Of a DNA stretch of 64,000 bases, positions 1 through 64,000 are shown one piece after another. The translations under genes were made by a program, and so were the position numbers. The DNA comes from Chthonomonadales bacterium (lineage in GTDB: Bacteria > Armatimonadota > Chthonomonadetes > Chthonomonadales > CAJBBX01). Below the pieces are notes generated by a model. It did not search any database. It saw only the letters and a list, made by a program, of their open reading frames with translations, and was not told the DNA's origin. Numbering within the stretch: the stretch's first letter is position 1; the number at the start of each line of letters is the position of its first letter. The stretch lies in the NCBI GenBank assembly GCA_038229495.1, contig JBBROJ010000004.1, forward strand, positions 9,320 to 73,319, in the 5' to 3' direction.

Positions 1-21
1 GGAAACCGCACCTGACCCTGC

Positions 22-1078
22 TCAACGATTACCGGAAGACGGCCTCCGACCGGCCGAAAACATCGTTGTCGCGCGAGGAGCTGGCCCACGAGATAAAGCG
101 GTGGTCGGCGGAGTACGGCATAGACTGCGGCGGTTAGGAATTTTGTTCGCTTGAGCAAATAACCTGGACATTTCACTTCCAAGTAAATCATTGCGCTGAT
201 GCGTAAATCGGTCGACCTGTTCTGGCATTGTTTGTCATGTGGATGCCTTTTGCGCGCCAGGCGCGGGCAGAGACGGGTCTGGGGGCGGCCCTAATTCGGA
301 TATAAGAGTTTCCAGTTCTCGACCTTCGAATAGTAGGCTCCGAGATCATCTCTTGACAAGAACGATACAGATGTAAGGACTGCCTCAGGGTAAAGAGGTG
401 CTCCGGGCGATAGTCGCCTTCTAACGACTTTTCAATCTCTTCCGGGGTCGCCCGTATGCGCACCATCGATACATGGCATAGGCTGGCAAGCGTATGACGG
501 TTTCGTTCGCCCGCCAAATTGGCGTCTACTATCGCCAACCCGCTTTTTCCGACGATGTCGGCGATGACGGTATGCAGGAGAACATTCATCTGGGTGAGCG
601 ATTTCTGCAACCTATGAACATGACTGCTCGCCTGTTCTACCAGATTGGCGCGATGGCGCATCACCGTGCGGATCGCGCATATCTGCTGTTTGGGGCGGAA
701 GGATGCGTTCAAGAGACCGAACGAGAAGAGACGTTGAATCCAGACCGCGTCTTTAACATCCGTCTTGCGTCCGGGCACGTTCTTCAGGTGCCTGGCATTT
801 ACCAGGCAGACGTCGATTTTATGCGCCTCCAGGATTTCAAACAAAGGGACCCAGTAAACCCCCGTGCTTTCCATCGCCACTTCCTTGACCCCTCGTTCAA
901 GGAGCCACTGGGTCAGACTGTGAAGGTCCTGCGTGAAGGTGGGGAAGTGGCGTACGATGCATTCGCCACGGGCCTCATGGACGGCGACATAGATTTCTTC
1001 GGCCCCAATGTCGATGCCTGCAACGTTGGCTTTGATCTCAGGTAGGGTCTCCTGAATAGATTCGATTCTGGCGGTCAT
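22..1078 (-). pseudogene. IS110-family transposase, disrupted remnant
   Basis: ATG at 1078 (MTARIES...). The N-terminal DEDD/RuvC-like IS110 domain is present (AGIDIG, MESTGVYW, TDVKDAVWIQRL), as is the inter-domain region (EGDYRPEHLFTLRQSL). After ...SCQEMISE (about nt 340) the similarity continues only in another frame (ELETLISELGPPPDP...GSEMSR, ORF 22..228), and the helix-hairpin-helix segment seems partly deleted. The remnant reaches the window edge. Confidence 0.6.
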
Positions 1079-1704
1079 TTTTTCTCTCGTCTCTCGGCAA
1101 ACGAGGATACATTCCGTCGATAAATGTTGGTAATCTTCCAAAACGGGTTCTGTCCGTCTAATGTGGCAAACAGAGCTGACACTAATGAGAATCCATTCGA
1201 CGGAAAACCATGCTGAACATCGGGCTATAGAACGCACCAGTGACAGGCCGGGCTCGGTTGTATCCTGACTTTGCCGGCAATCATTTTACCAGCCCACACG
1301 TAATGGGGGAGTTACTTTGAGAGAAATCTTGCCCCGCAAGTTGGGATGCTGAACAGTTATGCGGCACGCGGAGGCGCGTGAAGGATAAGGAAATGGGGGT
1401 AAAACACGTACAGTAGTCCACGGATCAATTTGTCGGGTGAATTAACCGGGGACAGAGTTGTCTAGACCCTTGATGCCAGTTCCTGGAAACTAGGAATCGT
1501 CGAATTGCAAAGAGAACTCGAACGTACACAGCTGTAGACTTCCTATCCTGGGCGCAGGCTCTTCGCCTCTCCCTCTCATTGCCCTCTCCGCTTTGCCGTA
1601 TCGCAATCGCCTTTCACTTCCACAAGATCCCTTCGCTTTCGCGCCGTCGTACGAATATGTTAGGCGCAGCAAAATTTTGAATTTCTCGCCCGGAGGCCCG
1701 GCCC

Positions 1705-1732
1705 TGAACATGACGGCAGTGAATACCGATAA
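1705..1732 (+). promoter_or_regulatory. Candidate sigma-28 (FliA)-type promoter upstream of the first PilZ gene
   Basis: TGAA-N17-CCGATAATTC. Same spacing and same extended -10 as the motifs at 40152 and 46329. Lies 76 nt upstream of 1808. Confidence 0.35.
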
Positions 1733-1807
1733 TTCGGGGAGTTATACAGTTCTATGCGCAGCGCCGGGACTATGCGGCCTATCCTTTCGAAAAGGCACCG
1801 AATTTAA

Positions 1808-2482
1808 TTGTTCAAACGCGACGGAATGGCTGAAATAAGGGTGGGCGACCATGGCATTGCCATATACGGTCAACTTTTGTCCACCGACGACGATACTCTG
1901 ACCGTAAACCTGCTCACCATTCCGCGCGACCAGGGCATGATTCGACAGGGTGATGAGGCGGAAGTGGTCTATTTCGCTCGCGGCACGCTATTTACCGCGG
2001 TTGTGGCGATTGCGGGCTGGCAGAACAATCAGCTCGTCCTAGGAATCCGCAGCGAGGCTAAACCCGCCCCGCATCGCACCCGCGCGCGAGTCCGCTACCA
2101 CATGCCGGTGCAGTACCGCGCCGTACGCCCTGACGGGCGCATGGGCGCATGGCTGGAGTGCGAGGCGGAAGACATTGGCGGCGGCGGTATAGGGCTTGTT
2201 TTCGAGGCTCAGACCTCCATACCCAGGCGCATGGAGGTTCGCTTCCTGCTGCCCGCGATCTCGTCGGCCAAATCCAGCACCCGAATACACTTGGATAGCG
2301 GCTCCGTAATTCTCAGCCACCAGCAGGACGACCGCCCGATAAAGGCCGTGGGCCGGGTCGTGCATACCCATCCCAGAGCGCGGGGACGTGTTCATATCGG
2401 CCTCGCCTACAGTGTCATAGCTCCTCAGGAGAGAGATCGAATCGTCCGATTCGTCGAAAGCCTTAGCGCAAAGGCCGCCTGA
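1808..2482 (+). CDS. PilZ domain protein (YcgR-like two-barrel layout)
   Basis: 224-aa ORF. RxxxR is RTRAR. DIGGGG is a Ser->Gly variant of (D/N)xSxxG. There is an N-terminal PilZN-like half. The start could instead be ATG 1826. Confidence 0.75.
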   Translation: MFKRDGMAEIRVGDHGIAIYGQLLSTDDDTLTVNLLTIPRDQGMIRQGDEAEVVYFARGTLFTAVVAIAGWQNNQLVLGIRSEAKPAPHRTRARVRYHMPVQYRAVRPDGRMGAWLECEAEDIGGGGIGLVFEAQTSIPRRMEVRFLLPAISSAKSSTRIHLDSGSVILSHQQDDRPIKAVGRVVHTHPRARGRVHIGLAYSVIAPQERDRIVRFVESLSAKAA

Positions 2483-2592
2483 TTACGCCGGACGATCCTG
2501 TAGGATTAGTATCTGTTTAAAACGTAGTTGTCCCCGTAGTGATCACTATCTGCCTAAAACCGCGGAATCCCCGCCCGCGAAGGGGCTGTCAA

Positions 2593-3189
2593 ATGGCGTC
2601 AAATTCTGGTTTCGCCGAGATTGGAATCGAGGACGGCAGCCAAAGGCTCTACGGAGCGCTGGTTCAAATGAGTCAGGAAGGCGCGTTAATACGCCTCGAA
2701 CGCGCCCCCTCCTCAGCGCGCGCCGGTCCCGTGCCTTCAGGATCCTCTGCTTCCCTGACTATTGTAACGGGGAGCGCGATGTTCACCGCAACGGCGCGAA
2801 TCGTATCGGAATCGGCCGGCGATATCGCGATTGTGTTCAATTCCAGCCTGCATAAGGAGCAGTTGCGCTCCGAGGAGCGTTACGCTTGTGAGCTGTCGGT
2901 AATGTACAGGGCAAGGCATACGGACAGCCGCGCGGGAGCGTGGAGAACAGGATCGACTTACGAAGTGAGCGTGGGCGGCTTTTGTATGAAGGCGGATCGC
3001 TGCGTGGAGGAGTCGAAGCTTTTCGAAGTCTGTTTTGTATTACCGAATGATGAGGAACAGGCTCCGGTCCGATCGGAAGCGCGTATCGCATACCAGCGCG
3101 CGTGGGCGGACGGTAAAGTGGCCGTCGGTTTCGACTTCACCTCGATATCGGCCCGAGACAAGATGCGAATCCTTCGGTTTATGAATTAA
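2593..3189 (+). CDS. PilZ domain protein, tandem paralogue
   Basis: ATG 2593 (MASNSG...) is preferred over the ORF-track start at 2539. RxxxR is RSEER. EVSVGG is an Asp->Glu variant of (D/N)xSxxG. Same length and layout as 1808..2482. Confidence 0.7.
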
Positions 3190-3206
3190 GAGGTGTACCG
3201 CATTGT

Positions 3207-3227
3207 CCCCTCCTTACCAAGGAGGGG
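3207..3227. terminator. Hairpin between the convergent PilZ gene and lon (possible bidirectional terminator)
   Basis: cccctcctt-acc-aaggagggg: 9-bp perfect stem, 3-nt loop. There is no clear U-tract on either strand. Confidence 0.35.
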
Positions 3228-3249
3228 GTTGGGGGAGGTTTCGCTCTCC

Positions 3250-5838
<2,589 letters not shown>

Positions 5839-5858
5839 ATGGGTCTCCGGAACGGAAG

Positions 5859-6036
5859 GTGTTCAGGTATTCGGGTGTTCAGGTATTCGGGTCGCTGGGT
5901 CAATGGGTCGTTAGGTCGTTGGATCGTTGGATCGTTAGGTCGTTGGATCGTTAGGTCGTTGGATCGTTAGGTCGTTGGATCGTTAGGTCGTTGATTCGTT
6001 CTTCCGACTTCCGTCTTCCGACTTCCGTCTTCCGAC
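5859..6036. repeat. Composite short-period tandem array in the clpX-lon spacer
   Basis: (gttcaggtattcgggt)x2, then about 12 units of RTCGTTRG, then (cttccgW)x5. Read in lon orientation: GGAAGNC array -> CNAACGA array -> CCGAATACCTGAAC array -> lon ATG. Confidence 0.9.
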
Positions 6037-6190
6037 GTTGTCCGTCAGCGGTCTTCATGTAGTGACACAAAGAAGAAGCAAGAGGCCATAGGACTCTTGC
6101 TTCTCTAATGAGGCGAGTACCCTTTATACTTAAAGGTATACCCGAAAGTTCCGGCTCATTGCCTGCTAGTCGGCAGCGTTCATGGTTCGC

Positions 6191-7462
6191 TTACGACGCC
6201 TGGCGAAGGTCCTGAATGGTAAGTACAGTCGGGTCTTCCCGCTTATCCACGGTATCCGCTGTAACTATGCACCGCTTTGCGTCCTTCGTCGAGGGGATCT
6301 CGTACATGATGTTCATCATGACCTCCTCGATAATTGTGCGAAGGGCGCGCGCGCCGGTGCTTCGCCGCATGGCTTCCCGCGCGATGGAGAGAATAGCGCC
6401 CTCCTCGAAGATGAGGTCGACCCCGTCATACTCGAAAAACTTGGCGTACTGCTTGGTGAGCGCGTTTTTCGGCTCGATTAGAATTTTGACCAGCGCCGCC
6501 TCGTCCAGGGACTCCAAGGTCGTGACGACCGGCAGGCGGCCAATAAATTCCGGGATAAGACCGTATTTGAGCAAGTCCTCCGGCATCACGTGCGCAAGCA
6601 TCTCCCCGACGTTGCGCTTCTCCTGCTTCGTGCCCCCCTCGTTCAGCAGCCCAATCTGGCCCTTCTTCTCTGTGCGCCGCGCTATCATTCTGTCGAGGCC
6701 CTCGAAAGCGCCGCCGCAAATGAACAGGATGTTGGACGTGTCAATCTGCACATACTCCTGCTGCGGGTGCTTGCGGCCACCCTGCGGAGGAACGTTCGCT
6801 ACGGTGCCCTCGATAATCTTGAGAAGGGACTGCTGCACGCCTTCGCCAGACACGTCGCGCGTAATGGACGGGTTCTCGGACTTGCGGGTGATCTTGTCGA
6901 TTTCATCGACGTAGATGATGCCGCGCTCCGCGTTGCGAATCGTCTCCTTCATATCGCCGCCGGTATCCGCCGCCTGTATCAGCTTGAGGAGGATATTCTC
7001 GACGTCTTCTCCGACGTATCCCGCTTCTGTAAGCGAGGTCGCGTCGGCGATGGCAAAGGGCACGTTCAGGATGCGCGCGAGGGTCTGGGCGAGGAGGGTC
7101 TTGCCGCTGCCGGTGGGGCCGATGAGCAGGATGTTCGACTTTTGAAGCTCGATGTCGCTTGCGGGAGCATTGATACGCTTGAAATGGTTGTAAACTGCCA
7201 CAGAAAGAGTGCGCTTGGCGCGCTCCTGCCCAATGACGTATTGCGAAAGAATTCGGTATATCTCTTTGGGCTTGGGGATCGACCCTATCGGGGTGAAGCT
7301 TTCCGCATTCGGCGTTTCGTTGCGGATGATGTCGTTGCAGAGGTCTATGCATTCCAGGCAAACGCCGCCATGGATTCCTATAATAAGCTTTTTGACCTGC
7401 TCGCGGCTCTTCCCGCACAAGAAACAGCGTTTTTCGTTCGTCGGTTCCAGTCCCCTCGCCAA
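6191..7462 (-). CDS. clpX: ATP-dependent Clp protease ATP-binding subunit ClpX
   Basis: Zinc ribbon CFLCGKS...CLECIDLC, Walker [12 protein letters not shown]+ core. TTG start at 7462. Confidence 0.97.
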
Positions 7463-7495
7463 AATGGCACCCCCGTGTCAGTTAACAGTCGTCAT

Positions 7496-7538
7496 TGATC
7501 AGTGGTCAGTCCGGATAGCTCTGACTGACCACTGATCA
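7496..7538. repeat. Perfect 16-bp hairpin (ATCAGTG unit family) in the clpP-clpX spacer
   Basis: tgatcagtggtcagtc / gactgaccactgatca with an 11-nt loop, followed by ctgacaa x2. Confidence 0.85.
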
Positions 7539-7565
7539 CTGACAACTGACAACCGTATTGTCGGT

Positions 7566-8219
7566 TTAGCGTTCGGCTTTATCTAGGACGTCGTCGACCA
7601 GACCGTACTCCTTGGCCTCCTCGGCGGAGAGCCAATAGTCGCGGTCGCAGTCGCGGGTGACCTTCTCGATGTCCTGGCCGGTGTGCTTGGCCAGAATGTT
7701 CATGAGGGCTTCCTGGGCGCGGTTCATCTCTTCCAGGCGGATTTTGGCGTCGGATACGGTTCCCTCGTAGCCGCCGGCCACCTGGTGCATCATGACACGG
7801 GAGTGGGGAAGGGCGAAGCGCTTGCCCGCCGCTCCGCCCGCAAGGAGGATAGCGCCCATGGAGGCGCATATGCCCATGCAGTAGGTTGCGACGTCACAGC
7901 TAATGTACTGCATTACGTCGTAGATTGCAAGACCCGAGGAAACGCTTCCGCCGGGACTGTTTATATAGACGTGGATGTCGGAATCCTTTTCCTCGTGCGC
8001 CAGGAACATAAGTTCCGCATTGATGAGGCTGGCGATATGATCGTCAATGGGACTGACGAGGAAGATAACGCGATCCTTTAGCAGGCGGGAATAGATGTCA
8101 TATGCCCGCTCTCCGCGCGCGCTCTGCTCGACAACCATCGGGATGACGTCTTTATCGGGGCGGATGACGCGCTCCGCCATCATGTATTGGGTATAGGGCC
8201 GCACGATTCGGTCGGACAT
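7566..8219 (-). CDS. clpP: ATP-dependent Clp protease proteolytic subunit ClpP
   Basis: [18 protein letters not shown], active-site context GICASMGA and MMHQ. The start may be an internal Met. Confidence 0.95.
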
Positions 8220-8231
8220 TGGGAAACTCCT

Positions 8232-8304
8232 ATCAGTGGTCCGTGGTCGGTGATCGGTGGTCAGTTCGGACTTTGCTGATCACTGATCGCCGACCACTGA
8301 TCAC
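8232..8304. repeat. Imperfect hairpin of ATCAGTG/GGTCGGT units in the tig-clpP spacer
   Basis: atcagtggtccgtggtcggtgatcggtggtcag ... ctgatcactgatcgccgaccactgatcac. The right arm overlaps the tig stop codon. Confidence 0.7.
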
Positions 8305-9602
8305 TCGGTTTTCGCGGGTACATCCACGATCTTTACGGTTTCGAAGAGATGGTCGCGCAGCTTGCGCTTGATGATAATATTTGTTACTTGCGTACGGCGT
8401 TTCTCGTCGCGGAAGAGGGTGCGCGCGTCTTCGTCGGAGAGCTTGTTCTGGACGGCGAGAAGGGCGAACTCGCCCGCCAGCTCCCCGTCGGTCACCTGGG
8501 TATTCAGCTTTTTGGCCAATTCGCGCAGAATCAGGACGCTCCGCACGCGATCTACAGCATTGGCTTGCAGCTTCTCGCGGTGTACCTCCTCGGTTTGCCC
8601 GGTCGCCTCCAGATACTCTTCATACGTCATTTTGCGGTTCTGCATTTCTTGGCTCAGCTCGTGCGCCTCGTCCTGCATCTCCTGCTCTACCATGACGTGC
8701 GGATATTCCACGGTGGAGCGCTTGATAAGCTCCTCGATAATTCGGCTCTCTACGACGCGGTCGGAAAGGTCCTTGATCTGGCCTTCCTGATTCTCTCGGA
8801 TAGCTTCTCTAAGTTCCTCGGCAGTTTTGAAGGGGGTAACCTGCTCCACCCACTCGTCCGTGACTTCCGGCAGCACCCGCTGATTGATGGTGGCGACATT
8901 CACGTCGAAGTGCGTGTTCTTGCCCGCGCGCTCGGCGTCCTGGTGATCCTCCGGATAGGTGAGGTCGAACGACCTCTCCTCGTCGGGCATCATGCCTAGA
9001 ATCTTGTCGTCAAATCCCGGAATGGATTCGCCCACTCGAATCAGGGTCCGGCGGGGCTGCGTCTGCGGCTCGTGCCCCTCAATATTCTCGGTCATCTCCG
9101 CAATCAGCACATCGCCCAATTGCACGCCCCTGCCGTCCACTTTCTCGGTTCGCGCGTACTCGCCGCGCAGCGATTCTATCTGGCGGTCTATGTCCTCGTC
9201 GCCTACCTGAAAAACGGGACGCTCGACGGATAAATCCTTATATTCGCCCAGCTCCACGTGAGGCGGCAGTGGAACGACGGCCTTGAACTGCCACGGCTCA
9301 CCGTCCGCGAGGTCCGAAAACTCGACCTCGGGATCGGCGAAGGGAGTAACCTCTTCCTTCTCAAGCGCTTCACGGTAGGCGGGCGCGGCGACAAGCTCCA
9401 TGACGCGCTCACGGACCTTCTCCTGGTTCACATAGCGCTCGACCATGCGGCGAGGCGCCTTGCCAGGGCGGAAGCCGGGTACATTGGTGTACTGCCCAAA
9501 CTCGCGGTAGGCCTGACCGAAAGCCTTGGAAATGATATCCGGCTCAATTTGAATATCGAGCGAAATCGTGCAGGGGTCAATCTGCTCTTTTGTGACCTGC
9601 AT
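8301..9602 (-). CDS. tig: Trigger factor
   Basis: 433 aa. Ribosome-binding motif GFRPGKAP, then a PPIase-like middle domain and a C-terminal arm domain. Sits in the conserved tig-clpP-clpX-lon order. Confidence 0.95.
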   Translation of the reverse strand: MQVTKEQIDPCTISLDIQIEPDIISKAFGQAYREFGQYTNVPGFRPGKAPRRMVERYVNQEKVRERVMELVAAPAYREALEKEEVTPFADPEVEFSDLADGEPWQFKAVVPLPPHVELGEYKDLSVERPVFQVGDEDIDRQIESLRGEYARTEKVDGRGVQLGDVLIAEMTENIEGHEPQTQPRRTLIRVGESIPGFDDKILGMMPDEERSFDLTYPEDHQDAERAGKNTHFDVNVATINQRVLPEVTDEWVEQVTPFKTAEELREAIRENQEGQIKDLSDRVVESRIIEELIKRSTVEYPHVMVEQEMQDEAHELSQEMQNRKMTYEEYLEATGQTEEVHREKLQANAVDRVRSVLILRELAKKLNTQVTDGELAGEFALLAVQNKLSDEDARTLFRDEKRRTQVTNIIIKRKLRDHLFETVKIVDVPAKTE

Positions 9603-9704
9603 TATGGCGTCCTTCTTTGGTGAATTCTTGGTGGCGGGGTTGCGCGCTGCTCGCCGTTTGTTCCCGGCTAATACAATACCTTAGAAGCCTGTGACTCGGA
9701 CATA

Positions 9705-9723
9705 ATTCGAATGGAATTCGAAT
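9705..9723. promoter_or_regulatory. Twin palindromes ATTCGAAT-gga-ATTCGAAT upstream of tig (possible operator)
   Basis: Two identical 8-bp palindromes, 11 bp centre to centre, about 105-120 nt upstream of the tig start. Confidence 0.2.
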
Positions 9724-9821
9724 ATAAGAGTGCAAAAACGAGAAGAAGGGACCGCGTGACAATCGGGGAAGGCCGGGAGTTGGCGGACGGCAAGAATCCC
9801 GGGCGGGAAAAGCGCGCGAGG

Positions 9822-9850
9822 AAACCCCCGCCTGTGGAGACGGGGGTTTT
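9822..9850 (-). terminator. Rho-independent terminator after the 9881..10648 gene
   Basis: aaacccccg-cctgtggaga-cgggggttt: GC-rich stem flanked by A/T runs on both strands, 30 nt downstream of the stop. Confidence 0.6.
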
Positions 9851-9880
9851 GAATACCACGCGTATCGCGATTTAATTTCG

Positions 9881-10648
9881 CTATCTGCTCGCGCGGCGGT
9901 TCGGATAGTCGGGTGGAAGCATGATGAATATATCGCGCTTTGGCTGGATCTTGCGATATACCCAGCGAATTGCATTTCCGTTCTGATTATCGGGCTTCGG
10001 CTCCAATCCTGCCAGACGCGCTTCGGTATGGCCGGGGGCGCGGAATCGAACTTCCACGAGGTCCGGCACGTCTCGCCAGCCGCCGAGGTCCTTAGTCACG
10101 AACTCCACGGTGCGGTGGCCGCCGTCCCAGCCAAGCGGCGAGGTTGACGTGATTGTCATCGCATGCACTTTGCCCGGAGCAAACGTGATCCAGAAGGTGC
10201 GCCACCGCGTGGCCGTATCTTTCTTGTCATTCAGTTTCCACGGCTCGATTGATATCGTCTGCCTTCGGCCGTCGACGGTGGCTCCAAAGCTCGCGAATCC
10301 GCGTGCGTCCGCTTCCATCAGATCGCCGGCCCCGCCATCCCTGGAACGGTAGTAGTCTTCCCGCACGCCCACCTGAATCCGGTCCATTCCCTTCTCCAAT
10401 TTGCCGCCCGGATAGTGCAGGCGAAAACTTTGGGTTACATTCAAATTGGAGCCGCGCACCACCAGATTGACGTCTCCGCGCTCCATCCAGACGTTTCCTT
10501 TGCTGTTGCGGACGGTCGGAAGCCCGGTGCGGCCCTGATACATCTTGTGGTCCGCGCGGGCGGCTAGCGGCATGAAGAGCAACAGCGCGGTCGCGCCTGC
10601 CACAGCCGCGCCAGCCAGGGTCGCCCTGCCTATTTGTAATACGGTCAT
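9881..10648 (-). CDS. Hypothetical exported protein
   Basis: 255 aa with an N-terminal signal peptide (AGAAVAGATALLLFMPLAARA). No motif I recognise. Confidence 0.6.
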   Translation of the reverse strand: MTVLQIGRATLAGAAVAGATALLLFMPLAARADHKMYQGRTGLPTVRNSKGNVWMERGDVNLVVRGSNLNVTQSFRLHYPGGKLEKGMDRIQVGVREDYYRSRDGGAGDLMEADARGFASFGATVDGRRQTISIEPWKLNDKKDTATRWRTFWITFAPGKVHAMTITSTSPLGWDGGHRTVEFVTKDLGGWRDVPDLVEVRFRAPGHTEARLAGLEPKPDNQNGNAIRWVYRKIQPKRDIFIMLPPDYPNRRASR

Positions 10649-10740
10649 TGCATCCTCCTTACGGTGCGCCGGGGTCGCTATTGGCCTGAAGCGGGCACAC
10701 TAAGCGTAAGACGATTCCGTTCCACCAATGTTCCGAGGAG

Positions 10741-10780
10741 GGAAGTCGGAAGTCGGAAGTCGGAAGAACGACCCAACGGC
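10741..10780. repeat. GGAAGTC x3-4 followed by CGACCCAACGG
   Basis: Same unit families as 5859-6036. Fills the spacer between two minus-strand genes. Confidence 0.85.
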
Positions 10781-10781
10781 C

Positions 10782-12041
10782 TCATCGCTCGCCCGTTCGT
10801 CCCTGTCTACGATAATCACGCATGGATATGATTTGCAACCAAACGCCCGCGCTAATAATGGTAAACGAGGTCAGAAACGCGGCCTGATAGCCCACGGCGC
10901 GCATGAGAGGAATGGCGAATTGGGGGGCGATGGAGCCTCGGATTCCGAAGAAGCTGGAGTGGAGTGCCTGGTACTGCGCCGCCTTACCCGGCTCCGCGAA
11001 GAGCAGCGTGGTATTGAGGTAGGCGAGGTCAATGCCCGCGACCGCCAGCCCCATGCCGGCCGATGCAATATAGAGCGAGGAGAGCCCCCACGCCTGCGCG
11101 TAGAGCAGCGGCACGGCAAGGTTAAACGCCAAGGCGACCAGTACGGTCGTCAATGGCCCCCTGCGGTCGAGAAATCCGCCCCAGAAAAAGAAGCCCACGA
11201 TTGTGGCCACGGAGCTGAAGTTCTGCATATTGGCGACGGCTGTGTTCGAAATGTGGAATACGTCCACCTGGTAGATGGGGTAGAGCGTAGTCGCCATGAG
11301 ATTGCCGAAACCCGAAACGAATACGGACGCCGAGAACCAGCGGTAGCCGGGATTGCGCCGCAAAATATCCACCGTGTCGAGGAAGAAAGCGCGCGCGGAG
11401 GTGCGATCGCCAAGTGAATCATCTCCCGGAGGTACCCGGATTCGGCTGAATGTGAAGGCGCTCAGCGCGCCAAACGCTCCTCCCAGGCAGAATCCCGTTC
11501 TCCAACTGAGGCCATGGTCAAGCAGCCGACCCATAAGTAGCGCGGAGAACAGGGTCATCAAGCTCATGCCCATTCGCACAAAGCTCATCAGCCGGCCGCG
11601 GTGCCGGTCCGGGTAGATGTCCTTCATGATGGCGGTATAGGCCGGCATGGATATCGAGAAGACGAACGGGGTCAGGCAAACGAGCGCCACGAACTGGCCG
11701 CGGGAGTGGACGAAAGGGGTAATTAGAAACAGGCCGCGCGCGATAAGCCAGGTCCAGAAGACGAACGGCATTTTCGAGCGGCCATCCATCTGGCGGGCCC
11801 AGACCGTCGCGAAGACATAGCCGAGCGCGGGGGCGGCGGCTATCCAGCCCATATTTGCGTAGGTCGCATGCAGATCTGCACGTGCGACGCGCGCCACAAA
11901 GGTCCACACGCATCCCTGATAGAGGCCCGCCAGGATACCCGTGGCGATGTCCCATTTCCACGCGGTCTGGGTCTCGGTCGGCAGCACGGCGAGGCGGGCG
12001 CGCACGCTTGCCGTGAGGCTAGTGATGTCCAAAAAGGGCAA
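10782..12041 (-). CDS. MFS-type transporter
   Basis: 419 aa, about 12 hydrophobic helices with short loops, as in the major facilitator superfamily. Confidence 0.75.
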   Translation of the reverse strand: MPFLDITSLTASVRARLAVLPTETQTAWKWDIATGILAGLYQGCVWTFVARVARADLHATYANMGWIAAAPALGYVFATVWARQMDGRSKMPFVFWTWLIARGLFLITPFVHSRGQFVALVCLTPFVFSISMPAYTAIMKDIYPDRHRGRLMSFVRMGMSLMTLFSALLMGRLLDHGLSWRTGFCLGGAFGALSAFTFSRIRVPPGDDSLGDRTSARAFFLDTVDILRRNPGYRWFSASVFVSGFGNLMATTLYPIYQVDVFHISNTAVANMQNFSSVATIVGFFFWGGFLDRRGPLTTVLVALAFNLAVPLLYAQAWGLSSLYIASAGMGLAVAGIDLAYLNTTLLFAEPGKAAQYQALHSSFFGIRGSIAPQFAIPLMRAVGYQAAFLTSFTIISAGVWLQIISMRDYRRQGRTGER

Positions 12042-12335
12042 TCCCGGAGGTTATGTCCGACCGGTCCTCAACCGGGAACCGTTCGGCCCCTTAAGGTTAG
12101 GTTATCAGGCGATGTTCTCCTGCCCCACCCGTCTCTGGATCAAGTCCTATCTAGCGGCTTTGCCAAGTCAACGTTAAGCGGCTGCTTCCCTTATCCCCAA
12201 AACCGGATTGTTCACGTAGAGACCGGCGCTACGGCATGTAGCGGAGGTTGCTCCCTATAGGGTAATCCTGAGCACCTGAGCGCCGTTGGCGGCATTGCGG
12301 GTAAGAAACAGTGACGCATTCGTTGCGTAGTAGCT

Positions 12336-12406
12336 TAGGGGCGAATAAATCGCAGTGAAACCGTTGATCGTTGCACCCAACTCTCGCTGCGATTTATTCG
12401 CCCCTA
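12336..12406. repeat. Perfect 20-bp inverted repeat (taggggcgaataaatcgcag) with a 31-nt loop
   Basis: 12336-12355 is the exact reverse complement of 12387-12406. It is nested inside a weaker outer inverted repeat (gtaagaaac ... gtttcttat, about 12301-12434). Confidence 0.85.
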
Positions 12407-12539
12407 CTGCCATCGCGCGGGCGGTAGTTTCTTATTAGGGAATAATTGTCCGTTACAAGCAATCTGGCCCTGTGTGTCAAATTGAGATGAGGAGACCTGC
12501 CTGCATTGTTTTGCCTATCGGCAGCCGATCATTCCCGCG

Positions 12540-14009
12540 CTACGATGAGCCTGCGTCGGGAAGTTTCCAGCGGTAAAGATAGAACTTTTCCGGCTGCGGC
12601 GGGCCATCGGTTGACCAATCCAGAATGCTGTCCTGTGTCTCCGTAACGACAAAATAGTAGTACCCGCGCTCAAAAACCCCGCGATCCCAGGACCGCCGTG
12701 GAAGAGACGTCAACTTTCTGACGATGGGCTCGCTACCTGGTTCTATGCCGCACAGGAACGCTCGAAATACCGCGTCCGCACCCCGCTCCTCTCGCGCCTC
12801 GAACAGCACGCCATAGAGGCGGCCGCCATACGAAAACAGGCGCGTGAGACGGACCGTAGCTTTCCCGCCATCCATCAGATTCAACACCACGCGCTGGGCC
12901 GTGCCGTCCGGATTGGCGCACACCAGGTCTCTGCGAACGGCATCGTTGAATCCCCCGAGAAGCGGTGAAGTGTAGCGCTCATTGATCCAATAGACTTTGC
13001 CTCGGCATTCTACCGGCGGCGAGGCGGGTTCGAACAGGCAATCCTTTATGACGGAGGTCTGCAGCGTGTCCGACGAAACATAAACCACATCGGTTATCGT
13101 CTGGCCGGCGAGAAAATCCGGCCGTACGACACGCAAATAGACGCCCTGCGTGGAAGAGAACAGACGGGCGGTCTCGAAGACTCCGCTATACAGTCTGCGC
13201 GCGGACCCGCCTTCCCCCGGTGACACCATCATCTCAAAATAGGCAGGAGGCATTGTACCGTCTCGTTTCGCGTAACGGGTCGATTCCGCTGGAGCGAGAG
13301 GTCTCCGCCGTATCCAGAAGATATGCTCTCCCAGCACGGACAGATTGTAAAAGATCGGATCGGCGCGGCTTGTATCGAGCGAGATCGTTCGCGGAGCGCC
13401 GCCCGCAAGCGGCACGCGGTGGAGCGTCGTTTTGGAACGCTGCGAGGCGAATAGGCTTCTGCCGCTTCTTGAAAGGAGGCCGAGGGCCTGGGGAGCGCCG
13501 GGGTGCGCGGACCGCGAGCCAAGCATCCCTCTCAAATCCGGCATGCTGAGGCCATTGTTCATTGCGTGGAGCTTGCGGCCTGGTCCCATGCCGAGCGGGA
13601 CATTTCGATACCAGACATTCACATAGTAAAGGTATGGTCCCGCAATGAACGCGCCTGCCTCGGTGTCGGTCGAGTCATGCCGGAGCAGCAGTCGCTCGCG
13701 GCCATCTGTAATCGAACGGGAGTGAGCGACGAGGTCTACGCCGTTGGGAGCCAGGCCGAAAACAATAGAATTGGCTGTGTGAATGCCGGCCCACTGGGTA
13801 ATCGGGCTTAACGGGAGCTCGGCCATGCGCTCCGGACGGCCTCGAAGCGCCGCCCACCTCAACAGCAGCATGGCGGCCAGCGCGCACGGAAGCAGCAGCC
13901 GGATGCGATGGAGGTCTTCTCCTATCCTCCTCGCCGGCGAGCTTTTGCCATTCTTTGGATTCGAATCGACTGGCATTTTGTGATCAGGGCGCAGATACAA
14001 TGGTCTCAA
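12540..14009 (-). CDS. Hypothetical membrane-anchored protein, beta-rich ectodomain
   Basis: 489-aa ORF with one N-terminal TM helix (LLLPCALAAMLLL). Recurring aromatic-rich strands suggest a propeller. No diagnostic motif. Confidence 0.5.
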   Translation of the reverse strand: MRPLYLRPDHKMPVDSNPKNGKSSPARRIGEDLHRIRLLLPCALAAMLLLRWAALRGRPERMAELPLSPITQWAGIHTANSIVFGLAPNGVDLVAHSRSITDGRERLLLRHDSTDTEAGAFIAGPYLYYVNVWYRNVPLGMGPGRKLHAMNNGLSMPDLRGMLGSRSAHPGAPQALGLLSRSGRSLFASQRSKTTLHRVPLAGGAPRTISLDTSRADPIFYNLSVLGEHIFWIRRRPLAPAESTRYAKRDGTMPPAYFEMMVSPGEGGSARRLYSGVFETARLFSSTQGVYLRVVRPDFLAGQTITDVVYVSSDTLQTSVIKDCLFEPASPPVECRGKVYWINERYTSPLLGGFNDAVRRDLVCANPDGTAQRVVLNLMDGGKATVRLTRLFSYGGRLYGVLFEAREERGADAVFRAFLCGIEPGSEPIVRKLTSLPRRSWDRGVFERGYYYFVVTETQDSILDWSTDGPPQPEKFYLYRWKLPDAGSS

Positions 14010-14292
14010 AGGTGGTGTTTAGGTCGATATTGAACTGATTGTAGATATTCGCATAGTCGTGTGTCGCGCCTCTATTGAAATGTGCAGAACCTGTGACACT
14101 TCAAATGTGACAGGACAGGCAAAATCGAGATTGTAACAGTTAAGTTTGTTGTGAGAGGAAATTGGGCCAGGAGGAGGAGCAAAGCATCATGCCGGTAGGT
14201 TCAACGTCGAGTTGCCTGGTGACTCCAGTACAATCACCTGCTTCCTGGAACGATTCTCACCACTGCTGAACGGATATCAAGTTTAAGGTTTG

Positions 14293-14365
14293 TGCGCCCG
14301 GAGGGATTCGAACCCCCGGCCCTCTGTTCCGAAGACAGATGCTCTATCCTCTGAGCTACGGACGC
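14293..14365 (-). tRNA. tRNA-Arg (anticodon UCG)
   Basis: GCGTCCG-TA-GCTC-AGAGGATA-GAGC-A-TCTGT-CTTCGGA-ACAGA-GGGCC-GGGGG-TTCGAAT-CCCTC-CGGGCGC-A. A 73-nt cloverleaf folded by hand. CCA is not encoded. Confidence 0.9.
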
Positions 14366-14506
14366 GCGAGACGAGATTACAAGAGATTATAACACAGCGG
14401 CTTGCTCACGGTCAAACAAGAAACGACAGGGGAGTGGTAACGCCGGCAGGAAGCCAGGCCCTCCCCGGTGAACTGTCATATGCTTCAGGCAAGCCTGTTG
14501 TGAACC

Positions 14507-15991
14507 GTGAACATCGACTACCGAGGAATTTCCATCTTGAGCGCCAGCTACGAAAACTATATCGGCGGGGAGTGGACCGCGCCCGCCGCGAACGAGTATA
14601 TCCCCAATATCAACCCGGCGGACCGTCGCGACTTAGTCGGCGAGTTTCCCAACTCAACCGCGCAGGACGCCGAGCGGGCAATTAGTGCCGCTTCCAATTC
14701 GCAGCCCGCCTGGGCCGCGCTGTCTCCGCACGGCAGGGGCGAGTTTCTTCGGAAAGCGGCGGACATCCTCGAATCGCGGGCCGACGAGGTGGCGCGCGGA
14801 CTCATGCGGGAAGAGGGCAAGTCGCTGCCGGAGGCGAAGGGCGAGATCATGCGCGGCGTGACTATCCTGCGCTACTACGGCATGCAGACCATGCTGCCGG
14901 ACGGCGACGTGATTCCCTCCGCGGGTGCCACCACGTTCCTCTACTCCCGGCGCATCCCGCTGGGCGCCTGCGCGCTCATCACGCCGTGGAACTTCCCCAT
15001 TGCGATTCCGATCTGGAAGGCCGCTCCCGCGCTGGCGTTCGGCAATACCGTCGTGCTCAAGCCCTCGGAGCTTGCCCCGCTCACCGCCTGGCACATCGCC
15101 AAGGCGCTCGAAGACGCCGGTCTTCCAAAGGGCGTCTTCAACGTGGTGTTCGGACAGGGCGCGCGGGTCGGCGAGACGCTGGCCACCCATCCGGCGGTCT
15201 CGGCAATCTCGTTCACCGGCTCGGTAAAGACCGGCAAGATTATCGCAGCGCAGGCGGCGTCTGCGGGCAAGAAGTACCAGCTCGAAATGGGTGGCAAGAA
15301 CGCTGCCGTCGTGCTCGCCGATGCCGATATGGAGCAGGCGGTGAACCTGACGATTCAGGGCGCTTTCAAATCCGCCGGCGAGAAGTGCACGGCCACTTCG
15401 CGCGCGATTATCCACAAAGATGTCTACGATGAGTTTTCGAGGCGGCTGGTGGAACGGACGAAAGCGTTGAAGGTTGGCCCCGGCGACGATTCGAGCGCCT
15501 ATCTCGGCCCCGTCATCAGCGAGCAGGCGCAGGCGAACATCCTGCGCGCCATCGACGACGCGCGGTCGGCCGGCTTGCAGATGCTGTGCGGCGGGAGAAT
15601 GGACAACCCTGAGCTTGCGAACGGATTCTACGTCGCCCCGACGATATTCGGCAATGTGACACCCGATTCAGCCATCGCCCGGCAGGAGGTCTTCGGACCT
15701 GTCCTCTGCCTGATGCGCGCGGAGAGCTTCGACCACGCCCTGGAGCTTTTGAACGGAGTCGAGTACGGCCTGAGCGCCTCCCTCTTCACCCGAGATCTCA
15801 ACGCAGCGATGCAGTTTGCCGAGAAGGCGCAGGCCGGCATGCTACGCGTCAACGGCGAAACGGCGGGCGTGGAGCCGCAGGCTCCGTTCGGCGGCATGAA
15901 AGCGTCGTCGAGCTGGAGCCGGGAACAAGGATTGGCCGCCCGCGACTTCTTTACGCAAACCAAGACCATCTCCATCGACCGTGCCGGGTAG
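14507..15991 (+). CDS. NAD(P)+ aldehyde dehydrogenase (by context possibly 2,5-dioxovalerate / alpha-ketoglutarate semialdehyde dehydrogenase)
   Basis: 494 aa. Catalytic Glu in LEMGGKN and catalytic Cys in GEKCTATSR. GTG start. Confidence 0.85.
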   Translation: MNIDYRGISILSASYENYIGGEWTAPAANEYIPNINPADRRDLVGEFPNSTAQDAERAISAASNSQPAWAALSPHGRGEFLRKAADILESRADEVARGLMREEGKSLPEAKGEIMRGVTILRYYGMQTMLPDGDVIPSAGATTFLYSRRIPLGACALITPWNFPIAIPIWKAAPALAFGNTVVLKPSELAPLTAWHIAKALEDAGLPKGVFNVVFGQGARVGETLATHPAVSAISFTGSVKTGKIIAAQAASAGKKYQLEMGGKNAAVVLADADMEQAVNLTIQGAFKSAGEKCTATSRAIIHKDVYDEFSRRLVERTKALKVGPGDDSSAYLGPVISEQAQANILRAIDDARSAGLQMLCGGRMDNPELANGFYVAPTIFGNVTPDSAIARQEVFGPVLCLMRAESFDHALELLNGVEYGLSASLFTRDLNAAMQFAEKAQAGMLRVNGETAGVEPQAPFGGMKASSSWSREQGLAARDFFTQTKTISIDRAG

Positions 15992-16065
15992 AGCCGAATC
16001 GCGAAACAGCGCGCTAGTCCGTCTCGTATCTCGTTTGAGTGGAGGCAACCGAGAAGGAGAGCGTC

Positions 16066-16992
16066 ATGGAGTTGCGCCAAGATACGCAGGAAGAGAGCAT
16101 TTCCCCTTCGCCGGCAATAGTCGAATCGAGCGCGCAACCGGTAACGACCGAAACGCCGCCGGTCGAACAGATAGTCAAAGAGCTGTCGAACCGCAACAAG
16201 GATATCCGCGCGGGGGCTGAGAAGCAGCTTGCCGCGCTCGGACCAGAATCGACGGACGAGCTTCTTCGCGTCCTGGAGATCGAAGGACAGAAATATCGAA
16301 GGCATAGACGGAACACGCGCAAGGGCCTCTATATCGGCGGCGGCATTCTTGTCCTGTATCTTTCCGGAGGCATCATCCTGGGGCTGACTACAGGCCATTG
16401 GGATATGATGACGAACCTTGGGTCGTTCGGCGTATTCGGCGGCGCCGGCGCAGCGGCGGCATTGACTCCGCAGCACAAGAGCATTGTGAAGGTCATCTCC
16501 GAGCTGGATGACATGAGGTCTGTCGGATGGCTTGCCGATACGCTCGATACCCAGGACAAAGAGATCATGACCACCGCCGAAGATACGTTGACGCGGCTGC
16601 TGCCACAGCTTCAGCGCGAAGATGCCGCTTACCTGGACAACGAGAGACGCCGCATGCTCGACCGGAAGCTGGTCAAGACGGACCGCGCGGACTTTGCGCT
16701 CGCAATTCTACTGACCTACGAGCGGCTCGGCGACAGCCGGTCGCTTGCTTCGGTCGAGATTGTGGAGTCTGGGCGGGCCGTTCTCAAGCAGTCCGAGATC
16801 GTACATGCGGCGCAAGCGGCAGCAGCGGCGCTCCGGGTGCGGCAGGCGCTGGAGCACGAAGTCCAGACGCTGCTCCGCCCGTCGTCCACGCCGGTCGAAG
16901 AGGCGGAAATACTGCTTCGGCCCGCGGGCGGAGCAACCCACGAGCCGGAATCGGCGCTGCTCCGACCGGCAATGACAGACACGGACGATTAG
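16066..16992 (+). CDS. Membrane protein with three C-terminal LLRP[SA] motifs (paralogue of 58798..59649)
   Basis: ATG 16066 is preceded by AAGGAG. Two TM helices follow a basic RRHRRNTRK patch, then a helical domain, then TLLRPS / ILLRPA / ALLRPA at the C-terminus. Confidence 0.6.
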   Translation: MELRQDTQEESISPSPAIVESSAQPVTTETPPVEQIVKELSNRNKDIRAGAEKQLAALGPESTDELLRVLEIEGQKYRRHRRNTRKGLYIGGGILVLYLSGGIILGLTTGHWDMMTNLGSFGVFGGAGAAAALTPQHKSIVKVISELDDMRSVGWLADTLDTQDKEIMTTAEDTLTRLLPQLQREDAAYLDNERRRMLDRKLVKTDRADFALAILLTYERLGDSRSLASVEIVESGRAVLKQSEIVHAAQAAAAALRVRQALEHEVQTLLRPSSTPVEEAEILLRPAGGATHEPESALLRPAMTDTDD

Positions 16993-17003
16993 AAAGGCTC
17001 GCA

Positions 17004-17888
17004 ATGGCGCTCTGCCGCTACGAAACATATCTGCCGGCCGTTGGGCGGCAGAAACGCTGGGGATGGGTTCGGGACGGCAGTGTATATCCGCTCGAAGACC
17101 AGGCTGTCGCGCAGCGCTTTCAGTCGCCCGACGCCAATGGGCTTCAATCGCTGGCGGCTGCCGCAATCCCGGAATCGATTCCGTTTTCGGATCTCGACAC
17201 AGCGCCGGGTCGATACGGACATCCTTCGCTCGTCGCCCCGCTGACCACCGGCATGGAGGTCTGGGCAGCGGGTGTCACGTACGAGAGCAGCAAGTTTGCG
17301 CGCATAGCCGAATCGACGGAGGGCGGCGACTTCTATGCCAAAGTCTATGTCGCGGACCGGCCCGAACTTTTCTTCAAGGCCACTCCAGGCCGCACCGTGG
17401 GCCCCAACGATTTCGTCAGAATCAGGCGCGATTCGAAGTGGAACGTGCCGGAACCGGAACTTGCCGTTGTCGTCGCCGCATCGGGTGAAATTCTGGGCTA
17501 CACGGTCGGGAACGACATGTCGTCGCGCGACATCGAGGGCGAGAATCCGCTCTATCTGCCGCAGGCGAAGGTGTACACAGCCTCCTGCGCGCTGGGACCA
17601 GTGATTGTGCCTGTTGGAGAAGTTGACCCGCAGAACCTCGGAATTGTGCTCACGATCACGCGGGGCGGGGAGACGGCCTATCGCGGCGAGACATCCACCG
17701 CGCGCATGAGAAGGCGCGTGGACGATCTGGTGGATTGGTTATTTCGCGAGAACGAGTTCCCGCACGGAGTCGTCCTCTTAACTGGAACCGGCCTCATCCC
17801 TCCCGACAACTTCACTCTACAACCCGGCGACGAGATTGCGATTCAGATCGAGCAGATTGGCACATTGCGTAATCAGGTCGCGGCTTAA
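17004..17888 (+). CDS. FAH-family 2-dehydro-3-deoxy-D-arabinonate dehydratase (KdaD)-like
   Basis: ATG 17004 (MALCRYE). Strong resemblance to KdaD: PELFFKATP, WNVPEPELAVVV, ENPLYLPQAKVY, LLTGTG. The upstream 159 codons of the ORF-track ORF overlap the previous gene and are rejected. Confidence 0.75.
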   Translation: MALCRYETYLPAVGRQKRWGWVRDGSVYPLEDQAVAQRFQSPDANGLQSLAAAAIPESIPFSDLDTAPGRYGHPSLVAPLTTGMEVWAAGVTYESSKFARIAESTEGGDFYAKVYVADRPELFFKATPGRTVGPNDFVRIRRDSKWNVPEPELAVVVAASGEILGYTVGNDMSSRDIEGENPLYLPQAKVYTASCALGPVIVPVGEVDPQNLGIVLTITRGGETAYRGETSTARMRRRVDDLVDWLFRENEFPHGVVLLTGTGLIPPDNFTLQPGDEIAIQIEQIGTLRNQVAA

Positions 17889-17895
17889 CGGCGGC

Positions 17896-18309
17896 TTGTC
17901 CACAGATGACACAGAGGAAGACCAGAGAACGTCGAAGGATTCCAATGAGCGCGATCCGCAGACTTATGCAGTCATTGGCGCAGCAATGGAAGTCCATCGC
18001 GTACTCGGATACGGCTTTCTGGAGGCTGTATATCAGGAAGCGCTTTCTTTGGAATTCGCGTGCCGCAGCTTGCCATTCATCCGCGAAGTGGCGCTTCCCG
18101 TGAAGTATAAGAGCTCCGTACTCGCTTGCGCCTATCGCGCCGACTTTGTTTGCTTCTGCGAAATCATCGTAGAGATCAAGGCATTGGACAACCTGTCAGG
18201 CTCACATCAGGCTCAGGTTATCAATTACCTCCGCGCAACCGGATTCAAGCGCGCTGTCCTACTCAATTTCGGTACGGGGCGGCTCGAGTATACACGCGTC
18301 GTTCTTTAG
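17896..18309 (+). CDS. GxxExxY family protein (PD-(D/E)XK-like)
   Basis: Signature GFLEAVYQEAL, and C-terminus NYLRATGFKRAVLLNFG. TTG 17896 is the first start codon after the upstream stop and is also the first base of the 5' inverted repeat. Confidence 0.8.
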   Translation: MSTDDTEEDQRTSKDSNERDPQTYAVIGAAMEVHRVLGYGFLEAVYQEALSLEFACRSLPFIREVALPVKYKSSVLACAYRADFVCFCEIIVEIKALDNLSGSHQAQVINYLRATGFKRAVLLNFGTGRLEYTRVVL

Positions 18310-18351
18310 CATTTGCACTTATCTGTGTTCATCTGTGTCATCTGTGGACAA
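17896..18351. repeat. Perfect 20-bp inverted repeats bracketing the GxxExxY gene
   Basis: ttgtccacagatgacacaga (17896-17915) is the exact reverse complement of 18332-18351. The bracketed unit fills the gap between the stop at 17888 and the ATG at 18355. Confidence 0.9.
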
Positions 18352-18354
18352 AAC

Positions 18355-19728
18355 ATGAAATCTCTATCCAGTCTAACCGCGCTTCTGCTCTGTGGCATCT
18401 CCGCCGCGGCTCAGACGAAGCCCGCGCCGGTGAGCTACAAGAAGCAGATTGCGCCGATATTTGCGACCTCCTGCAACGCCTGCCACAGCGCCGCCACGCC
18501 GCAGAGCAAGCTCAACACGACAGCCTATGCGGCACTGATGACGGGTGGCTCGCGCGGCAAGGTTATTTTGCCTGGAAACGCGGCCAACAGCCTGATTGTC
18601 CAGTATATCGAGGGACGCAAGCAGCCGAAGATGCCCATCGGCGGCTCGCTCAAGCCCGCCGAGACTGCGCTCATTCGGCGGTGGATAATGGAAGGGGCGA
18701 AGTCCGACGGCGAAGCCGCGCCCATCGACCCGTCGAAGGTGTCCGGTACGGGCGGAATCCCCGTGCGTGCAGACATCCTGCCGCAGGCGGCGTCGCTGGC
18801 GTGGAGCAAGGACGGGAAGATTGTGGCCGTAGGAACCTATCGAGAGGTCAAGCTCTTCGAGATGCCGGGCGGCAAGATTCAGCGCACGCTGACCGGCCAT
18901 GCGGACGTGGTGCGCGCGCTGGCGTTCAGCCCCGACGGGACCACGCTGGCTGCGGCGGGAGGAGTTCCGGGGCAGGGCGGTGAAATCCGGCTCTGGAACA
19001 TGGCTGACGGCACGCTGAAAAGGACGCTGACGGGACATACGGACTGCATCTACGGATTCGGCTGGCGGCCCGACGGCAAGCAGTTCGCGACATCCAGCTA
19101 CGACAAGACGGTCAAAATCTGGGACGTCGAGAAGGGCGTATCCATAGCCGATCTGAAGGACCACGCCGACGCGGTCTATGCCGTTGCCTACACGACGAGC
19201 GGCAAGTACCTCGCCACCGCGAGCGCGGACCGCTCGATTCGGGTGTGGGACGCTGCAACGGGCAAGCGGCTTTACACTCTTGCCGGGCATACGGAGATGG
19301 TAACCGGCCTTGCGGCCCATCCGACAGCGGATCAGATCGTCTCCGTGAGCGCCGACAAGACTATGCGGCTCTGGAATCTGAAGCCGGACGGCGGGAGCGC
19401 GGCAAGGACTTCGCCGACGCAGCCGGACGTCCTGACGGACGTGCGCTTCTCCCCGGATGGAAAGTGGATCGTCACCTCGAGCAACGACGGCGCGGTGAAA
19501 ATCTGGAATGCGGACAGCGGCGCGGAGGTCAAGGCGATTCCAAACCCCGATGCGATATTGGCGGTAAGCGTGGACCCCGCAAGCCAACTCGTGGCGGTCG
19601 GCGGGTACGACGGTTCCGCGGTTCTTTACAAGCTCGCCGATGGAGTAAAGACGGCGTCACTCATTACTCTTCCTCGGCGCGTAACGCAGCCCGCGCCGAC
19701 CCCCAAGACAGATGCTCACAGCAAATAG
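18355..19728 (+). CDS. Secreted cytochrome c (PSCyt1-type) domain fused to a WD40 beta-propeller
   Basis: ATG 18355 (MKSLSSLTALLLCGISAAAQ signal peptide). Heme motif CNACH with LIVQYIEG...KMP, then about 7 WD40 repeats (GH...WD/WN). Confidence 0.8.
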   Translation: MKSLSSLTALLLCGISAAAQTKPAPVSYKKQIAPIFATSCNACHSAATPQSKLNTTAYAALMTGGSRGKVILPGNAANSLIVQYIEGRKQPKMPIGGSLKPAETALIRRWIMEGAKSDGEAAPIDPSKVSGTGGIPVRADILPQAASLAWSKDGKIVAVGTYREVKLFEMPGGKIQRTLTGHADVVRALAFSPDGTTLAAAGGVPGQGGEIRLWNMADGTLKRTLTGHTDCIYGFGWRPDGKQFATSSYDKTVKIWDVEKGVSIADLKDHADAVYAVAYTTSGKYLATASADRSIRVWDAATGKRLYTLAGHTEMVTGLAAHPTADQIVSVSADKTMRLWNLKPDGGSAARTSPTQPDVLTDVRFSPDGKWIVTSSNDGAVKIWNADSGAEVKAIPNPDAILAVSVDPASQLVAVGGYDGSAVLYKLADGVKTASLITLPRRVTQPAPTPKTDAHSK

Positions 19729-19740
19729 TGCAATCATGCG

Positions 19741-21723
19741 ATGATGCAGACAAAGGACCGTATGCCCTCACGAATTTTTACAGCTTCGCTCGCGTTCTGC
19801 CTAGCTTCGCTCACGCAAACTGGACGTGCCCAAAACATCGCGGACGTATGGCCTCCCGGAGCGCCCCGCGGCGGGAAGGCGACTGTACAGATCGAAGGCT
19901 CGGGTTTCGTGGGCGCTAAAGCGGCGCTCATCAGTGGGCAGGGCGTGAAGGCGCAAATTGGCGCGCCTGCCGCAAACGGCAATTCGATTCCGCTGACGCT
20001 CGACATTGCGCCGGACGCCGCGCCGGGCCCTTACGAGGTGCGCGTAGTGACGCCGGGCGGCCTGTCGAATCCCGGCTACCTGTGGGTCGGGACATTCAAG
20101 GAGACCCAAGAGAAGGAACCCGATAATCAGCCCGCCGAGGCGATGAAGCTGGACAATCTCCCGATCACCGTGAATGGCCGCGCCAACAACCCGGAGGACG
20201 TGGACTGGTATCAGTTCCACGCGGACGCGGGCGAAACGTTCGTATTCGATATCTGCGCGAACCGGCTCTATGCGCCGCTCGACCCTTTCCTAGAACTGAG
20301 GGACAGCGAGGGAAGGCTGCTCGGATCCGCGATGGAGGGCTATGATCGCGATCCGCGCCTGATTCATACTTTCAAGAAGTCGGGCGAATACAGATTGCAG
20401 GTGCGTGACACGCTCTATCGGGGGGGCGGCAGTTTCATCTACCGGCTGACGCTGGGCAAGATTCCGGTGATTACGTCTCTGACACCTGGAGGCGGGCGGC
20501 GGGGGCAGACCCTGAACGCCGCAGTCGAAGGCTACAATCTGGGCAGCATGAAGACCGTGACGATTCCTCTTCCCGCCGACATGCCGGAGAATCGCACGTG
20601 GTACGCCCTCGTGGATACCCCTAACGGTCCCGCGCTGCCCGTGGCGGTATTCGGGGATGACATGGCGCATACCGTCGCACCGGCCGGGGCGGCCACGCTG
20701 CCGAAAGCCGGTCTGCCCGCCGCGATTGATGGCCGCCTGAACGCCGCGAAAGAGACGCACCTCATTCATTTCGACGCGGAGGCCGGCAAAGCGTATCAGA
20801 TTTCCGTGGCGGCGCGCTCTACTGGCTCGCGCGCGATTCCCTATCTTCGAATCCTGAATGGAGCCGGCAAGGAGCTTCTCAATACCGAGGATCAGATTGG
20901 CCGTGACCCGCAGATCGTCTTCACGCCGCCCGCCAATGGCACGTACAAGATTGAGTTGAGCACGATCGACGCGAAGGGCGGTCCGGACTACTACTACCGC
21001 CTGTTCGTTCGCCCGCCCACAATGCCGGAATTTCGGCTCACCGCTTCACCGGATAATCTCGTGCTCGGCCACGGCCAGACACTGGTCGTGAACGTGGGTC
21101 TGGAGAGGCGCGGCGGCTTCGGCGGGCCTGCAACCATATCTGTGGAAGGGCTGCCGGCAGGCGTAATGGTGAATCCGTTGGTAATAGGTCCCGGCCAAAC
21201 ATCTGGTATCCTAACGCTAACCGCCGCGACCGATGCCGCGCCAGCCAACGCTCCGCTGCGAATCGTGGCCGAGTCGGCGGACGTGAAGGGACCGGATGGA
21301 AAGCCTTTTCGGCTCGGCGCGCTCGTGCTTGCCAACCTGCCGCGTCCGGGAGAGGGCCAGGTCGTTCCGCGCCCGGTGCATTTCCAGATGGCAACCACGA
21401 CCGCCGCCGTCCCGCTATACACATTGACTCCGGAGTCGACGCAGATTACCCTGATGCCGGGCCAGACCGTGATGGTGAAGGTCCGCGCGAATCGCCGCCC
21501 GAACGATAACGCCGCAAATCCCGCCATTGCCTTGACGCTGGCGAATCTGCCGCCCGGAGTGAGCGCCGAGACGCCCGCCATCCCCGACAAGCAGACCGAA
21601 ATCACAATCAAGCTCACTGCCGCCGGAAACGCGGGTCCGTTCTCCGCCAGCGCACTCCTCACCGGCAAGCTCGGCAACGACGTTCAGCCTGCCCCCGCGA
21701 TTCAGGTTACGGTAAAGAAATAG
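19741..21723 (+). CDS. Secreted protein with pre-peptidase C-terminal (PPC)-type beta-sandwich domains
   Basis: Signal peptide. DVDWYQFHADAGETFVFD...GEYRLQVRD is a typical PPC domain and a second similar module is present. Starts 12 nt after the previous gene. Confidence 0.65.
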   Translation: MMQTKDRMPSRIFTASLAFCLASLTQTGRAQNIADVWPPGAPRGGKATVQIEGSGFVGAKAALISGQGVKAQIGAPAANGNSIPLTLDIAPDAAPGPYEVRVVTPGGLSNPGYLWVGTFKETQEKEPDNQPAEAMKLDNLPITVNGRANNPEDVDWYQFHADAGETFVFDICANRLYAPLDPFLELRDSEGRLLGSAMEGYDRDPRLIHTFKKSGEYRLQVRDTLYRGGGSFIYRLTLGKIPVITSLTPGGGRRGQTLNAAVEGYNLGSMKTVTIPLPADMPENRTWYALVDTPNGPALPVAVFGDDMAHTVAPAGAATLPKAGLPAAIDGRLNAAKETHLIHFDAEAGKAYQISVAARSTGSRAIPYLRILNGAGKELLNTEDQIGRDPQIVFTPPANGTYKIELSTIDAKGGPDYYYRLFVRPPTMPEFRLTASPDNLVLGHGQTLVVNVGLERRGGFGGPATISVEGLPAGVMVNPLVIGPGQTSGILTLTAATDAAPANAPLRIVAESADVKGPDGKPFRLGALVLANLPRPGEGQVVPRPVHFQMATTTAAVPLYTLTPESTQITLMPGQTVMVKVRANRRPNDNAANPAIALTLANLPPGVSAETPAIPDKQTEITIKLTAAGNAGPFSASALLTGKLGNDVQPAPAIQVTVKK

Positions 21724-21877
21724 TGCCGAGTGCTGAGTGCTGAGAGAACGTCAAGAACACGGCGCAACGCGGCTAAAATATCGGCGCAACGCGGAGGTTG
21801 CTCCGTACTTGAGGCGAGCGGCCACACAGGGCAGCCCCTACTCATCACTCAGCACCCAGCACTCAGCACCCAGCGCT
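21722..21877. repeat. Inverted TGAGTGC arrays flanking a core that carries the GGCGCAACGCGGAGGTTGCTCCGTAC motif
   Basis: agtgccgagtgctgagtgctgag (21722-21744) versus ctcagcacccagcactcagcaccc (21848-21872). The 26-nt motif is at 21783-21808, with a half copy at 21761-21772. Confidence 0.8.
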
Positions 21878-21881
21878 TCCC

Positions 21882-23000
21882 ATGAACATTCTACAAGTCA
21901 TCTCCAGCTCGCGCACTTCGGGGGCGGAGAAGCACCTCGTCGTGCTCTCCGAGTGGCTCCGCAAGCGCGGCCATAACATAACCGCCGTCTGCCCATGCGG
22001 CGGCTGGCTTCCCGAGCAGCTGCGCGGCGCGGGCATCCCGACTATAGAGCTTTCCATGCGCGGCGCGACGTCCTCGGCAACCATTCTCGCGCTTCGCCGC
22101 ATGGTCCGCGAGCAGAAAGTAGACGTGATTCACACCCATTTGACCCGCGCAACCTATATGGGCTACGCCGCCGGCCACCTGGCCCACGTGCCGGTCATAT
22201 CAACGGTCCACGTGCTCACGCGTGATTTTGCCTACCGCTGGCTGCCGCGCGGGAATCATTCCTTTGTCGCGGTCTCGAACTATCTCCGCGAGCGGTTGAT
22301 AGCGCGCGGCGTGCCCGAAGCGCGCGTGCACACGGTCTACAACGGAACGGACTTCACCGATCTGACAGCCGACGACCGGATTGTTCCAGCCCCGTCGCTT
22401 AGTGTCCGCGCGGAGCTGGGGCTTCCCGCCGACTCGGAGCTGATTGGGCAGATTGGACGCGTAGACTCATTCAAGGGAGCGCCGCTGCTCGTGAGGGCCG
22501 CAGCCGAAGTCGTTGCAAAGAGACCGCGCGCCTATTTCGTCTTCGTGGGACATGCTGAGCCTGGAATCCAGCAGGCGCTCTGGGAGCTGGCGAGCGAGGC
22601 AGGGATTGACGATAGATTGCGATTCACGGGCGTGCGAGACGACGTGCCGCGAATCATGAATGCGATGGATGTTATCTCGGTGCCCTCTGAGACCGAGACG
22701 TTCGGCATGGTTATTGCGGAAGCTATGGCGATGGGACGCCCCGTGGTTGCCACCCGTGCCGGTGGAATTCCCGAGTTGGTCGAGGATGGCGAGACAGGCA
22801 TTCTGGTCGAGCGGAATCCGGATGCGCTTGCGCGAGCCATTAACGATATCCTGGAGGATCCTATACTGCGCGAGCGCATGGGCAACGCCGCGCGAACGCG
22901 CGCGAATACGCGCTTCACTGCGCAGGTTATGGCTCAGAACATGGAGCAGGTCTACCAGAGCATCTTGAGCGCCCGTCGCTCCGCGCGCGTCGCGGCCTGA
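21882..23000 (+). CDS. Glycosyltransferase family 4 (GT-B)
   Basis: 372 aa. N-terminal SSSRTSGAEKH and a C-terminal EX7E-type region (ETFGMVIAEAMAMGRPVVATRAGGIPELVEDGETG). Confidence 0.9.
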   Translation: MNILQVISSSRTSGAEKHLVVLSEWLRKRGHNITAVCPCGGWLPEQLRGAGIPTIELSMRGATSSATILALRRMVREQKVDVIHTHLTRATYMGYAAGHLAHVPVISTVHVLTRDFAYRWLPRGNHSFVAVSNYLRERLIARGVPEARVHTVYNGTDFTDLTADDRIVPAPSLSVRAELGLPADSELIGQIGRVDSFKGAPLLVRAAAEVVAKRPRAYFVFVGHAEPGIQQALWELASEAGIDDRLRFTGVRDDVPRIMNAMDVISVPSETETFGMVIAEAMAMGRPVVATRAGGIPELVEDGETGILVERNPDALARAINDILEDPILRERMGNAARTRANTRFTAQVMAQNMEQVYQSILSARRSARVAA

Positions 23001-23055
23001 AGCAACGACCAACGACGGAAGACGGTAGTCGGAAGCCCGACTACCCGACGACTCA
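23001..23055. repeat. CAACGAC x2 + GGAAGAC/GTAGTCGGAAG units with a small hairpin
   Basis: agcaacgaccaacgacggaagacggtagtcggaagcccgactacccgacgactc. gtagtcgg/ccgactac forms an 8-bp stem. Confidence 0.8.
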
Positions 23056-23063
23056 TCAACCCC

Positions 23064-23777
23064 ATGCCACTCCCCATCCTCATGTACCACAAGGTCGGCG
23101 CGCCCGTCGCGTCGAAGGCGGACACCTTCCTGAACGTCTCCGCCAAGAGCTTTGCGCGGCAAATGCGGCTGCTCATGCGGCTCGGATATACGGGGATCAC
23201 GCTCGCGGAAGGCTGCGAGAGGCTTGCCGCGGGCAGTCTGCCCCGGCGCACCGTCTGCGTCACGTTCGACGATGGCTACGCAAGTGTCGGCGATCATGCG
23301 GCGCCAATTCTCGATGCTTATGGATGGCCGGCGACCGTATTCGTCCCGACCGCCTATGTAGGCGGCGAAAACCAATGGGACGGAATGAACGGTCACCCGC
23401 TGCTGCCTATCATGAACTGGTCCAGGCTCAGGGAGCTTCAGGAAGCGGGATGGGAGATGGCGGCGCATACCCGTACGCACCCTCGCCTGGAAACGCTGGG
23501 CGACGACGAGGCTCTGCGCGAGATGCGTGAGGGCCGGGACGACCTGACAAACAACCTTACCGCGCCTGCGCGAACGTTCTGCTACCCCTTCGGCGGCATC
23601 AACGCGCGGACGCCGCAGCTTGCGCGGGAGGCCGGATTTGTGGCGGCGTGCACAACGAAGAGTGGTGTCGCCCGGCACGATTCCGATCCTTTCCTTCTGC
23701 CGCGCGTAAAGGTCGCCTATCGCGATGACGTCTGGGGTCTCTTTTATCGCCTCGTGATTCGCCCGCGGCTAAATTAG
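23064..23777 (+). CDS. Polysaccharide deacetylase (CE4 / NodB homology)
   Basis: ILMYHKV N-terminus, TFDDGY metal motif, HTRTHPRL. Confidence 0.88.
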   Translation: MPLPILMYHKVGAPVASKADTFLNVSAKSFARQMRLLMRLGYTGITLAEGCERLAAGSLPRRTVCVTFDDGYASVGDHAAPILDAYGWPATVFVPTAYVGGENQWDGMNGHPLLPIMNWSRLRELQEAGWEMAAHTRTHPRLETLGDDEALREMREGRDDLTNNLTAPARTFCYPFGGINARTPQLAREAGFVAACTTKSGVARHDSDPFLLPRVKVAYRDDVWGLFYRLVIRPRLN

Positions 23778-23950
23778 CCCGTAATTCGACCTGTTCCGTA
23801 GAATCCCCCTTCAGTTATTGCGCGTTTAAGTCGATAATAATTGAGCGCGGGGAAAGAGTGGGTATATGCGGAACCTGGATGTTGCCGCCCCCGAGCAGTG
23901 GAGGCGCGAACGGCGAATGATGGGCACGAACGTCGCGTCTGTAATAACTT

Positions 23951-25288
23951 ATGTCGAACGACACCAACCGGCGGCTGTCGGATCTGGAGGTTCACGACCT
24001 TCTGCGTGAGTACAAGCTCACTCGCCGGCAGGCGATTCGAGACCGCATCGTAATGCAATATACCAATCTCGTGGAAAGCATAGCAAGGCGCTTCGCGGGG
24101 GCGGCTGAACCAAGTGAAGATCTGGCGCAAGAAGGATATATCGGGCTAATTACTGCCGTAGACGGATATGACGCCGACAAAGGAGTCAAATTCAGCACCT
24201 ACGCTACTCACTTTATTATCGGGCAGATTAAACATCACCTGCGTGACAGGGGCAAAATCATAAAGGAGCCCGCCTGGCTGCAAGAGCTTAACCAGAAGGT
24301 TACCAAAGTCATTGAGTCGCTGTCGCAAGAGCTTGGCCGCCCGCCTACGAATAGTGAGATAGCAAAATTGATGGGCATGCAGGAAGAGGCCATCGCGGAC
24401 CTCATGACGAGCAGAGAGGTCTTCAAAGTCGCGTCATTGGACGGTGGAAATGAGCAGGATGACGAGGCGTCTTCGACCTATGACATGGACAGAGTAAAGG
24501 CGGATAAAGCCGTCGACTTCCAGCTGCCGGTCGAGGAGAAGCTCGTGCTCGAAACGGCCCTTCGAAAGCTCAAGGAGCTGGAACAGGCCGTGGTCCAGGA
24601 GTTCTATTACCGGGACAGAAACCAGACGGAGATCGCCCGTAACATGGGAATCTCCTGCAACTACGTATCGCACATTCTTCGCAATTCGACGAAGAAGCTG
24701 AAAAAGATCATGGTCACCGATGAGATCAAGGAGGCGCAGATGGCGATGAGCCTGGTGCGCCGCCGTGGAGACTCGCTGCCCGTGATCTCAACGGAACAGA
24801 CCGTCGTGGATGGCTTGACCAGGCTCTACAACCGCCGCTACTTCGACAGTCGTCTCGAAGAGGAGCTGAGCCGCGCAAGCCGCTACGAAGCGCCGCTGTC
24901 CATACTGCTGATAGAACTTCAGGGGTACGAGCAGATCGGCCGGGCTTATGGTACGATTCGCGCTGAGGAGACGCTTCGGAGCGCGGCAGACATAATCCGC
25001 GAAACGGTTAGAAAAGCGGACATCGTCACGCGGTTCGACAATTGCTGCTTTGGCCTGGTGCTTCCGCACACGGGGACCCAGGTTGAGGTCGTGGTGAATC
25101 GATTGACGGACAACCTGGGCGAGTGGCTTGTTTCGGAGGGGCATCTGACAAGCAGAGCGCCTCTGGCCCTCAAGCTGGGGTGGGCGTGTTATCCGCGGGA
25201 CGCCGAAGACGGCGCAGCGCTTCTAGCGCACGCCGCCGAATCTATCGCGGCCGTTGAGATTGCAGGCCAGACCGCTATCGCGGCCTAG
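23951..25288 (+). CDS. Group-3 sigma factor (SigB/F/G-like) fused to a degenerate GGDEF domain with a retained RxxD I-site
   Basis: Aa 1-255 carry region 2 (DLAQEGYIGLITAVDGYD, FSTYATHFIIGQIKHHLRD), region 3, and region 4.2 (QTEIARNMGISCNYVSHILRNSTKKLKK). Aa 286-445 form a GGDEF fold (DGLTRLYNRRYF). The GG(D/E)EF site reads DNCCF (nt 25037-25051). RKAD lies exactly 5 residues upstream of it. Confidence 0.85.
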   Translation: MSNDTNRRLSDLEVHDLLREYKLTRRQAIRDRIVMQYTNLVESIARRFAGAAEPSEDLAQEGYIGLITAVDGYDADKGVKFSTYATHFIIGQIKHHLRDRGKIIKEPAWLQELNQKVTKVIESLSQELGRPPTNSEIAKLMGMQEEAIADLMTSREVFKVASLDGGNEQDDEASSTYDMDRVKADKAVDFQLPVEEKLVLETALRKLKELEQAVVQEFYYRDRNQTEIARNMGISCNYVSHILRNSTKKLKKIMVTDEIKEAQMAMSLVRRRGDSLPVISTEQTVVDGLTRLYNRRYFDSRLEEELSRASRYEAPLSILLIELQGYEQIGRAYGTIRAEETLRSAADIIRETVRKADIVTRFDNCCFGLVLPHTGTQVEVVVNRLTDNLGEWLVSEGHLTSRAPLALKLGWACYPRDAEDGAALLAHAAESIAAVEIAGQTAIAA

Positions 25289-25313
25289 CAGATTAATTCG
25301 TAAATTAAGCTGT

Positions 25314-25368
25314 CCGGGCCGGCGCCTTCCGAAAAGAGTTTTCGGGGGCGCCGGTCCGGGCATTTTCT
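25314..25368. terminator. Long GC-rich hairpin plus T-run between convergent genes (bidirectional terminator)
   Basis: ccgggccggcgcc..ccgaaaa-gag-ttttcgg..ggcgccggtccgg, followed by gcattttct. Confidence 0.6.
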
Positions 25369-25390
25369 ATGTTTCCGGTTTATCGGGCAG

Positions 25391-26563
25391 TTAAGCGCTC
25401 ATTTCTTCCAGCGCAGTGCACATTCGGTCCATCTCCTCCTCCGTGTTGTAATAGTGGACGGAGGCGCGCAAGACGGGCTTCGCCCGACCCGCCAGCACAT
25501 CCAGCGGCGTCACGGGCCGCGGTATGGTATTGATTCCCAGGGCAGCAAGCTCTCGCCGAATATCCTCCGGGGACAGCCGCGCATGCGTGAACGTAACGAT
25601 GCCGCACTGCTCCCTGCCCACGTCTTCGACCGTTAAGTAAGGCATCTCGCGAAGCCGCGCGCGCAGGCGGTCCGCCAATCCCGTGACTCGTGTCCGAATA
25701 GATTCCAACCCCAAACTGAGCGCATAATCTATGGCAACGCCGAGCCCGATTCGGGCCGCGTGGCTCGTCTCCCAGGTTTCGAATCGTCTGGCGTCTTCGT
25801 GCACCGAATAGTCGGTAAGGGAGAGCAGGTCCGCGGCCGAGTGGTCGAGCAGCGGGGGATCAAGCCGGGGAATCAATCCTTGCCGCACGTATAAGAACGC
25901 GGCGCCGCGAGGACCCCGAAGATACTTCCGGCATGTCGCAGTCAGCATGTCGCACTCAATCCGGTTTACATCCAACGGCATTTGCCCGGCGGATTGGGCC
26001 GCATCCAGCAGGTAGTGCACGCCCGCGTCTTTCGCGATTCTCCCAACCTCTTCGGCCGGATTCACGAGGCCGTTATTGGTTGAAATGTGCGTGAGCGCAA
26101 TCATTTTCACGCGGTCATCAATGGAGTTTCTCAGAGCGTCAAGCGATACCCGGCCCGATTCGTCGTCCGGAATCACCTTCACCGTTGCGTCCGTTCGTCG
26201 GGCGTAGTGCAGCAGGCTTACGTAGTTGCCGGGATACTCCGCGCACGCAGTCAGAATACGGTCGCCGGGCTTCAAGGGAATCGAGTAGAGCGCCATCTCC
26301 CAGGCGCGCGTGGCGTTCTCCATCAGCGCGATCTCATTGCGCCGCGCCCCAATCAGCTCCGCGACCGCAAGGTAAGCCCGCTCAAGTTTCGCGTGTTCTT
26401 GCTCCGCCGCCTCATATCCGCCGATCTGCGCTTCAAGCCGCAGATATTCGATCATGGCATCGGTGACCTGGCGCGGCGGCAGCGAGGCTCCCGCGTTATT
26501 GAAGTGGATTCTATTTTTGCAGCCGGGCGTATCCGCGCGGGTTTTTCCAATGTCGAAGCTCAC
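25391..26563 (-). CDS. Class V PLP-dependent aminotransferase / desulfurase-like enzyme
   Basis: GTG 26563 overlaps the upstream stop (GTGA), and GAAGGAA lies 12 nt upstream. Class V features: HFNNAGASL, ALTHISTNNG, CRKYLRGPRG (PLP Lys). The extra 90 codons of the ORF-track start lie inside the upstream gene. Confidence 0.8.
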   Translation of the reverse strand: MSFDIGKTRADTPGCKNRIHFNNAGASLPPRQVTDAMIEYLRLEAQIGGYEAAEQEHAKLERAYLAVAELIGARRNEIALMENATRAWEMALYSIPLKPGDRILTACAEYPGNYVSLLHYARRTDATVKVIPDDESGRVSLDALRNSIDDRVKMIALTHISTNNGLVNPAEEVGRIAKDAGVHYLLDAAQSAGQMPLDVNRIECDMLTATCRKYLRGPRGAAFLYVRQGLIPRLDPPLLDHSAADLLSLTDYSVHEDARRFETWETSHAARIGLGVAIDYALSLGLESIRTRVTGLADRLRARLREMPYLTVEDVGREQCGIVTFTHARLSPEDIRRELAALGINTIPRPVTPLDVLAGRAKPVLRASVHYYNTEEEMDRMCTALEEMSA

Positions 26564-27432
26564 TTTGACGCATGTTCCTTCAAGCGATAGATTCTCAGCG
26601 CGTTGTCGTGGAGCAGTTTGCACTGTCGTTCGTCCGGCCAGACCGATATGATTTCGCGAAGAGCGGTCACCCACTCGCGCAGCGGCGCGACGAGCGTGCA
26701 TACGGGCCAGTCGCCGCCGAATACGATTCGGTCCGGCCCAAATACTTCCGTGCAGTGGAGGACGATAGGCGCGAGATCGGCGGCGCTCCATGCCCCGGGC
26801 CGGGCGGTTACGACGATTCCCGATATTTTGCAAGCAACATTGGGCCGGGCGGCTACACGTTCACTGTCGCGCCGCCACTGCGATAGATCGGTCGATTGAA
26901 CGTCGGGATTGCCGCAGTGATCGAGGATAAATTGCGTATCGGGGCAGATCTCGGCCAGCTTCGCGGCATCTTTCAGCTCCTCCGGGCGGATGCAGATATC
27001 GAACGAAAGACCGAGAGCGCCGAGAAGACGCACCGATTCGACAAATACCGGCTGGAGGCAGAATCCGGCGGGTGTCGAGCCGTGCAGAATCTGCCGCACG
27101 CCCTTTACGTATCCACCATAGGGTTCGCCGGTGAATCGGCGAATGTATGATTCGAACCCTTCTTCCGCCGGACGCCCGGAGATGACCGCAGCGAGCATCG
27201 GATTGTCCGGCCGGCGGCAAAGGCCGATTACGTATTCCGCCTCATTAGGCTGCTGGTCCGGCGCGAGGTCCACTTCCATATAGACCGTGCCGGCGATGTT
27301 GAGCCCCTCCGCTTCTTGCAGGTAGTCTGCCATGAGGTGGCTGCGGCCGAGCCGGCTCCCCTCCACGATCCACGGCAGCCGGAAGCGATTCAGGTCCCAG
27401 AGATGCTGATGCGTGTCTATGATGGGGAGCAT
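26560..27432 (-). CDS. Amidohydrolase-2 family metal-dependent hydrolase
   Basis: ATG 27432 is preceded by GGAGG. Metal motif IIDTHQHLW, TIM-barrel pattern, HCGNPD. Confidence 0.8.
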   Translation of the reverse strand: MLPIIDTHQHLWDLNRFRLPWIVEGSRLGRSHLMADYLQEAEGLNIAGTVYMEVDLAPDQQPNEAEYVIGLCRRPDNPMLAAVISGRPAEEGFESYIRRFTGEPYGGYVKGVRQILHGSTPAGFCLQPVFVESVRLLGALGLSFDICIRPEELKDAAKLAEICPDTQFILDHCGNPDVQSTDLSQWRRDSERVAARPNVACKISGIVVTARPGAWSAADLAPIVLHCTEVFGPDRIVFGGDWPVCTLVAPLREWVTALREIISVWPDERQCKLLHDNALRIYRLKEHASK

Positions 27433-27575
27433 GTTTCCTCCAAACGGTTGCCACGCAGTGCGGCACATTTCGCGCGAAGGGTTTAGCATAGCTAAACACG
27501 CGATCTAACGATCTGCAACAAGGCCCGTCGTCCGAGCGTTCGGATGACGGGCCTGTTCACTGGCGAGCTTCGGAC

Positions 27576-28898
27576 CTAGATCTTATACCCGTGCTGCAGA
27601 CGCGGCTTGACGATGATGTCCACCTCCGGCGCGTTCTTGGCGCGCAGGTTCTTCGCGTCCCACTCGATCTTCTTGCCGTCCGCCCAGACCGCGAGGTTGC
27701 CCAGGAGCACCGTCTCGGTGAGCGGGCCGGAGTAGCCGGGGAAGTTGGACATAGCGGGCGCGCCACCCTTGCATGCGAGAATGAACTCCTCGAAGTGGCC
27801 GGGGGAGACGGGGAAATCCACCGGCGTGGGGTCCGTATGGATGAATCGGCCACCGCCGCCGTAGTCGCCCGGCGTATAGAGCTGATCCTTATCGCCGATG
27901 ATGAGGGAGCCGCTGTCGGGGATCTTTCCATCGATCACAAGATCCTCGAACTTGCCGCCCTTGAAGAGCTCCTTCGGCGGAAGCTTGCCGCCGTCATACC
28001 AGAACATTTTGAGGCCGGGGCGGGAGGCGGTCGCCGGGAACTCGTAGGTGATGACGGACCAATGCGGGTAGCTGTCCTTGTTGTGACCGCCGGTCGTGGC
28101 CTGAACGGAAGTGGGGTTGCGCAGATCGAGCGCCATGTACGGCAGGTTCATCGTATGGCAGGCCATGTCTCCGAGCGCTCCCGTGCCGAAGTCCCACCAT
28201 CCGCGCCATGCGAACGTGTGATATCCGGGGCCGTAGGGGCGGTCGGGCGCGGGGCCGATCCAGGTGTCCCAGTGGAGGTAGGAGGGAACGGGCTGCGGCT
28301 CCGGGCGCGAGCCGCCCTGAGGCCAGATGGGGCGGTTGGTCCACACGTGGATTTCGGACACTTTGCCCAAAACGCCGCTCTTTACAAGATAGGCGTTCTT
28401 GCGCGTGCCGGGGTCCGACGTGCCCTGGTTGCCCATTTGCGTCGCCACCTTCGTCTTGCGGGCGATCTCCTGAAGCTGACGGGCCTCCCACAGGCTGTGC
28501 GTGAGCGGCTTCTGGCAGAACGTATGCTTGCCCATGTGCATCGCCATAGCGGCGGCAGGGCCATGATTGTGGTCTGGCGTGCTCACTGTCACGGCGTCGA
28601 TGCTCTTGCCCATCTCGTCGAGCATCTTGCGGTAGTCGGTGTACTGCTTCGCGCCCGGATATTTCTGGGCGGCTTTGGCAAGCGTGTTCTCGTCCACGTC
28701 GCAGATGGCGACGATGTTGCCGAGGCGGGCCGCGTCGGAAGAGTCGCTGTCGCCCTTGCCGCCCACGCCAATGCACCCGAAGTTGACGCGCTCGTTGGGA
28801 GACTTGTCCTGCGCGAGGACGCGGTCGGCGGCAATGACGCCGATTCCGGTCAAGGCAGCGGAGCGGATAAACTCGCGCCGGTTGCTCTGAAAACTCAT
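27576..28898 (-). CDS. Gfo/Idh/MocA-family oxidoreductase with a Tat signal
   Basis: Twin-arginine signal SNRREFIRSAALTG, Rossmann motif GCIGVGGKG, conserved CQKPL. Confidence 0.9.
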   Translation of the reverse strand: MSFQSNRREFIRSAALTGIGVIAADRVLAQDKSPNERVNFGCIGVGGKGDSDSSDAARLGNIVAICDVDENTLAKAAQKYPGAKQYTDYRKMLDEMGKSIDAVTVSTPDHNHGPAAAMAMHMGKHTFCQKPLTHSLWEARQLQEIARKTKVATQMGNQGTSDPGTRKNAYLVKSGVLGKVSEIHVWTNRPIWPQGGSRPEPQPVPSYLHWDTWIGPAPDRPYGPGYHTFAWRGWWDFGTGALGDMACHTMNLPYMALDLRNPTSVQATTGGHNKDSYPHWSVITYEFPATASRPGLKMFWYDGGKLPPKELFKGGKFEDLVIDGKIPDSGSLIIGDKDQLYTPGDYGGGGRFIHTDPTPVDFPVSPGHFEEFILACKGGAPAMSNFPGYSGPLTETVLLGNLAVWADGKKIEWDAKNLRAKNAPEVDIIVKPRLQHGYKI

Positions 28899-29207
28899 GT
28901 GGATTCCTCTCTGAAGTCGAAATTGGGATTGCAGTCATGCCCGCCGAGTGAGGGGGGCCTGCGCCATGACTGTAATACAATCTACTGTTACTCTCGCCGC
29001 AGGCAGATTCCTACCTCTTTAGTGAAATGAAATGTCATTGAGGCACTGCGCGGCCTTATTCGTGGGAACTCAATGGCTTCAAGACGGAACATGTAACCAT
29101 TGAGAATCGTTGAATGGCGGTAACCTGCCGTCGATTGAAGGGGTATGATTCGCATACGCCCCACGGGGAAGTCCGGCGCACCAAGCGAGAGAATCTGGAA
29201 CATCCAA

Positions 29208-29660
29208 ATGTTTGCAAAGCTGTGGCATACAATCACTTTCGTGGTCCTGTCGGCGTTTAGCTGGTGCCTGCACCGTACGGTTGCATCGCGCTACCGTGCG
29301 CAGGCGCACGTTACGGCGGCGTGGGTCGTTCGCGAAGTCCGCAAGGTGCTGAATGGCCGCGTGAACGGAGACCTCGCCTGGGAGCTGGACCAGTTCCAGC
29401 TCTTCCTCGCTCACGCCATCTATCGCGAACTGGTGCGAAATAACGGCTGTTATCCTATCTCGAACTCGCCGCTTCTCTCCCCTACCGCACTCTTCTACGA
29501 GGCCATCAAGAGCGCGCGCATCAACCCGCCCGCCCAGGTCATCAATGCGCTTCCTCACGTTCGCATCCGAATCGTCCCCGGCTGGGTAAAGGTCTACGGA
29601 ATCGGCATGCACGAAAGCGCGCCGACGGTGTTGTATCCGGCCCAGTTTACGCGTGGATAA
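29208..29660 (+). CDS. Hypothetical protein
   Basis: Third-codon-position GC and residue composition favour the plus frame over the overlapping minus ORF 29079..29612. N-terminal hydrophobic helix. No motif recognised. Confidence 0.45.
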   Translation: MFAKLWHTITFVVLSAFSWCLHRTVASRYRAQAHVTAAWVVREVRKVLNGRVNGDLAWELDQFQLFLAHAIYRELVRNNGCYPISNSPLLSPTALFYEAIKSARINPPAQVINALPHVRIRIVPGWVKVYGIGMHESAPTVLYPAQFTRG

Positions 29661-29723
29661 ATCGATTTTCCGTCCTTACTCGTGAGGAACCACTGCGCAT
29701 CAAAAGCAATTCGCGCACGGAAT

Positions 29724-29976
29724 AAATCCCAATGTTGTTGAAAGGACGCTTGGCTGCACCCAAAAATGGCCTGCTGCCGGGTTTGCGCGTGTCGTACTAC
29801 GCGTGTAAAACCGGTGTCTGGGGAGCCTTCGGCCAAACGTCCGCCGGACGGTAAACACATTCAATATACATCAAATCAGCATTTTCCCACCCGCGAGGGC
29901 GTTCGGCGGCTTGTCCGCCCCCCAGACACCGGTTTTACACCGGTGGTGGGATCAGCATTCAACAACAATGGGATTT
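29724..29976. repeat. About 250-bp element with nested inverted repeats (MITE-like or a structured RNA)
   Basis: Outer inverted repeat aaatcccaatgttgttgaa (29724-29742) versus 29958-29976, 18/19 matching. Inner perfect 21-bp inverted repeat gtgtaaaaccggtgtctgggg (29803-29823) versus 29920-29940. Confidence 0.8.
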
Positions 29977-30084
29977 AACTCGTACGCAAGATGGCAGTGT
30001 CTGCCGCACCATTTCGACGTTTCCGGATTCCACGCGGCGAAATAGAATCGCGAAACGCAGGATGACGCGCATCGTTCGGCGAAC

Positions 30085-31320
30085 GTGGATTCAACCGAAC
30101 GGGAGGATGGGAGCGAGACTATGAGCAGGGCACCGAGCGAGCGGGCGCGGGAAACCATTGAGCCTATCGGCGTCGTGGCGACGCCCGATCCTTCCGCGCC
30201 TGCGGGGTCCACTGGGTCGACTCCACCAGGCGGACGGCTGGTCTCGCTGGATACGCTCCGTGGCTTCAACATGTTCTGGATTATGGGGGGCGCGGAGTTG
30301 TTCGCTTCGGTCGCCAAGTACCTGAACCTATCGTGGCTCAACCCCATTAGCGACAACCTCACCGAGCACGTGAAGTGGGAGGGATTCCACTATCACGACA
30401 TGATCTTTCCGCTCTTTCTCTTTATCATGGGCGTAACGTTTCCGTTCTCGATGTCGCGCCGACTGGACGGCAGCTCGACGCGAGGGCGGCTGGCTCGCCG
30501 CGTAATTCTTAGGGCGGCAACTCTCGTTTTTCTAGGATGGGTCTACTACGGTCTCTTCGAACTGAAGGGAATCGAGCACCAGCGTATGATGGGCGTGCTA
30601 CAGCGGCTCGGCCTGGCGTGGGGAATCGCCGCGATGATCGCGCTCTTCACCAACATTCGAGGTCAGGCTGCCGCCGCTTGCACCCTGCTCGTCGGCTACT
30701 GGCTGGCAATGCGATACCTTCATGTTCCGGGCTTCCCAGCGGGCACTCTCACTGCCGAAGGCAATTTCGCCAACTATGTAGACCGACTGCTGTTCCTCCC
30801 TGGACAGCTCTACGAGAAGTATGGCGACCCCGAGGGCCTGTTCTCCACTATACCGGCGATTGCGACCGCGCTGCTCGGGATTCTGGCCGGTCATTGGCTG
30901 CGAACGACCAACGCGCCGATCAAGAAAGCTCAGGGCCTTGCAATCGCCGGGCTTGCCTGCCTCGCGCTCGGGCATTTATGGGGGCTGGAGTTTCCGGTCA
31001 TCAAAAAGATATGGACCAGCTCCTACGTCCTGGTCGCGGGCGGATGGAGCCTGCTTCTACTCGCCGCGTTCTACTGGGCCATCGACGTTCGGGGCTGGCG
31101 GCGCGGCACCTTCTTCTTCATCGTGATCGGCATGAACCCCATTACTATCTATCTCGGCCAGCGGATGATCGATTTCGACAAGACCGCGGTGTTCTTCTTT
31201 GGCGGCATGGCGAAGCATCTTCCATCTCTGTCGGCCATCATCACAGCCGCCAGCGAGTTCGCCATCCGCTGGCTATTCCTGCTTTTCCTCTTCCGCCGCA
31301 AGATTTTCCTCAGGATTTAG
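30085..31320 (+). CDS. DUF5009 / heparan-alpha-glucosaminide N-acetyltransferase-like membrane acyltransferase
   Basis: RLVSLDTLRGFNMFWIMG, HYHDMIFPLFLFIMGV, about 10 TM helices. The start could instead be ATG 30121. Confidence 0.7.
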   Translation: MDSTEREDGSETMSRAPSERARETIEPIGVVATPDPSAPAGSTGSTPPGGRLVSLDTLRGFNMFWIMGGAELFASVAKYLNLSWLNPISDNLTEHVKWEGFHYHDMIFPLFLFIMGVTFPFSMSRRLDGSSTRGRLARRVILRAATLVFLGWVYYGLFELKGIEHQRMMGVLQRLGLAWGIAAMIALFTNIRGQAAAACTLLVGYWLAMRYLHVPGFPAGTLTAEGNFANYVDRLLFLPGQLYEKYGDPEGLFSTIPAIATALLGILAGHWLRTTNAPIKKAQGLAIAGLACLALGHLWGLEFPVIKKIWTSSYVLVAGGWSLLLLAAFYWAIDVRGWRRGTFFFIVIGMNPITIYLGQRMIDFDKTAVFFFGGMAKHLPSLSAIITAASEFAIRWLFLLFLFRRKIFLRI

Positions 31321-31486
31321 CGGTCAACGGTTGGCCCTAACTTTTCAGCTGCGCCGTTCGTCGCAATCGATTCTTCTTCCCTCGGTCTAACGACAAACGT
31401 TTCCGTCGCACCTGGCGTCAGGCTGTTCCCCGCTATTCTTCGGACCGCCCATTCCACATATTCCGGCAATTTCACTAATATTTTCG

Positions 31487-31514
31487 TAAAGAAGCGGTTT
31501 CCACGTGCCGACAA
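31487..31514 (+). promoter_or_regulatory. Candidate sigma-28-type promoter upstream of flgB
   Basis: TAAA-N17-CCGACAA (gccgacaa, 7/8 to GCCGATAA), 131 nt upstream of the flgB ATG. Confidence 0.45.
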
Positions 31515-31644
31515 TACTTTTGTCGATAACCGGATCGCGCTGCGCGGACTACGCGTGCCGTGGGCAATCCGTAACATCCTCCTTGCCCGCGCAGGCATCT
31601 TTCGAACGCTCCAATCCCAGATTCTTCACTGTGAGGCACACCCA

Positions 31645-32034
31645 ATGCTTGACCGTCTCCTCAACACAGGCACTTTCCAGGCAGCGCAAGGCGCGTTGGA
31701 CGGCCTCTCCGCCCGGCACGCGGCCATTGCGGATAACCTCGCAAACGTCAATACGCCCGGCTATAAGCGAAAAGAGGTCCCTTTCGAGGATACTCTTGCC
31801 CGCGCTGTCAAGGACCAGACCTCGCAGTGCACCGGTGCGGCGAGCGGCCCGGTCCGTCCCTTTACGCCGTGCGTGACGCGAGACACCGATTCCCAGGCCC
31901 GCGCCGACGGCAACAATGTAGACATTGAAGCAGAGATGGTCCGCCTCGCGGATACCAGCCTGCGCTACGAAACGCTGACTCAGTACGTAGGCGGATTCTT
32001 CTCCGGCCTCAAGGCAGTTATTAACGCGAAGTAG
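31645..32034 (+). CDS. flgB: Flagellar basal-body rod protein FlgB
   Basis: ATG 31645 (MLDRLL...). NLANVNTPGYKRK rod motif. First gene of the cluster. Confidence 0.9.
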   Translation: MLDRLLNTGTFQAAQGALDGLSARHAAIADNLANVNTPGYKRKEVPFEDTLARAVKDQTSQCTGAASGPVRPFTPCVTRDTDSQARADGNNVDIEAEMVRLADTSLRYETLTQYVGGFFSGLKAVINAK

Positions 32035-32102
32035 GAAGTAGGAAGCCGGAAGACGGAATTCAGAAGAACGGCCCTGCTTCCGACTTCCGACTTCCGGCTT
32101 CC
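32034..32102. repeat. GGAAG array plus inverted CTTCC array (hairpin) in the flgB-flgC spacer
   Basis: ggaagtaggaagccggaagacggaattcagaag ... cttccgacttccgacttccggcttcc, then AGGAG and the flgC ATG. Confidence 0.85.
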
Positions 32103-32113
32103 AGGAGACCAAC

Positions 32114-32557
32114 ATGAGCATCGCCCGTTCTCTCCAGATTAGCGCCAGCGGCCTTACGGCCGAGCGGCTGCGCATGGACGTTATCAGTAACAACATTGCG
32201 AACGTCAATACAACGCAGACAGCCGCGGGTACGCCCTATCGCCGCCAGCACGTCATATTCGCCGCGAGCGAAGGCGGCTCAGATTTTCCCTCTGCCCTCC
32301 GATCCGCGGCTGGAATGCGCTCGTCCGAGCCAAACGGCGGCGGTGTGCGCGTTGCGTCCGTCGAAGCCGACAAGGGCGACTTCAAGCGCGTCAAGGACCC
32401 GGACAGCCCCACCGGCTACACCCTACTGCCCAACATCGAGCCGGTCATGGAGATGGTGGACCTGATCACCGCCACCCGCGCGTACGACGCCGGCGTGACT
32501 GCCATTGGAGCCGCCAAGCAAATGCAGCAGAAAGCTTTGGAGATAGGAAGAGGGTAA
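32114..32557 (+). CDS. flgC: Flagellar basal-body rod protein FlgC
   Basis: SASGLTAERLRMDVISNNIANVNTT, and C-terminal MVDLITATRAYDAG. Confidence 0.95.
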   Translation: MSIARSLQISASGLTAERLRMDVISNNIANVNTTQTAAGTPYRRQHVIFAASEGGSDFPSALRSAAGMRSSEPNGGGVRVASVEADKGDFKRVKDPDSPTGYTLLPNIEPVMEMVDLITATRAYDAGVTAIGAAKQMQQKALEIGRG

Positions 32558-32574
32558 GTAGTCAATTAGTCAAT

Positions 32575-32635
32575 GGGTCAACGAGTAAGTGAACGGCCTC
32601 CCTATTGACTCATTTACCAATTTGCTCGTTGACCC
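32575..32635. repeat. GTCAATG/GTCAACG-family hairpin in the flgC-fliE spacer
   Basis: gggtcaacgag (32575-32585) pairs with ctcgttgaccc (32625-32635). Flanked by gtcaattagtcaatg and ttgactcatttacc units. Confidence 0.7.
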
Positions 32636-32657
32636 GTTAGTGGAAAGGTTTATCACG

Positions 32658-32984
32658 ATGCCGGTTGATGCAATCGCGCCGATAGGGGCGCGTGGAGCGC
32701 AGCAGATTATTCCGAATGAGATGGGCGCGGGCCTGTCGATTCCGGGGGCCGAAACGCAGGACGGCAAGTCCTTCGGACAGTTCCTCACCAATGCGCTGGG
32801 CGACGTAAACGCTCTCCAGCACAATGCAGGTGACATGGTCCAGAAGTTCGCCACCGGCGCGCCGATGGACGTTCACCAGGTGATGATCGCCATTGAGCAG
32901 GCGGGTACCGCGCTGGCGCTCACCACGCAGGTCCGAAACAAGCTGGTCGACGCTTATCAGGAAGTGATGCACACACAGGTCTAG
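32658..32984 (+). CDS. fliE: Flagellar hook-basal body complex protein FliE
   Basis: ATG 32658. SFGQFLTNALGDVNALQ...DVHQVMIAIEQAGTALALTTQVRNKLVDAYQEVM. Confidence 0.9.
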   Translation: MPVDAIAPIGARGAQQIIPNEMGAGLSIPGAETQDGKSFGQFLTNALGDVNALQHNAGDMVQKFATGAPMDVHQVMIAIEQAGTALALTTQVRNKLVDAYQEVMHTQV

Positions 32985-32990
32985 GAGGGA

Positions 32991-33077
32991 GGACGGAAGA
33001 CGGAAGACGGAAGACGGAAGATGCGGGTCTCGGGTGGCCCAGGCTTCCGGCTTCTGACTTCCGGCTTCCGACTTCCG
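32991..33077. repeat. (GGAAGAC)x4 plus an inverted (CTTCCGN) array forming a hairpin in the fliE-fliF spacer
   Basis: ggacggaagacggaagacggaagacggaaga ... cttccggcttctgacttccggcttccgacttccg, about 22-nt loop, then GAGGGG and the fliF ATG. Confidence 0.9.
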
Positions 33078-33096
33078 CATTAAAGAGGGGAACTCG

Positions 33097-34782
33097 ATGC
33101 AGGAAGGTCTGGCCCGGATAAAGCAGCTCTGGCAGGACACCAGCCGGCCGAATCAGATCATGATCTCCGCGGCGGCAGTCGCGGCGCTTGTCGTCGCTAT
33201 CGGATTCGTCTACTGGGCGAGCGCGCCGGAGTATTCGACGCTGGTTTCCAACGCGTCGCCGGAAAACGCGAACAAGATTATCAACCAGCTCAAGGAGAAG
33301 AAGATTGCCTATCGCGCCTCCAACGGTTCCATCGAGGTTCCGGCAGGGCAGAAGGACGAGCTTCTCATGGAGTTGGCGGGCACGGGAGCGCTGGAGCAGG
33401 GTTCCGCCGGCTGGGGAATGCTCGAAAAAGCGCCCTTCGGCCAGACGCAGGCAATGGAGCAGGAGACCATCCGTCACGCCCACGAGGTGATGATGGAACA
33501 GACCATCTCCAAGCTCGCGCCGGTCGCCTCCGCTACGGTCCACTTCACCGATGGCGACAAGAACGAGCTCTTCGATCCGACCAAGAAAGAGGGCACCGCG
33601 AACGTCACCGTCCGCGTCAAGCCCGGCAATGAGCTTACCAAAGAGAACGTCCGCTCCATTGTCGCCCTTCTTCAGAGCGGCTACGCAAACATCCCTTCCT
33701 CCAGCATCTTCGTCGTGGACGGCCAGGGCAGCCTGCGTTGGAACGGCGCGGAGCAGGCTGAGGGCCTCTCCAACTCTGATGAGCGGCAGGTCCAGGAAGC
33801 GCGCAAGGCCGAAGAGCTTTCCCATAAGATTCAGGCGCATATCGATAGAATCGCGGGTCCGGGCAGGTCAACGGTACTTGTCCGCGCCACGCTGAATCTC
33901 GACAAGCGCAAGATACACGAGAACCTGCTGCTGCCGGGCCAGCCGACTACCAAGAGCACGACCGAGGAGTCGCTTTCCGGTGGCGCGCTTGGTAACCGCG
34001 CGGGAGTCCCCGCTTCTCCCGGAGTCGCTTCCAATTCCAACGGCGCGACTCCACCCACGTATGCAGGGTCCAACAGCGTGGATGCGAGCAACGGCAAATA
34101 CAGCAGCACAACCTCGTCGGTAACGACGACGCCCGGCATGCGCGAGACCAATACCGTGGAAGCCCCCGGTGAAATCAAGACCGCGGCCGTCATCGTTACG
34201 CTCGATAAGGCCATCAAGCCGGAGACGATTGCCACACTGAAGGGGCAGATCCCTATTCTTATGGGCGATGATCCGGCGAATCCGAATCCGAATATCAGGG
34301 TGTCCGTGGAAACCGCCGACTTCGACCGTTCGGCGCTCTCCGCGGACGAAAAGGCGGCCAAAGAGGCTGTGACAAACGAGCGCATGAACAAGATGTTGAG
34401 TTATGGCGTTCCGCTCGTTCTCATGCTAGGGATGCTTTTCATTCTTGCCAAGGCGCTCAAGCGTCCGCAGACAGCGGGCATGCTGGCTCGGCATCCATCG
34501 CACGGAGCCAACGGCTTTCAGCTGGCAGGAGCGGGCGGGCACGGCGGTATCAATATGCTGGCGGGTGACGACCTGCCTGCCGGTATGAGTGTCGACCAGG
34601 CGCTCAACGGCGGCGTCGGCAAAATCGTCCCCGTTGGAAGAGAGTCTCTGGACCACACGTTCGACGTCATTTCCGAACAGTTCGACTCGAACCTGGAATC
34701 CATCCTGCACCTTGCAAAGTCCAAGCCAGATACGGTCGCCGCGCTCGTCAAGAGCTGGATGATGACAGAAGAAAAGAAGTAG
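33097..34782 (+). CDS. fliF: Flagellar M-ring/MS-ring protein FliF
   Basis: 561 aa. N-terminal TM helix, YscJ/FliF ring-building motifs, second TM helix (VPLVLMLGMLFIL), C-terminal FliG-binding tail. Confidence 0.93.
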   Translation: MQEGLARIKQLWQDTSRPNQIMISAAAVAALVVAIGFVYWASAPEYSTLVSNASPENANKIINQLKEKKIAYRASNGSIEVPAGQKDELLMELAGTGALEQGSAGWGMLEKAPFGQTQAMEQETIRHAHEVMMEQTISKLAPVASATVHFTDGDKNELFDPTKKEGTANVTVRVKPGNELTKENVRSIVALLQSGYANIPSSSIFVVDGQGSLRWNGAEQAEGLSNSDERQVQEARKAEELSHKIQAHIDRIAGPGRSTVLVRATLNLDKRKIHENLLLPGQPTTKSTTEESLSGGALGNRAGVPASPGVASNSNGATPPTYAGSNSVDASNGKYSSTTSSVTTTPGMRETNTVEAPGEIKTAAVIVTLDKAIKPETIATLKGQIPILMGDDPANPNPNIRVSVETADFDRSALSADEKAAKEAVTNERMNKMLSYGVPLVLMLGMLFILAKALKRPQTAGMLARHPSHGANGFQLAGAGGHGGINMLAGDDLPAGMSVDQALNGGVGKIVPVGRESLDHTFDVISEQFDSNLESILHLAKSKPDTVAALVKSWMMTEEKK

Positions 34783-34788
34783 ATAGGA

Positions 34789-34876
34789 GGGGTGTTCGGT
34801 ATTCAGGTATTCGGGTGCGGGATTCAAAGCGCTCCGCATCTCCCCAAAACCTGAAAACTTGAATACCAGAACACCC
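34789..34876. repeat. GGTGTTCAGGTATTC-family hairpin in the fliF-fliG spacer
   Basis: ggggtgttcggtattcaggtattcgggtg ... cctgaaaacttgaataccagaacaccc. Same unit family as 5861-5892 and 36680-36756. Confidence 0.8.
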
Positions 34877-34893
34877 TCTTCCGGAGGAAGCTC

Positions 34894-35904
34894 GTGGCTC
34901 GAACGAATCAACTGAACAACAAGCAGAAAGCTGCCGTGCTGATGATTGCTCTCGGTCCCGAGGCGTCCGGCAAGCTGTGCCAGTTCATGCCGGAAGATGA
35001 CGTAGAGCAGCTTATGATCGAAGTGGCGCGTCTCGGCCAGGTGTCGCATAGCGACCGCTGCACCATCATATCCGAGTTCCGCGAGCTCTGTCTCGCGCAG
35101 GAAGTTATTTCGGAGGGCGGAATTCAACACGCCCGAAAGTTCCTCGAGTCGGCGTTCGGCGAAGAGAAAGCCAGCACCATCGTAGGGAGGGTCGTCAGCG
35201 CGCTTCAGGTGCTTCCCTTCGATTTCGTCAAGAAAACGGACCCGGCCCAGCTCATCTCCTTCATTCAGGAAGAGCATCCGCAGACCATCGCGCTCATTCT
35301 TGCTCACCTCGCGCCAAACCAGGCTGCCGCCGTGCTGTCGGGGCTTCCCCAGGAGATACGCGGCGAGGTCGCGCGCCGCATGGCGATTATGGACCGAACT
35401 CCGCCGGAGGTAGTCCGCGAGATTGAGCGTGTGCTTCAGAGCAAGCTCTCGTCGGTCGTTTCGCAGAGCTTTACGGCCGTGGGCGGCGTAAAGTCGCTCG
35501 TGGACGTTATCAATTGCGTGGACCGGCAGACGGAAAAGACAATCCTGGAAGCGCTCACCGAAAACAGCCCGGAAATCGCCGAAGAGGTCAAAAAGATGAT
35601 GTTCGTCTTCGAGGACATTATCACGCTTGACGATCCGTCGATTCAAAAAGTGCTTCGCGAGGTGGAGATGAAGGAGCTTGGCCTGGCGCTCAAAGGCGTG
35701 GGCGACGAAGTCCAGAGCCGTATATTCCGCAACATGTCCGAGCGCGCGGCAAACATGCTTCGGGAGGATATGGAGTTTATGGGGCCGGTTCGCCTCCGTT
35801 CCGTCGAAGAGGCGCAGCAGCGTGTCGTGGCGATCATCCGGCGCCTGGAAGAGAGCGGGGAGATTGTGGTCGCTCGCGGCGGCGGGGAGGAACTGATTGT
35901 CTAG
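34894..35904 (+). CDS. fliG: Flagellar motor switch protein FliG
   Basis: GTG start after GGAGGAAG. KAAVLMIALG, EHPQTIALILAHL, C-terminal torque-helix region. Confidence 0.95.
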   Translation: MARTNQLNNKQKAAVLMIALGPEASGKLCQFMPEDDVEQLMIEVARLGQVSHSDRCTIISEFRELCLAQEVISEGGIQHARKFLESAFGEEKASTIVGRVVSALQVLPFDFVKKTDPAQLISFIQEEHPQTIALILAHLAPNQAAAVLSGLPQEIRGEVARRMAIMDRTPPEVVREIERVLQSKLSSVVSQSFTAVGGVKSLVDVINCVDRQTEKTILEALTENSPEIAEEVKKMMFVFEDIITLDDPSIQKVLREVEMKELGLALKGVGDEVQSRIFRNMSERAANMLREDMEFMGPVRLRSVEEAQQRVVAIIRRLEESGEIVVARGGGEELIV

Positions 35905-36619
35905 CGTTGTCAAAGCCGCCAATGGGATCCCGATCTCGCAATTCGGCGAAATCAGTATCGTGGCGAAACAGGAGCAGCGGCGTATTTGGGGCCAGGAGCC
36001 CGAATCCATCGAAGTTCAGATGCTTCGCGCGGAGGCCGCGGATGAGGCGCGCGAAATGGTTCGCGACGCTTTAGAACATGCGGCCCGTATTCGCGAGGAG
36101 GCTCGCCAGTCGGGCTACCTGGAGGGCTACTCCTCCGGTCACGATACTGCGCTTGAAGATGCAGCATTTAAGCTGGAAAGAGATCGTGAATCACTGCGGG
36201 CCGATCTTCAGTCATTCTTGGACCAAATAGACTGCGAGCGCCGCCGCATGTGGCGCGACGCCGAACCGCAGATTATTACGTTCGTACTGGAGATCGCTCG
36301 TAAGGTCGTGAAGGACGAGGCGCGAGTGAACCGCGACGTCGTTCTCTCCGTGGTGCGGAATGCCTTACGGCGCGTCGTGGATACGGAGAACATACGCGTC
36401 CGCGTCAACATGGAAGACCTTGACACCGTTCGGTCTTCGCGCGAGGACCTTGCTTCGCTGATCGAGGGCATTCGCGGCGTAGAAATCGTCGCCGACCGCC
36501 GCGTCGATCCGGGCGGCTGCGTAGTGGAGACCGGCTCGGGCACTATCGACGCCAAGATCGATACCCAGTTCGATGAAGTCGTCTCCGCGTTCCGGGTGAT
36601 GATGGATGAAGCGGCGTGA
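35897..36619 (+). CDS. fliH: Flagellar assembly protein FliH
   Basis: TTG start overlaps the fliG stop by 8 nt. C-terminal FliH domain (IITFVLEIARKVV...GGCVVETGSGTIDAKIDTQF). Confidence 0.85.
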   Translation: MSSVVKAANGIPISQFGEISIVAKQEQRRIWGQEPESIEVQMLRAEAADEAREMVRDALEHAARIREEARQSGYLEGYSSGHDTALEDAAFKLERDRESLRADLQSFLDQIDCERRRMWRDAEPQIITFVLEIARKVVKDEARVNRDVVLSVVRNALRRVVDTENIRVRVNMEDLDTVRSSREDLASLIEGIRGVEIVADRRVDPGGCVVETGSGTIDAKIDTQFDEVVSAFRVMMDEAA

Positions 36620-36624
36620 GGAGT

Positions 36625-36756
36625 GACGACGGAAGTCGGAAGTCGGAAGACGGAAGTCGGAAGACCAACGACCCGCAGACCACCAAATACCTGAACACCA
36701 AATACCCGAATACCTGAACACCCGAATACGCGAATACCCGAACATCCTAAACACCC
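36625..36756. repeat. Composite array (GGAAGWC)x5 - CCAACGACC - (AATACCYGAAYACC)x5 abutting the fliI ATG
   Basis: Same neighbour order as the lon-upstream array read in lon orientation. No Shine-Dalgarno sequence is visible before the fliI ATG. Confidence 0.9.
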
Positions 36757-38097
36757 ATGTCCTTAACAATTCCAACTGACGAGCCGCCTGCAATCGACAT
36801 CAGCCGCTACAGGGAATTCCTGGACCGGTTCGATCCGGTGAAGATAAATGGCCGCGTAGTGCAGGTGATCGGACTCGTTATCGAATCGCTGGGGCCGTCC
36901 GCCATGATCGGTGAGGTCTGCAAGGTCTACACGGATCGCACACGCCCGCCGATTACGGCGGAGGTGGTAGGATTCCGCGATAACCGAGTGCTGCTCATGC
37001 CGCTCGGAATTATGGAAGGAATCAAGGCCGGCAGCGAGGTTGTCGCCACTCGGTCGACCCACCATGTTTCCGTCGGTAGCGAGCTGCTTGGCCGGGTGTT
37101 GGACGGCCTGGGAAACCCGATGGACGAACGCGGGCCTCTCCCCACCCATACGCGCTATCCGGTCAATGCCTCGCCTCCCGATTCGCTGAAGCGGCACAGA
37201 ATCACCGAGCCGCTCGGGCTGGGCGTCCGCAGTATCGATGGCTGTCTTACCGTTGGCAAGGGACAGCGCGTCGGCATCTTCGCCGGATCCGGAGTCGGTA
37301 AGAGCACGGCGCTCGGCATGATTGCCCGCAGCACGCAGGCGGACGTGAATGTGATAGCCCTTACGGGAGAGCGCGGACGCGAGGTACGGGATTTTATCGA
37401 GGAATCGCTGGGCGAGGAGGGGTTGAAGCGAACCGTCGTCGTGGTAGCGACGTCCGACCAGCCGGCCCTCGTCCGAATCAAGGCGTCGCTGGTAGCCACG
37501 GCCATTGCGGAGTATTTTCGGGATCAGGGCCTCGACGTGATGCTGATGATGGATTCCGTCACCCGACTCGCTATGGCGCAACGCGAGGTCGGCCTGGCTA
37601 TCGGCGAGCCGCCCGCCACGCGCGGCTACACACCCTCCGTGTTCGCTCTTCTGCCACGACTTCTCGAGCGTTCCGGAGCAGGCGAACGGGGCTCCATTAC
37701 CGGCCTCTACACCGTGCTGGTGGACGGCGACGATATGAACGAGCCGGTCGCCGACGCGGTGCGTGGCATCCTGGACGGCCACATCGTCCTTTCGCGGACC
37801 CTCGCGCAGCAGAATCACTATCCGGCAGTAGATATTCTTCAGAGCGTCTCTCGCGTCATGCCCTCGGTCACCACGGAGGAGCACCGCCAGGCAGCGGGCG
37901 AGCTTCGGAACCTGCTCTCGGCCTACCGGGAAGCGGAAGACCTGATCAATATCGGAGCCTATTCCGAGGGGAGCAACCCGCGCATAGACCGCGCGCGCAA
38001 GTACATCGATGCGATAAACACCTTTCTCCGGCAGCGCACTGACGAGCGCGCCCCTCTTGCTGAAACGATTGGAAAGCTGCTGAGCATGTTCCGATAG
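36757..38097 (+). CDS. fliI: Flagellum-specific ATPase FliI
   Basis: Walker A GSGVGKST, Walker B DVMLMMDS, F1/T3SS ATPase fold. Confidence 0.96.
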   Translation: MSLTIPTDEPPAIDISRYREFLDRFDPVKINGRVVQVIGLVIESLGPSAMIGEVCKVYTDRTRPPITAEVVGFRDNRVLLMPLGIMEGIKAGSEVVATRSTHHVSVGSELLGRVLDGLGNPMDERGPLPTHTRYPVNASPPDSLKRHRITEPLGLGVRSIDGCLTVGKGQRVGIFAGSGVGKSTALGMIARSTQADVNVIALTGERGREVRDFIEESLGEEGLKRTVVVVATSDQPALVRIKASLVATAIAEYFRDQGLDVMLMMDSVTRLAMAQREVGLAIGEPPATRGYTPSVFALLPRLLERSGAGERGSITGLYTVLVDGDDMNEPVADAVRGILDGHIVLSRTLAQQNHYPAVDILQSVSRVMPSVTTEEHRQAAGELRNLLSAYREAEDLINIGAYSEGSNPRIDRARKYIDAINTFLRQRTDERAPLAETIGKLLSMFR

Positions 38098-38100
38098 GAA

Positions 38101-38292
38101 GGTCGTTGGGTCGTTGGCCCCCCGGCCCGCAATTCTGGGGGAGATGCCCCCCGGCCCCCAATTCTGGGGGAGATGCCCCCCGGCCCCCAATTCTGGGGGA
38201 GACGGCATCGGTCGTTGGGTCGTTGGGTCGTTGGGTCGTTGGGTCGTTGGGTGGGGGCGGCTTCCGGCTTCCGACTTCCGGCTTCCGACTTC
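38101..38292. repeat. Composite array: (GGTCGTTG)x2 - 3 x 29-nt G/C hairpin unit - (GGTCGTTG)x5 - (CTTCCGN)x5
   Basis: 29-nt units ccccccggcccSSaattctgggggagaYg at 38118-38146, 38147-38175 and 38176-38204, each containing ccccca-attc-tggggg. Confidence 0.92.
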
Positions 38293-38307
38293 TTATGAGG
38301 TTGCTGC

Positions 38308-38748
38308 GTGAAACGATTCAAGTTCCGTTTTGAAGCCGTGCTGAAGCATCGCGCGGTCATCGAAGAGCTGCGAATGCATGAGTACGTTCGCATACAGGAC
38401 GAGCTTGCCATTTGCGAGGCCCGTCTTGCCGGCTGCCGTGACCAATATGCCCGGACAATCGCGGAGCGGCCCGCAAAGATCGACTTTGAGGACATTCCCC
38501 GGCGCGAGCGCTACCTGGACGTTCTCAATGCAAGAATCGCCCAGGAAGAGCGGCTCCGCGAGGGAATTGCGGCGAGGCTCGATGACGCGCGAACGGCCCT
38601 GATCGCGGCGCGCCAGGCGCGCGAGGCGCTGAAGCGAATACGCGAGGCGGACCAGGCGGAGCACCTGAGACTCGCGCTGCTGGCCGAACAGAATGCGCTC
38701 GACGAGATGTCCTCGCAGCGCTATCGAAGGGCGCAAGCAGCGCGGTAA
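38308..38748 (+). CDS. fliJ: Flagellar export chaperone FliJ
   Basis: GTG start. MKRFKFRFEAVLKHR..., coiled-coil of 146 aa, positioned after fliI. Confidence 0.85.
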   Translation: MKRFKFRFEAVLKHRAVIEELRMHEYVRIQDELAICEARLAGCRDQYARTIAERPAKIDFEDIPRRERYLDVLNARIAQEERLREGIAARLDDARTALIAARQAREALKRIREADQAEHLRLALLAEQNALDEMSSQRYRRAQAAR

Positions 38749-38750
38749 CA

Positions 38751-38911
38751 GTCAATGAGTGTTGAGTGTTGAGTGCTGGGTGCTGAGTACGCAGCAGCCT
38801 CCGTGTTGCGCCGTTCCCATTGACCCAACGACCCAACGACCCAACGACCCATTGACCCATTGACCCATTGACCCATTGACCCATTGACCCATTGACCCAT
38901 TGACCCAACGA
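38751..38911. repeat. TGAGTGY array, reverse copy of the 26-nt motif, then 12 x 8-bp CCCAWYGA units
   Basis: gtcaatgagtgttgagtgttgagtgctgggtgctgag. Motif at 38787-38812 (minus strand). (cccattga/cccaacga)x12 at 38816-38911, ending 7 nt before the ATG. Confidence 0.9.
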
Positions 38912-38918
38912 GGGAAAC

Positions 38919-39536
38919 ATGAGCATCGAAGCCATCAATGCGCGAATATCGGAGATACAGGCCCGGATTGACGCTCTAGCCATAAGGCCGGAGCCGCAGG
39001 CCGCGCCGATCACGCCAACCGGGCCTCAATTGCCTGCTGGCGCGCAAAAGCCGGCAACTGTCGAGCCGTTCAACGTGACATTCGAGCAGGCGCAGGGGCG
39101 CGCGATTCTGCGGCCCACTTCCGCGACTGGCGCATCTGCCGGGGAGAAGTTCTCGCCATACGTTGAGGGCCTCATCTCCAAGTACAGCGGGCTGAACAGC
39201 CTCGATCCGAATCTCGTCCGCGCAGTCATAACGGCTGAATCCGATGGAGACGTAAATTGCCGCTCGACCAAAGGGGCGATGGGACTCATGCAGCTTATGC
39301 CGGATGAGGTAGCGGGCTACGGAATCAAGAACCCGTTCGACGCGGAAGAGAGCATTAAGGGCGGCACGCGCCAACTCGCGGAGAAGCTGAAACTCTTTAA
39401 TGGCGACGTGACCAAGGCTCTGGCCGCCTACAATGCGGGCAGCGGCGCGGTGCGAAAGTACAACGGTGTTCCGCCCTATCATGAGACTCAGCACTACGTT
39501 AAGAAGATTCTCGCCATGGTCGGGCAGTCACGGTAA
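38919..39536 (+). CDS. Lytic transglycosylase (SLT domain), flagellar-cluster associated
   Basis: AESDGDVNCRSTKGAMGLMQLMP (catalytic Glu context) and AYNAGSGAV. Confidence 0.85.
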   Translation: MSIEAINARISEIQARIDALAIRPEPQAAPITPTGPQLPAGAQKPATVEPFNVTFEQAQGRAILRPTSATGASAGEKFSPYVEGLISKYSGLNSLDPNLVRAVITAESDGDVNCRSTKGAMGLMQLMPDEVAGYGIKNPFDAEESIKGGTRQLAEKLKLFNGDVTKALAAYNAGSGAVRKYNGVPPYHETQHYVKKILAMVGQSR

Positions 39537-39589
39537 GCCCAAGTCACCCAGGATTCAGCCACAAATCCTGTAGGTAAAAGCAGTCAACT

Positions 39590-40090
39590 ATGAAACGCTT
39601 GCTATTCATCGTTATCCCGCTTCTCCTTGTCGGGGGGACCGTCTACGGCATGATGTTATCCGGCATTCCGCCGTTCAAGAAGGACACCGGGAAGAAATCG
39701 AAGGCGCATGCTGCACCTGCCACCGAGCAGAAGACGACCGCGTCGTCGTCAGCGCCGGCCAATGGAGGTGCCGGGTCCTCGACGGTTCCACCCGTTCCGC
39801 CCGTTCGCCGCTCGACTCCGCCTCCCAGGCCGCAGGCCGCAGATGCGAATACGGTGGAGATGACCGAGGCGCGAATCGCCCGTCTCTCGACCGTCTACGA
39901 GCAGATGCCCGCGGAAGAGGCGGGCCGAATCTTTGCGAAGCTGCCGGACCCGCTGGTCGAGGAGCTTCTACGCCGCATGGATGAGAGACAGGTTGGCAAG
40001 TTGTTGCTTGCGCTCGATGTTGGGCGCGCCGCGCGCCTGACGCAGTCCCTGGCTATGCAGCCCCTGGCTAAGCCGCCCCTGGCTAAGTAG
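39590..40090 (+). CDS. MgtE-N-like flagellar protein (FlbB/MotE-like)
   Basis: N-terminal TM helix, Pro-rich linker, and C-terminal MPAEEAGRIFAKLPDPLVEELLRRMDERQVGKLL. Confidence 0.6.
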   Translation: MKRLLFIVIPLLLVGGTVYGMMLSGIPPFKKDTGKKSKAHAAPATEQKTTASSSAPANGGAGSSTVPPVPPVRRSTPPPRPQAADANTVEMTEARIARLSTVYEQMPAEEAGRIFAKLPDPLVEELLRRMDERQVGKLLLALDVGRAARLTQSLAMQPLAKPPLAK

Positions 40091-40151
40091 CGCGGGCTGC
40101 ATCAGGCGCTCCCTTCCACATTTGGCCCGTAGTTTCCCCAAAACAATTACC

Positions 40152-40179
40152 TGAAGAACGCTCAATAACCGCCCGATAA
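40152..40179 (+). promoter_or_regulatory. Candidate sigma-28-type promoter upstream of fliK
   Basis: TGAA-N17-CCGATAATTC, 52 nt upstream of the fliK start. Confidence 0.4.
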
Positions 40180-40230
40180 TTCACACAGCAGTTAGTACAG
40201 GTAAATTTAGCAGGAAGGAGGTAGACCAAG

Positions 40231-42729
40231 TTGGTGAATCCCACAGTACCTGCCGTTTCCCAGGCAAGCGCTAGCACAGGCGCCCTCGAACAGACGTCCG
40301 CGACTTCCGCTCCCGGCGACATTTCCGATGGAAGTCCCTTCGCAAATGTTCTTGCTCACACCGTGGTTTCGAATAGTACTACCGGAAAGGGCCGTCCCGC
40401 CGCGCGGGGATCGAAGCCAGATCCGAGCGGCTCACCGGCCACCGCGGACGAGAGTGCGGAAGCCGATATGCCCCCGCAAGAAGGCGTACCCTCCGCCAAT
40501 TCGGCGGTCTCAGCTATGCTAAGTGCCGTATTCGCCGGAATCAATCCCGGGCCCCAGGGCCTCGACGTTGTGACGTCAACGAAGGCCTCGGGCTCTTCAT
40601 CCGTCAAGCCGGCATCCTGCACCACGGCACCTGGAGGTACGGAGAAGCAACACGCGCAGCCACTTGTGAAGTTATTCACGCAGCCGATCACTCCCATCAC
40701 TCCCATCACTCCCATCACTCCCATCACTCCCATCACTCCCATCACTCCCATGACTCCCATCACTCCCATCACTCCCATCACTCCCATCACTCCCATGACT
40801 CCCATGACTACCATGATTACCATGACTACCGTGGCAGCCTCAACCGATAACGCGCAATTGGTGGACGCCGTAACTACGACTACGACTACAACCGGGCACA
40901 GCAAGGTCGTAACCGGCGAGCTAAAAGCGCAGACACCGATTCCTCAAACCGGTTCCTATGGGCCCCACGACTTAGATGCAGCAAATGCTGTAACAGCCAT
41001 GTCTGTCTCGGTTCATACCGCGCCAATTAAGCCTTTGCCGGAGATCGCCACAGCGCAGTCGCTTCTTACGCAGACTGCTGGAGTCGAATTTCCGCAGGCA
41101 GGCGCAACCAATAGCGTGACAGGAGAGGTTACAGCGCCGGGAACTTCGATTCCGACACAAAATGAGTCCAAGTCGCAAGCTGCGTCTATCGCGCAGGCAA
41201 CGCCCGTTATGCAGGCAACGCCCAGTGTGCAAGTTGCGCCCAGTATACAGGCTGCGATTATCGCGCAGGCAACGCCCAGTAAGCAGGCTGCGACTATCGC
41301 GCAGGCAACGCCCATTATGCAGGCAACGCCCGTTATGCAGTCATTGCCTGCCACGTATGCCGCGCCCGGTATGGAGGTCGTCTCGAGCATACAGGTCTCT
41401 CCCGGCGTACAGGCAGCATCGGTCGCGGCGCAGGGTTCGCCGCTCACCGCGGACGCGGGAATCAAAGGCATAACAGGCATAACAGCCATTGCAGGCATAA
41501 GCAGGAAGCCGGCGCCGGCGAACGTTACCGCCCCGGACGGACGTACCGGACAGTCAGCGGCTAAAGCCGCAATCTCTCCAGTCTCTCCGATCTCACGTGA
41601 AGCTGATATGCGCCCGGCGAGCCTACCCACCGTGGATCCAGGCGCTCCGTCGAATTCACGTTCACAGCCGATTCCCGCTGGGGCAATTCAGCCGCAGGAA
41701 AAATTGACGCGAACTCTGTTGACGAGTGCGCCGCAGCCCGACAATTCCCAGCCATCGGAGCACACCGCTTTGGGTGTCGCCGCGCCCAAGTCGGCTGTGC
41801 TCGCGACAACAGCGCCGGCCGCTCAACTCGGCGCGCCGGCCCTCATGGCGTCCGAAGCGGCAAACCCGGTTGACCCGCGCCAGGCGCAGACGACTGGACA
41901 AGGGATCAACCCCAATTTGCGGCAAATTCCCGCCGGCGCCCCGGCCATCTCGACCGCGCCCGCCGGCAATCAGACATCCCTGTCGGCTGCCCTGCTTTCG
42001 GCAGCCGTTCCACCGGACAACAGCCGGCCCCTCGACCGAAACTTCGCGATGGAGCGAACGACAATGACGTCGCTCGGAAGCACGGCAATGGCTGCGTCCA
42101 CCATAGGCCAGGCGGCTTTGGGAGAAGAGCAGAGCGCGGCTGATAAAGAGCGCCGCTCTTCCCCCGGACCGGATACCTCCGATCCGAAGCTTGGGCAGAC
42201 GGCGACCACCGGCAGCGCGACCGCCGAGTTCTCTCTCAAGGCCGCCCGAATTGAGGCAGCCGCGCAGCCGCCGCCGCACGACCGAATGCACGTCGTGGAG
42301 CAGGTCATGCAAAAAATGGAGACTTTGCGGCTCTCGCATGGCCACCAGGAGGTGACCGTCCATTTGCGACCCGATCACCTGGGGGACCTTCGTCTTACGA
42401 TCGTCGCCGACGGCCATAACGTCACGGCCACGATCGTGGCGGAGACTGCCGCCGCGAGTGAAGCAGTGAGAGAGGGCCATGAGCAGCTTCGCTCCGCGCT
42501 GGAACAGAAAGGTTACTCGCTTCAGGGGCTCGACGTCTCACTCGACGCCTCATTCAGTAACAGCGGTGGTGAACAGAAGTTCCTGCCCTTTGAGCAGAAT
42601 CAGCAGCCGTCCGGGCCAATGCGATCCTACGCCTCGCCCGACAACTTGGAGCCCGCTATTCACTTGCCTTTGGAAACGCGCTCCATGGTTGTATCGCGGG
42701 GAGCCGGAAGGCTGGACTATCAGGCATGA
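40231..42729 (+). CDS. fliK: Flagellar hook-length control protein FliK (unusually long, repeat-rich)
   Basis: 832 aa. C-terminal Flg_hook domain (VHLRPDHLGDLRLTIVADGHNVTATIVAE). Disordered Pro/Thr/Ala/Gln-rich N-terminal two thirds. TTG/GTG start. Confidence 0.85.
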   Translation: MVNPTVPAVSQASASTGALEQTSATSAPGDISDGSPFANVLAHTVVSNSTTGKGRPAARGSKPDPSGSPATADESAEADMPPQEGVPSANSAVSAMLSAVFAGINPGPQGLDVVTSTKASGSSSVKPASCTTAPGGTEKQHAQPLVKLFTQPITPITPITPITPITPITPITPMTPITPITPITPITPMTPMTTMITMTTVAASTDNAQLVDAVTTTTTTTGHSKVVTGELKAQTPIPQTGSYGPHDLDAANAVTAMSVSVHTAPIKPLPEIATAQSLLTQTAGVEFPQAGATNSVTGEVTAPGTSIPTQNESKSQAASIAQATPVMQATPSVQVAPSIQAAIIAQATPSKQAATIAQATPIMQATPVMQSLPATYAAPGMEVVSSIQVSPGVQAASVAAQGSPLTADAGIKGITGITAIAGISRKPAPANVTAPDGRTGQSAAKAAISPVSPISREADMRPASLPTVDPGAPSNSRSQPIPAGAIQPQEKLTRTLLTSAPQPDNSQPSEHTALGVAAPKSAVLATTAPAAQLGAPALMASEAANPVDPRQAQTTGQGINPNLRQIPAGAPAISTAPAGNQTSLSAALLSAAVPPDNSRPLDRNFAMERTTMTSLGSTAMAASTIGQAALGEEQSAADKERRSSPGPDTSDPKLGQTATTGSATAEFSLKAARIEAAAQPPPHDRMHVVEQVMQKMETLRLSHGHQEVTVHLRPDHLGDLRLTIVADGHNVTATIVAETAAASEAVREGHEQLRSALEQKGYSLQGLDVSLDASFSNSGGEQKFLPFEQNQQPSGPMRSYASPDNLEPAIHLPLETRSMVVSRGAGRLDYQA
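40687..40830 (+). repeat. In-frame 9-bp microsatellite (atcactccc)n inside fliK
   Basis: 16 consecutive units encoding ITPx7-MTP-ITPx4-MTP-MTT-MIT-MTT. Confidence 0.95.
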
Positions 42730-42783
42730 CGCCTGCTCGCCCAGTCGCACACGATTAAGAATAAGTTCAGAAAGGAATCAAAA

Positions 42784-43191
42784 ATGAGCACGCCACCTAT
42801 TGACAGCTCGACCGGCTCGGGGTCCATTTCGCAAGCTCTCGCCGGTAACCGCAAGTTGGGCCAGGATGAGTTCCTAAAGCTCCTCGTGACACAGCTCACG
42901 AACCAGGATCCCCTTGCGCCGCAGGACGACAAGCAGTTTCTCGCGCAGATGGCGCAGTTCTCGACCCTGGAAGGCGTCAACAATCTCGATACTTCCCTGA
43001 ATCGCGCGCAGGCCGCAGGCTTCATCAGCAAGACAGTGGACGCGCAGGTCCTGGAAGCGGGAAAGACGACGACTGTAACCGGAGTCGTGAAGGCCGTTAC
43101 ATATCAGAGCGACGGAGTGCACCTGCTGCTCAATAGCAAGAATGGCGACCGGGACGTTCAACTCACGCAGCTCACGCAAGTAAGGGCTTAG
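42784..43191 (+). CDS. flgD: Flagellar hook capping/assembly protein FlgD
   Basis: LGQDEFLKLLVTQLTNQDPLAPQDDKQFLAQMAQFSTLEG. Confidence 0.93.
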   Translation: MSTPPIDSSTGSGSISQALAGNRKLGQDEFLKLLVTQLTNQDPLAPQDDKQFLAQMAQFSTLEGVNNLDTSLNRAQAAGFISKTVDAQVLEAGKTTTVTGVVKAVTYQSDGVHLLLNSKNGDRDVQLTQLTQVRA

Positions 43192-43200
43192 GAGAATCCC

Positions 43201-43602
43201 ATGGCCGAACCGTTCCGAATCAATGAGCTGCTCATCGCGCCACAAGGACCGCAGCTTTTACCGGCGGCGGGAAGACCCGGGCAGGCAGCCCCCGGCGCGC
43301 CAAGCTTTGCCGACCTTCTCAAGAAGGCCCAATCGCCCGCGGATACCGGCGCGCTCCGGTTCTCCGCGCACGCGCAGACTCGCATTCAATCCCGCCAGAT
43401 TCAGATGGGCGCGGCGGAGATGCAGCGAGTAGAAGCGGCCGTGCAGAAGGCCGCAGGAAAGGGCGCTCGCGAGTCGCTCGTTCTTCTCGACCAGACGGCC
43501 CTTGTGGTGAGCGTGCCCAACCGCACGGTTATCACGGTGGTGGATAAGGACAGTCTCAAACAGAACGTCTTCACCAATATCGACAGCGCGGTGATCGCCT
43601 AG
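43201..43602 (+). CDS. Flagellar operon protein of unknown function (TIGR02530-like, between flgD and flgE)
   Basis: 133 aa. ...FSAHAQTRIQSRQI...VVSVPNRTVITVVDK. Same position as in Firmicute and Thermotoga clusters. Confidence 0.6.
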   Translation: MAEPFRINELLIAPQGPQLLPAAGRPGQAAPGAPSFADLLKKAQSPADTGALRFSAHAQTRIQSRQIQMGAAEMQRVEAAVQKAAGKGARESLVLLDQTALVVSVPNRTVITVVDKDSLKQNVFTNIDSAVIA

Positions 43603-43677
43603 AAGACGGAAGACGGAAGACGGAAGGTAGAAGGTAGAAGCCAACGACCCAACGACCCAACGACCCAACGACCCAAT
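43602..43677. repeat. (GAAGACG)x3-(GTAGAAG)x2 followed by (CCAACGAC)x4
   Basis: Same GGAAG -> CAACGA neighbour order as at 36625 and in the lon-upstream array. Confidence 0.9.
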
Positions 43678-43812
43678 GTCTCACTACAACCAGGCTGGAC
43701 CGACGTTTGACGGCGCGCCATTTGGCCGCTCCAGACGGGGAAGCCTGAGTCCCTGATCGATTGACGGGACGCACAATCTACTTTGGCAGAACGCCAAACG
43801 GAGGTCAAAACC

Positions 43813-45552
43813 ATGCTTCAAGCAATGTTTGCCGGTGTTAGCGGGCTTCAGGCTCATCAGAACAAGATTAACACGATCGGCAACAATATAGCCAACGTCA
43901 ATACCGTTGGATTCAAGAGCCAGCGCGTATCGTTTCAGGACCAGCTTTCCCAGACCCTCCACGGCGCGACGGCGCCAAAGTCCGGGGCATCGGGAGGTCA
44001 AAATCCCACGCAGGTCGGTCTTGGCGTGACCCTGGGATCCATCGACACCATCCAGACGCAGGGCAACCTTCAAACGACCGGCAAGTCTACGGATATGGCG
44101 GTGCAGGGCAACGGATTCTTCGTGGTGACCAGCGGAAAGTCGGTCCAATATACTCGTGACGGAACTTTCGATCTGGACAGCTCGGGGACGCTTGTGAATC
44201 CGGCCAGCGGCGTTAAGCTGCTTGGTTACCAGGCGGACAAGTTTGGCATAGTCGATAACTCCGCACCGGTCACCGCAAGCAGCACCATACAGATTCCTCT
44301 TGGCTCGCTAACGGACGCGAAGCAGACCGCCGCGATGACCACCACGGGGAACCTGGACGCGGGGGCGGCCCTCTATTCCTCCAAAGTAGACTATTCCGGG
44401 AATCTGGACTCGGCTGCTGTTGCCGGCGCGCAGGTGCAGTCGAACTCGACGGTCTTCGATAACCTTGGTAATCCGCATATCGTTCAGACCACGTTCACCA
44501 ACCCGGTGAACGCTCCGGTCGGCCCTAGCGTCCCGGCGGGCGCAACCCGCGCATGGGATGTTTCCGTAAGGGTCGACGGAGCCACCATCTACGACAGCAC
44601 GGCGGGAAAATCCAAGATGTACAGGGTGGGCGCGGCCTGGCAGTTCGCCGATACGACGACCGGAGCGGCGCTCGGGTCCAAAATCTCGCTGGACGGCGCG
44701 GTCGGATCCAATCATGCCGCGCAGGTGGCAGGCGCAAGCGGAGCGGCCAATGTTTCCATTGATCTGAACTATGCCCCCGTCACCGGCAACGCGGCGGCGT
44801 CTACGCTTCAGGGAGCGGCAGACGGCCAGACGGGAAGCAGCCCGTCCTGGGGAACCTCTATCCAGCTCTACGACAGCCTGGGAGTGGGCCATCTGGTCAA
44901 CTTCAAATATACCCACGTGCAGCTCGGAGCGGGCGCCCCCGGCGGGGCTACGGGCCGCTGGGACTGGTCGGCCACTGAAAACGGCAAGCCGGTAGGCGAC
45001 TCGACTCAGGCAGGCAATTCGCCGCTATACTTCGGCGGCACAGGCACGCTGGTGAGCGGTGCGATCCAAAACATTTCCGTTACGCCCAACGATGGTTCCG
45101 TTTCCCCGTTCGCCATCAAAGTCAATAATGAAAAAATGACTCAACTCGCCAGCGACGCGAACGCTTCAGCCGATTCGCAGGACGGTTACCCCGTGGGAAC
45201 TCTCCAGAGCTTCTCAATCTCGAGCGACGGCATAGTCACGGGAATCTTTTCCAGCGGCCAGTCTCGCGCCTTGGGACAGATAGCCATGGCGACGTTCACG
45301 AACCCCGGCGGCTTGCAGAGGGCCGGCGGGAACATGCTCAACAATACCGACAATTCGGGATCAGCGAGTATAGGCATCCCAGGGCAGGGCGGGCGAGGAA
45401 AAATCAACCCCGGCTTCCTGGAGATGTCCAACGTGGACTTGGCAACAGAGTTCACGAACCTGATCGTTACGGAGCGCGGCTTCCAGGCGAATACGAAAAT
45501 CGTTTCGACTATCGACAGCCTGCTTCAGGACGTACTGAATCTCAAGAGATAA
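43813..45552 (+). CDS. flgE: Flagellar hook protein FlgE
   Basis: ATG 43813 after GGAGG. MLQAMFAGVSGLQAHQNKINTIGNNIANVNTVGFK, and C-terminal TERGFQANTKIVSTIDSLLQDVLNLKR. Confidence 0.95.
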   Translation: MLQAMFAGVSGLQAHQNKINTIGNNIANVNTVGFKSQRVSFQDQLSQTLHGATAPKSGASGGQNPTQVGLGVTLGSIDTIQTQGNLQTTGKSTDMAVQGNGFFVVTSGKSVQYTRDGTFDLDSSGTLVNPASGVKLLGYQADKFGIVDNSAPVTASSTIQIPLGSLTDAKQTAAMTTTGNLDAGAALYSSKVDYSGNLDSAAVAGAQVQSNSTVFDNLGNPHIVQTTFTNPVNAPVGPSVPAGATRAWDVSVRVDGATIYDSTAGKSKMYRVGAAWQFADTTTGAALGSKISLDGAVGSNHAAQVAGASGAANVSIDLNYAPVTGNAAASTLQGAADGQTGSSPSWGTSIQLYDSLGVGHLVNFKYTHVQLGAGAPGGATGRWDWSATENGKPVGDSTQAGNSPLYFGGTGTLVSGAIQNISVTPNDGSVSPFAIKVNNEKMTQLASDANASADSQDGYPVGTLQSFSISSDGIVTGIFSSGQSRALGQIAMATFTNPGGLQRAGGNMLNNTDNSGSASIGIPGQGGRGKINPGFLEMSNVDLATEFTNLIVTERGFQANTKIVSTIDSLLQDVLNLKR

Positions 45553-45573
45553 TAATCAGGGACCAGAGATAAT

Positions 45574-45634
45574 AGTCAGGGATCAGGAGTCAGCTAACGG
45601 CAATGCCGATGTCCCTGACTCCTGATCCCTGACT
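45574..45634. repeat. Perfect 20-bp hairpin (AGTCAGGGATCAGG family) in the flgE-fliL spacer
   Basis: agtcagggatcaggagtcag (45574-45593) is the exact reverse complement of 45615-45634, with a 21-nt loop. Further degenerate units flank both arms. Confidence 0.92.
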
Positions 45635-45656
45635 CCCAGCTCCCAGGAATAAACAT

Positions 45657-46151
45657 ATGGCAGAGAAACAGTCGGCGCCGGAAAAGCCGGTCGAGGACAA
45701 GCCGGTCAAGGAAAAGAAGCGCCGAGTGCCGATACTCCCGATTATCGCGATCGTGGTAGTGCTCAATGTGCTTCTGGTTGGAAAGATCTATATGGGTAGA
45801 GTTGCAAAGAAGAGCCCCGCTGAGTCGTCCAAGATTAAGAAGGAGGAGCCCGTCGGCGTGAAGGTGCCGCTCGAAGAGTTCCTGGTCAATCTCGCCGGCA
45901 GCAGCGAACACTACCTGAAGGCGACATTCGCGATCGGCCTGCGCAAGGGCGAGACGGAAGAGTCGATAAAGGAAGAGGTCGCCCCGATTCGCGATGCAAT
46001 ACTCAGCGTGCTCACCTCAAAGCAGGCGGACGAGCTGGCAACGGAATCCGGCAAAGAGAAGCTCAAGAAAGACATGGTCGGCAAGATCAACAAGGAGATA
46101 GGCGGCGAGAAGGTCCTCAAAGTCTACTTCATGTCCTTCGCAACCCAGTAG
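45657..46151 (+). CDS. fliL: Flagellar basal body-associated protein FliL
   Basis: Lys-rich N-terminus, one TM helix, FLVNLAGSSEHYLKATFAI...KVYFMSFATQ. Confidence 0.9.
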   Translation: MAEKQSAPEKPVEDKPVKEKKRRVPILPIIAIVVVLNVLLVGKIYMGRVAKKSPAESSKIKKEEPVGVKVPLEEFLVNLAGSSEHYLKATFAIGLRKGETEESIKEEVAPIRDAILSVLTSKQADELATESGKEKLKKDMVGKINKEIGGEKVLKVYFMSFATQ

Positions 46152-46181
46152 AAGCAGCAGTAAACACATGTGAGGCTTGAT

Positions 46182-46294
46182 GGGAAGAACGGAAGAAGGG
46201 AAGAAGGGAGGAAGGGAGGCTCGAGTGGCAGCCATCCCGTTCTCCCTTCTCCCCTTCTCCCGTTCTCCCGTTCTCCCGTTCTCCCGTTCTCCCC
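46182..46294. repeat. GGGAAGAA array plus an inverted (CCGTTCTC) x about 6 array, forming a hairpin downstream of fliL
   Basis: gggaagaacggaagaagggaagaagggaggaagggagg ... cccgttctcccttctccccttctcccgttctcccgttctcccgttctcccgttctcccc. Confidence 0.9.
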
Positions 46295-46328
46295 GCCGAC
46301 CTCTTCCATGTTTCCCGCAAAAACTCCC

Positions 46329-46356
46329 TAACTATTTTCCCCACGTTCTCCGATAA
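46329..46356 (+). promoter_or_regulatory. Candidate sigma-28-type promoter upstream of fliM
   Basis: TAAC-N17-CCGATAATTC, 223 nt upstream of the fliM GTG, just after the hairpin array. Confidence 0.4.
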
Positions 46357-46578
46357 TTCAACCGAGGCTGCTTCCGCTTAGCAACCGGCGCGAGCGCGAT
46401 GGCATTGCCGATCCGCGCGATGAGATGCGCGGCCTCACAGTGATCGTTTGAAACCAGGCAGCCGCTTGAGCTGCCGCGCGCGGGTGGAAGGCAAGGCTGG
46501 AATCGGTCAGGAAGGCGGGCTGCCTCACGCCCCGACTCCTTTCTTCTCACAGTCTCCTCCCGTCTGCTCCATCGGAGG

Positions 46579-47655
46579 GTGAAGTTGGTCGAGATTCTTT
46601 CTCAGGCCGAGATTGAGGCGCTCCTCGCGTCGCTGACAAGCGATGGTGATTCCGTCGATCCCGAGCCAGACAGCAGCATTAGCGAGCCCGTACAGTTTAC
46701 GAGGGGGGGAGGCGCGCCCGCATCCGCGCTTGCCCTGTCCTCTCCCACCCGCCCGGATGCGCGCCGCACAATCGCCTACGAGCCCTACGATTTTCGCAGG
46801 CCGGACAAGTTCTCCAAGGATCAGCTGCGCACATTGCAGATGCTCCATGAGACTTTCGCCCGGCTGTTCGCCTCATCCCTGTCCGCCTACCTCCGAGTCT
46901 CCACTCATGTCGATCTCGTAAGCGTCGAGCAGGTTCCCTACAACGAGTACATGCGCTCCCTGACAACGTCGATTATCAACGTTTTCAGCCTCGGGCCGCT
47001 CGAAGGCCAGGCCATCCTGGAGATGGAATTTAACGTCGTCCTCGCCATGATCGATCGTCTTCTGGGCGGGCCAGGCAACATGGTAAAGACCAACACTATG
47101 TTGACGGAAATTGAAAAGGCTCTCACGGAATCCATTATCAATCGCGCCCTCAGGGACCTTCAGACAGCATGGGTCAGCGTGGTCGCTTTTACTGCGAAGC
47201 GCGAAAGCATGGAGACTCAATCGCAATTCATACAGATCGTCCCGCCGAACGATACCATCGTGTCGATTCTGTTCGAGGTAAAGGTTGGCGATCTGCGTGG
47301 CGCGATGAGCCTGTGCATACCCTATCTTCTGCTGAAGCCCATCACTCCAAAGCTTTCGGTACAGCGCTGGTTCTCCTCCACCGCCGGCGAGAACGCGGGC
47401 CAGAATTCGGAACAGCTCGCGAAGCGCCTTTCAAAAGCGAAGGTGACCTGTGTCTGCCGCCTCGGCACTTCGCGAATCACGGTCCGTGAGTTGGTAAATC
47501 TTAGTGCGGGCGACACGGTCCTGCTGGATCGGCGCAATACCGACGAGGTGGACCTGATGATTGGCAACAGCGTAAAGTTTCGCGGCAAGCCCGGCACCGC
47601 GGGCCGCAAAGTCGCGCTCCACATCAACCGTATTGCAGGCGACGACCGCGCCTAA
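46579..47655 (+). CDS. fliM: Flagellar motor switch protein FliM
   Basis: GTG start. N-terminal CheY-P binding motif ILSQAEIEALL. FliM middle domain and C-terminal SpoA-like domain. Confidence 0.93.
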   Translation: MKLVEILSQAEIEALLASLTSDGDSVDPEPDSSISEPVQFTRGGGAPASALALSSPTRPDARRTIAYEPYDFRRPDKFSKDQLRTLQMLHETFARLFASSLSAYLRVSTHVDLVSVEQVPYNEYMRSLTTSIINVFSLGPLEGQAILEMEFNVVLAMIDRLLGGPGNMVKTNTMLTEIEKALTESIINRALRDLQTAWVSVVAFTAKRESMETQSQFIQIVPPNDTIVSILFEVKVGDLRGAMSLCIPYLLLKPITPKLSVQRWFSSTAGENAGQNSEQLAKRLSKAKVTCVCRLGTSRITVRELVNLSAGDTVLLDRRNTDEVDLMIGNSVKFRGKPGTAGRKVALHINRIAGDDRA

Positions 47656-47735
47656 GCGAACCAGGGGTTGAAACCTGTGGCTGTTAGTGCAAAGTCGGCC
47701 TGCGCCGACCCCAGACGAAGCTATAGATTTGCAAG

Positions 47736-47788
47736 TCCTAAATCCTAAATCCCGACCTGAGATCTGAAACCTGAAACCTGAAACCTGA
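47736..47788. repeat. (TCCTAAA)x2 and (CTGAAAC)x3 tandem units in the fliM-fliY spacer
   Basis: tcctaaatcctaaatccc ... ctgaaacctgaaacctgaaacctga, then AAGGAG and the ATG. Confidence 0.85.
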
Positions 47789-47803
47789 CTCAAGGAGCCT
47801 CTC

Positions 47804-48820
47804 ATGTCTGAACTATCCAGCGCCCGGCTTACAGCATTCCAAACGGTAATCGAACCCCTTGCCGAGGCGTTTGCGATGTCGCTCTCGGAGAATATCAACC
47901 AGCTCGCCGTGTTCGATCCGCCTGTCATTACGCAGGAATCGATCAGCGCGCTGATCTCCGATCCGGAGCCGGTAATCCAGACCTCGTTCACCTTCCCGAC
48001 ACTCTGCGAGGATGAGGCGGCCGTTCTATTCTCGGAGTCCGATTCGCATATCCTGGCAGATATTATCGGAATGGGCGACGGAAGCGAGCCCCCCGAGATG
48101 CTGGAAGAGGAGCACATCGAGCGGCTGAGCGCTGCAATGGCCGGATTCGTTCAGGGCATCGGCACGGCAATCGGCAACGTCCTTAGCCAGCCGGTTGCGC
48201 CCGGGCCCGGCTGCTCGACAAAACTGGTCCCAATGACTCTCTCCGCCGGGTTTCTCACAGCGGGCTACGCCGTCCAAATCGCGTTCCCATATCGCGTCGA
48301 AGGGTTGATTGACGGCACTTTCCGGATTCTGGTCACACCGGATACGGCGCGCGCAATAACTCCCGGCGTCGAAGAAGAGTTGCCCGGCGAGCAGAACGAT
48401 ATTCAGGCGATCAATGCGGCAGAGGTTCCCCCCGCGCAGGCGGGCGCCGCGCCCGGGATATCGATGGCCGGCGCGACCCCGGCGTCCGACTTCGGCACGC
48501 ATTCGTTCCAGCCCTTCGAGGTCCTCGGCGGTGTTCAGGATGCCATGCCTCGCGGCATGGACATCATCATGGACATTCCTCTCGATGTCTCCGTAGAGCT
48601 TGGGCGCGTCCAGATGCTTATCAAGGACGTGCTGGAACTGGCCACAGGCTCCATCGTAGAGCTTGAGCGCGTGGCGGGCGAGCCTATCGATCTGATGGTG
48701 AACGGGCAGCTCATCGCCAAAGGCGAGGTAGTCGTTATCGAAGACAACTTCGGCATCCGCATCACCGAAATCGTCAGCCCCTCCGACCGCCTGAACACCG
48801 CCGGCAAGCGCGCCGCGTAG
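47804..48820 (+). CDS. fliY: Flagellar motor switch protein FliN with a long N-terminal extension (FliY-like)
   Basis: C-terminal SpoA/FliN domain (IPLDVSVELGRVQMLIKDVLELATGSIVELERVAGEPIDLMVNGQLIAKGEVVVIEDNFGIRITEI). About 240 aa of N-terminal extension, possibly CheC-like. Confidence 0.85.
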   Translation: MSELSSARLTAFQTVIEPLAEAFAMSLSENINQLAVFDPPVITQESISALISDPEPVIQTSFTFPTLCEDEAAVLFSESDSHILADIIGMGDGSEPPEMLEEEHIERLSAAMAGFVQGIGTAIGNVLSQPVAPGPGCSTKLVPMTLSAGFLTAGYAVQIAFPYRVEGLIDGTFRILVTPDTARAITPGVEEELPGEQNDIQAINAAEVPPAQAGAAPGISMAGATPASDFGTHSFQPFEVLGGVQDAMPRGMDIIMDIPLDVSVELGRVQMLIKDVLELATGSIVELERVAGEPIDLMVNGQLIAKGEVVVIEDNFGIRITEIVSPSDRLNTAGKRAA

Positions 48821-48833
48821 GTTGTCGATCAAT

Positions 48834-48900
48834 GGGGTCAATGGGTCAATGGGTCAATGGGTGCCCGTTTATTTACTCATTTACAAATTGACTGGTTTAC
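48834..48900. repeat. (GGTCAATG)x3 plus degenerate inverted units in the fliY-fliO spacer
   Basis: ggggtcaatgggtcaatgggtcaatgggtg ... tttactcatttacaaattgactggtttac. Confidence 0.8.
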
Positions 48901-48944
48901 GCATCTGAAGTAAGCAAGAGGTCAGACGTTACAGGAGGCCCGAA

Positions 48945-50069
48945 ATGAGAAGCAAATGGAAGGCAGCAATCGGATCTACAATCGTCTTAGCAATGTCGGG
49001 CGCGGCGCTCGGCCAGGCTGCCTCAGTCGAGAAGGCTGGAAAGCAGCTTCCAATCAAATTCAGCATCGCCGGCCGGATAACCGATGAGCGCGTGAATGTT
49101 CGGCAGGGACCCGGAAGCGATTACAAGCGCGCGACGCTCGTCGACAAGGATACGCGCGTCGTCATCACAGCTCGCGAGGGTGATTGGCTGCAAGTCTCGC
49201 TTCCCGACGGAACGGCGGGATGGGTCGGAGCGAGATTCACGGAATCCCAAAAAGCCCTGCCGAAAGCCGCGGTTCCCAAGGTCATCCGTATCGCCTCGGT
49301 CGCTCCGGCCGCCGTAAATACAGTTCCGCCGATAAAGCCCGCGCCAGTGGCCCTCAAGCCTGCCGCTCCCGCTGTTCATCCGGCCTCTGGCACCCCCACC
49401 GTGTCCAAGACAGCCGCGCCGACTCCGGGCAGGAAGGCGGCGGATGTCGAGAAGGATGTCATGGGAGCGCTAGTGGGCACGAAGCCCGACCTCCTCAGCA
49501 GCGCGAGGCAGAGTCCCGCCACCACGCTCGCCGATTCATTCCGAATGGTTGTCGTTTTGCTGCCGGTCCTTGCTCTTATCGTGCTCGCCGTGCGCGGCCT
49601 GAAGGGCCTTCAGCAGCGCACGGGCAGGATCCCGGACTTCCGCAAGGGCCTTCGCAGCGGCATTCTGGGCGGCTTCAATCTATCCAACGCCCGCAGGAGC
49701 GGCGGCAGCTCAATTCGCGTCATCGAATCCGTCCCTATCGGCTCCGCGGGTCTCCATCTCGTGGAGGTGCGCGGACGCGTCCTGCTCCTTGGAGCAACCG
49801 GCAGCTCGATATCAACATTGGCCGAGCTGAGCGAAACGCAGCCCGCCTATGCAGAGGGTGGCGATTCCGATTTCCGTTCGCTGCTCAACAATATGTCCGA
49901 CGATCTGCATGAGGACTACTCCGACATTCAGGGGGGGCTCGGCAGGGTTGTCGGCTCGCTCGAAGATCAGATACGTGAAGCGCGGGAATCCATCGCGCAG
50001 AGCGCCGTTCGCAGCAGCACGTCGCGTTGGAAGGAATCGGACGATGAAGAAACTTCCTACAATCACTAA
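48945..50069 (+). CDS. fliO: FliO-like protein with an N-terminal signal peptide and an SH3b domain
   Basis: Signal peptide. SH3b-like region RVNVRQGPGSDYKRATLVDKDTRVVITAREGDWLQVSLPDGTAGWVGARF. Pro/Ala linker. FliO core (TM helix VVVLLPVLALIVLAV plus IRVIESVPIGSAGLHLVEVRGRVLLLGATGSSIS). Confidence 0.7.
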   Translation: MRSKWKAAIGSTIVLAMSGAALGQAASVEKAGKQLPIKFSIAGRITDERVNVRQGPGSDYKRATLVDKDTRVVITAREGDWLQVSLPDGTAGWVGARFTESQKALPKAAVPKVIRIASVAPAAVNTVPPIKPAPVALKPAAPAVHPASGTPTVSKTAAPTPGRKAADVEKDVMGALVGTKPDLLSSARQSPATTLADSFRMVVVLLPVLALIVLAVRGLKGLQQRTGRIPDFRKGLRSGILGGFNLSNARRSGGSSIRVIESVPIGSAGLHLVEVRGRVLLLGATGSSISTLAELSETQPAYAEGGDSDFRSLLNNMSDDLHEDYSDIQGGLGRVVGSLEDQIREARESIAQSAVRSSTSRWKESDDEETSYNH

Positions 50070-50961
50070 ACAGATCGATGAGGCGATGAGGCGCGGTAAC
50101 GATAAGGCGAAACGGCGGCTTTCCCCTCATCCCCTCATCTCCTCATCGCCTCATCCGTTCTTTACTACCCGTCTCATCCACACGCTTACCGGCAGGAAGG
50201 CTCTGTTGTGCCTGGTCGGCCTGCTGCTAGTGATAGGAATCTGCGGTGGAGTCGCGGCGCAGGGCGGCGGAGGGCTGGTGGGCGTGCCGAAGATCTCGCT
50301 CGGCATGGAGGCGTCCAAGAATCCGAAGGACGTTGCGGTGACGCTGCAAGTGCTCCTGCTGATGACCGTCCTTACGCTCGCGCCGTCGCTGCTCATTATG
50401 ACGACCGCGTTTACGCGAATCATAATCGTGCTCTCGATTCTGCGCAGCGCGCTCGGTCTGCCCCAGATTCCCCCGAATCAGGTACTCGTAGGTCTCGCGC
50501 TCTTCATGACCTTCTTCGTTATGCGGCCAACCTTCGAGAAAGTCAATGATGACGCTTTGCAGCCCTACTTCAGCAACAAGATCACGTTTCAGCAGGGTAT
50601 CGACAGGGCGGCCAGCCCGCTCCATTCGTTCATGATTCACCAGACATACCGCAAGGATCTCGCCTTCTTCCTCGGAATGGCAAAGCTGAAGCAGGCCCCG
50701 AAGAACGAGCAGCAGATTCCTTTCACGGTCGTAGTGCCGGCCTTCATAACGAGTGAGTTGAAGACCGCCTTCATCATGGGTTTCTACATCTATCTGCCGT
50801 TCCTGATTATCGACATCGTCGTGGCCTCCACGCTCATGAGCATGGGCATGATGATGCTCCCGCCAACCATTATCGCGCTGCCGGCAAAGCTGCTTCTCTT
50901 CGTGATGGCGGACGGATGGACCCTTCTCCTGGGCTCGCTCGCGAAAGGATTCCGCCCGTAA
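50044..50961 (+). CDS. fliP: Flagellar export apparatus protein FliP
   Basis: Conserved core LLLMTVLTLAPSLLIMTTAFTRIIIVLSILRSALG...PAFITSELKTAF. The start is uncertain (ATG 50044 or 50089). The N-terminus includes a CCTCATC-type repeat at about 50118-50160. Confidence 0.88.
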   Translation: MKKLPTITKQIDEAMRRGNDKAKRRLSPHPLISSSPHPFFTTRLIHTLTGRKALLCLVGLLLVIGICGGVAAQGGGGLVGVPKISLGMEASKNPKDVAVTLQVLLLMTVLTLAPSLLIMTTAFTRIIIVLSILRSALGLPQIPPNQVLVGLALFMTFFVMRPTFEKVNDDALQPYFSNKITFQQGIDRAASPLHSFMIHQTYRKDLAFFLGMAKLKQAPKNEQQIPFTVVVPAFITSELKTAFIMGFYIYLPFLIIDIVVASTLMSMGMMMLPPTIIALPAKLLLFVMADGWTLLLGSLAKGFRP

Positions 50962-51230
50962 TGTCGCAGCAAGAGGTCCTCACAATCGGGCGCACGTGCC
51001 TCATGGTGACGCTCCAGCTTGCGCTGCCCATCCTTCTTTTCGGGCTGGTGGCGGGCGTGCTCGTGAGCATCTTCCAGGCGGTTACGCAGATTCAGGAGTT
51101 CACGCTCACGTTCATTCCGAAGCTGCTTGCCGTCCTGCTCGCCCTGGCGATATTCGGCCCCTGGATGCTCGCCACCATGGTGAACTTCATCGTCACCATC
51201 TTCAACCATATGCCCACCGTAACGCAGTAG
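50961..51230 (+). CDS. fliQ: Flagellar export apparatus protein FliQ
   Basis: ATG 50961 overlaps the fliP stop (TAATG). 89 aa, two TM helices, ILLFGLVAGVLVSIFQAVTQIQE. Confidence 0.92.
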   Translation: MSQQEVLTIGRTCLMVTLQLALPILLFGLVAGVLVSIFQAVTQIQEFTLTFIPKLLAVLLALAIFGPWMLATMVNFIVTIFNHMPTVTQ

Positions 51231-51300
51231 GGATTAGGGACGAGGATTGAGGGATGCGAACATCTCTCCTTTCCTCATCCCTCATCCCACATCCCTAATC
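51228..51300. repeat. GGGATKAGG array plus an inverted CCTCATCCC array (hairpin) in the fliQ-fliR spacer
   Basis: tagggattagggacgaggattgagggatg ... cctttcctcatccctcatcccacatccctaatc. Confidence 0.85.
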
Positions 51301-51303
51301 TCT

Positions 51304-52074
51304 ATGTCCATCGGCGTACACGAATTCTGGTCCTGCGTACTCATCTTCGCCAGGGTGGCCGCGCTCTTCACGACCGCGCCCATCTTTGGGAATCGCGCGA
51401 TTCCCAAGCAGGTGAAGGTCGGTCTCGCGGCGCTCATTACGCTTGCGCTGCTGCCGCTCGTCGGTCCAAAGGTCGGCGCCGCGCCCGTTGACCTGGTTTC
51501 GATGGCCGGGCAGGTAGCGGCGGAGACGGCGGTCGGCCTCTGCCTCGGATTCATGGTTCAGCTTCTGCTCTCCGCATTCCAGATGGCCGGCTACTACATC
51601 GATACGCAGATGGGATTCGGTATCATCAACATCCTGAACCCGTTCACGGAGCAGCAGACCTCCGCCATGGGCCAGTTCATGTACCAGCTCGGCATGACCC
51701 TCTTCCTTGTCGGCGGCGGCCATCTATTCCTCATCAGCACCGTCGCGGGCAGCTATCTCACCGTGGCGCCCGGCGGAGCGCACTTTAACGGCGACATGTC
51801 CGGCGCGTTCACCGGATTCCTGGGACAGCTTTTCATTGTGGCCATCAAGATCGCCGCGCCTGCCGCCGCGGTGCTGCTGGTCGTGGACGTAGCGTTTGGA
51901 ATCATCGCGCGGACGGTGCCGCAGATGAACGTTTTCATCGTCGGCATGCCCGTCAAGATCATCGTCGGAGTCCTGACCCTGGCGCTGGTTCTGCCTGTAG
52001 TCGCCCTCGTCGTAACTCAAATTCCAACCTTCATTGCGAGCGGCGCGCAAACTTTGCTCCAGGCTGCACGTTAG
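51304..52074 (+). CDS. fliR: Flagellar export apparatus protein FliR
   Basis: ATG 51304 (MSIGVHEF...). IFARVAALFTTAPIFG, 6-7 TM helices. Confidence 0.92.
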   Translation: MSIGVHEFWSCVLIFARVAALFTTAPIFGNRAIPKQVKVGLAALITLALLPLVGPKVGAAPVDLVSMAGQVAAETAVGLCLGFMVQLLLSAFQMAGYYIDTQMGFGIINILNPFTEQQTSAMGQFMYQLGMTLFLVGGGHLFLISTVAGSYLTVAPGGAHFNGDMSGAFTGFLGQLFIVAIKIAAPAAAVLLVVDVAFGIIARTVPQMNVFIVGMPVKIIVGVLTLALVLPVVALVVTQIPTFIASGAQTLLQAAR

Positions 52075-52089
52075 TAGTAGGATTTAGTC

Positions 52090-53175
52090 ATGGCTGGAGG
52101 AGACGCGGGCGAAAAAACGGAGGCGGCGACACCTCGCAAACGCAGCGAGCTGCGCAGGCAGGGGCAGATTGCCAAGAGCCAGGACCTCTCGTCGATGGTC
52201 GTCTTTATGGGGACTATCCTGTGCCTGCATGCGGTTGGCGGGGCGTCGGCCTCTCGGCTGCGCGACTACCTCAAGACGTCCCTTCTAAATGCCAATGCTA
52301 CGCCTTTGAGCACGCACGTTCTCTACGCGAAGGCATGGCAGTCCGCCGCGCTCATTGCGGCTACTACCGGCCCCTACCTGATGACGGCTATGCTGCTCGG
52401 CGTGCTGGTCAACCTGCTTCAGACCGGGTTCCTTGTCTCGCCGCAAGCGCTCAAGCCGGACTTCAATCGCCTCAATCCGCTGAATGGCTTGAAGCGGTTC
52501 GTTTCCATGCGCGGCATCGTGGAGACGGCCAAGAACATCGCGAAGATCGCGATTATTGCCTGGATCTCCTGGTCCACCATTTCGGGCGGTTATCAGGAGT
52601 TGCTCGCGACTATTCGGATGGACCTGCCGACGATCGTAGGCACTATTGGCGATATCCTCTTCCGCCTGATGATTCGCATATCGGCATTCCTCCTCATCCT
52701 CGCCGCCGCGGACTTCGGCTATCAGAAACACTCCTTCGAGAAGTCGATTCGGATGACCAAGCAGGAGGTGAAGATGGAATCGAAGCAGCAGGAGGGCGAC
52801 CCGCTCATCAAGAGCCGAATCCGCGCGCGCCAAAGGCAGATCGCCAAAAAGCGCATGATGTCGTCCGTGCCGCTGGCGGACGTGATTATCACGAACCCGA
52901 CCCACTTCGCGGTAGCTTTGCGGTACGATCAGGCGAATATGGGATCGCCTCAAGTAGTGGCCAAGGGCGCGGACCTCCTTGCTCAGAAGATTCGCGAGCT
53001 GGCGATGGAGCATGACATTCCTATCGTCGAGAACCCTCCGCTCGCTCGCAATCTCTACAAGAACGTGGAGATCGGCCGGGAAATACCCCCCGACCTCTTC
53101 GCGCCCGTCGCCGAAGTCCTCGCCTATGTTTACGCCATCAACGCCCGCAGACGTCAGCGCGCGGGGATCGCATAG
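52090..53175 (+). CDS. flhB: Flagellar export switch protein FlhB
   Basis: EKTEAATPRKRSELRRQGQIAKSQDL and the NPTH autocleavage site (ITNPTHFAVAL). Confidence 0.95.
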   Translation: MAGGDAGEKTEAATPRKRSELRRQGQIAKSQDLSSMVVFMGTILCLHAVGGASASRLRDYLKTSLLNANATPLSTHVLYAKAWQSAALIAATTGPYLMTAMLLGVLVNLLQTGFLVSPQALKPDFNRLNPLNGLKRFVSMRGIVETAKNIAKIAIIAWISWSTISGGYQELLATIRMDLPTIVGTIGDILFRLMIRISAFLLILAAADFGYQKHSFEKSIRMTKQEVKMESKQQEGDPLIKSRIRARQRQIAKKRMMSSVPLADVIITNPTHFAVALRYDQANMGSPQVVAKGADLLAQKIRELAMEHDIPIVENPPLARNLYKNVEIGREIPPDLFAPVAEVLAYVYAINARRRQRAGIA

Positions 53176-53206
53176 GCTTACTCGTATTGGTCGGCAGGAA
53201 TACGCA

Positions 53207-53245
53207 AACGGGCCGCGAATTCGATTCGCGGCCCGTTCGTCTATA
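53207..53245 (+). terminator. Strong terminator hairpin after flhB
   Basis: aacgggccgcgaat-tcg-attcgcggcccgtt: 14-bp perfect stem followed by a T/A-rich tail. Confidence 0.7.
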
Positions 53246-53283
53246 TTATCTTAAAGACTGGCCCTGGGCAGGGGAGAGAAAGC

Positions 53284-54243
53284 TTGGAAAAGGTCGTGGT
53301 GGTAGGAAAGAGCTGGAAACTGTTCGATGAGGCAATCCACATTATCGAGGAGGCCGGCGGAACGGTGATCCACCTGGACAGCCTGGACCCGGAGGTGATT
53401 GCCGGCGCCTGCAGCGATGCATCCGCCGTCATGGCGATTCTCGCGCCGATTCCGGCTTCGGTCATCAATCGCCTGGAAAAATGCAAGGTGATCGTCCGCG
53501 TGGGCGTGGGCTACGACAGTGTGGATGTCGAGGCGGCGAGGGAGCGTGGTATTCCCGTGTGCAACGTGCCCGATTACTGTACCGACGAAGTCGCGGACCA
53601 CACACTCGCGCTGACTCTCGCTCTGGCACGCGCTCTCCCGCTTTTGGATCGCAGCCTGCGCGTACAGACGTGGAAACCGGTCCTGCCCTACCCAATCCAC
53701 TCTTCCGAGAATTTGACGTTCGGGGTTGTTGGCTTTGGCCGCATAGGCCGGGCCGCCGTTCAACGCGCCAGGGTCTTCGAATACCGTCTCGCGGCGTGCG
53801 ACCCCTACGCAGCCCCCGAGGTGTTTGCGGAGGAGGGCGTCGCGCGAATGGACATCGATACCATTACCGCTTGCGCCGACATCCTATCATTGCACGCCCC
53901 GCTCACGCCGGAGACAGATCGACTGTTCGATGCCGCGCGCCTCTCGAAAATGAAGACCGGGGCCATCCTCATCAATACCGCGCGAGGACAATTGGTTGAC
54001 AATCATGCGCTCGCGGAGGCGCTTGCCGGCGGAAGATTGGCGGCCGCGGGCATTGACGTATTCGAAGAGGAGCCGCTACCGCCGGACCACCCCCTGCTCG
54101 CCTGCCCAACGGCTCTCCTCACGCCTCACTATGCGTGGCACAGTGCGGAGAGCGAGCGCCGGCTGCACCGGCGCTCCGCGGAAGAGGTGGCGCGCGCGCT
54201 TCGGGGCCGCCCGCTGCACTGCTCGGTCAGCGCTTTCTCGTGA
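53284..54243 (+). CDS. D-isomer-specific 2-hydroxyacid dehydrogenase family protein
   Basis: TTG start. NAD motif GFGRIGR, and LHAPLTPET...INTARG...DVFEEEP...TPHYAW. Confidence 0.88.
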   Translation: MEKVVVVGKSWKLFDEAIHIIEEAGGTVIHLDSLDPEVIAGACSDASAVMAILAPIPASVINRLEKCKVIVRVGVGYDSVDVEAARERGIPVCNVPDYCTDEVADHTLALTLALARALPLLDRSLRVQTWKPVLPYPIHSSENLTFGVVGFGRIGRAAVQRARVFEYRLAACDPYAAPEVFAEEGVARMDIDTITACADILSLHAPLTPETDRLFDAARLSKMKTGAILINTARGQLVDNHALAEALAGGRLAAAGIDVFEEEPLPPDHPLLACPTALLTPHYAWHSAESERRLHRRSAEEVARALRGRPLHCSVSAFS

Positions 54244-54592
54244 AGAGGAAGTGGGCGAAGAAGGGACGATTGGCGGCGACAATCCGGTAGACCAGCTCGA
54301 CGAGCCAGATAAACGGGGGCAGCATGAGCGGCCGCGCAAGCCAGCCGAAACCGATGCCGTCAAGCACGAACAGCGTTGCCCGACCGGCGCGCAGAATCTC
54401 GCCGTCCGTCTTGATGACGTGCACCACCTTCTCGCACGCTATGAGCAGTTTCGGCGTCATGGGCGGGGACGGCGCTTCCTGGTTCGGAACCGCATAGAAC
54501 AGGTTCCTATTGTCGTGCCGCTTTGCCCACCCAACAGCCCGCCGGCAAAACCCGCAATCCCTGTCCCAGAGTATCCAATGCTGCTCAGTCAT
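54227..54592 (-). CDS. DCC-family thiol-disulfide oxidoreductase (DUF393)
   Basis: WDRDCGFCRR (DxxCxxC). 121 aa. 3' end overlaps the convergent dehydrogenase gene by 17 nt. Confidence 0.8.
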   Translation of the reverse strand: MTEQHWILWDRDCGFCRRAVGWAKRHDNRNLFYAVPNQEAPSPPMTPKLLIACEKVVHVIKTDGEILRAGRATLFVLDGIGFGWLARPLMLPPFIWLVELVYRIVAANRPFFAHFLFTRKR

Positions 54593-54610
54593 GTAGCGGA
54601 AGCCAGAAGA

Positions 54611-54730
54611 GGGAAGTCGGAAGTCGGAAGACGGAAGTCAGAACCCCATCGACCGATGCCGTCTCCCCCAGGATTGGGAGCCGGGGGGCGTCTCCCCCAG
54701 GATGGGGGGCCCGGGGGCCAGCGACCCAAC
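54611..54730. repeat. Inverted copy of the 38101-38292 composite: (GGAAGTC)x4 - 2 x 29-nt G/C hairpin unit - CGACCCAAC
   Basis: Units cgtctcccccaggattgggagccgggggg (54660-54688) and cgtctcccccaggatggggggcccggggg (54689-54717) are reverse complements of the ccccccggcccccaattctgggggagacg family. Confidence 0.88.
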
Positions 54731-54733
54731 ATC

Positions 54734-56089
54734 TCACCGTCCCGGTTTCGGATAGCTGACGGGACTCTTACGTCCGGACCTGTCCAGCGCTCGAATGCCG
54801 AACAGATAATTGTCCTTCGAGAGCCCGTTCACCGTAAAGGTTGTCACCTTGCCCACGAAGCGCGCGTTCGTCCAGAGCGATGAATCGGTGGGCCGCCATA
54901 CTATCTCATAGCCCGCAAGGTCCGGCTCGGTGTTCGCGGCCCACGCGAGCGTCGTATCGTAGGAGAGGCGTGATGAGAGCGTGGCATTTCGCGGCGAGTC
55001 CGGAGCGGAGCCGAGCAGGCAAAGCGCGGCGGCATTGATTCGCGTTACTTGCGCCACGTAGGGGAAATCGACGAATTCCGGCAGGTCGCCGTACTGTACT
55101 CCATCCACATTTCGCACGTCCTGGTGCTGATGGCGATAGTCCTCGTTCGGCTCGGTGAACCGGACCGCCGGAAACCCGCGCTCCAGAAAGGGGATGTGGT
55201 CGCCGCCCCGGCTGTACCGGTCCCGCCGGTAGATGAGCTGCACCTTGATTCCGCGTACGTAGCGGTCGCCCGCCTCCTTTATATATCGCGCAAGCTGCCG
55301 CGACGGCCCGTCGTTCTCACCGCCGACGCTTCTTCGAATCGCCGCCTGCGCGGGCGTCTCATCCGTGGGGACTCCCTCCGAAAAGACGCGCACGCTCTTG
55401 TCGTCGAAGATGTTGTTGCCGCCGTGAGTGTTGCCGATGATGTCGTTCGTGAACATCGCCTGCACCCGCCAGCCGTTCTTTTTCGCCTGTTCCGCCGCGT
55501 ACGCCGAGCCGAGTAGTCCCTGCTCCTCGCCCGCCACCGCTATGAAGACGATGGGCGCGTCGAATCGATATTCGGACATTACGCGCGCAAGCTCCAGCAC
55601 GGCGGCGGCGCCGGAAGCGTCGTCGTTTGCACCGGGAGCATCGGAATTGGGATCGGTGGGGCGGGAGGGCATCGAATCGTAGTGGCCGCTCACGATGTAG
55701 ATGCGCTGTTCAGGAGTGTATCTCTCCCCTCGCAGCATGGCGATAACGTTAGTCAGCCTGGTAGGCTTGGGTATGCGGGGACTCACGCCCTGCTCGAACG
55801 ATTGCAGCTCAACCTTCAGCCGCCCGCTGGACTCCCGCGCGATCTTCTGAAACTCAGCGTAGAGCCAGTCGCGCGCCGCCCCGATGCCCCGCGCCGGGTC
55901 TGTTTGAGACGAGAGGGTGTTGCGAGTCCCGAACGAAGCCAGTTTGCGAATCGTGCGCTCTATGTTGGCCGCGTCTATGTCGCGGACCATCCGGGCGATG
56001 TCGGCGGGCTCGGCCGCCCGGCAGGAAAGCGCCGTGGAACCACAGCCCAGCACGACAGCACAGGCTGTCACCCGCAGAGATGGTCTCAT
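54734..56089 (-). CDS. M28-family aminopeptidase with a C-terminal fibronectin-III-like domain
   Basis: Signal peptide. Zinc-ligand contexts SGHYDS, GANDDASG, AGEEQGLLGS and GGDHIPF. Confidence 0.88.
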   Translation of the reverse strand: MRPSLRVTACAVVLGCGSTALSCRAAEPADIARMVRDIDAANIERTIRKLASFGTRNTLSSQTDPARGIGAARDWLYAEFQKIARESSGRLKVELQSFEQGVSPRIPKPTRLTNVIAMLRGERYTPEQRIYIVSGHYDSMPSRPTDPNSDAPGANDDASGAAAVLELARVMSEYRFDAPIVFIAVAGEEQGLLGSAYAAEQAKKNGWRVQAMFTNDIIGNTHGGNNIFDDKSVRVFSEGVPTDETPAQAAIRRSVGGENDGPSRQLARYIKEAGDRYVRGIKVQLIYRRDRYSRGGDHIPFLERGFPAVRFTEPNEDYRHQHQDVRNVDGVQYGDLPEFVDFPYVAQVTRINAAALCLLGSAPDSPRNATLSSRLSYDTTLAWAANTEPDLAGYEIVWRPTDSSLWTNARFVGKVTTFTVNGLSKDNYLFGIRALDRSGRKSPVSYPKPGR

Positions 56090-56155
56090 CTGTTCGCCTT
56101 TCTCCCCTTTTTCCCGTAGTTAAGCTGCTTCATACAATACTCATGCGGCCAACCG

Positions 56156-57484
56156 TCAGTGATTATGTGCGTTTTGGTTGAGCGCAATATCCGCGCGGGC
56201 GTTTATGCCTGGGCGCAGCGCGGAGCCGCCATTCGTTAGCCGGATCTTAAGAGGAATCGACCGTCCATCGTCGGCGACCGGCAGTATCTCGGAAACCACG
56301 CCGTGCAGCGCGCGATTCAGGGCCGTATCCAATCGGACGCCGGCGGCAAGACCGGGACGAATTGACATTGCATAGCGGGCAGGCACGGCGGCCTCGAGAT
56401 AGATGGAATCGAGGGAGACTACGCTCATTAGCGGCTGCGCTGGCTGTGCGGTCTCCCCGGCATGAATTGCCACGTCGGATACTATGCCCGCGAACGGCGC
56501 GGTCAGCGTGCCGTTTCCGATCTGCGATGCCGCCTGTCGCCTGCCGGCTTTTGCCTGGTCCAACTGGGCTTTCGCCGCTTCGATGTCCCTATCCGTGACT
56601 CGAAGCGTCTCCGTTTTTGCCCTGAACGCGTTTTTCACGCCATCCTGCCCCTGCCGAACGCCCGCGCGAGCCGCCTCAATATCGGCTTCGCTCACCTGGC
56701 GGCGAAGAGGAGCCGATTCCACGGCGGGTTTCGCTGCCGCGCGAGCCTGATCCAGCGCGGCAATCGCCGAATCCCGCTGCGCCCGCGCTATGCCTGCCTG
56801 CGCCTCCGCTCCCTCCATGTCGACCCGCGCAATTCCGCCATGCGAGTAGAGAAACTGCATGCGCTTCAACGTGCTCTCCGCCTGTTTATCGACCGTTTCC
56901 GCTTGCCGAACACCGGATTCCGCCTGCCGTACCGCAGCCTGCGCCCGCTCCGCGTCGGAAGTGGCCGAGCTATCGCTTAGTCGGATGGAGAGCTCCGCTT
57001 GCCGTTGCTTTGCCAGAGCCGTCCTGAGACCGCCCTCCGCCTGGGAAATCTGCGAATCCATCTCCACGGCACGGGCGCGCTTGCCGTCCAGCGCCTTCCG
57101 ATACTGCGCCATGGCCGCTTCGACGCCGGCCTTCGCGGAATCGGCTTGAGCTGTCGTGTCTCCCAGATCGAGGCGCACCAGAGGCTGGCCCGCGCGCACC
57201 GATTCGCCATCCCGCACGAGGATGGCCGACACGCGGGAAGGCATCTTAGCGCTTATCGCGGCCTTTCGATCTGCCCGCAAGACGCCTGTCACGGCAATAG
57301 ACTGCGGTTGGACCTCTCGCTCGGCAGGCGGGGTTACAAACGGAGCGCCCTGCGAAGCATCTGCCGTGGAAACGGGAACGCGGCGCGGATTGATAGGCGC
57401 GTTTCGCTCCCGGGCGTTGTAGTAGACCGCCCAGGCAAGTATGCCCACGAGCGCAAGAGCCGCAATGATTCGGTTCAGGTTCAT
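56156..57484 (-). CDS. Efflux/secretion periplasmic adaptor (HlyD/MFP family)
   Basis: ATG 57484 overlaps the tolC-like stop (ATGA). Membrane anchor, long Ala/Gln-rich coiled-coil hairpin, beta-barrel tail. Confidence 0.85.
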   Translation of the reverse strand: MNLNRIIAALALVGILAWAVYYNARERNAPINPRRVPVSTADASQGAPFVTPPAEREVQPQSIAVTGVLRADRKAAISAKMPSRVSAILVRDGESVRAGQPLVRLDLGDTTAQADSAKAGVEAAMAQYRKALDGKRARAVEMDSQISQAEGGLRTALAKQRQAELSIRLSDSSATSDAERAQAAVRQAESGVRQAETVDKQAESTLKRMQFLYSHGGIARVDMEGAEAQAGIARAQRDSAIAALDQARAAAKPAVESAPLRRQVSEADIEAARAGVRQGQDGVKNAFRAKTETLRVTDRDIEAAKAQLDQAKAGRRQAASQIGNGTLTAPFAGIVSDVAIHAGETAQPAQPLMSVVSLDSIYLEAAVPARYAMSIRPGLAAGVRLDTALNRALHGVVSEILPVADDGRSIPLKIRLTNGGSALRPGINARADIALNQNAHNH

Positions 57485-58791
57485 TTCATGTCCGCGCCGT
57501 TGCTGCCCGTAGCATGGGCATAGTCGGCGGCTGCCGCCTGAATGTCGAACTGTGCTTGAGCGCGGTTGCCGCGCGCCTTGATCACGATGAAGAGCGCGCC
57601 GCTCACTTCCAGTTGGGTGGCGGCGCGCGCTTGATAGCGCAGCTCGGAGATGTCCAGCGCAGATTGCGCCGATGCGACCTGTCTGCCGGAAGTTTCGATT
57701 CGCGCGGCCGCCTCGCGCATGTTGCGCCACGCCTTCTCAACCTCCACGCGGATGCCTAGCCGGGCCTCTTCAAGCTGCGCCTTGAGCTGCCCTGCGCGCG
57801 CCTTCGCCTCTCTCGCGTCCGCCCGTGATCTCGCTGTGTCGAAGGGATTCCACGTTACCACCAGACCCGCGGCGTAATAGCGCGAGCTAGTGAAGGCGGT
57901 AGGGGTCTGCGCCGCGGCGACCGCGCGGCCCGAAAGTATTGGAAGGTTCTGCATGCCGGCGAGAACGCCCCCCGCCTTCGCTCCCTTAATGCCTTCCTCC
58001 AGCGCCTTCAGCTCAGGTCGCTGCTTTAGAGCGAGAGCGATTCCGGGTTCAGGGCTTTCCGGCGGAGCGGGTAGGGCGGAGGAAGTGGAGGCAGTGAAGG
58101 GCGTCGCGGGGTCTCGCCCGAGAATGCGATTCAGGTTGGCGCGGGCAAGAGCGACGCCGTTTTCTGCCTTCACGGCGCCCTGCTCGGCCTCGGCCAAATC
58201 GGCGTCAGACGCCTTCACGTCGCGCTCGGAGGATGAGCCTGCCTCCAGCATCGTGCGCGTCAAATCGAGATGTTTGCGCGCCAAATCGACGCCGTTTCGC
58301 GCCACTTCCGCCATCGTCTCCGCTGCCAGAAATTGAAAGTAGGCGCGGCGGACCTCGAGAATCAGGTCGTTCTCCTGCCGGCTCACCTCCAAGCCGTTGG
58401 CGCGAGTCTGCGCTCCATATCTCTCTTTAGCCGCCCCCAGCCCCGCCCGGTAGAGAATCTGTTCCACGCTCAGCTCCACGCGCCCGAATCGCTCGGGGAT
58501 TACGGTGTCATCGCCCGCGCCCAGGCGGGGAAAGGTGACGCGCGGTCCCTGCAATCGCGCTTCCGCAGTCGTGGTGATGGTGGGGACGGCGACGGGCTTG
58601 TCGCGGTCGGTCTGTGCCTGGACTGCCTGCGCCTCGAACCGGGCGGCCCTGAGGCGCGGGCTTTGCGACAGCGCCGTGCGGACTGCCTCATCGAGGGACA
58701 ATGATGGTCCCGCCTGCGCCGCCGCAACGGTTATGACGGTTATGAGAATAAACGGCATAAGTGTAAGCAAGGGGACTGAAGGAGGATTCAC
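57481..58791 (-). CDS. TolC-family outer-membrane channel protein
   Basis: Signal peptide. Two-fold repeat of the OEP helical/barrel pattern (LSLDEAVRTAL...; second repeat around LALKQRPELKA). Confidence 0.88.
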   Translation of the reverse strand: MNPPSVPLLTLMPFILITVITVAAAQAGPSLSLDEAVRTALSQSPRLRAARFEAQAVQAQTDRDKPVAVPTITTTAEARLQGPRVTFPRLGAGDDTVIPERFGRVELSVEQILYRAGLGAAKERYGAQTRANGLEVSRQENDLILEVRRAYFQFLAAETMAEVARNGVDLARKHLDLTRTMLEAGSSSERDVKASDADLAEAEQGAVKAENGVALARANLNRILGRDPATPFTASTSSALPAPPESPEPGIALALKQRPELKALEEGIKGAKAGGVLAGMQNLPILSGRAVAAAQTPTAFTSSRYYAAGLVVTWNPFDTARSRADAREAKARAGQLKAQLEEARLGIRVEVEKAWRNMREAAARIETSGRQVASAQSALDISELRYQARAATQLEVSGALFIVIKARGNRAQAQFDIQAAAADYAHATGSNGADMK

Positions 58792-58797
58792 AAGGAT

Positions 58798-59649
58798 TCA
58801 CGCAGCTCTATTCTCGATGGCTTCGGAGGGCCGTAGAAGCTGGTCCGGCTGGGCTCCCCGCTCTTTTGCGGGCCGAAGCAGCGACACGTCACCGGCAACG
58901 TCGGGGCGGCTGGGCCGCAGCAACGCGCGGATCGCAGCATCCTTTTCGAAGCGTAACCGCAGTGCGGGAAGGCATGACATCGCCGCCTGGCGGAGCTGCC
59001 CGCGCTCGCGATGCGCAATGCGTTCCACGGGGCGAACGTAGCGTCCGTCCCCGACCTGTTCGAGCGCGGCCAATATCGCCTGCGAGAGCGCGAGGCTGTA
59101 GGTAATGGATCGAGTGTTCGTGCAGCCGTCCAAACTCTGCGAGAGAGCGGCGTAATGGAGTTCGGTAAGACGGGCCGCATCATTGGCGCGCACATGTTCC
59201 AGCAGATGCTCGGCGGCAAGCGTTACCGCTCGCGCCCGCCGGTCCCGCACGTTCCATGGTGGTATGCGCGGAGCAAGAAACCATGCTCCGCAGACTATGG
59301 CGGCAATTGCGCCGAGCGCGTATAGCTTGTAGGTGGCGCCACCCATGAAAACCAGGTACATCAGGAGCGCGCTGAGGGGAGCGCAGCCTACCAGCGCGAT
59401 GAACGCCCACAAGCCGATGCTGCCGAGATTCTCGCGAAAGGAGTGCCGATGATAACGCCGCTCTTCGTTCAGGCAATCCACCCAGCAGTCCTGAACTGCA
59501 TTGAGAAGTGGAAGCAGCATGTCGACACGACGCTCTTCGAGCTTCTGGCTCGCGGCCCGGCGCTTCCATCCTGTTTCGAACGCCTCGATAATCGCTTCGA
59601 CTTCCGAATCGATCTCTCGGGCTGCCCGGTATGTTTCGGCGAAAGGCAC
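58798..59649 (-). CDS. Membrane protein with three C-terminal LLRP[SA] motifs (paralogue of 16066..16992)
   Basis: The start is uncertain; GTG 59649 is the first candidate after the upstream stop at 59715. Basic patch RRYHRHSFR, 2-3 TM helices, a helical domain, then ALLRPS / SLLRPA / QLLRPS. Ends 7 nt before the tolC-like start. Confidence 0.55.
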   Translation of the reverse strand: MPFAETYRAAREIDSEVEAIIEAFETGWKRRAASQKLEERRVDMLLPLLNAVQDCWVDCLNEERRYHRHSFRENLGSIGLWAFIALVGCAPLSALLMYLVFMGGATYKLYALGAIAAIVCGAWFLAPRIPPWNVRDRRARAVTLAAEHLLEHVRANDAARLTELHYAALSQSLDGCTNTRSITYSLALSQAILAALEQVGDGRYVRPVERIAHRERGQLRQAAMSCLPALRLRFEKDAAIRALLRPSRPDVAGDVSLLRPAKERGAQPDQLLRPSEAIENRAA

Positions 59650-59714
59650 GTCGAAGTCCTCATGCGGCGAATTGACCGGCGAATTGCGACAGGCAAACTT
59701 TCCAATTGAGCCAC

Positions 59715-60464
59715 TTATTCTATCGCAATAACATACGATTCGACGAAAGAGGCGAGATTCCTTGCCGCAAGACCCGCGCGGCCGCCAAGCCGAGCGAGAT
59801 CCGGGATTTTCCACGGATGGAGCAGCGCCGCCAATACGATTCTGCCGACCGACACTTCCCCCGTTTCATCGTTTATCATGCCGGAAAAGTCAAGCGGCAG
59901 GTCGTCATTGATACCGTCCGATATCGCCCGGATTCCGATCCAGGGCGTACCCGCCTCGGCTGCCACGCCTGCCGCCCCCGCCGTCTCCATGTCCATTGCG
60001 AGCGAGCCTGGGTACAGCGTCGCAATTTCACGCTTGTGTCGAGCAGACTGGGCAATGCTGGGGTAAGTGAGCAGACCGCAGATACGACACGTCACCCCGG
60101 CAACATGAACTGTTTCGGTTTTGGCGACGAGCGCGGGATCGGGCTGCGCGGTTGGACGAGTGTCGAGGGGCGCGGCGTCCCGAAGACTACCCGTGACAAC
60201 AATGTCGCCCGGCGCCTGCGTTTCGGAGAGACCTCCCGCGAATCCGCAAATAAGGAGCGTTCGCGGAGAATATCGGCCCAGCATCTGCCCGACAGTCTGC
60301 AGCGTTCGAACTCTACCCATCCCCGACCGCGCCACGACAACGGCCCTGCCCGCGATTTCGCCCCGGTAAAACAGAAGGCCGCCGGTCGATTCAGTCTCGA
60401 CCGACGGCATTTTTTTAAGTATGGGGTTTAGCTCTTCCCGAACTGCTGTCAGTATCCCGATCAC
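59715..60464 (-). CDS. hpnG: Nucleoside phosphorylase family, hopanoid-associated HpnG-like
   Basis: PNP/MTAN fold (MIGILTAVREE..., GFAGGL, MDMETAGAA). Sits next to hpnH, hpnA and ispH. Confidence 0.65.
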   Translation of the reverse strand: MIGILTAVREELNPILKKMPSVETESTGGLLFYRGEIAGRAVVVARSGMGRVRTLQTVGQMLGRYSPRTLLICGFAGGLSETQAPGDIVVTGSLRDAAPLDTRPTAQPDPALVAKTETVHVAGVTCRICGLLTYPSIAQSARHKREIATLYPGSLAMDMETAGAAGVAAEAGTPWIGIRAISDGINDDLPLDFSGMINDETGEVSVGRIVLAALLHPWKIPDLARLGGRAGLAARNLASFVESYVIAIE

Positions 60465-60480
60465 AGGCTGTTATTCACCG

Positions 60481-60547
60481 CGAAGGCGCGAAGACCACGA
60501 AGAACGACAAGAGTCTGATCCACAGATTGACATAGATTTGCACAAAT
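60481..60547. repeat. Solo copy of the sequence family that flanks the GxxExxY gene
   Basis: The reverse complement catttgtgcaaatctatgtcaatctgtggatcag resembles catttgcacttatctgtgttcatctgtgtcatctgtggacaa (18311-18351). The adjacent gaagaccacgaagaacg resembles gaagaccagagaacg (17917-17931). Confidence 0.5.
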
Positions 60548-60637
60548 GAAGGCAAAATCCCTGACGTTCCCCGTGCTCCCCGTGGTTGAATCGCCGTTTG
60601 CCCTTCGTCGTATCTTCGCGTCTCCGCGGTTAAAATG

Positions 60638-61591
60638 TTAGTGGGTCGCGTGGCCCGCGATGACGTAGCGCGATTCGTGCGGGCGGTGTTCCAGCTGGAG
60701 CGGACCATCGTAGCCGGTAACTTTCGCGCGCACTCCCTCAACCAAATCCTCAGGGGTTGAGAGGCCGGACGCGATTCCAATGTGCGCGGCCCAGTCGAAG
60801 TCCTCGGTCAGAAGCTCGTCGGCGTTCTGAATATGCAACGTAAACGGATTGTGGTGGCGGCACAGGGCGGCCAACTCCATCGTGTTGGCGCTGGTGCGGC
60901 TGCCCACCACGAGCATCAGGTCCACCTTCTCCGCCAGATCGAGAGCGTCATCCTGCCGATTCTGCACCGGGCGGCAGATCGTGTTGATGATCTGGACCTC
61001 TTTACACATGAAGACCAACTCGTTCATAATCTCGCGGCAGAGCTCCAGCGCGTGAGTTGTCTGAAAAATGACGCCGACCTTGCGCAGCAGCTTGTGGCTT
61101 GCCTTTGCCTCGCGGAGCTCCTCCACGCTGTCAACGACGAGGGCGGGGTTCTCCAGCGTGCCGAGGATGCCCTTGATCTCTGCGTGATGCTGGTCGCCAA
61201 TAATAACCACCTGGCAGCCGCGCTTCTCCAGTGTCTGAGCTGCCTCCTGGGCGCGCAGTACAATCGGGCAGGTGGCGTCCACGATCTCCAGGCCTCGGTC
61301 CCGCGCCTCCTGGATACGGGACTTGGGCAGTCCGTGAGCGCGGATAACCATTGTGCCGGCATTCTGGGTCGTGTAATCGTCGACCTTATGAAGCCCCTTG
61401 GACTCCAGCTCGTCGGTCACGCGCTTGTTGTGCACGAGGTCGCCGAGGATGAAAACCTGGCTGCGCTCGGACAGAGCCTGCTTGGTGAGGTTGATGGCCC
61501 GCTTCACGCCGAAGCAGAATCCGACCTCTTTTGCCAGGGTTACCTTGCGCCGCGTCGTTGCCTGCGTTTTCGATTTCACCTGTGTAGTCAA
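60638..61591 (-). CDS. ispH: 4-hydroxy-3-methylbut-2-enyl diphosphate reductase
   Basis: Three cluster cysteines (GFCFGV, DATCPIV, NTICRPV). TTG 61591 is preceded by AGGAG. The ORF-track N-terminal 39 codons are unlikely to be coding. Confidence 0.9.
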   Translation of the reverse strand: MTTQVKSKTQATTRRKVTLAKEVGFCFGVKRAINLTKQALSERSQVFILGDLVHNKRVTDELESKGLHKVDDYTTQNAGTMVIRAHGLPKSRIQEARDRGLEIVDATCPIVLRAQEAAQTLEKRGCQVVIIGDQHHAEIKGILGTLENPALVVDSVEELREAKASHKLLRKVGVIFQTTHALELCREIMNELVFMCKEVQIINTICRPVQNRQDDALDLAEKVDLMLVVGSRTSANTMELAALCRHHNPFTLHIQNADELLTEDFDWAAHIGIASGLSTPEDLVEGVRAKVTGYDGPLQLEHRPHESRYVIAGHATH

Positions 61592-61743
61592 AACCCGTCT
61601 CCTAAGATTGTCCAGTGTCTGACTGCGTCTGCGAGCGAGGCACTGAGTGACTATGGATTTGTGGCTGCAGGGCCTGCGGCCGGTCGTCCTGCCGGACGAA
61701 AAGGACACACCTGTGCAAGAAGTCTATTGACCGCCGGCCGACG

Positions 61744-62739
61744 TCAGACCTTCACATACCCGTTTGCGCGAAACCATTCTACCGCGCGGGCGAGGGCGTC
61801 TTTCACCGGAGACTGCGGCAGTCCCAACTCTCGGATCGCCTTTGCCGGATCGAAGTACATGTGCTTGCGCGCCATCTTCACGCCTTCGAGTGGAAAATGC
61901 GGCTCTTGTCGCAGTATTGTACCAAATATTAGTGTATCTAGCTGCGCCACGGAGAGTGCTATTGCAAAAGGAATCTGTCTGCGGGGCGCGGGCAGGCTGG
62001 TAATCTCCGCGAGAAGGTCAAGAATTCCCTTCAGCGTTACATTCTCGCTGCCCAGGATGTATCGCTCGCCGGGCACGCCCTTATCGGCTGCCAGCAGATG
62101 TCCCGCGGCGACATCGCGCACGTCGATGAGGTTGAGGCCGGTCTGAATGAACGCGGGCATCCTGCGATTCAGGAAATCAACCACGATCTTGCCGGTCGGC
62201 GTGGGCTTGATGTCGTTCTCGCCGACAGGGGTGCTGGGATTCACGATGACCAGCGGAAGATTTTCCTCATGGGCGAAGCGCTTGGCTTCCTTTTCGGCGA
62301 GGAACTTGCTGCGCTTGTAGTGCCCAACCATATCGTCCAGCGAAACGGGGGTCTCTTCTGTGCCGGGAGTTCCGTCTTTCGGTATGCCGAGAGCGCCGAC
62401 CGTGCTGGTATAGACCACCCGCTTGACATCGGCCTCTTTCGCCGCGCGCAGCAGGTTGAGCGTGCCTTCGACGTTGCTTCGGTACAGCTCCCGCGGGTCG
62501 CGCGACCACAAACGGTAGTCGGCAGCGACATGGAAAACGCACCCGCATCCCTTTGCCGCCTGTCGCAGCGATTCGGCGTCCTGCAAATCGCCATAGACCG
62601 GCTCGCAGTCCAGGGCCGCCAGATTGTCGATCCTGCTCGTGCGCCGGATCAGCGCCCTGACCGAATCTCCGCGCTCTACAAGCAGGCGGGCGACGTGGCT
62701 CCCGACGAATCCGGTTCCCCCGGTGACTAAAACACGCAA
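61744..62739 (-). CDS. hpnA: NAD-dependent epimerase/dehydratase, hopanoid-associated HpnA-like
   Basis: VTGGTGFVGSHV Rossmann motif and the YxxxK pair (YKRSK). Resembles dihydroflavonol-reductase-like HpnA. Context supports the call. Confidence 0.7.
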   Translation of the reverse strand: MRVLVTGGTGFVGSHVARLLVERGDSVRALIRRTSRIDNLAALDCEPVYGDLQDAESLRQAAKGCGCVFHVAADYRLWSRDPRELYRSNVEGTLNLLRAAKEADVKRVVYTSTVGALGIPKDGTPGTEETPVSLDDMVGHYKRSKFLAEKEAKRFAHEENLPLVIVNPSTPVGENDIKPTPTGKIVVDFLNRRMPAFIQTGLNLIDVRDVAAGHLLAADKGVPGERYILGSENVTLKGILDLLAEITSLPAPRRQIPFAIALSVAQLDTLIFGTILRQEPHFPLEGVKMARKHMYFDPAKAIRELGLPQSPVKDALARAVEWFRANGYVKV

Positions 62740-62743
62740 GGTC

Positions 62744-63748
62744 CTATTTGGACAGCGACCAGGCGGCGAGCTGAATCTTCCCCTTGAAGCTCTTCATCGC
62801 CTCTTCCACCGCACTGTGCTCGAATCCACTGTGCATCTTGCAGTTCTGGCAGCGGCGATCCAGGCGGCTCTCCCAATACTCCCAGTTGGTCTTTTCCCAG
62901 AAGTCGGTCCAATCGGCGTGGTACCCCTCGCCGTCGATGAGATAGCAGGGCGCTTTCCAGCCCTTCGGCGTGTAGTTGACTGTGGACCACGGCGCACAGG
63001 GAAGCTCCCGAAGGCCGGCGGCAAACTCCAGGAAGTAGGGGGTAGCATTGATCTTGTATTTGTGGGAGAACTCTCGAATCTTGCCGAACTTCTCGTGAAT
63101 TTGGTCCTTGGTGAGAAAGACGTCCTGCTCCACGCTCTCGTACTCGTAGCCGGGCGAGACCAGGATGCCGTCCGCCTTCAATCGCTCCACCATCTGGCAC
63201 ATCTCTTCCACTTCTTCGACGGCGGTCTCCTTGAAGACGGTAGTGTTGACGAAGACGTAGTAGCCGCGCTTTTTCGCCTCTTTGATCATCTGCACCGCCT
63301 TATCGAACACGCCCTCTTTATTGCAGACATAATCATGGGTCTTGCGCATTCCGTCCAGATGAATCATGAGGAAGAAATGGTCGCTCGGGGGAATCAAGTC
63401 GAAGACTTTGGTGTCGAGCTTGAGCGCGTTGGTACAGCAGAGAATATACTTGCCCCGGTCGATCAGCCCCTGAACAAGCTGCGGAAGCTCCGGATAGAGG
63501 GTCGGCTCGCCGCCGCAAAGATTCACGATGGGCGCGCCGCAGTCCTCGACTGCCTTGAAGCACTGGTCGAGATCCATGCGATCTTTAAGCTTGCCCGTAT
63601 GCCGCTCTACCGAGCAGCCGATGCAGGCGAGGTTGCAGGTATAGAGTGGCTCCAGCATCAGCACCGTCGGATACCGCTTCAACCCCTGCCTGGTCATCTT
63701 CGAACGGTGCTTGGCCTGCGCCATGGTAAAGCCTATAGGAAATCTCAT
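62744..63748 (-). CDS. hpnH: Radical SAM adenosylhopane synthase HpnH
   Basis: CNLACIGC (CxxxCxxC), RYPTVLMLEPLYTCN, and C-terminal CQNCKMHSGFE, typical of HpnH. Confidence 0.8.
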   Translation of the reverse strand: MRFPIGFTMAQAKHRSKMTRQGLKRYPTVLMLEPLYTCNLACIGCSVERHTGKLKDRMDLDQCFKAVEDCGAPIVNLCGGEPTLYPELPQLVQGLIDRGKYILCCTNALKLDTKVFDLIPPSDHFFLMIHLDGMRKTHDYVCNKEGVFDKAVQMIKEAKKRGYYVFVNTTVFKETAVEEVEEMCQMVERLKADGILVSPGYEYESVEQDVFLTKDQIHEKFGKIREFSHKYKINATPYFLEFAAGLRELPCAPWSTVNYTPKGWKAPCYLIDGEGYHADWTDFWEKTNWEYWESRLDRRCQNCKMHSGFEHSAVEEAMKSFKGKIQLAAWSLSK

Positions 63749-64000
63749 GATTCAAGTCCTCTCATACATGTCATACAATTGCGTCTAACCGTCATATCTG
63801 GCAGCCGCACTATCAAATTGTAAAGCCCTTGACCTATCTTTGCGGTAAGAACAGCAGTGTCTTGGGATCGACGGGGGTTCGCCATCCGCCGATAACTCCC
63901 CGCAGAAAGCTGGCTGCCCGGCCAAGGCCCGAGGGTTTTCGGAGCTTTAACACTTGCTTCAGTGGCGGAAGCACCGCCCACGCCCAAAACTCATATGCGG

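Follow-up and report, generated by a model that had tools for sequence, protein, structure and literature searches.

Polar heptamer and octamer repeat arrays, often paired as hairpin arms, in the intergenic DNA of a Chthonomonadales bacterium

Tandem repeats of the heptamer type have been known in cyanobacteria since 1990. Among the other dispersed repeats of bacteria, REP units of proteobacteria are imperfect palindromes of 20-40 nt whose sequence is conserved and which RAYT transposases mobilise; REP/BIME elements are extragenic, transcribed and hairpin-forming, are often found within operons, and likely act by protecting mRNA 3' ends. Rickettsia palindromic elements (RPE), which are 100-150 bp long and lack tandem units, are inserted in frame in protein-coding genes. 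A literature search for tandem repeats in intergenic DNA of the Armatimonadetes returned no paper. Cyanobacteria (STRR), Burkholderia, Xanthomonas and Beggiatoaceae are known to carry long simple-sequence repeats in which heptamers predominate (PMC4679880; PMC4692102); the same two papers summarise the survey by Mrazek et al. 2007 of such repeats with units of 5-11 nt (LSSR). Rehm et al. 2015 reported the G-rich heptamers GGGAATC in Xanthomonas and GGGGAYT in Nostoc PCC 7120 as over-represented in intergenic DNA (PMC4692102). As described there, stop codons are closely followed by the G-rich strand and start codons closely preceded by the C-rich strand, convergent inverted pairs able to form stem-loops are frequent, and the repeats are transcribed, enriched between co-directional and depleted between divergent ORFs, and variable in length and sequence among related species at the same intergenic positions (PMC4692102). 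The TAACTGA direct repeats of marine Beggiatoaceae have one dominant unit in 2-6 copies per set, with one indirect repeat in 170 sets, and a post-transcriptional role was proposed for them (MacGregor 2015; PMC4679880). A REPIN consists of two inverted REP units forming one hairpin (PMC3116915).

The DNA analysed here, called the window throughout, is a stretch of 64 kb from a Chthonomonadales genome; its Lon protein is 73% identical to that of a Chthonomonadales MAG, and the named matches of ClpP and FlgC are also from Chthonomonadales. The window contains 30 arrays of period 7 or 8 with at least three copies, totalling 1112 bp, against 0-1 array (~0.2 expected) in each of twenty third-order Markov simulations of the window, which served as chance control; for periods 2-6, 10 and 12, zero arrays were found within the 64 kb. 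Arrays cover 15.7% of the intergenic bases of the window versus 0.3% of the coding bases. These simulations and coverage values agree with an earlier reading made from the sequence only, which had described the arrays as non-random and intergenic, with a small set of recurring units in a preferred order. Its estimate that they occupy nearly every gap above 50 nt, in more than 20 spacers, was too high: 7/8-nt arrays are present in 19 of the 40 gaps of at least 50 nt, or in 20 when the hairpin at 45553-45656, with its 20-nt tandem unit, is counted, which is about half. Eighteen of these 20 gaps separate co-directional genes, and array density is highest in the flagellar cluster, where about three quarters of the operon spacers hold arrays. 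At least nine unit families coexist, of both 7 and 8 nt, octamers being as common as heptamers, and every further family named in the sequence-only reading was recovered by TRF. GGAAGNC recurs at no fewer than 10 loci of the window and GGTCGTTG/CCAACGAC at seven or more, while CCCATTGA, GAGTGCT, GAATACC and CCTCATC are each found at 2-3; higher-order periods of 14 and 16 nt are also present, some of them perfect (TRF).

An Rfam search matched no array to any family and returned one tRNA only. When the 51 ORFs of the window were scanned against Pfam, the sole transposase was of the IS110 type (188-1237), and no Y1 (RAYT, IS200/IS605-type) transposase was detected among them. CRISPR was rejected, as the earlier reading had already argued, given abutting units of 7-8 nt, no unique spacers and no Cas domains in the window.

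The arrays of the tig-clpP-clpX-lon region and its surroundings are the following.

4037..4160, minus strand: in-frame insertion in the lon coding sequence (TRF 4042-4071 and 4119-4139; sequence and translation)
5858..5892, minus strand: lon leader proximal array, 16-nt unit GGTGTTCAGGTATTCG x2.2, 100% matches (TRF)
5906..5993, minus strand: lon leader middle array, GGTCGTTR of period 8 x10.9, or period 16 x5.5, 93% (TRF)
6000..6036, minus strand: lon leader distal array, CTTCCGN x5, or a 14-mer x2.6 at 100% identity (TRF)
7481..7553: clpP-clpX intercistronic hairpin, arms (GTCAGTG/ATCAGTG)n and complementary array (inverted repeat I5, 31 nt, 87%)
8232..8305: tig-clpP intercistronic hairpin, arms (GTGGTCG/GTGATCG)n and complement (inverted repeats I7/I14)
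10741..10780, plus strand: (GGAAGTC) x3.7 followed by AACGACCCAACGGCC (TRF and sequence)

In lon orientation the three abutting arrays of the lon leader read (GGAAGNC)5, (CYAACGAY)11 and (CCGAATACCTGAACAC)2. TRF finds all three in the order given by the sequence-only reading, which had, in turn, assigned 9 nt instead of 8 to the middle unit and 14 nt instead of 16 to the last period; the clpX-lon spacer is array sequence over 179 of its 352 nt, too little for the wording of that reading, a spacer made up "almost entirely" of arrays. On the sense strand, the distal array is (GGAAGNC) x5 with a 14-nt higher-order period and represents the G-rich half of the module, and the middle array is a G-poor series of 11 octamers alternating between CCAACGAT and CTAACGAC with a 16-nt higher-order period, predicted to be weakly structured as RNA (-30.8 kcal/mol sense versus -59.0 antisense). 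The proximal array, (CGAATACCTGAACACC) x2.2 in sense, leaves 20 nt to the lon ATG (5838), and these contain a GGAG Shine-Dalgarno sequence. The insertion within lon comprises ~41 codons (Lon residues about 561-601) and is a decayed (GGAAGNN)n array followed by (CCAACGAC)n, in sense orientation. It is missing from all 12 of the 12 relatives checked by tblastn, and a search of 5.8 billion proteins found no protein with it, returning only fragments of at most 52% identity. Further upstream, the clpP-clpX hairpin has an MFE of -54.4 kcal/mol (z -7.4) and the tig-clpP hairpin one of -32.8 kcal/mol (z -4.7). The array at 10741..10780 is flanked by the stop of an MFS transporter gene on one side and by a 255-aa gene on the other, each encoded on the minus strand; its junction GTCGGAAGAACGA also occurs in the lon leader.

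The flagellar cluster holds the following elements.

32028..32102: flgB-flgC hairpin, (GGAAGNC)n / (GNCTTCC)n (inverted repeat I6; MFE -36.4 kcal/mol, z -6.0)
32560..32640: flgC-fliE hairpin, G-rich arm (AGTCAATG)n, C-rich arm CTATTGACTCATTTACC...GCTCGTTGACCC (fold and sequence)
32988..33077: fliE-fliF hairpin, (GGAAGAC) x5 / (GRCTTCC) x5 (TRF and fold)
34787..34878: fliF-fliG hairpin, (GGTATTC/GGTGTTC)n / (GAATACC/GAACACC)n (inverted repeat I10; MFE -50.6 kcal/mol)
36630..36756, plus strand: fliH-fliI one-directional module, (CGGAAGN) x5, CCAACGACC, then (ACCAAATACCTGAAC / CCCGAATAC)n
43602..43676, plus strand: module before flgE, (GAAGACG) x3.6, (GAAGGTA) x2.6, (CCAACGAC) x4.5
45545..45634 (tandem stretch 45553-45656): flgE-fliL hairpin, tandem unit of 20 nt based on the 11-mer AGTCAGGGATC
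46182..46293: hairpin downstream of fliL, (GGGAAGAA)n / (TTCTCCCN)n (inverted repeats I1/I2; MFE -65.9 kcal/mol)
47736..47788, plus strand: fliM-fliN leader arrays, (TCCTAAA)n and (ACCTGAA)n, G-poor
48829..48900: fliN-fliO spacer, (TCAATGGG) x4, then a degenerate complementary arm (MFE -21.3 kcal/mol sense)
50076..50156: fliO-fliP hairpin, (GATGAGGC)n / (CCTCATCN)n (inverted repeat I4; MFE -38.4 kcal/mol)
51228..51304: fliQ-fliR hairpin, (AGGGATK)n / (CATCCCT)n (inverted repeat I8; MFE -39.8 kcal/mol)

The flgB-flgC array overlaps the flgB stop codon, and its C-rich arm is followed by an AGGAG Shine-Dalgarno sequence. The fliE-fliF hairpin consists of 6-bp helices with a 1x1 mismatch at each seventh position (MFE -55 to -58 kcal/mol, z -5 to -5.6), the fliF-fliG hairpin precedes a GGAGG Shine-Dalgarno sequence, and the flgE-fliL hairpin has a 20-bp perfect core (inverted repeat I16, 100%; MFE -49.9 kcal/mol). 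The fliH-fliI module touches the fliI ATG with no Shine-Dalgarno sequence behind the array, as had been noticed before, and its RNA folds at -21.2 kcal/mol in sense versus -39.2 in antisense. The module at 43602..43676 is located downstream of a flagellar gene (43201-43602) and upstream of flgE, and the fliM-fliN arrays stop 15 nt short of the start codon, with an AGGAG Shine-Dalgarno sequence in the gap. According to the FliE alignment, the true fliE start is ATG 32658 and not GTG 32589, and 50076..50156 is intergenic since the FliP domain begins at residue 171 of the long ORF. Arrays of this type mislead start-codon calls, fliE, fliP and fliR being over-extended in the window, and short-read assemblies break at them.

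Arrays were also found at five further loci.

21722..21874: inverted arrays (GAGTGCT)n ... (CACYCAG)n, 97 nt apart (inverted repeat I12, TRF, fold)
23001..23063, plus strand: short mixed spacer, CAACGAC x2, GGAAGNC x3 and a small hairpin GGTAGTCGG/CCGACTACC
38101..38292, plus strand: composite element between convergent genes, (GGTCGTTG) x2, 29-mer hairpin unit x3, (GGTCGTTG) x5.4, (CGGCTTC) x5
38756..38907: divergent spacer, (TGAGTGC) x4.7 and (CCCATTGA/CCCAACGA) x11.5 (TRF)
54597..54733, plus strand: second composite copy in opposite orientation, (CGGAAGN) x6, CCCATCGACC, 29-mer (reverse complement) x2, CCAGCGACCCAAC

In 21722..21874 the first array overlaps the upstream stop codon, and 7 nt separate the end of the second from the start codon that follows; 23001..23063 is the sole case of reversed unit order. 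In the divergent spacer, the minus-strand gene has (TGAGTGC)n as its C-rich array and the plus-strand SLT-domain gene has CCCATTGA/CCCAACGA; as RNA the leader is unstructured (-11.2 kcal/mol for 119 nt, antisense -47). The loci at which the sequence-only reading had seen the same units recur are all confirmed (36630-36756, 43602-43676, 10741-10780, 23001-23063, 38101-38292 and 54597-54733), and its description of 54611-54730 as the reverse-complement form holds relative to the genes there and fails on the plus strand, which reads GGAAG...CCAAC across 54597-54733. The composite element at 38101..38292 aligns to the reverse complement of 54593-54733, with an identical unique junction, GGGGGAGACGGCATCGGTCG, and differing copy numbers; its 29-mer (38117-38202 and 54660-54718) is the only REP-unit-like piece in the window. 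Inverted arms and unique junctions common to the two copies would be compatible with a MITE; at the lon insertion no target-site duplication is visible. Composite modules have been copied between sites, because loci share unique junctions and because the in-frame lon module is missing from all relatives checked.

The arrays follow one layout with respect to genes. On the sense (mRNA) strand, 14 of the 14 arrays closest to a start codon are C-rich and 15 of the 19 closest to a stop codon are G-rich. Adjacent pairs of opposite skew are in the G-then-C order by 9:0 in the window, by 24:3 in other loci when contig L081, from the same strain, is left out (raw 25:3), and by 10:1 in viral contigs. 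A coding-strand analysis of arrays in 27 viral contigs was dropped, its result being unreliable since crude ORF calls put 72 arrays "in CDS". The only layout seen is a G-rich array just after the stop codon and a C-rich, G-poor one just before the Shine-Dalgarno sequence and start codon, the Shine-Dalgarno sequence normally lying between the C-rich arm and the start. The sequence-only reading had held that arrays occur in either orientation relative to genes; what we found instead is a strict G-rich to C-rich polarity, which, like the hairpin architecture in which many arrays are the two arms of one hairpin, was absent from that reading.

In about 13 spacers the two array halves are complementary and form stem-loops of 25-35 bp with MFE values of -28 to -66 kcal/mol; six of them were tested against shuffles and gave z scores from -2.9 (flgC-fliE) to -8.8. 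These sites lie between tig, clpP and clpX, along flgB/flgC/fliE/fliF/fliG, and within fliL-fliM and fliN-fliO-fliP-fliQ-fliR. Intrinsic (Rho-independent) terminators were rejected: none of the array hairpins has a U-tract behind it, a Shine-Dalgarno sequence and start codon coming next instead, and a terminator scan of the window returned 15 sites versus 18.7 expected, that is no enrichment, with a single weak site touching an array (48848-48869). Classical terminator-like hairpins are instead located in the convergent-gene spacer 25289-25390 and at the flagellar-operon end, 53200-53244. The one-directional leaders are far less structured in sense than in antisense (-31/-59, -21/-39 and -11/-47 kcal/mol). 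Selection at the RNA level should be detectable through G-U tolerance, and on this rationale both strands of 12 hairpins were folded. The summed MFE was -527 kcal/mol in sense versus -558 in antisense, with sense favoured in 5 hairpins and antisense in 7; in the absence of asymmetry the folding test gives the RNA model no support, and the hairpins could equally be palindromes at the DNA level.

Comparison of orthologous spacers, which the sequence-only reading had proposed, shows that the hairpin is kept at some sites with its repeat units replaced. The clpP-clpX hairpin is present in three lineages (the window, L193 and L189; z -7.4, -5.0 and -5.0), with different arm sequences and conserved flanks. 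The flgB-flgC hairpin is kept with the same polarity in L221 and L222; L221, a contig that ends inside a GGGTGTY array, carries a GGTGTTCA/TGAACACC hairpin at the same site, the family having been swapped from GGAAGNC to GGTGTTCA. The fliE-fliF hairpin is likewise kept in L222, where both flagellar hairpins are marginal (z -2.1 and -2.7) and the flgC-fliE site shows none (z +1.3). L189 does not retain the tig-clpP hairpin (z -0.7), and in L190 (78% ClpP identity) and the Armatimonadales relative L002 the spacers are short and ordinary, free of arrays and hairpins. What is retained at some orthologous intercistronic sites is the layout, G-rich then C-rich and usually a hairpin, and not the repeat sequence. 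Scanning metagenomes for (CCAACGAC)3 yielded 106 contigs, of heterogeneous origin, and recovered no orthologous spacers; apart from one GGAAGNC case, these contigs carry essentially no other window units, and the vocabulary as a whole is thus lineage-specific. Similar arrays are present in many unrelated metagenomic and viral contigs.

The window arrays belong to the heptamer/octamer class of long simple-sequence repeats (STRR/LSSR-like): within the window they are tandem units of 7-8 nt beyond chance, overwhelmingly non-coding and drawn from a limited recurring vocabulary. The implication of the earlier reading that they resemble nothing known is not supported, heptamer repeats being published for Xanthomonas, Nostoc, Beggiatoaceae and Burkholderia. 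As in STRR/LSSR, they are heptamer-dominated and intergenic, with several families per genome, a scattered phylogenetic distribution and slippage as the proposed origin; unlike in those, hairpin pairing and start/stop polarity are their dominant organisation. STRR in the strict sense was rejected, since the host, a member of the Armatimonadota, is not a cyanobacterium and the units, octamers as often as heptamers, are unrelated to STRR units. With the Xanthomonas and Nostoc repeats they share convergent pairs, start/stop placement and co-directional enrichment, but their units are never GGGAATC or GGGGAYT, their nine or more families mostly lack a G3 tract and are joined in ordered composite modules, the phylum is a different one, and one module lies in frame in a housekeeping gene. 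Polarity and convergent pairing having been published for GGGAATC repeats, we regard the window arrays as a new variant of the heptamer simple-sequence-repeat class. They resemble the TAACTGA repeats in that short arrays lie a few nt upstream of starts, including those of essential genes, with the canonical ribosome-binding site sometimes missing (fliI here), and differ from them by many units, longer arrays and pervasive inverted pairing. The hairpins are extragenic, dispersed and inside or at the ends of operons, like REP/BIME/REPIN, and the inverted arrays recall the REPIN doublet; their arms, in contrast, are tandem 7-8 nt units of many families that are not palindromic in themselves, in line with the earlier view that they are not classical REP/BIME units. 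As with RPE, an intergenic repeat is tolerated in frame in a conserved protein, adding 41 residues to Lon, the one intragenic case here.

The account we favour, and hold to be somewhat probable, is that of slippage-grown and copied arrays of the LSSR class, which would provide intercistronic RNA hairpins with a REP-like role and unstructured C-rich leaders. Arrays would grow and shrink through replication slippage in steps of 7-8 or 14-16 nt, as suggested by the perfect 14- and 16-nt higher-order periods and the copy-number difference between the two composite copies, and whole composite modules, a G-rich array followed by one or more C-rich arrays, would be copied to new sites. We infer that the arrays are transcribed and affect mRNA stability or translation. 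Where the halves are complementary, the intercistronic transcript would fold into an imperfect stem-loop of 25-35 bp, which may act in a REP/BIME-like manner or as an RNase III site, blocking exonucleases without terminating transcription, and may thereby delimit or stabilise single cistrons of polycistronic mRNAs such as tig-clpP-clpX and the flagellar operons. Where they are not complementary, the C-rich part would be an unstructured leader keeping the ribosome-binding site open. We count against this account the lon coding insertion and the dispersed copies, which are selfish-DNA behaviour, as well as the dispensability of the arrays (L190, L002) and their uneven retention (L189, L222).

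Possible, if doubtful, is that the arrays are purely selfish or neutral DNA, grown by slippage, with arms homogenised by intramolecular template switching (quasi-palindrome correction) and modules copied illegitimately. Polarity would then reflect purifying selection against harmful layouts, namely Shine-Dalgarno-like G-rich repeats before starts and C-rich Rho-loading sites after stops, and the arrays left over would have no useful role. The symmetric folding of sense and antisense hairpins, the lack of arrays in more distant relatives, the fast turnover of unit families between close relatives, the in-frame lon module, the copies with common junctions and differing copy number, and the similar arrays in many unrelated metagenomic and viral contigs all speak for it, but it has to accommodate a hairpin retained at the same intercistronic site despite complete arm replacement in several lineages, a polarity that is very strict at start codons and holds across phyla, and the concentration of arrays inside operons instead of over all non-coding DNA. 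At the other extreme, and improbable in our judgement, the arrays would form a genome-wide code of mRNA punctuation, in which mobile, self-expanding modules of G-rich trailers and C-rich leaders are read by dedicated machinery (RNase III on periodically mismatched duplexes, or a modular protein reading 7-8 nt) that cuts, stabilises and translationally insulates cistrons.

We give still less credit to multimeric sites for a protein reading 7-8 nt in RNA (S1, cold-shock or CsrA-type candidates, as proposed for the TAACTGA repeats of Beggiatoaceae; PMC4679880) or in DNA (nucleoid-associated), with copy number setting occupancy. The small recurring vocabulary, the position of arrays immediately upstream of starts as in the TAACTGA repeats (PMC4679880), the GGA motif that GGAAGNC offers each 7 nt and the CCAACGAC octamer arrays in 106 metagenome contigs of diverse organisms would suit such sites; the nine or more unrelated families would, on the other hand, need equally many readers, orthologous sites swap families, duplexes would hide half of the arrays, and no candidate binding protein is encoded beside arrays in the window. 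G-quadruplex or i-motif elements modulating transcription or translation, as suggested for the GGGNATC repeats of Xanthomonas and Nostoc, are very improbable here and were rejected as a general explanation since few arrays qualify. The placement rule agrees with PMC4692102, GGTCGTTG, TCAATGGG and GGGAAGAA give G3 tracts with 5-nt loops in tandem, and the four-tract G4 rule is satisfied by five intergenic arrays and the decayed array of the lon insertion; yet only these five or six of ~36 arrays qualify, most families (GGAAGNC, GAGTGCT, GATCAGTG, GGTATTC and the lon-leader octamer) have no G3 tract, and complementary arms favour duplex over G4. Phase-variable contingency loci, in which changing copy number would turn the expression of flagellar and other genes on or off, might be suspected from units that are not multiples of 3, the many arrays in the flagellar cluster and the differing copy numbers of paralogous modules. 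We consider them extremely unlikely: arrays also flank the housekeeping genes tig, clpP, clpX and lon, and they occupy neither 5' coding regions nor the space between promoter hexamers, because they lie between cistrons, upstream of intact Shine-Dalgarno sequences; the Xanthomonas study likewise concluded against phase variation (PMC4692102). An assembly or chimera artefact, finally, is effectively refuted. Short-read contigs do break in arrays, L082 starting in a CCCATTGA array and L221 ending in its GGGTGTY array, but L081, an independent Logan assembly of essentially the same strain (2 real SNPs, after 18 contig-end mismatches were set aside), gives three array-bearing spacers base for base (7463-7565, 8220-8300 and 10741-10780, without indel), L082 is identical to the window from its first array through 1.8 kb downstream, and related but different arrays are found at orthologous sites in four other metagenomes. 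Being of the same strain, L081 and L082 bear on assembly artefact only.

The window is an unusually dense case of such repeats in a barely studied phylum, with many unit families in one place. Its comparison with relatives and with unrelated contigs sharpens the question of whether the arrays represent a punctuation or stabiliser element at the RNA level or constrained selfish DNA. If the arrays did constitute a punctuation code, they would parallel, in bacteria, the intercistronic processing elements of organelles, and the polarity seen in Xanthomonas, in cyanobacteria, and in metagenomic and phage contigs would reflect one widespread undescribed mechanism.

TRF and the sequence itself resolved three abutting tandem arrays in the clpX-lon spacer (5858-6036), as proposed by the sequence-only reading; in lon sense they read (GGAAGNC)5, (CYAACGAY)11 and (CCGAATACCTGAACAC)2, followed by a GGAG Shine-Dalgarno sequence and then by the lon ATG. 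Over the whole window, TRF detected 30 arrays with a period of 7 or 8 and at least three copies, compared with 0 or 1 in each of 20 third-order Markov simulations, and none with a period of 2 to 6, 10, or 12. According to a gene map based on ORFs, third-position GC content, and Pfam, arrays cover 15.7% of the intergenic bases and 0.3% of the coding bases, with hot spots in the clp operon and the flagellar cluster. They occupy 19 of the 40 gaps of at least 50 nt, or 20 if the hairpin at 45553-45656 is included, whose 20-nt tandem unit is based on the 11-mer AGTCAGGGATC; the earlier statement that nearly every gap carries arrays was therefore an overstatement. An assembly artefact is excluded because two contigs of essentially the same strain match the window arrays: the independently assembled L081, two real SNPs apart, reproduces three array-bearing spacers with zero indels, and L082, which begins inside an CCCATTGA array (window position 38882), is identical to the window from there on.

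Arrays, genes, and other repeats of the window
Within 5858-6036, lon leader array 1: 16-nt unit, 2.2 copies
Within 5858-6036, lon leader array 2: 8-nt unit, 11 copies; 16-nt higher-order period
Within 5858-6036, lon leader array 3: 7-nt unit, 5 copies; 14-nt higher-order period, 100% identity
4037-4160, minus strand, inside lon (3250-5838): in-frame insertion, decayed (GGAAGNN)n then (CCAACGAC)n module
Minus strand: tig-clpP-clpX-lon
Plus strand: large flagellar cluster, flgB to flhB
188-1237, minus strand: IS110-family transposase, the sole transposase
17836-18309, plus strand: PD-(D/E)XK_3 nuclease-family ORF
1808-2482 and 2539-3189: two PilZ-domain genes
12336-12406: palindromic element without tandem units, inverted repeat of 23 nt, 96% (TAGGGGCGAATAAATCGCAGTGA), arms 25 nt apart
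29796-29947: palindromic element without tandem units, inverted repeat of 31 nt, 87%, arms 90 nt apart, in a 424-nt gap

Lon shares 73% identity with its counterpart in a Chthonomonadales MAG and 64 to 66% with those of other Armatimonadota, and the named relatives of ClpP and FlgC belong to Chthonomonadales or Chthonomonadaceae. A tRNA was the sole Rfam match over the window; the transposase and the nuclease-family ORF are its only mobile-element-like genes, and no RAYT-type or Y1 transposase is encoded within it. Long arrays with a period that is a multiple of 3 occur only within the coding sequence of fliK (40231-42729), at 40687-40830 and 41175-41340, where a 9-nt unit in 14 to 16 copies encodes (ITP)n and an 18/36-nt unit encodes QATPxxQA-type repeats of this hook-length control protein. 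Two other genes have uncommon architectures: the ORF 23951-25288 (plus strand) joins sigma-70 regions 2, 3, and 4 to a C-terminal GGDEF diguanylate-cyclase domain, an unusual fusion of sigma factor and c-di-GMP synthase, and FliO (48945-50069, plus strand) bears N-terminal SH3_3/SH3_4 domains, an unusual extension for a small flagellar export protein.

In many spacers of the window an array is followed by its reverse complement, a pairing that the sequence-only reading had overlooked, as it had the polarity of the arrays.

Spacers with array hairpins
clp operon: clpP-clpX; tig-clpP
Gap 21722-21874
Flagellar cluster, flgB side: flgB-flgC; flgC-fliE; fliE-fliF; fliF-fliG
Flagellar cluster, flgE/fliL: flgE-fliL; fliL-fliM
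Flagellar cluster, fliN onward: fliN-fliO (degenerate); fliO-fliP; fliQ-fliR

As RNA, the inverted arrays fold into stems of 25 to 35 bp, mostly at -33 to -66 kcal/mol, the weaker ones being fliN-fliO (-21 kcal/mol) and flgC-fliE (-28 kcal/mol); against shuffled sequences, six hairpins gave z from -2.9 (flgC-fliE) to -8.8. Several are regular series of 6-bp helices with a 1x1 mismatch between them, where the unit has its variable position. None of the array hairpins is followed by a U-tract, and terminator-like sites show no enrichment in the flagellar region (15 found versus 18.7 expected); ordinary terminator-like hairpins lie in the convergent-gene spacer 25289-25390 and at the end of the flagellar operon (53200-53244). 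C-rich arms are normally separated from the start codon by a Shine-Dalgarno sequence; fliI, already noted as lacking one, is indeed an exception. Automatic start-codon calls can be misled by such arrays, three ORFs being over-extended across hairpins: fliE starts at 32658 rather than 32589 by alignment with orthologues, and Pfam domain positions place the starts of fliP at about 50160 (longest ORF, 49849) and fliR at about 51310 (longest ORF, 51247), both 3' of the hairpin.

The top strand of every array-bearing spacer runs from G-rich to C-rich independently of the orientation of the flanking genes, a property that reads alike on both strands. All 14 arrays proximal to start codons have a C-rich, G-poor sense strand, and 15 of the 19 proximal to stop codons have a G-rich one. 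Among adjacent pairs of opposite skew, G-then-C outnumbers the reverse by 9:0 in the window, by 24:3 in unrelated loci, genomic and metagenomic, after subtraction of the same-strain L081 (raw, 25:3), and by 10:1 in viral contigs. One-directional modules, such as the lon and fliI leaders, the module upstream of flgE, and the leader of an SLT-domain gene (38919), follow this rule as well; sense and antisense RNAs of such leaders fold at -31/-59, -21/-39, and -11/-47 kcal/mol, the sense RNA being weakly structured.

The fixed neighbour order of unit families reported earlier is explained by copied composite modules. The composite element at 38101-38292 and the one at 54597-54733, taken in reverse complement, have in common the unique, non-repetitive junction GGGGGAGACGGCATCGGTCG, with three and two copies of a 29-mer, 5.4 and 1 copies of GGTCGTTG, and 5 and 6 copies of CTTCCGN, respectively; the junction GTCGGAAGAACGA recurs in the lon leader and at 10741-10780. 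Since the junctions are common and the copy numbers differ, the order reflects copying of modules followed by local expansion or contraction. Slippage by one or two units at a time is suggested by the perfect higher-order periods of 14 and 16 nt. The 29-nt unit GCCCCCCGGCCCCCAATTCTGGGGGAGAT (threefold at 38117-38202, twofold in reverse complement at 54660-54718) has a small hairpin of its own, lies among GGTCGTTG arrays, and resembles a REP unit; it had no match in the viral contigs. The lon insertion adds about 41 lineage-specific residues between the conserved KQVKDHGL and LTITTNAV motifs; it is absent from all 12 relatives checked, and a large protein search returned no protein containing it.

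Comparison of orthologous spacers showed partial retention: the layout is kept at some sites, while the units are replaced. The clpP-clpX flanks are conserved (ACCGAYAAT ... ACGGGGGTGCCATT), and the interior forms a strong hairpin in three lineages, each with different arms.

Orthologous spacers in the window and in relatives' loci
clpP-clpX, window: arms of GTCAGTG / ATCAGTG units, z -7.4
clpP-clpX, L193 (ClpP 91%): arms of CAGCAGT / CAGTGGT units, z -5.0
clpP-clpX, L189, same as L192 (ClpP 90-91%): arms AGACAGCAGCC / GGCTGCTGTCT, z -5.0
clpP-clpX, L190 (ClpP 78%): 60-nt spacer, no hairpin, z +0.35
flgB-flgC, window: arms GGAAGNC/GNCTTCC
flgB-flgC, L221 (FlgC 78%): arms GGTGTTCA/TGAACACC, -46 kcal/mol, z -7.7
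flgB-flgC, L222 (83%): hairpin without arrays, marginal, z -2.1

The GGTGTTCA-type family of L221 occurs elsewhere in the window. L222 retains a marginal G-rich-then-C-rich hairpin at fliE-fliF (z -2.7) and has none at flgC-fliE (z +1.3); the tig-clpP hairpin is not kept in L189 (z -0.7). Heptamer-array hairpins of the same design with other units are present in L001, a Chthonomonadales MAG locus, and absent from L002, an Armatimonadales relative. Judging from these loci, sequence turnover is fast and the phenomenon as a whole is limited to a fairly narrow clade.

Individual units range further. (CCAACGAC)3 was found in 106 metagenome contigs that belong to heterogeneous organisms; many of them are also rich in further arrays of 7-8 nt, but the 106 contigs lack the remainder of the window's unit vocabulary. 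Arrays of (GGAAGNC) with about 3.7 copies or more were found in 27 IMG/VR viral contigs, some with 10 to 14 heptamer arrays per 10 to 14 kb, which suggests that the phenomenon reaches phages or prophages of array-rich hosts. Array-packed viral contigs (L194, L204, L212, L220, and others among L194-L220) have high GC and often a single G or C skew contig-wide. Short-read contigs of the lineage break in arrays, as at the start of L082 and at the end of L221 (8800-8828), inside a G-rich heptamer array directly 3' of the fliE stop codon; L001 starts inside lon. Metagenome assemblies are expected to fragment and under-represent array-rich genomes.

Long simple-sequence repeats in which heptamers predominate are described for cyanobacteria, Burkholderia, Xanthomonas, and Beggiatoaceae (PMC4679880). 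Rehm et al. (PMC4692102) report intergenically biased GGGAATC in Xanthomonas and GGGGAYT in Nostoc, with 70 to 75 convergent inverted pairs in each Xanthomonas genome, the G-rich strand being the coding strand in the 50 bp after stop codons and the non-coding strand in the 50 bp before ORFs, and depletion between divergent ORFs; the repeats are transcribed, species differ at the same positions, and the authors identify no function. The window shares this design but differs in its many unit families of 7 and 8 nt, mostly without G-tracts, its composite modules with a preferred order, the swapping of families at orthologous hairpins, the in-frame insertion in a coding sequence, and its phylum, Armatimonadota; our literature search returned no paper on such repeats in Armatimonadetes.

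We lean, with moderate confidence, towards simple-sequence modules that slippage would generate and that are then dispersed. Presumably transcribed, those that form hairpins would be REP-like RNA stem-loops between cistrons, serving as exonuclease barriers or RNase III sites, and the C-rich halves would leave ribosome-binding regions free of structure. The main rival, constrained selfish DNA without function, seems less likely to us; it is favoured by the absence of sense/antisense asymmetry in folding, by more distant relatives without arrays, and by the module inserted into the lon coding sequence. Protein-binding arrays, phase variation, artefact, and G-quadruplex elements are less likely still, only five intergenic arrays and the decayed array in the lon insertion being G-quadruplex-capable. 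The window arrays are real, and they make a dense, well-organised example of a known, functionally unexplained repeat class.

Follow-up and report, generated by a model that had tools for sequence, protein, structure and literature searches.

GxxExxY genes flanked by inverted arrays of a seven-base unit: a Chthonomonadales locus and its homologues

The FAH/WD40 junction and the gene within it

The window considered here is the whole stretch of DNA that was analysed, 64,000 nt from a contig of a Chthonomonadales bacterium. It includes a small ORF of the GxxExxY type located between a gene of the fumarylacetoacetate-hydrolase (FAH) family and a gene for a WD40 protein, with a short repeat arm on each side (Table 1). 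An earlier note on this DNA had described the ORF as a cassette bounded by perfect 20-bp inverted repeats, and the repeats were confirmed: 18332-18351 is the exact reverse complement of the 20 nt at 17896-17915 (TTGTCCACAGATGACACAGA). With 93% complementarity the inverted repeat reaches 27 nt, pairing 17896-17922 with 18325-18351, the latter forming part of the 3' arm. The 456-bp unit encloses the GxxExxY ORF and no other, and it fills the gap between its neighbours in the way the note had stated: the FAH-family stop ends at 17888, the 5' arm begins about 7-8 nt on at 17896, and the ATG of the WD40 gene at 18355 lies 3 nt past the end of the 3' arm at 18351. The 5' arm fits the family consensus given below and also codes for the N-terminal residues of the ORF; in the 3' arm, TRF reports an array of period 9 with 2.7 copies. 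No sigma-70-like promoter or intrinsic terminator was found in 16900-19900, which spans the FAH, GxxExxY and WD40 genes. In the predicted minimum-energy RNA fold of 17880-18365, a stem formed by the two arms closes the unit. Rfam gave no match, and no rRNA was found in the 64-kb window.

Table 1. Position of the genes, arms and domain at the locus (numbering of the window)
Feature	Position	Strand	Details
Upstream host gene, FAH family	17004..17888	+	PF01557
5' arm	17896..17922	+	TTGTC, CACAGAT 17901-17907, GA, CACAGAG 17910-17916, degenerate third unit
GxxExxY ORF	17896..18309	+	137 aa if the start is TTG 17896; stop TAG 18307-18309
Conserved PD-(D/E)XK domain of the GxxExxY ORF	about 17962-18303	+	
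3' arm	18321..18351	+	ATCTGTG at 18321, 18331 and 18340 (spacing 10 and 9 nt), then GACAA
Downstream host gene	18355..19728	+	signal peptide, cytochrome-like N-terminus, WD40 propeller

Short inverted repeats do arise by chance, and a chance match is one possible account of the two arms. Nevertheless, the expectation for a perfect 20-nt inverted repeat with its halves no more than 1 kb apart is approximately 6e-5 per 64 kb (our own calculation, 6.4e7 position pairs x 4^-20), and the repeat is present in about 70 independent loci, leaving chance with a negligible share. Within the window, the 16-mer CCACAGATGACACAGA was found at no more than three mismatches at the two arm sites only.

The GxxExxY ORF scored 134.1 bits against TIGR04256 (cutoff 35) and 130.4 bits against PF13366 (PDDEXK_3, cutoff 22), its sole Pfam match, which verified the family that the earlier note had named for the one bracketed ORF. 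An alignment of 25 sequences showed that G40-F-L-E43-A-V-Y46, D83, E93 and K95 were invariant, comprising the GxxExxY motif and the E...D...ExK residues. The AF2 model of the window protein (pLDDT 91.2) has the element order H-H-E-E-E-H-E-E, equal to the PD-(D/E)XK alpha/beta fold. The best PDB neighbours in Foldseek were Cas4 SSO0001, lambda exonuclease, RecE, tRNA-splicing endonuclease and Hjc, all of them distant (TM-scores of 0.5 or less) and indicating a generic PD-(D/E)XK relationship only. Searching the PDB by sequence with the window protein returned no match, and PADLOC and PHROG held no family matching the GxxExxY protein. PF13366 is a very large family without known function, comprising 14,571 clusters at 50% identity, and sequence comparison detects no solved structure for it.

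The start codon of the ORF is less certain. The earlier note had taken TTG 17896 as the only plausible start, and indeed no other canonical start codon lies in frame from the upstream stop to the conserved domain; as the true start it remains uncertain, and these bases belong in any case to the repeat consensus (ttGTC|C...). Homologues often use an ATG within the arm; in the window this ATG falls at 17906, out of frame. An NCBI annotation of the same gene (P0001) starts at the internal ATG 17986 and gives 107 aa, a start that would cut off invariant residues of the GxxExxY protein. The exact window protein was recorded only on a 955-nt Logan contig that is 99.9% identical to the window. Of 61 loci, 26 have an in-frame ATG within the 5' arm, 28 have one between arm and domain, and only 6 have none upstream of the domain, so the 5' end in the window is atypical. 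Since the family domain begins at residue 23, the first 22 residues of the window ORF are encoded by the repeat arm. At the other end, the ORF runs into or beyond the start of the 3' arm in 69% of loci, and homologues with 59-77% identity carry variable N- and C-terminal tails resembling translated repeats, such as MTQMNTD, KSADNNQ and NLRKSAQSAD. For annotation, this means that the terminal tails of GxxExxY proteins are translated repeat arms and that their start codons are often mis-set.

Flanking units across the GxxExxY family

Eighty homologous loci were fetched from one-genome-per-species contigs, and 78 of them were scored for flanking repeats. They are distributed over at least 10 phyla, including Planctomycetota, Verrucomicrobiota, Chloroflexota, Acidobacteriota, Pseudomonadota, Bacteroidota, Nitrospirota and Gemmatimonadota. 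The earlier note had named, as evidence against its reading, relatives with the same gene at this site but no inverted repeats, or other GxxExxY paralogues of this genome without comparable ones. Neither was encountered, and inverted arms of about three CNCAGAT units flank the gene alike in about 70 of the 78 loci. The 5' arm in these loci reads (A)TCC(G/A)CAGAT-NN-C(G/A)CAGAT-NNN-C(G/A)CAGAT, and its reverse complement forms the 3' arm. The best flank-to-flank inverted repeat had a median score of 19, against 9 for direct repeats and 7.7 for shuffled flanks. Both ends have the consensus ttATC|CGCAGAT in common, and the likeness ends a few bases outside it. Typically there are three units per arm, with a spacing of 9 nt in 134 cases and of 10 nt in 59; the arms measure approximately 28-36 nt and the whole unit has a median span of 469 nt. 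Not conforming to this pattern are L187 and L188, without a detectable inverted repeat, L191 (Prevotella), with direct repeats instead, and L162, in which the gene replaces one arm.

In 455 kb of GxxExxY loci, 216 motif blocks were found, 161 of them in the cassette zone; control loci gave 6 over 344 kb, and shuffled sequences none. On this sequence comparison, the repeat is a property of the GxxExxY gene family and not a local oddity. A full-text literature search on GxxExxY and PF13366 found no earlier description of the arm-flanked architecture; it returned a passing mention in a reverse-transcriptase classification paper and one row of a 2012 catalogue of the PD-(D/E)XK superfamily. The architecture and its spread across phyla thus appear to be new to the literature.

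In a different explanation, the arms are one more of the abundant intergenic tandem arrays of this genome with no specific tie to GxxExxY. Dozens of 7-9-nt tandem arrays are present in the window, and several inverted array pairs surround normal genes there: arrays of other 7-8-nt units (GGTCGTTG, GGAAGNC) bracket the flagellar genes FliJ and FlgC-FliE. TGAGTGC is a further tandem unit of the window. Because such arrays bracket ordinary flagellar genes, bracketing alone is no proof of a mobile cassette. The CNCAGAT unit, however, occurs nowhere else in the window, where no CNCAGAT hairpin was found outside the cassette; GxxExxY genes of many unrelated phyla have it at their flanks, and its frequency in control loci of related acidobacteria is lower by about 8-fold, with none in shuffles. 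The generic origin is accordingly regarded as very improbable.

The type of unit follows the protein subfamily. The main clade, made up of the 80 loci with at least 53% identity to the window protein, carries CNCAGAT, and more distant relatives carry other units, CACAGAG among them: CACGGAT in Treponema (48% identity to the window protein), a CGCGAAA-type unit on the IMG/VR contig L193 (44%), CACGAAA on the IMG/VR contig L194 (37%), CNCAGAG in Bacteroides and Bernardetia (34-39%), and ACGCGAAG in Sphingomonas (29%). A loose CRCRRAN pattern is common to all unit types. Mainly because the unit changes along with the protein, and in view of the co-inheritance of the two, we infer that the encoded nuclease probably recognises its flanking units.

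Arm pairing, insertion and persistence

The two arms of a locus match each other better than they match the arms of other loci. Under equal optimisation, arm complementarity had a median of 19 for self and 12 for non-self combinations (p=9e-20). Covariation was evaluated in two alignments without gaps, each of 18 loci. Pairing holds in 84-87% of cells, compared with 27-44% in slid controls, and both sides change in 15-16 of 34 pairs. The covariation score was 0.17-0.21 against 0.10-0.11 after shuffling, and none of 500 shuffles reached the observed value. The heptamer cores are invariant in both arm alignments. Outside them the R/Y position covaries, being G·C or A·T in 91 of 108 cells, and so does spacer base 1 (T·A with G·C), and spacer base 2 is near random and unconstrained. 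This position-specific pattern excludes simple recent duplication as the cause of the arm match. The earlier suggestion that the ends of the unit pair with each other gains support from the covariation by position and from the predicted RNA fold closed by the arm-arm stem.

A helix in sense-strand RNA normally favours G·U. The excess of sense-strand G·U that marks an mRNA stem was absent from the arms, with G·U 25 against A·C 37 overall, and at the R/Y positions the mismatches were 9 G·T and 8 A·C. As the arms show no greater tolerance for G·T than for A·C, a paired stem in DNA is judged more likely than one in mRNA; the arms would then act as a stem in single-stranded or extruded DNA, a preference that leans on small mismatch counts.

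Selection was estimated from three orthologous-looking locus pairs, with dN/dS values of 0.055, 0.116 and 0.129. The pairs L049/L070, L067/L070 and L173/L184, which were out of register, were left out. Even in the pair with the greatest divergence (dS 1.8), no more than 1-2 of 28 arm positions are different. As far as these substitution patterns can tell, the protein and the arms are both under purifying selection.

The units sit close behind host genes. In 45 of 50 resolvable loci the upstream neighbour has the same direction as the unit, and in 33 of 45 both neighbours do; the distance from the upstream stop to the 5' arm has a median of 11 nt (interquartile range 5-24), for which the 8 nt of the window is typical. 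Where the sites are annotated, the unit lies between fabD and fabG of the fatty-acid operon, between radA and a gene for an FAD protein, between ade and a guanylyltransferase gene, and between gltB and gltD. GxxExxY elements thereby split operons such as gltBD and fabDG.

The gltB/gltD junction in Isosphaeraceae was found in several states. It is empty in Paludisphaera borealis, with an 8-nt overlap between gltB and gltD; it is filled in L184 and L173, with an intact cassette 12-16 nt past the gltB stop; and it is decayed in L182, where the gene is frameshifted and the arms are retained. In L183 the junction holds an unrelated spacer. The proposal of the earlier note that the unit is an inserted cassette is strengthened by this site, which occurs empty, filled or decayed within one family. 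A single origin of the gltB/gltD cassettes was considered; their cores are 73-79% identical to one another, against 60-75% to unrelated cassettes. Many of the nearest GxxExxY relatives of protein P0010 lie on contigs that match contigs of gltD hits in length, which suggests that the gltB/gltD insertion has been vertically inherited across the family. For the FAH/WD40 junction of the window, a metagenome scan found no empty site; the closest FAH-family relatives there are about 70% identical and have no WD40 gene downstream.

Target-site duplications were found neither in 61 aligned ends nor at the gltB/gltD junctions, and no second copy was found within 3 kb in the 80 loci. Close homologues were nearly all found on one contig each, with no near-identical copies in different contexts, and no relative on the same contig was seen among the 120 nearest hits of P0010. 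Mobility had been considered for identical proteins that seemed to occur in several contexts, and was rejected when the 13-15 contigs carrying P0119 and P0021 turned out to be one locus resampled. Few members of the family lie on plasmids (8 records) or viral contigs (2). Among the homologues compared, there is no sign of recent mobility.

The same units also occur without the gene. Three relatives of the FAH-family gene carry gene-less hairpins of these units right after the stop; in L138, four CACAGAT units follow the FAH-family stop, and a loop of 14 nt separates them from their four complements, behind which lies a T-run. In another organism, a GxxExxY gene lies within a tandem array of 144-nt gene-less hairpin units whose copy number varies between strains, and whose ends, TTGTCC...GGACAA, are as in the window. 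Standalone forward-reverse arm pairs were found near other cassettes, and gene-less blocks amount to 1.4 per 10 kb near the genes. Genes for four-helix bundles of the intervening-sequence type with the same arms were not found in the loci, using an approximate sequence as the probe.

The main alternative is that the arms matter in mRNA only, in the manner of an intervening sequence: a stem of approximately 27-35 bp in the polycistronic transcript would loop out the ORF, and the heptamer would mean nothing to the protein. The stem would either be cut by RNase III or hold the upstream stop near the downstream start, so that the host genes stay translationally coupled despite the insert. Several properties of the unit suit such a role. 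The predicted fold of the transcript closes with the arm-arm stem, no promoter or terminator separates the three window genes, and in most loci the module follows the upstream gene in the same direction, at a median of 11 nt past its stop. The ORF begins in or just past the 5' arm and mostly ends in or after the 3' arm, the empty gltB/gltD site consists of overlapping, coupled genes, the arms covary, and size and stem length are like those of the Coxiella 23S intervening sequence (PMC4990558). A stem kept for pairing alone should drift, however, and the heptamer instead persists in at least 10 phyla and is exchanged only where the protein subfamily differs. Likewise, G·U is no commoner than A·C, which is unusual in a selected RNA helix, and the regular 9-10-nt unit structure is left unexplained. 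Insulation of an insert also does not account for the hairpins and tandem arrays in which the same units occur without the gene. An mRNA-only role is consequently judged unlikely.

The explanation we favour, at about an even chance, is that the unit is a long-persisting inserted module consisting of a PD-(D/E)XK GxxExxY nuclease gene and its own cognate repeats, the arms of which form a paired stem. Each arm would consist of some three 7-base units in a row (C-R-CAGAT in the window), placed 9-10 nt apart and kept complementary to the other arm, and the encoded nuclease would recognise the repeated units. Nuclease and hairpin would together persist as one unit, passed on mostly by vertical descent. 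No promoter of its own is apparent, and its expression would come from read-through of the host operon. New copies may originate from movement of the whole cassette or from copying of the gene into a pre-existing hairpin.

A wider proposal is more tentative, and we hold it with clear reserve. GxxExxY genes and their heptamer arrays might constitute a new and widespread class of nuclease-plus-hairpin elements, a PD-(D/E)XK counterpart of the REP/RAYT system, in which the nuclease would act on a subfamily-specific unit on a folded DNA stem, hairpins would be made or maintained at the 3' ends of genes, and operons would be kept unbroken. If this is true, many other tandem-unit hairpins in such genomes may belong to the same system. 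The conserved, co-varying arms, with a unit that changes with the protein, turn GxxExxY from an anonymous hypothetical protein into a testable system for which specific DNA or RNA substrates can be proposed. The elements may represent a new class of persistent selfish or domesticated element, and could account for part of the tandem-unit hairpins found throughout intergenic spacers in Acidobacteriota, Planctomycetota and other groups.

Comparison with known systems

Integron gene cassettes carry a single 3' attC and are found near an integrase and attI, whereas the GxxExxY unit has repeats on both sides and ordinary operon neighbours. Insertion sequences and MITEs are more similar, having inverted terminal repeats around a single ORF and shorter gene-less derivatives with the same ends. 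They differ in that the GxxExxY unit has neither a DDE or other known transposase nor a target-site duplication, that it does not form sets of near-identical copies, and that dN/dS and arm conservation indicate long vertical persistence. The free-standing homing endonuclease genes of T4-like phages are likewise small nuclease genes wedged between conserved co-directional genes, and show presence/absence polymorphism at the same junction (compare PMC2988022). Their hosts are phages, in contrast to the cellular chromosomes that host GxxExxY, and they are without conserved flanking inverted repeats. A homing endonuclease cleaves the allele without the gene; for GxxExxY, the observation is the presence/absence pattern.

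In REPtrons, tnpA_REP is bordered by REP palindromes; their inheritance is mostly vertical and housekeeping-like, and they are rare on plasmids (PMC8266576). The REP/RAYT system and the GxxExxY units both have a nuclease-type gene bordered by cognate palindromic repeats and intergenic repeat copies without the gene, often near it, and both are mostly vertically inherited and rare on plasmids. GxxExxY, however, is a PD-(D/E)XK nuclease and the REPtron enzyme an HUH/Y1 transposase (TnpA_REP). The GxxExxY arms are tandem arrays of 7-mers with the ends ttATC|CGCAGAT and without the GTAG/CGTC tag, and they pair with each other across the gene. GxxExxY is moreover a family with very many members, whereas REPtrons are of one copy per genome type.

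The intervening sequence of Coxiella 23S rRNA has 428-444 nt, a 28-bp stem and one ORF, and is cut by RNase III (PMC4990558). Such sequences in Coxiella and Leptospira resemble the GxxExxY unit in their length of about 430-470 nt, in a terminal stem of about 28 bp (27 nt in the window) and in the presence of one small ORF, as well as in a sporadic spread followed by vertical upkeep and decay of the ORF in place (PMC4990558). They are inserted in helix 25/45 of 23S rRNA, in contrast to the mRNA-coding intergenic spacer that holds the GxxExxY unit. Their cargo is an S23p four-helix bundle (PF05635) and not a PD-(D/E)XK nuclease, and the conserved repeated heptamer of the GxxExxY arms sets the two further apart. 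Because the enzyme class, tag, host site and cargo fail to match, the GxxExxY unit is neither a REPtron nor a 23S intervening sequence; it appears closest to the REP/RAYT units in behaviour and to the ORF-bearing 23S rRNA intervening sequences in shape.

Cassette-type units around another gene and in hairpins

At two homologous loci from unrelated genomes (L019 and L080), the GxxExxY nuclease cassette is followed directly by an HsdS-like ORF, about half the size of a full type I restriction specificity gene. This ORF is flanked by its own forward and reverse arms of CNCAGAT units, the same units as in the adjoining cassette. At the repeatedly sampled P0119 locus (L162-L171), the GxxExxY gene is surrounded by tandem 144-nt gene-less hairpin units, 3-4 upstream and 2-3 downstream with the number varying by strain, and the gene occupies the right-arm position of its hairpin unit. 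L173, which holds an intact cassette at the gltB|gltD junction, contains a second, unrelated perfect palindromic element nested between two copies of the cassette 3' arm, one degenerate and one intact; the arrangement resembles an insertion accompanied by a ~50-nt duplication. Some members of the GxxExxY family (P0263, P0285, P0294, P0307, P0317, P0346, and P0390; 250-295 aa) possess two tandem GxxExxY domains.

Repeat features of the window and of homologous loci
Feature	Location	Sequence or unit
HsdS-like ORF	L019 3434-4148; L080 3372-4286	CNCAGAT-unit arms
Hairpin array with GxxExxY gene	e.g. L162 1934-3400	144 nt
Nested palindrome	L173 770-1040	GGGAGGGCGAGGCTCCGGCCGAGC...GCTCGGCCGGAGCCTCGCCCTCCC
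Flagellar spacer arrays	window 31555-33140, 36757-38920	GGTCGTTG/CCCAACGA, GGAAGNC/GNCTTCC, TGAGTGC
Direct repeat, 29-nt unit, three copies	window 38117-38202	GCCCCCCGGCCCCCAATTCTGGGGGAGAT
Kin array, two copies	window 54660-54718	CGTCTCCCCCAGGATGGGGAGCCGGGGGG
Long tandem arrays	window 40687-40830 and 41175-41340	9-nt unit ~15x; 18/36/54-nt unit ~4-8x
Inverted repeat	window 29796-29947	ACTACGCGTGTAAAACCGGTGTCTGGGGAGC...

Other repeats of the window

The arms of the separate inverted repeat are each 31 nt long, show 87% complementarity and are separated by 90 nt. They are not composed of tandem units, and the repeat matched no Rfam family at the gathering threshold. The 29-nt direct-repeat unit bears its own internal palindrome and has a related array 16 kb away, both being adjoined by heptamer and octamer arrays. 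The two long tandem arrays may lie inside coding sequence.

Tandem arrays in the flagellar gene cluster

TRF detected ~90 arrays of the 7-8-nt-unit kind across the 64-kb window, and in the flagellar cluster such arrays fill the intergenic spacers. Inverted pairs of these arrays enclose single ordinary flagellar genes: FlgB|FlgC-FliE|FliF and FliI|FliJ|next gene.

Follow-up and report, generated by a model that had tools for sequence, protein, structure and literature searches.

c-di-GMP is known to act on transcription via the repressors and activators BldD, FleQ and VpsT and via riboswitches. A route through an anti-sigma factor has, to our knowledge, been described only once, for RsiG. In this system (RsiG-sigma(WhiG) of Streptomyces), a group-3 sigma factor from the FliA/WhiG branch is reportedly under c-di-GMP control, and with it a developmental or motility-type regulon. 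The ligand is held mainly by RsiG, a separate anti-sigma factor that carries a coiled-coil motif but lacks a GGDEF domain, whereas the locus described here has a candidate I-site on a domain fused to the sigma factor, and no separate anti-sigma factor is evident at the locus. A fused C-terminal domain replaces the anti-sigma factor in ECF41 and ECF42, which are group-4 sigma factors with SnoaL-like or TPR extensions; we know of no nucleotide ligand of these extensions. The protein described here shares with them the fusion of a C-terminal domain to sigma, but it is a group-3 factor and its additional domain has a GGDEF fold. We know of no earlier group-3 sigma factor with a fused ligand-binding regulatory domain.

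The group-3 factor SigF of Synechocystis sp. PCC 6803 regulates its own gene and promotes transcription of genes for type IV pili (pilA1) and for motility (PMC2532724). Like the sigma–GGDEF protein, SigF is neither a classical FliA nor a SigB; however, it has no C-terminal domain, and its promoter (TAGGC / GGTAA) differs from the one found here (CCTaAAG / GGCAATAAT). In the PleD-like protein PopA of Caulobacter crescentus, the pocket of the GGDEF domain binds c-di-GMP, leading to dimerisation and to ClpXP-dependent degradation of CtrA, and the exchange R357G in this pocket abolishes c-di-GMP binding (PMC8020655). PopA, PelD, CdgA and SgmT, in which the I-site acts as c-di-GMP receptor, have a GGDEF fold without a functional A-site and with an intact RxxD motif, as does the protein described here. 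In these proteins the receptor sits on receiver, GAF or transmembrane modules or works with separate partners; here it sits on the sigma factor itself, and, unlike in the PopA group, a candidate degron is located at the receptor's own C-terminus.

Armatimonadota are a poorly studied phylum with few operons and many sigma factors. The gene analysed here is located in the window, i.e. the whole stretch of DNA of 64,000 nt that was analysed:

23951..25288, + strand: sigma–GGDEF fusion ORF, 445 aa plus stop (ORF call, translation, Pfam, homologues).

The original prediction of a single uninterrupted frame of 445 codons encoding sigma and GGDEF parts holds: translation displays no internal stop, and Pfam domains and motifs match. 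An origin of the fusion in faulty assembly or annotation, or as a pseudogene made of two joined genes, is practically inconceivable, and nothing in its favour was found. All four domains reside in a single ORF in at least 118 full-length homologues (a lower bound; identity 52–82%) from many independent assemblies, and an identical protein is encoded on a second, independent Logan assembly. A frameshift is therefore excluded by comparative data even without reads. Relatives are encoded in 116 species genomes; the titles listed for 80 of these name Armatimonadota, Chthonomonadales or Fimbriimonadales, or are those of MAGs without taxon name. The fusion is also present in distant members (P0143, P0185, P0136), and the GGDEF part makes up a small clade of its own, with only 11 clusters at E<=1e-30 among 1.84 billion representatives. 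Judged by these sequences, the fusion architecture is conserved across the phylum Armatimonadota. A literature search for sigma–GGDEF fusions found no description, in line with the earlier remark that no characterised covalent fusion of this kind was known.

Regions 2, 3 and 4 are all present in the N-terminal 255 residues, which make up a complete sigma factor:

24050..24256, + strand: Sigma-70 region 2, aa 34–102 (Pfam PF04542, 67.3 bits versus a cut-off of 24).
24284..24484, + strand: Sigma-70 region 3, aa 112–178 (Pfam PF04539, 50.7 bits versus a cut-off of 25.3).
24557..24706, + strand: Sigma-70 region 4 with the 4.2 helix-turn-helix, aa 203–252 (Pfam PF04545, 45.4 versus 24.1).

In the family alignment, region 2 is largely invariant, and region 4 holds a near-invariant stretch, QTEIA..ISCNYVSHILRNSTKKLKK. 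All three regions exceed the Pfam gathering scores, and region 1.1 and the non-conserved insert are absent, as in group-3 factors; since region 2 begins at aa 34, there is no room for region 1.1. The placement within group 3 is less clear. The best NCBIfam match is the SigB/F/G model TIGR02980 (188 bits, below the curated cut-off of 234.35), followed by the cyanobacterial SigF model PRK07408 (163 bits, below the family cut-off of 261). The FliA/WhiG model TIGR02479 yields 116.7 bits, below the curated cut-off of 189.6, so that the protein formally belongs neither to SigB/SigF/SigG nor to FliA/WhiG. The original prediction had assigned the protein to the SigB/F/G type rather than to FliA. The ranking of the HMM scores agrees with this; however, both scores lie below their cut-offs, and the promoter in front of the gene is of a sigma28/sigmaF-like type (see below). 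The absence of an adjacent RsbW/SpoIIAB-like gene, which had also been predicted, is borne out by inspection of the neighbouring genes: a kinase of this type or a STAS antagonist is neither adjacent in the window nor among the recurrent neighbours in 80 loci. As originally suggested, the fused domain may stand in for the partner switching of SigB/F-type factors.

The sigma part is joined to its C-terminal domain by a linker:

24707..24802, + strand: linker, aa 253–284 (family alignment, AF2 model).
24803..25255, + strand: GGDEF-fold domain, catalytically degenerate, aa 285–435 (Pfam PF00990, AlphaFold, Foldseek).

The start of the linker is conserved (IMVTDEIKEAQ in the window, VTDEL[RK]xAQ in the family), which further argues against an artefact. 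It continues the last helix of sigma region 4 and leads into a variable, low-confidence stretch of about 20 residues; the AF2 model has a helix at aa 236–272 and a pLDDT below 50 at aa 271–282. Mean identity to the window protein amounts to 35% in the linker, 49% in the GGDEF domain and 8.5% in the C-terminal tail. The GGDEF assignment is upheld by both sequence profile and predicted structure. PF00990 matches with 86.8 bits (cut-off 23.8) over profile positions 2–154 of 161, so that the three sigma regions and the GGDEF domain all pass their Pfam cut-offs. AlphaFold assigns a pLDDT above 90 over the GGDEF part, and Foldseek aligns this part to the Thermotoga maritima structures 4urs and 4urg (TM 0.78–0.82, rmsd 2.7–2.8 A).

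While the fold is retained, the active site is not:

25037..25051, + strand: degenerate A-site DNCCF in place of GG[DE]EF, aa 363–367 (translation, family alignment).

In the family, the five A-site columns read D/G/E, E/N/D, D/E/Q, T/M/V and F, and no member of the alignment of at least 118 sequences carries GG[DE]EF. The position of the metal ligand (322) is occupied by R, K or E, and that of the guanine-binding Asn (330) by S, G or T; 'L..xA' has taken the place of the C-terminal K/R stretch that binds phosphate. The A-site, metal-binding Asp and guanine-binding Asn/Asp of active diguanylate cyclases are hence all missing. Judging from sequence, the domain has lost every catalytic determinant and is catalytically dead, as had been claimed, the A-site, metal and guanine positions drifting throughout 118 homologues.

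These losses bear on a reading in which the domain senses another nucleotide (GTP, (p)ppGpp or a cyclic dinucleotide other than c-di-GMP), with either the I-site or what is left of the active site as its pocket, tying sigma activity to the guanine-nucleotide pool instead of c-di-GMP. Degenerate GGDEF domains that bind GTP do exist, e.g. in Caulobacter PdeA, and the PDB entries 9g85 and 9g86 present PleD with ppGpp/pppGpp alongside c-di-GMP. An acidic residue equivalent to D344 is also kept (D or E at position 339 in 117 of 118 sequences). A GTP site is nevertheless unlikely to survive where the metal-binding Asp, the guanine-binding Asn, the GG[DE]EF loop and the K/R stretch are all lost, and we regard this reading as very unlikely.

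The allosteric I-site displays the opposite pattern, i.e. retention while the A-site has decayed:

25010..25021, + strand: RxxD I-site motif, R354-K-A-D357 (118/118 homologues; structural alignment).
25100..25102, + strand: R384, third I-site arginine (alignment A1, 118-sequence family, 6d9m).

The motif RKAD (aa 354–357) ends exactly five residues before DNCCF, as originally proposed. HMMER alignment with the solved cyclases 6d9m and 6zxm confirms this register, placing RKAD on SVREVD and SFRKSD, and DNCCF on GGDEF and GGEEF. All 118 homologues have R354 and D357, and both residues are retained even in members in which the GGDEF part is only 34–38% identical. R384, which we take to be the equivalent of PleD R390 (PleD numbering), is matched with the R of 'AERIR' in 6d9m; all 74 sequences of alignment A1 have it, as do 117 of the 118 members of the family. 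The triad is conserved in a family in which the A-site, metal and guanine positions drift, so the kept I-site is no chance feature of one sequence, and the original claim of a kept I-site beside a decayed A-site is strengthened. With RxxD at position -5 and the third Arg, the sequence features of degenerate receptors of the PopA/PelD type are present. PopA and other c-di-GMP receptors with a degenerate GGDEF domain have this same sequence pattern, an I-site triad next to a decayed A-site. Besides the I-site, the domain has kept an invariant Arg/Glu face on helix alpha-1 (R301, E304, E305, R308, R311).

The same conservation may be read differently, if the degenerate domain were a nucleotide-independent module for dimerisation, localisation or protein contacts in which RxxD is kept for structural reasons; sigma could, for example, be anchored at the pilus or flagellar apparatus or at a cyclase acting as its partner. 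Many degenerate GGDEF domains are scaffolds in local signalling, as was reportedly seen in a study of the GGDEF/EAL interactome of E. coli. The invariant Arg/Glu face on helix alpha-1 could be a protein interface. However, R354, D357 and R384 constitute exactly the triad that holds c-di-GMP in PleD-type I-sites, in a domain that is otherwise only 49% identical, and if their role were purely structural, there would be little reason for just these residues to persist where GGDEF identity falls to 34–38%. We therefore consider a nucleotide-independent module unlikely.

The triad leads us to infer that the sigma–GGDEF protein binds c-di-GMP, which might act on the sigma domains through docking or dimerisation. 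AlphaFold gives no confident packing between the domains (pTM 0.40), and autoinhibitory docking and dimerisation are therefore both without structural support. A docking geometry read from this model was rejected on the same grounds.

Another possible output is located at the C-terminus:

25280..25285, + strand: C-terminal Ala-Ala, candidate ClpXP-type degron (family count, AlphaFold).

The terminal Ala-Ala is found in 119 of 120 proteins and 76 of 77 loci, as opposed to 10 of 701 (1.4%) other ORFs. It follows an unconserved tail, of which the last block has a pLDDT of about 50 in the model, and the exposed C-terminus ending in Ala-Ala corresponds to an ssrA-like signal. A terminal Ala-Ala is a weak predictor of ClpXP recognition; as a sequence feature, its invariance suggests that it may be a degron of the ClpXP type. 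The sole effect of c-di-GMP could even be proteolysis, with the GGDEF domain acting as a regulated degron cassette that hides or exposes Ala-Ala, without allostery on sigma. Such a reading would account for an Ala-Ala preserved behind an unconserved, low-confidence tail. ClpP and ClpX are both encoded in the 64,000-nt window, and in Caulobacter c-di-GMP-bound PopA helps ClpXP to degrade CtrA, whose C-terminal 15 residues serve as a degron. The model, however, predicts an exposed tail with or without ligand, and proteolysis as the only output appears quite unlikely.

Upstream of the gene, a promoter was identified with a position weight matrix (PWM) that was trained with the window left out:

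23807..23838, + strand: bipartite group-3-type promoter, CCCTTCAG + 15 nt (TTATTGCGCGTTTAA) + GTCGATAAT (PWM).

This is the top-scoring site of the window (21.9, versus a shuffle maximum of 20.1). The underlying motif, cCCTaAAG-N13-ttCTGGCAATAAT, precedes the orthologue in 42 loci and is sigma28/sigmaF-like. It resembles the promoter architecture of FliA / sigma28 / SigD (TAAA-N15/16-G(C/G)C(G/A)ATAA), which is in tension with the HMM scores: these rank SigB/F/G over FliA, yet the -10 box upstream of the gene resembles that of sigma28. In flagellated members, a separate FliA could read the promoter in front of the sigma gene. A scan for SigmaA-type promoters and terminators around the sigma gene gave nothing informative.

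A box of the same type precedes pilB in linked loci (L023, L025, L030, L050, L051, L055, L058, L074, L083; in L083 at 5576–5608), and it is a type IV pilus operon that forms the conserved context of the gene. The sigma gene closes a pil(M-Q)-pilB-pilT-pilC series in about 34 of 77 loci, with the pilus genes directly upstream on the same strand. These pilus genes were confirmed by Pfam and, in L082–L084, by independent gene calls. The linkage is absent in the window's own clade; pilus-linked members also occur in MAGs with Fimbriimonadales titles (L075, L080). Fimbriimonas ginsengisoli, the cultured member of this order, is non-motile and pilin-rich, and has been reported with a single 'fliA'-type sigma factor (PMC4072686). 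Occurrence of the family in the order of this non-motile species sets it apart from FliA, as does the low TIGR02479 score. Classical FliA also lacks a further domain and is kept in check by FlgM.

In the window, the neighbours of the sigma gene are GT4, CE4, aminotransferase and amidohydrolase genes. The GT4 and CE4 genes, an 'exopolysaccharide' context that the original prediction read as fitting a motile-sessile switch, are confirmed by Pfam, but they are specific to the window genome: across 80 related loci, no homologue of either gene lies beside the sigma gene, and they were rejected as functional context. The two PilZ genes and the flagellar cluster, also named in the original prediction, are confirmed by Pfam in the window, and further candidate sites precede some of these genes:

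1702..1733, + strand: weak promoter match CCCTGAAC..ACCGATAAT, about 75 nt before the first PilZ gene at 1808–2482 (PWM 13.9).
40149..40180, + strand: weak promoter match ACCTGAAG..CCCGATAAT, 51 nt before fliK at 40231–42729 (PWM 16.7).
46326..46357, + strand: weak promoter match CCCTAACT..TCCGATAAT, in the fliL–fliM gap before fliM at 46579–47655 (PWM 13.1).

The first match is intergenic and has the same spacer, making the PilZ gene (by Pfam) a candidate regulon member. The second is likewise intergenic; FliK, as well as FliL and FliM beside the third match, were confirmed by Pfam. Individually, all three matches are non-significant, their scores being within the range of shuffled sequences. 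The candidate sites before fliK and fliM constitute a link to motility genes, a point of likeness to FliA.

Between promoter and start codon, the transcript may form a hairpin:

23904..23940, + strand: leader hairpin, stem CGGCG/CGTCG plus outer pairs, loop AATGATGGGCACGAA (conservation, covariation).

The hairpin ends about 11–15 nt before the ATG, and its loop is conserved. Another 24 loci share the conserved core, with stems that differ yet stay complementary: the mean stem length is 5.9 bp in 23 aligned sequences, compared to 3.65 +/- 0.29 in shuffled flanks and 4.41 +/- 0.27 with swapped partners. A known RNA family was rejected, as a covariance search of 23700–24050 with Rfam 15 gave no relevant match up to E=10. 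A regulon-wide element was dismissed because the hairpin occurs as a single copy per locus, always in front of the sigma–GGDEF gene. A CsrA site is unlikely, since the window's clade reads GGGCAC and has lost the GGA. Interpretation of the core as a SigB-like -10 box (GGGAAC) was judged unlikely as well, given the covarying stem and the lack of a conserved -35. The AUG in the loop is unsupported as the start of a conserved upstream ORF: the length of the frames varies between 6 and over 200 codons, with similarity confined to the first four or five.

Based on this dataset, we consider the gene to encode, probably, an Armatimonadota group-3 (SigF/FliA-like) alternative sigma factor with a built-in second-messenger sensor. 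In the mechanism we propose, the I-site would take up c-di-GMP, probably as an intercalated dimer like in PleD, WspR and PopA, and binding would alter the availability of sigma for core RNA polymerase. Two GGDEF domains might be cross-linked by the ligand, or the GGDEF domain might dock on the sigma domains as a built-in anti-sigma factor; alternatively or in addition, the ligand may gate the C-terminal Ala-Ala tail for ClpXP. From synteny and promoters, we infer a regulon that would likely comprise the genes of the pilus motor (pilB-pilT-pilC) and the sigma gene itself, i.e. positive autoregulation. In flagellated members, the window genome included, some flagellar and PilZ genes may belong to it as well. 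With pilus and flagellar genes under a c-di-GMP-binding sigma factor, transcription for motility and adhesion would thus be set by c-di-GMP directly at sigma, and the leader hairpin would add post-transcriptional control. The sign of this response, with high c-di-GMP turning sigma off, is a guess by analogy to other bacteria.

More tentatively, we suggest that across the phylum this one group-3 sigma factor is itself the c-di-GMP receptor, is switched off or destabilised (Ala-Ala/ClpXP) by the ligand, and drives the pilus genes, the flagellar genes where present, and its own gene, as a one-protein motile/sessile switch without an anti-sigma factor. If true, this would be the shortest possible route from a second messenger to promoter choice, and, as far as is known to us, the first group-3 sigma factor with a fused ligand-binding regulatory domain. 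With the I-site triad, the candidate degron, the promoter motif and the leader hairpin, the family offers a testable handle on regulation in Armatimonadota.

The gene at 23951–25288 (plus strand) is one open reading frame of 445 codons without internal stops, and its product combines a complete sigma factor with a GGDEF domain. All four Pfam domains exceed their gathering scores, and HMMER alignments to solved cyclases place the RxxD and GG[DE]EF positions where the original prediction had put them:

Amino acids 34–102: Sigma70_r2 (Pfam)
Amino acids 112–178: Sigma70_r3 (Pfam)
Amino acids 203–252: Sigma70_r4 (Pfam)
Amino acids 285–435: GGDEF (Pfam; 86.8 bits, 153 of 161 profile positions covered)
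Amino acids 354–357: RKAD, in register with the RxxD of solved cyclases
Amino acids 363–367 (nt 25037–25051): DNCCF, in register with their GG[DE]EF

A frameshift that fused two genes is excluded by comparative data. At least 118 full-length homologues (52–82% identity) were retrieved at the protein level, all with r2, r3, r4 and GGDEF in about 445 residues; with each species represented by one genome, 116 genomes encode a relative, and an independent assembly encodes an identical protein. The titles of the 80 listed among these 116 genomes name Armatimonadota, Chthonomonadales, Fimbriimonadales or an unnamed MAG, without exception. In public databases the homologues are annotated as 'sigma-70 family' or 'sigma-B factor'. 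Relative to the window protein, identity averages 75% in the sigma part, 49% in the GGDEF part, 35% in the linker and 8.5% in the last residues before the terminus. Since the GGDEF part alone, searched against 1.84 billion cluster representatives, finds only 11 clusters with E ≤ 1e-30, the sigma-linked GGDEF domain forms a small clade of its own. The same search retrieved three more distant fusions (P0143, P0185 and P0136), with sigma parts matching at E values of 1e-83 to 1e-101 and GGDEF parts only 34–38% identical. This family-wide conservation strengthens the structural interpretation of the protein as a sigma–GGDEF fusion.

Among NCBIfam models, SigB/F/G ranks first (188 bits), followed by cyanobacterial-type SigF (163 bits) and FliA/WhiG (117 bits). 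The ranking agrees with the proposed assignment to SigB/F/G rather than FliA, but none of these sigma subfamily models, SigB/F/G included, reaches its curated cut-off, for which reason the protein is best classified, by sequence, as a separate subfamily of group-3 sigma factors. In an AlphaFold model computed from 74 homologues, the GGDEF part has pLDDT values above 90 and matches the GGDEF domain of T. maritima in Foldseek (TM 0.78–0.82, rmsd 2.7–2.8 Å). For the N-terminal half, the matches are structures of SigB and SigA. The two parts have no confident inter-domain arrangement (pTM 0.40).

The GGDEF domain had been predicted to be degenerate at its catalytic residues, and this holds across the family. 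None of 118 sequences contains GG[DE]EF; the corresponding columns of the catalytic A-site read D/G/E, E/N/D, D/E/Q, T/M/V and F. Position 322, the metal-binding Asp site, is R, K or E, position 330, the guanine-binding Asn site, is S, G or T, and the C-terminal phosphate-binding stretch is lost. On the other hand, the allosteric I-site is kept: R354 and D357 are present in 118 of 118 sequences, and R384 in 117 of 118 (invariant in the 74-sequence family alignment). R384 aligns in HMMER to the Arg of 'AERIR' in a solved cyclase, the equivalent of PleD R390. Conservation extends to the DxLTxLYNRRYF turn, and one face of helix alpha-1 is invariant (R301, E304, E305, R308, R311). The three distant fusions likewise keep RxxD and are devoid of the GGDEF motif. 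That the domain is catalytically dead is thus well supported by sequence, and the kept triad argues strongly for c-di-GMP binding. A decayed A-site beside a kept I-site triad is shared with degenerate GGDEF receptors of c-di-GMP such as PopA, where R357G in the GGDEF-domain binding pocket abolishes c-di-GMP binding and where c-di-GMP drives dimerisation (PMC8020655).

A feature absent from the original prediction is the C-terminus, which is Ala-Ala in 119 of 120 proteins and at 76 of 77 genomic loci, as compared to 1.4% of 701 other ORFs from the same loci. The 8–15 residues preceding it are unconserved and of low model confidence. Such an ending, two alanines on a flexible stretch, characterises the ssrA-like signals that ClpX recognises. 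In CtrA, the last 15 residues are a degron for ClpXP that needs no adaptor (bioRxiv 10.1101/301606). Only because the family ends in this invariant Ala-Ala does a gene row at 3250–9602 (minus strand, Pfam assignments) become relevant:

3250–5838, minus strand: lon
6191–7462, minus strand: clpX
7566–8219, minus strand: clpP
8301–9602, minus strand: tig

In view of the Ala-Ala tail, the ssrA-like and CtrA precedents and the presence of clpP–clpX in the window, regulated proteolysis is likely to be a second control layer, which may depend on whether the neighbouring GGDEF domain carries its ligand.

The genes for a GT4 glycosyltransferase and a CE4 polysaccharide deacetylase do lie 5′ of the sigma–GGDEF gene, as claimed, but the exopolysaccharide context drawn from them is uninformative, because no homologue of either adjoins the sigma gene in any of 80 related loci. 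A type IV pilus link takes its place. At about 34 of 77 loci, including MAGs titled Fimbriimonadales and 'HR15' and proteins as little as about 44% identical, the sigma gene lies directly 3′ of pilQ, pilB, pilT and pilC on the same strand, often within 100 nt; Pfam confirms Secretin, T2SSE+MshEN, T2SSF and PilO in these loci. Independent gene calls give the order pilM-(N)-pilO-(P)-pilQ-pilB-pilT-pilC-sigma in two loci (L083, L084) and pilT-pilC-sigma in a third (L082, that of the distant P0185). In the Chthonomonadaceae, the clade of the window, the linkage is lost, and the gene is solitary or comes after a WD40/TPR gene.

This WD40 beta-propeller/TPR gene (about 565 aa) lies immediately 5′ of the orthologue in a Chthonomonadaceae subgroup (L013, L018, L031, L037, L045, L056, L060, L061, L067) and about 2 kb upstream in L026; genes for an NHL-repeat protein and an AAA ATPase often precede it. 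The PilB ATPase 5′ of the sigma–GGDEF gene bears MshEN (L023, 3712–5481; L083/L084, 5722–7449). MshEN is a known c-di-GMP-binding module, so pilus assembly may also depend on c-di-GMP at the protein level. In L083/L084 an HD-domain protein (PF01966, 181 aa, 11732–12277) is encoded about 400 nt 3′ of the sigma–GGDEF gene on the same strand.

In 42 loci, the stand-alone gene has a bipartite motif 70–225 nt before its ATG: cCCTaAAG-N13-ttCTGGCAATAAT (equivalently TAAA-N16-GGCAATAA). Sites were located by their −10 core; the −35 box and CTGG flank were not part of the search criterion. The motif resembles group-3 promoters: the consensus of sigma28 is TAAA-N15-GCCGATAA, and the −10 consensus of B. 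subtilis sigmaF is GGnRAnAnT. Copies in the window, which was excluded from training, are:

23807–23838: CCCTTCAG ... GTCGATAAT, the best-scoring site in 64 kb (21.9 vs a shuffle maximum of 20.1)
1702–1733: weaker intergenic copy of equal spacing, before the first PilZ gene
40149–40180: weaker intergenic copy of equal spacing, before fliK
46326–46357: weaker intergenic copy of equal spacing, before fliM

The PilZ, fliK and fliM copies each fall individually within the shuffled-sequence range; in the window as a whole, SCGATAAT occurs 11 times, more often than expected (3.6 ± 1.8). Pilus-linked loci carry a like box 5′ of pilB, e.g. CCCTTCAAG-N14-GCCGATAAC in L083 (5576–5608), which heads pilB-pilT-pilC-sigma. 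The simplest reading is that the sigma–GGDEF protein reads these promoters, autoregulates and drives pilus motor genes, like Synechocystis SigF, which drives its own gene and pilA1 (PMC2532724). The non-motile, pilin-rich F. ginsengisoli is reported to have a single 'fliA'-type sigma gene (PMC4072686), a putative orthologue, which fits this reading; flagellated members may have a second FliA.

A conserved leader hairpin lies between promoter and start codon:

23904–23940: leader hairpin with the core CG[TA]AC-GATGGG[AC]ACGAA

The core occurs once in the window and once in each of 24 further loci (L002–L005, L009, L011, L013, L015–L018, L020, L022, L026, L028, L029, L031, L038, L056, L060–L062, L065, L067), just 5′ of the orthologue and ending about 11–30 nt before its start codon; it is missing where the gene directly follows pilC. 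The surrounding stem varies in sequence and keeps its complementarity (ATGCGCGCC/GGCGCGCAT, GAAGC/GCTTC, GCTCG/CGAGC), i.e. it covaries. Mean stem length in 23 aligned sequences is 5.9 bp, as compared to 3.65 ± 0.29 for shuffled flanks and 4.41 ± 0.27 for partners swapped between loci (maximum 5.3 in 1000 trials). Rfam gave no match, and a CsrA site or a conserved upstream ORF are both poorly supported as explanations.

Elsewhere in the window, at 31555–53175 and 53284–54243, the flagellar cluster (flgB, flgC through fliF, fliG, fliI, fliK, flgE, fliL, fliM, fliP, flhB) was confirmed, with a 2-hydroxyacid dehydrogenase gene immediately after flhB; flhA, fliA and flgM were not seen among the ORFs examined there. 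Two tandem PilZ-domain genes (1808–2482 and 2539–3189, plus strand; together 1808–3189) lie beside, and divergent to, an IS110-family transposase gene (188–1237, minus strand).

The window protein would act as a receptor as PopA and PelD do, which themselves are no sigma factors. RsiG–WhiG offers a parallel in c-di-GMP control of a group-3 sigma factor, but works through a separate anti-sigma without a GGDEF domain. A fused regulator replacing the anti-sigma is paralleled by the C-terminal extensions of the group 4 sigma factors ECF41 and ECF42, for which we know of no ligand. In agreement with the original prediction, no sigma–GGDEF fusion is described in the searchable full-text literature, a scope outside which most subscription journals fall; the modules are known, their combination and role undescribed in that literature.

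The protein thus consists of a complete sigma factor, a tether (conserved at its beginning, flexible thereafter) and a dead GGDEF domain with its I-site triad intact. It ends in the invariant Ala-Ala, the family shows linkage to pilus operons, and a promoter of group-3 type precedes the gene. c-di-GMP-responsive sigma activity is a well-motivated hypothesis. Binding of c-di-GMP at the I-site would cross-link or dock the GGDEF domain and so keep the sigma factor away from core RNA polymerase, and/or would alter ClpXP access to the tail; the sign of this response is a guess. As its regulon, the sigma factor would control its own gene, the pilus motor genes and part of the flagellar and PilZ genes.
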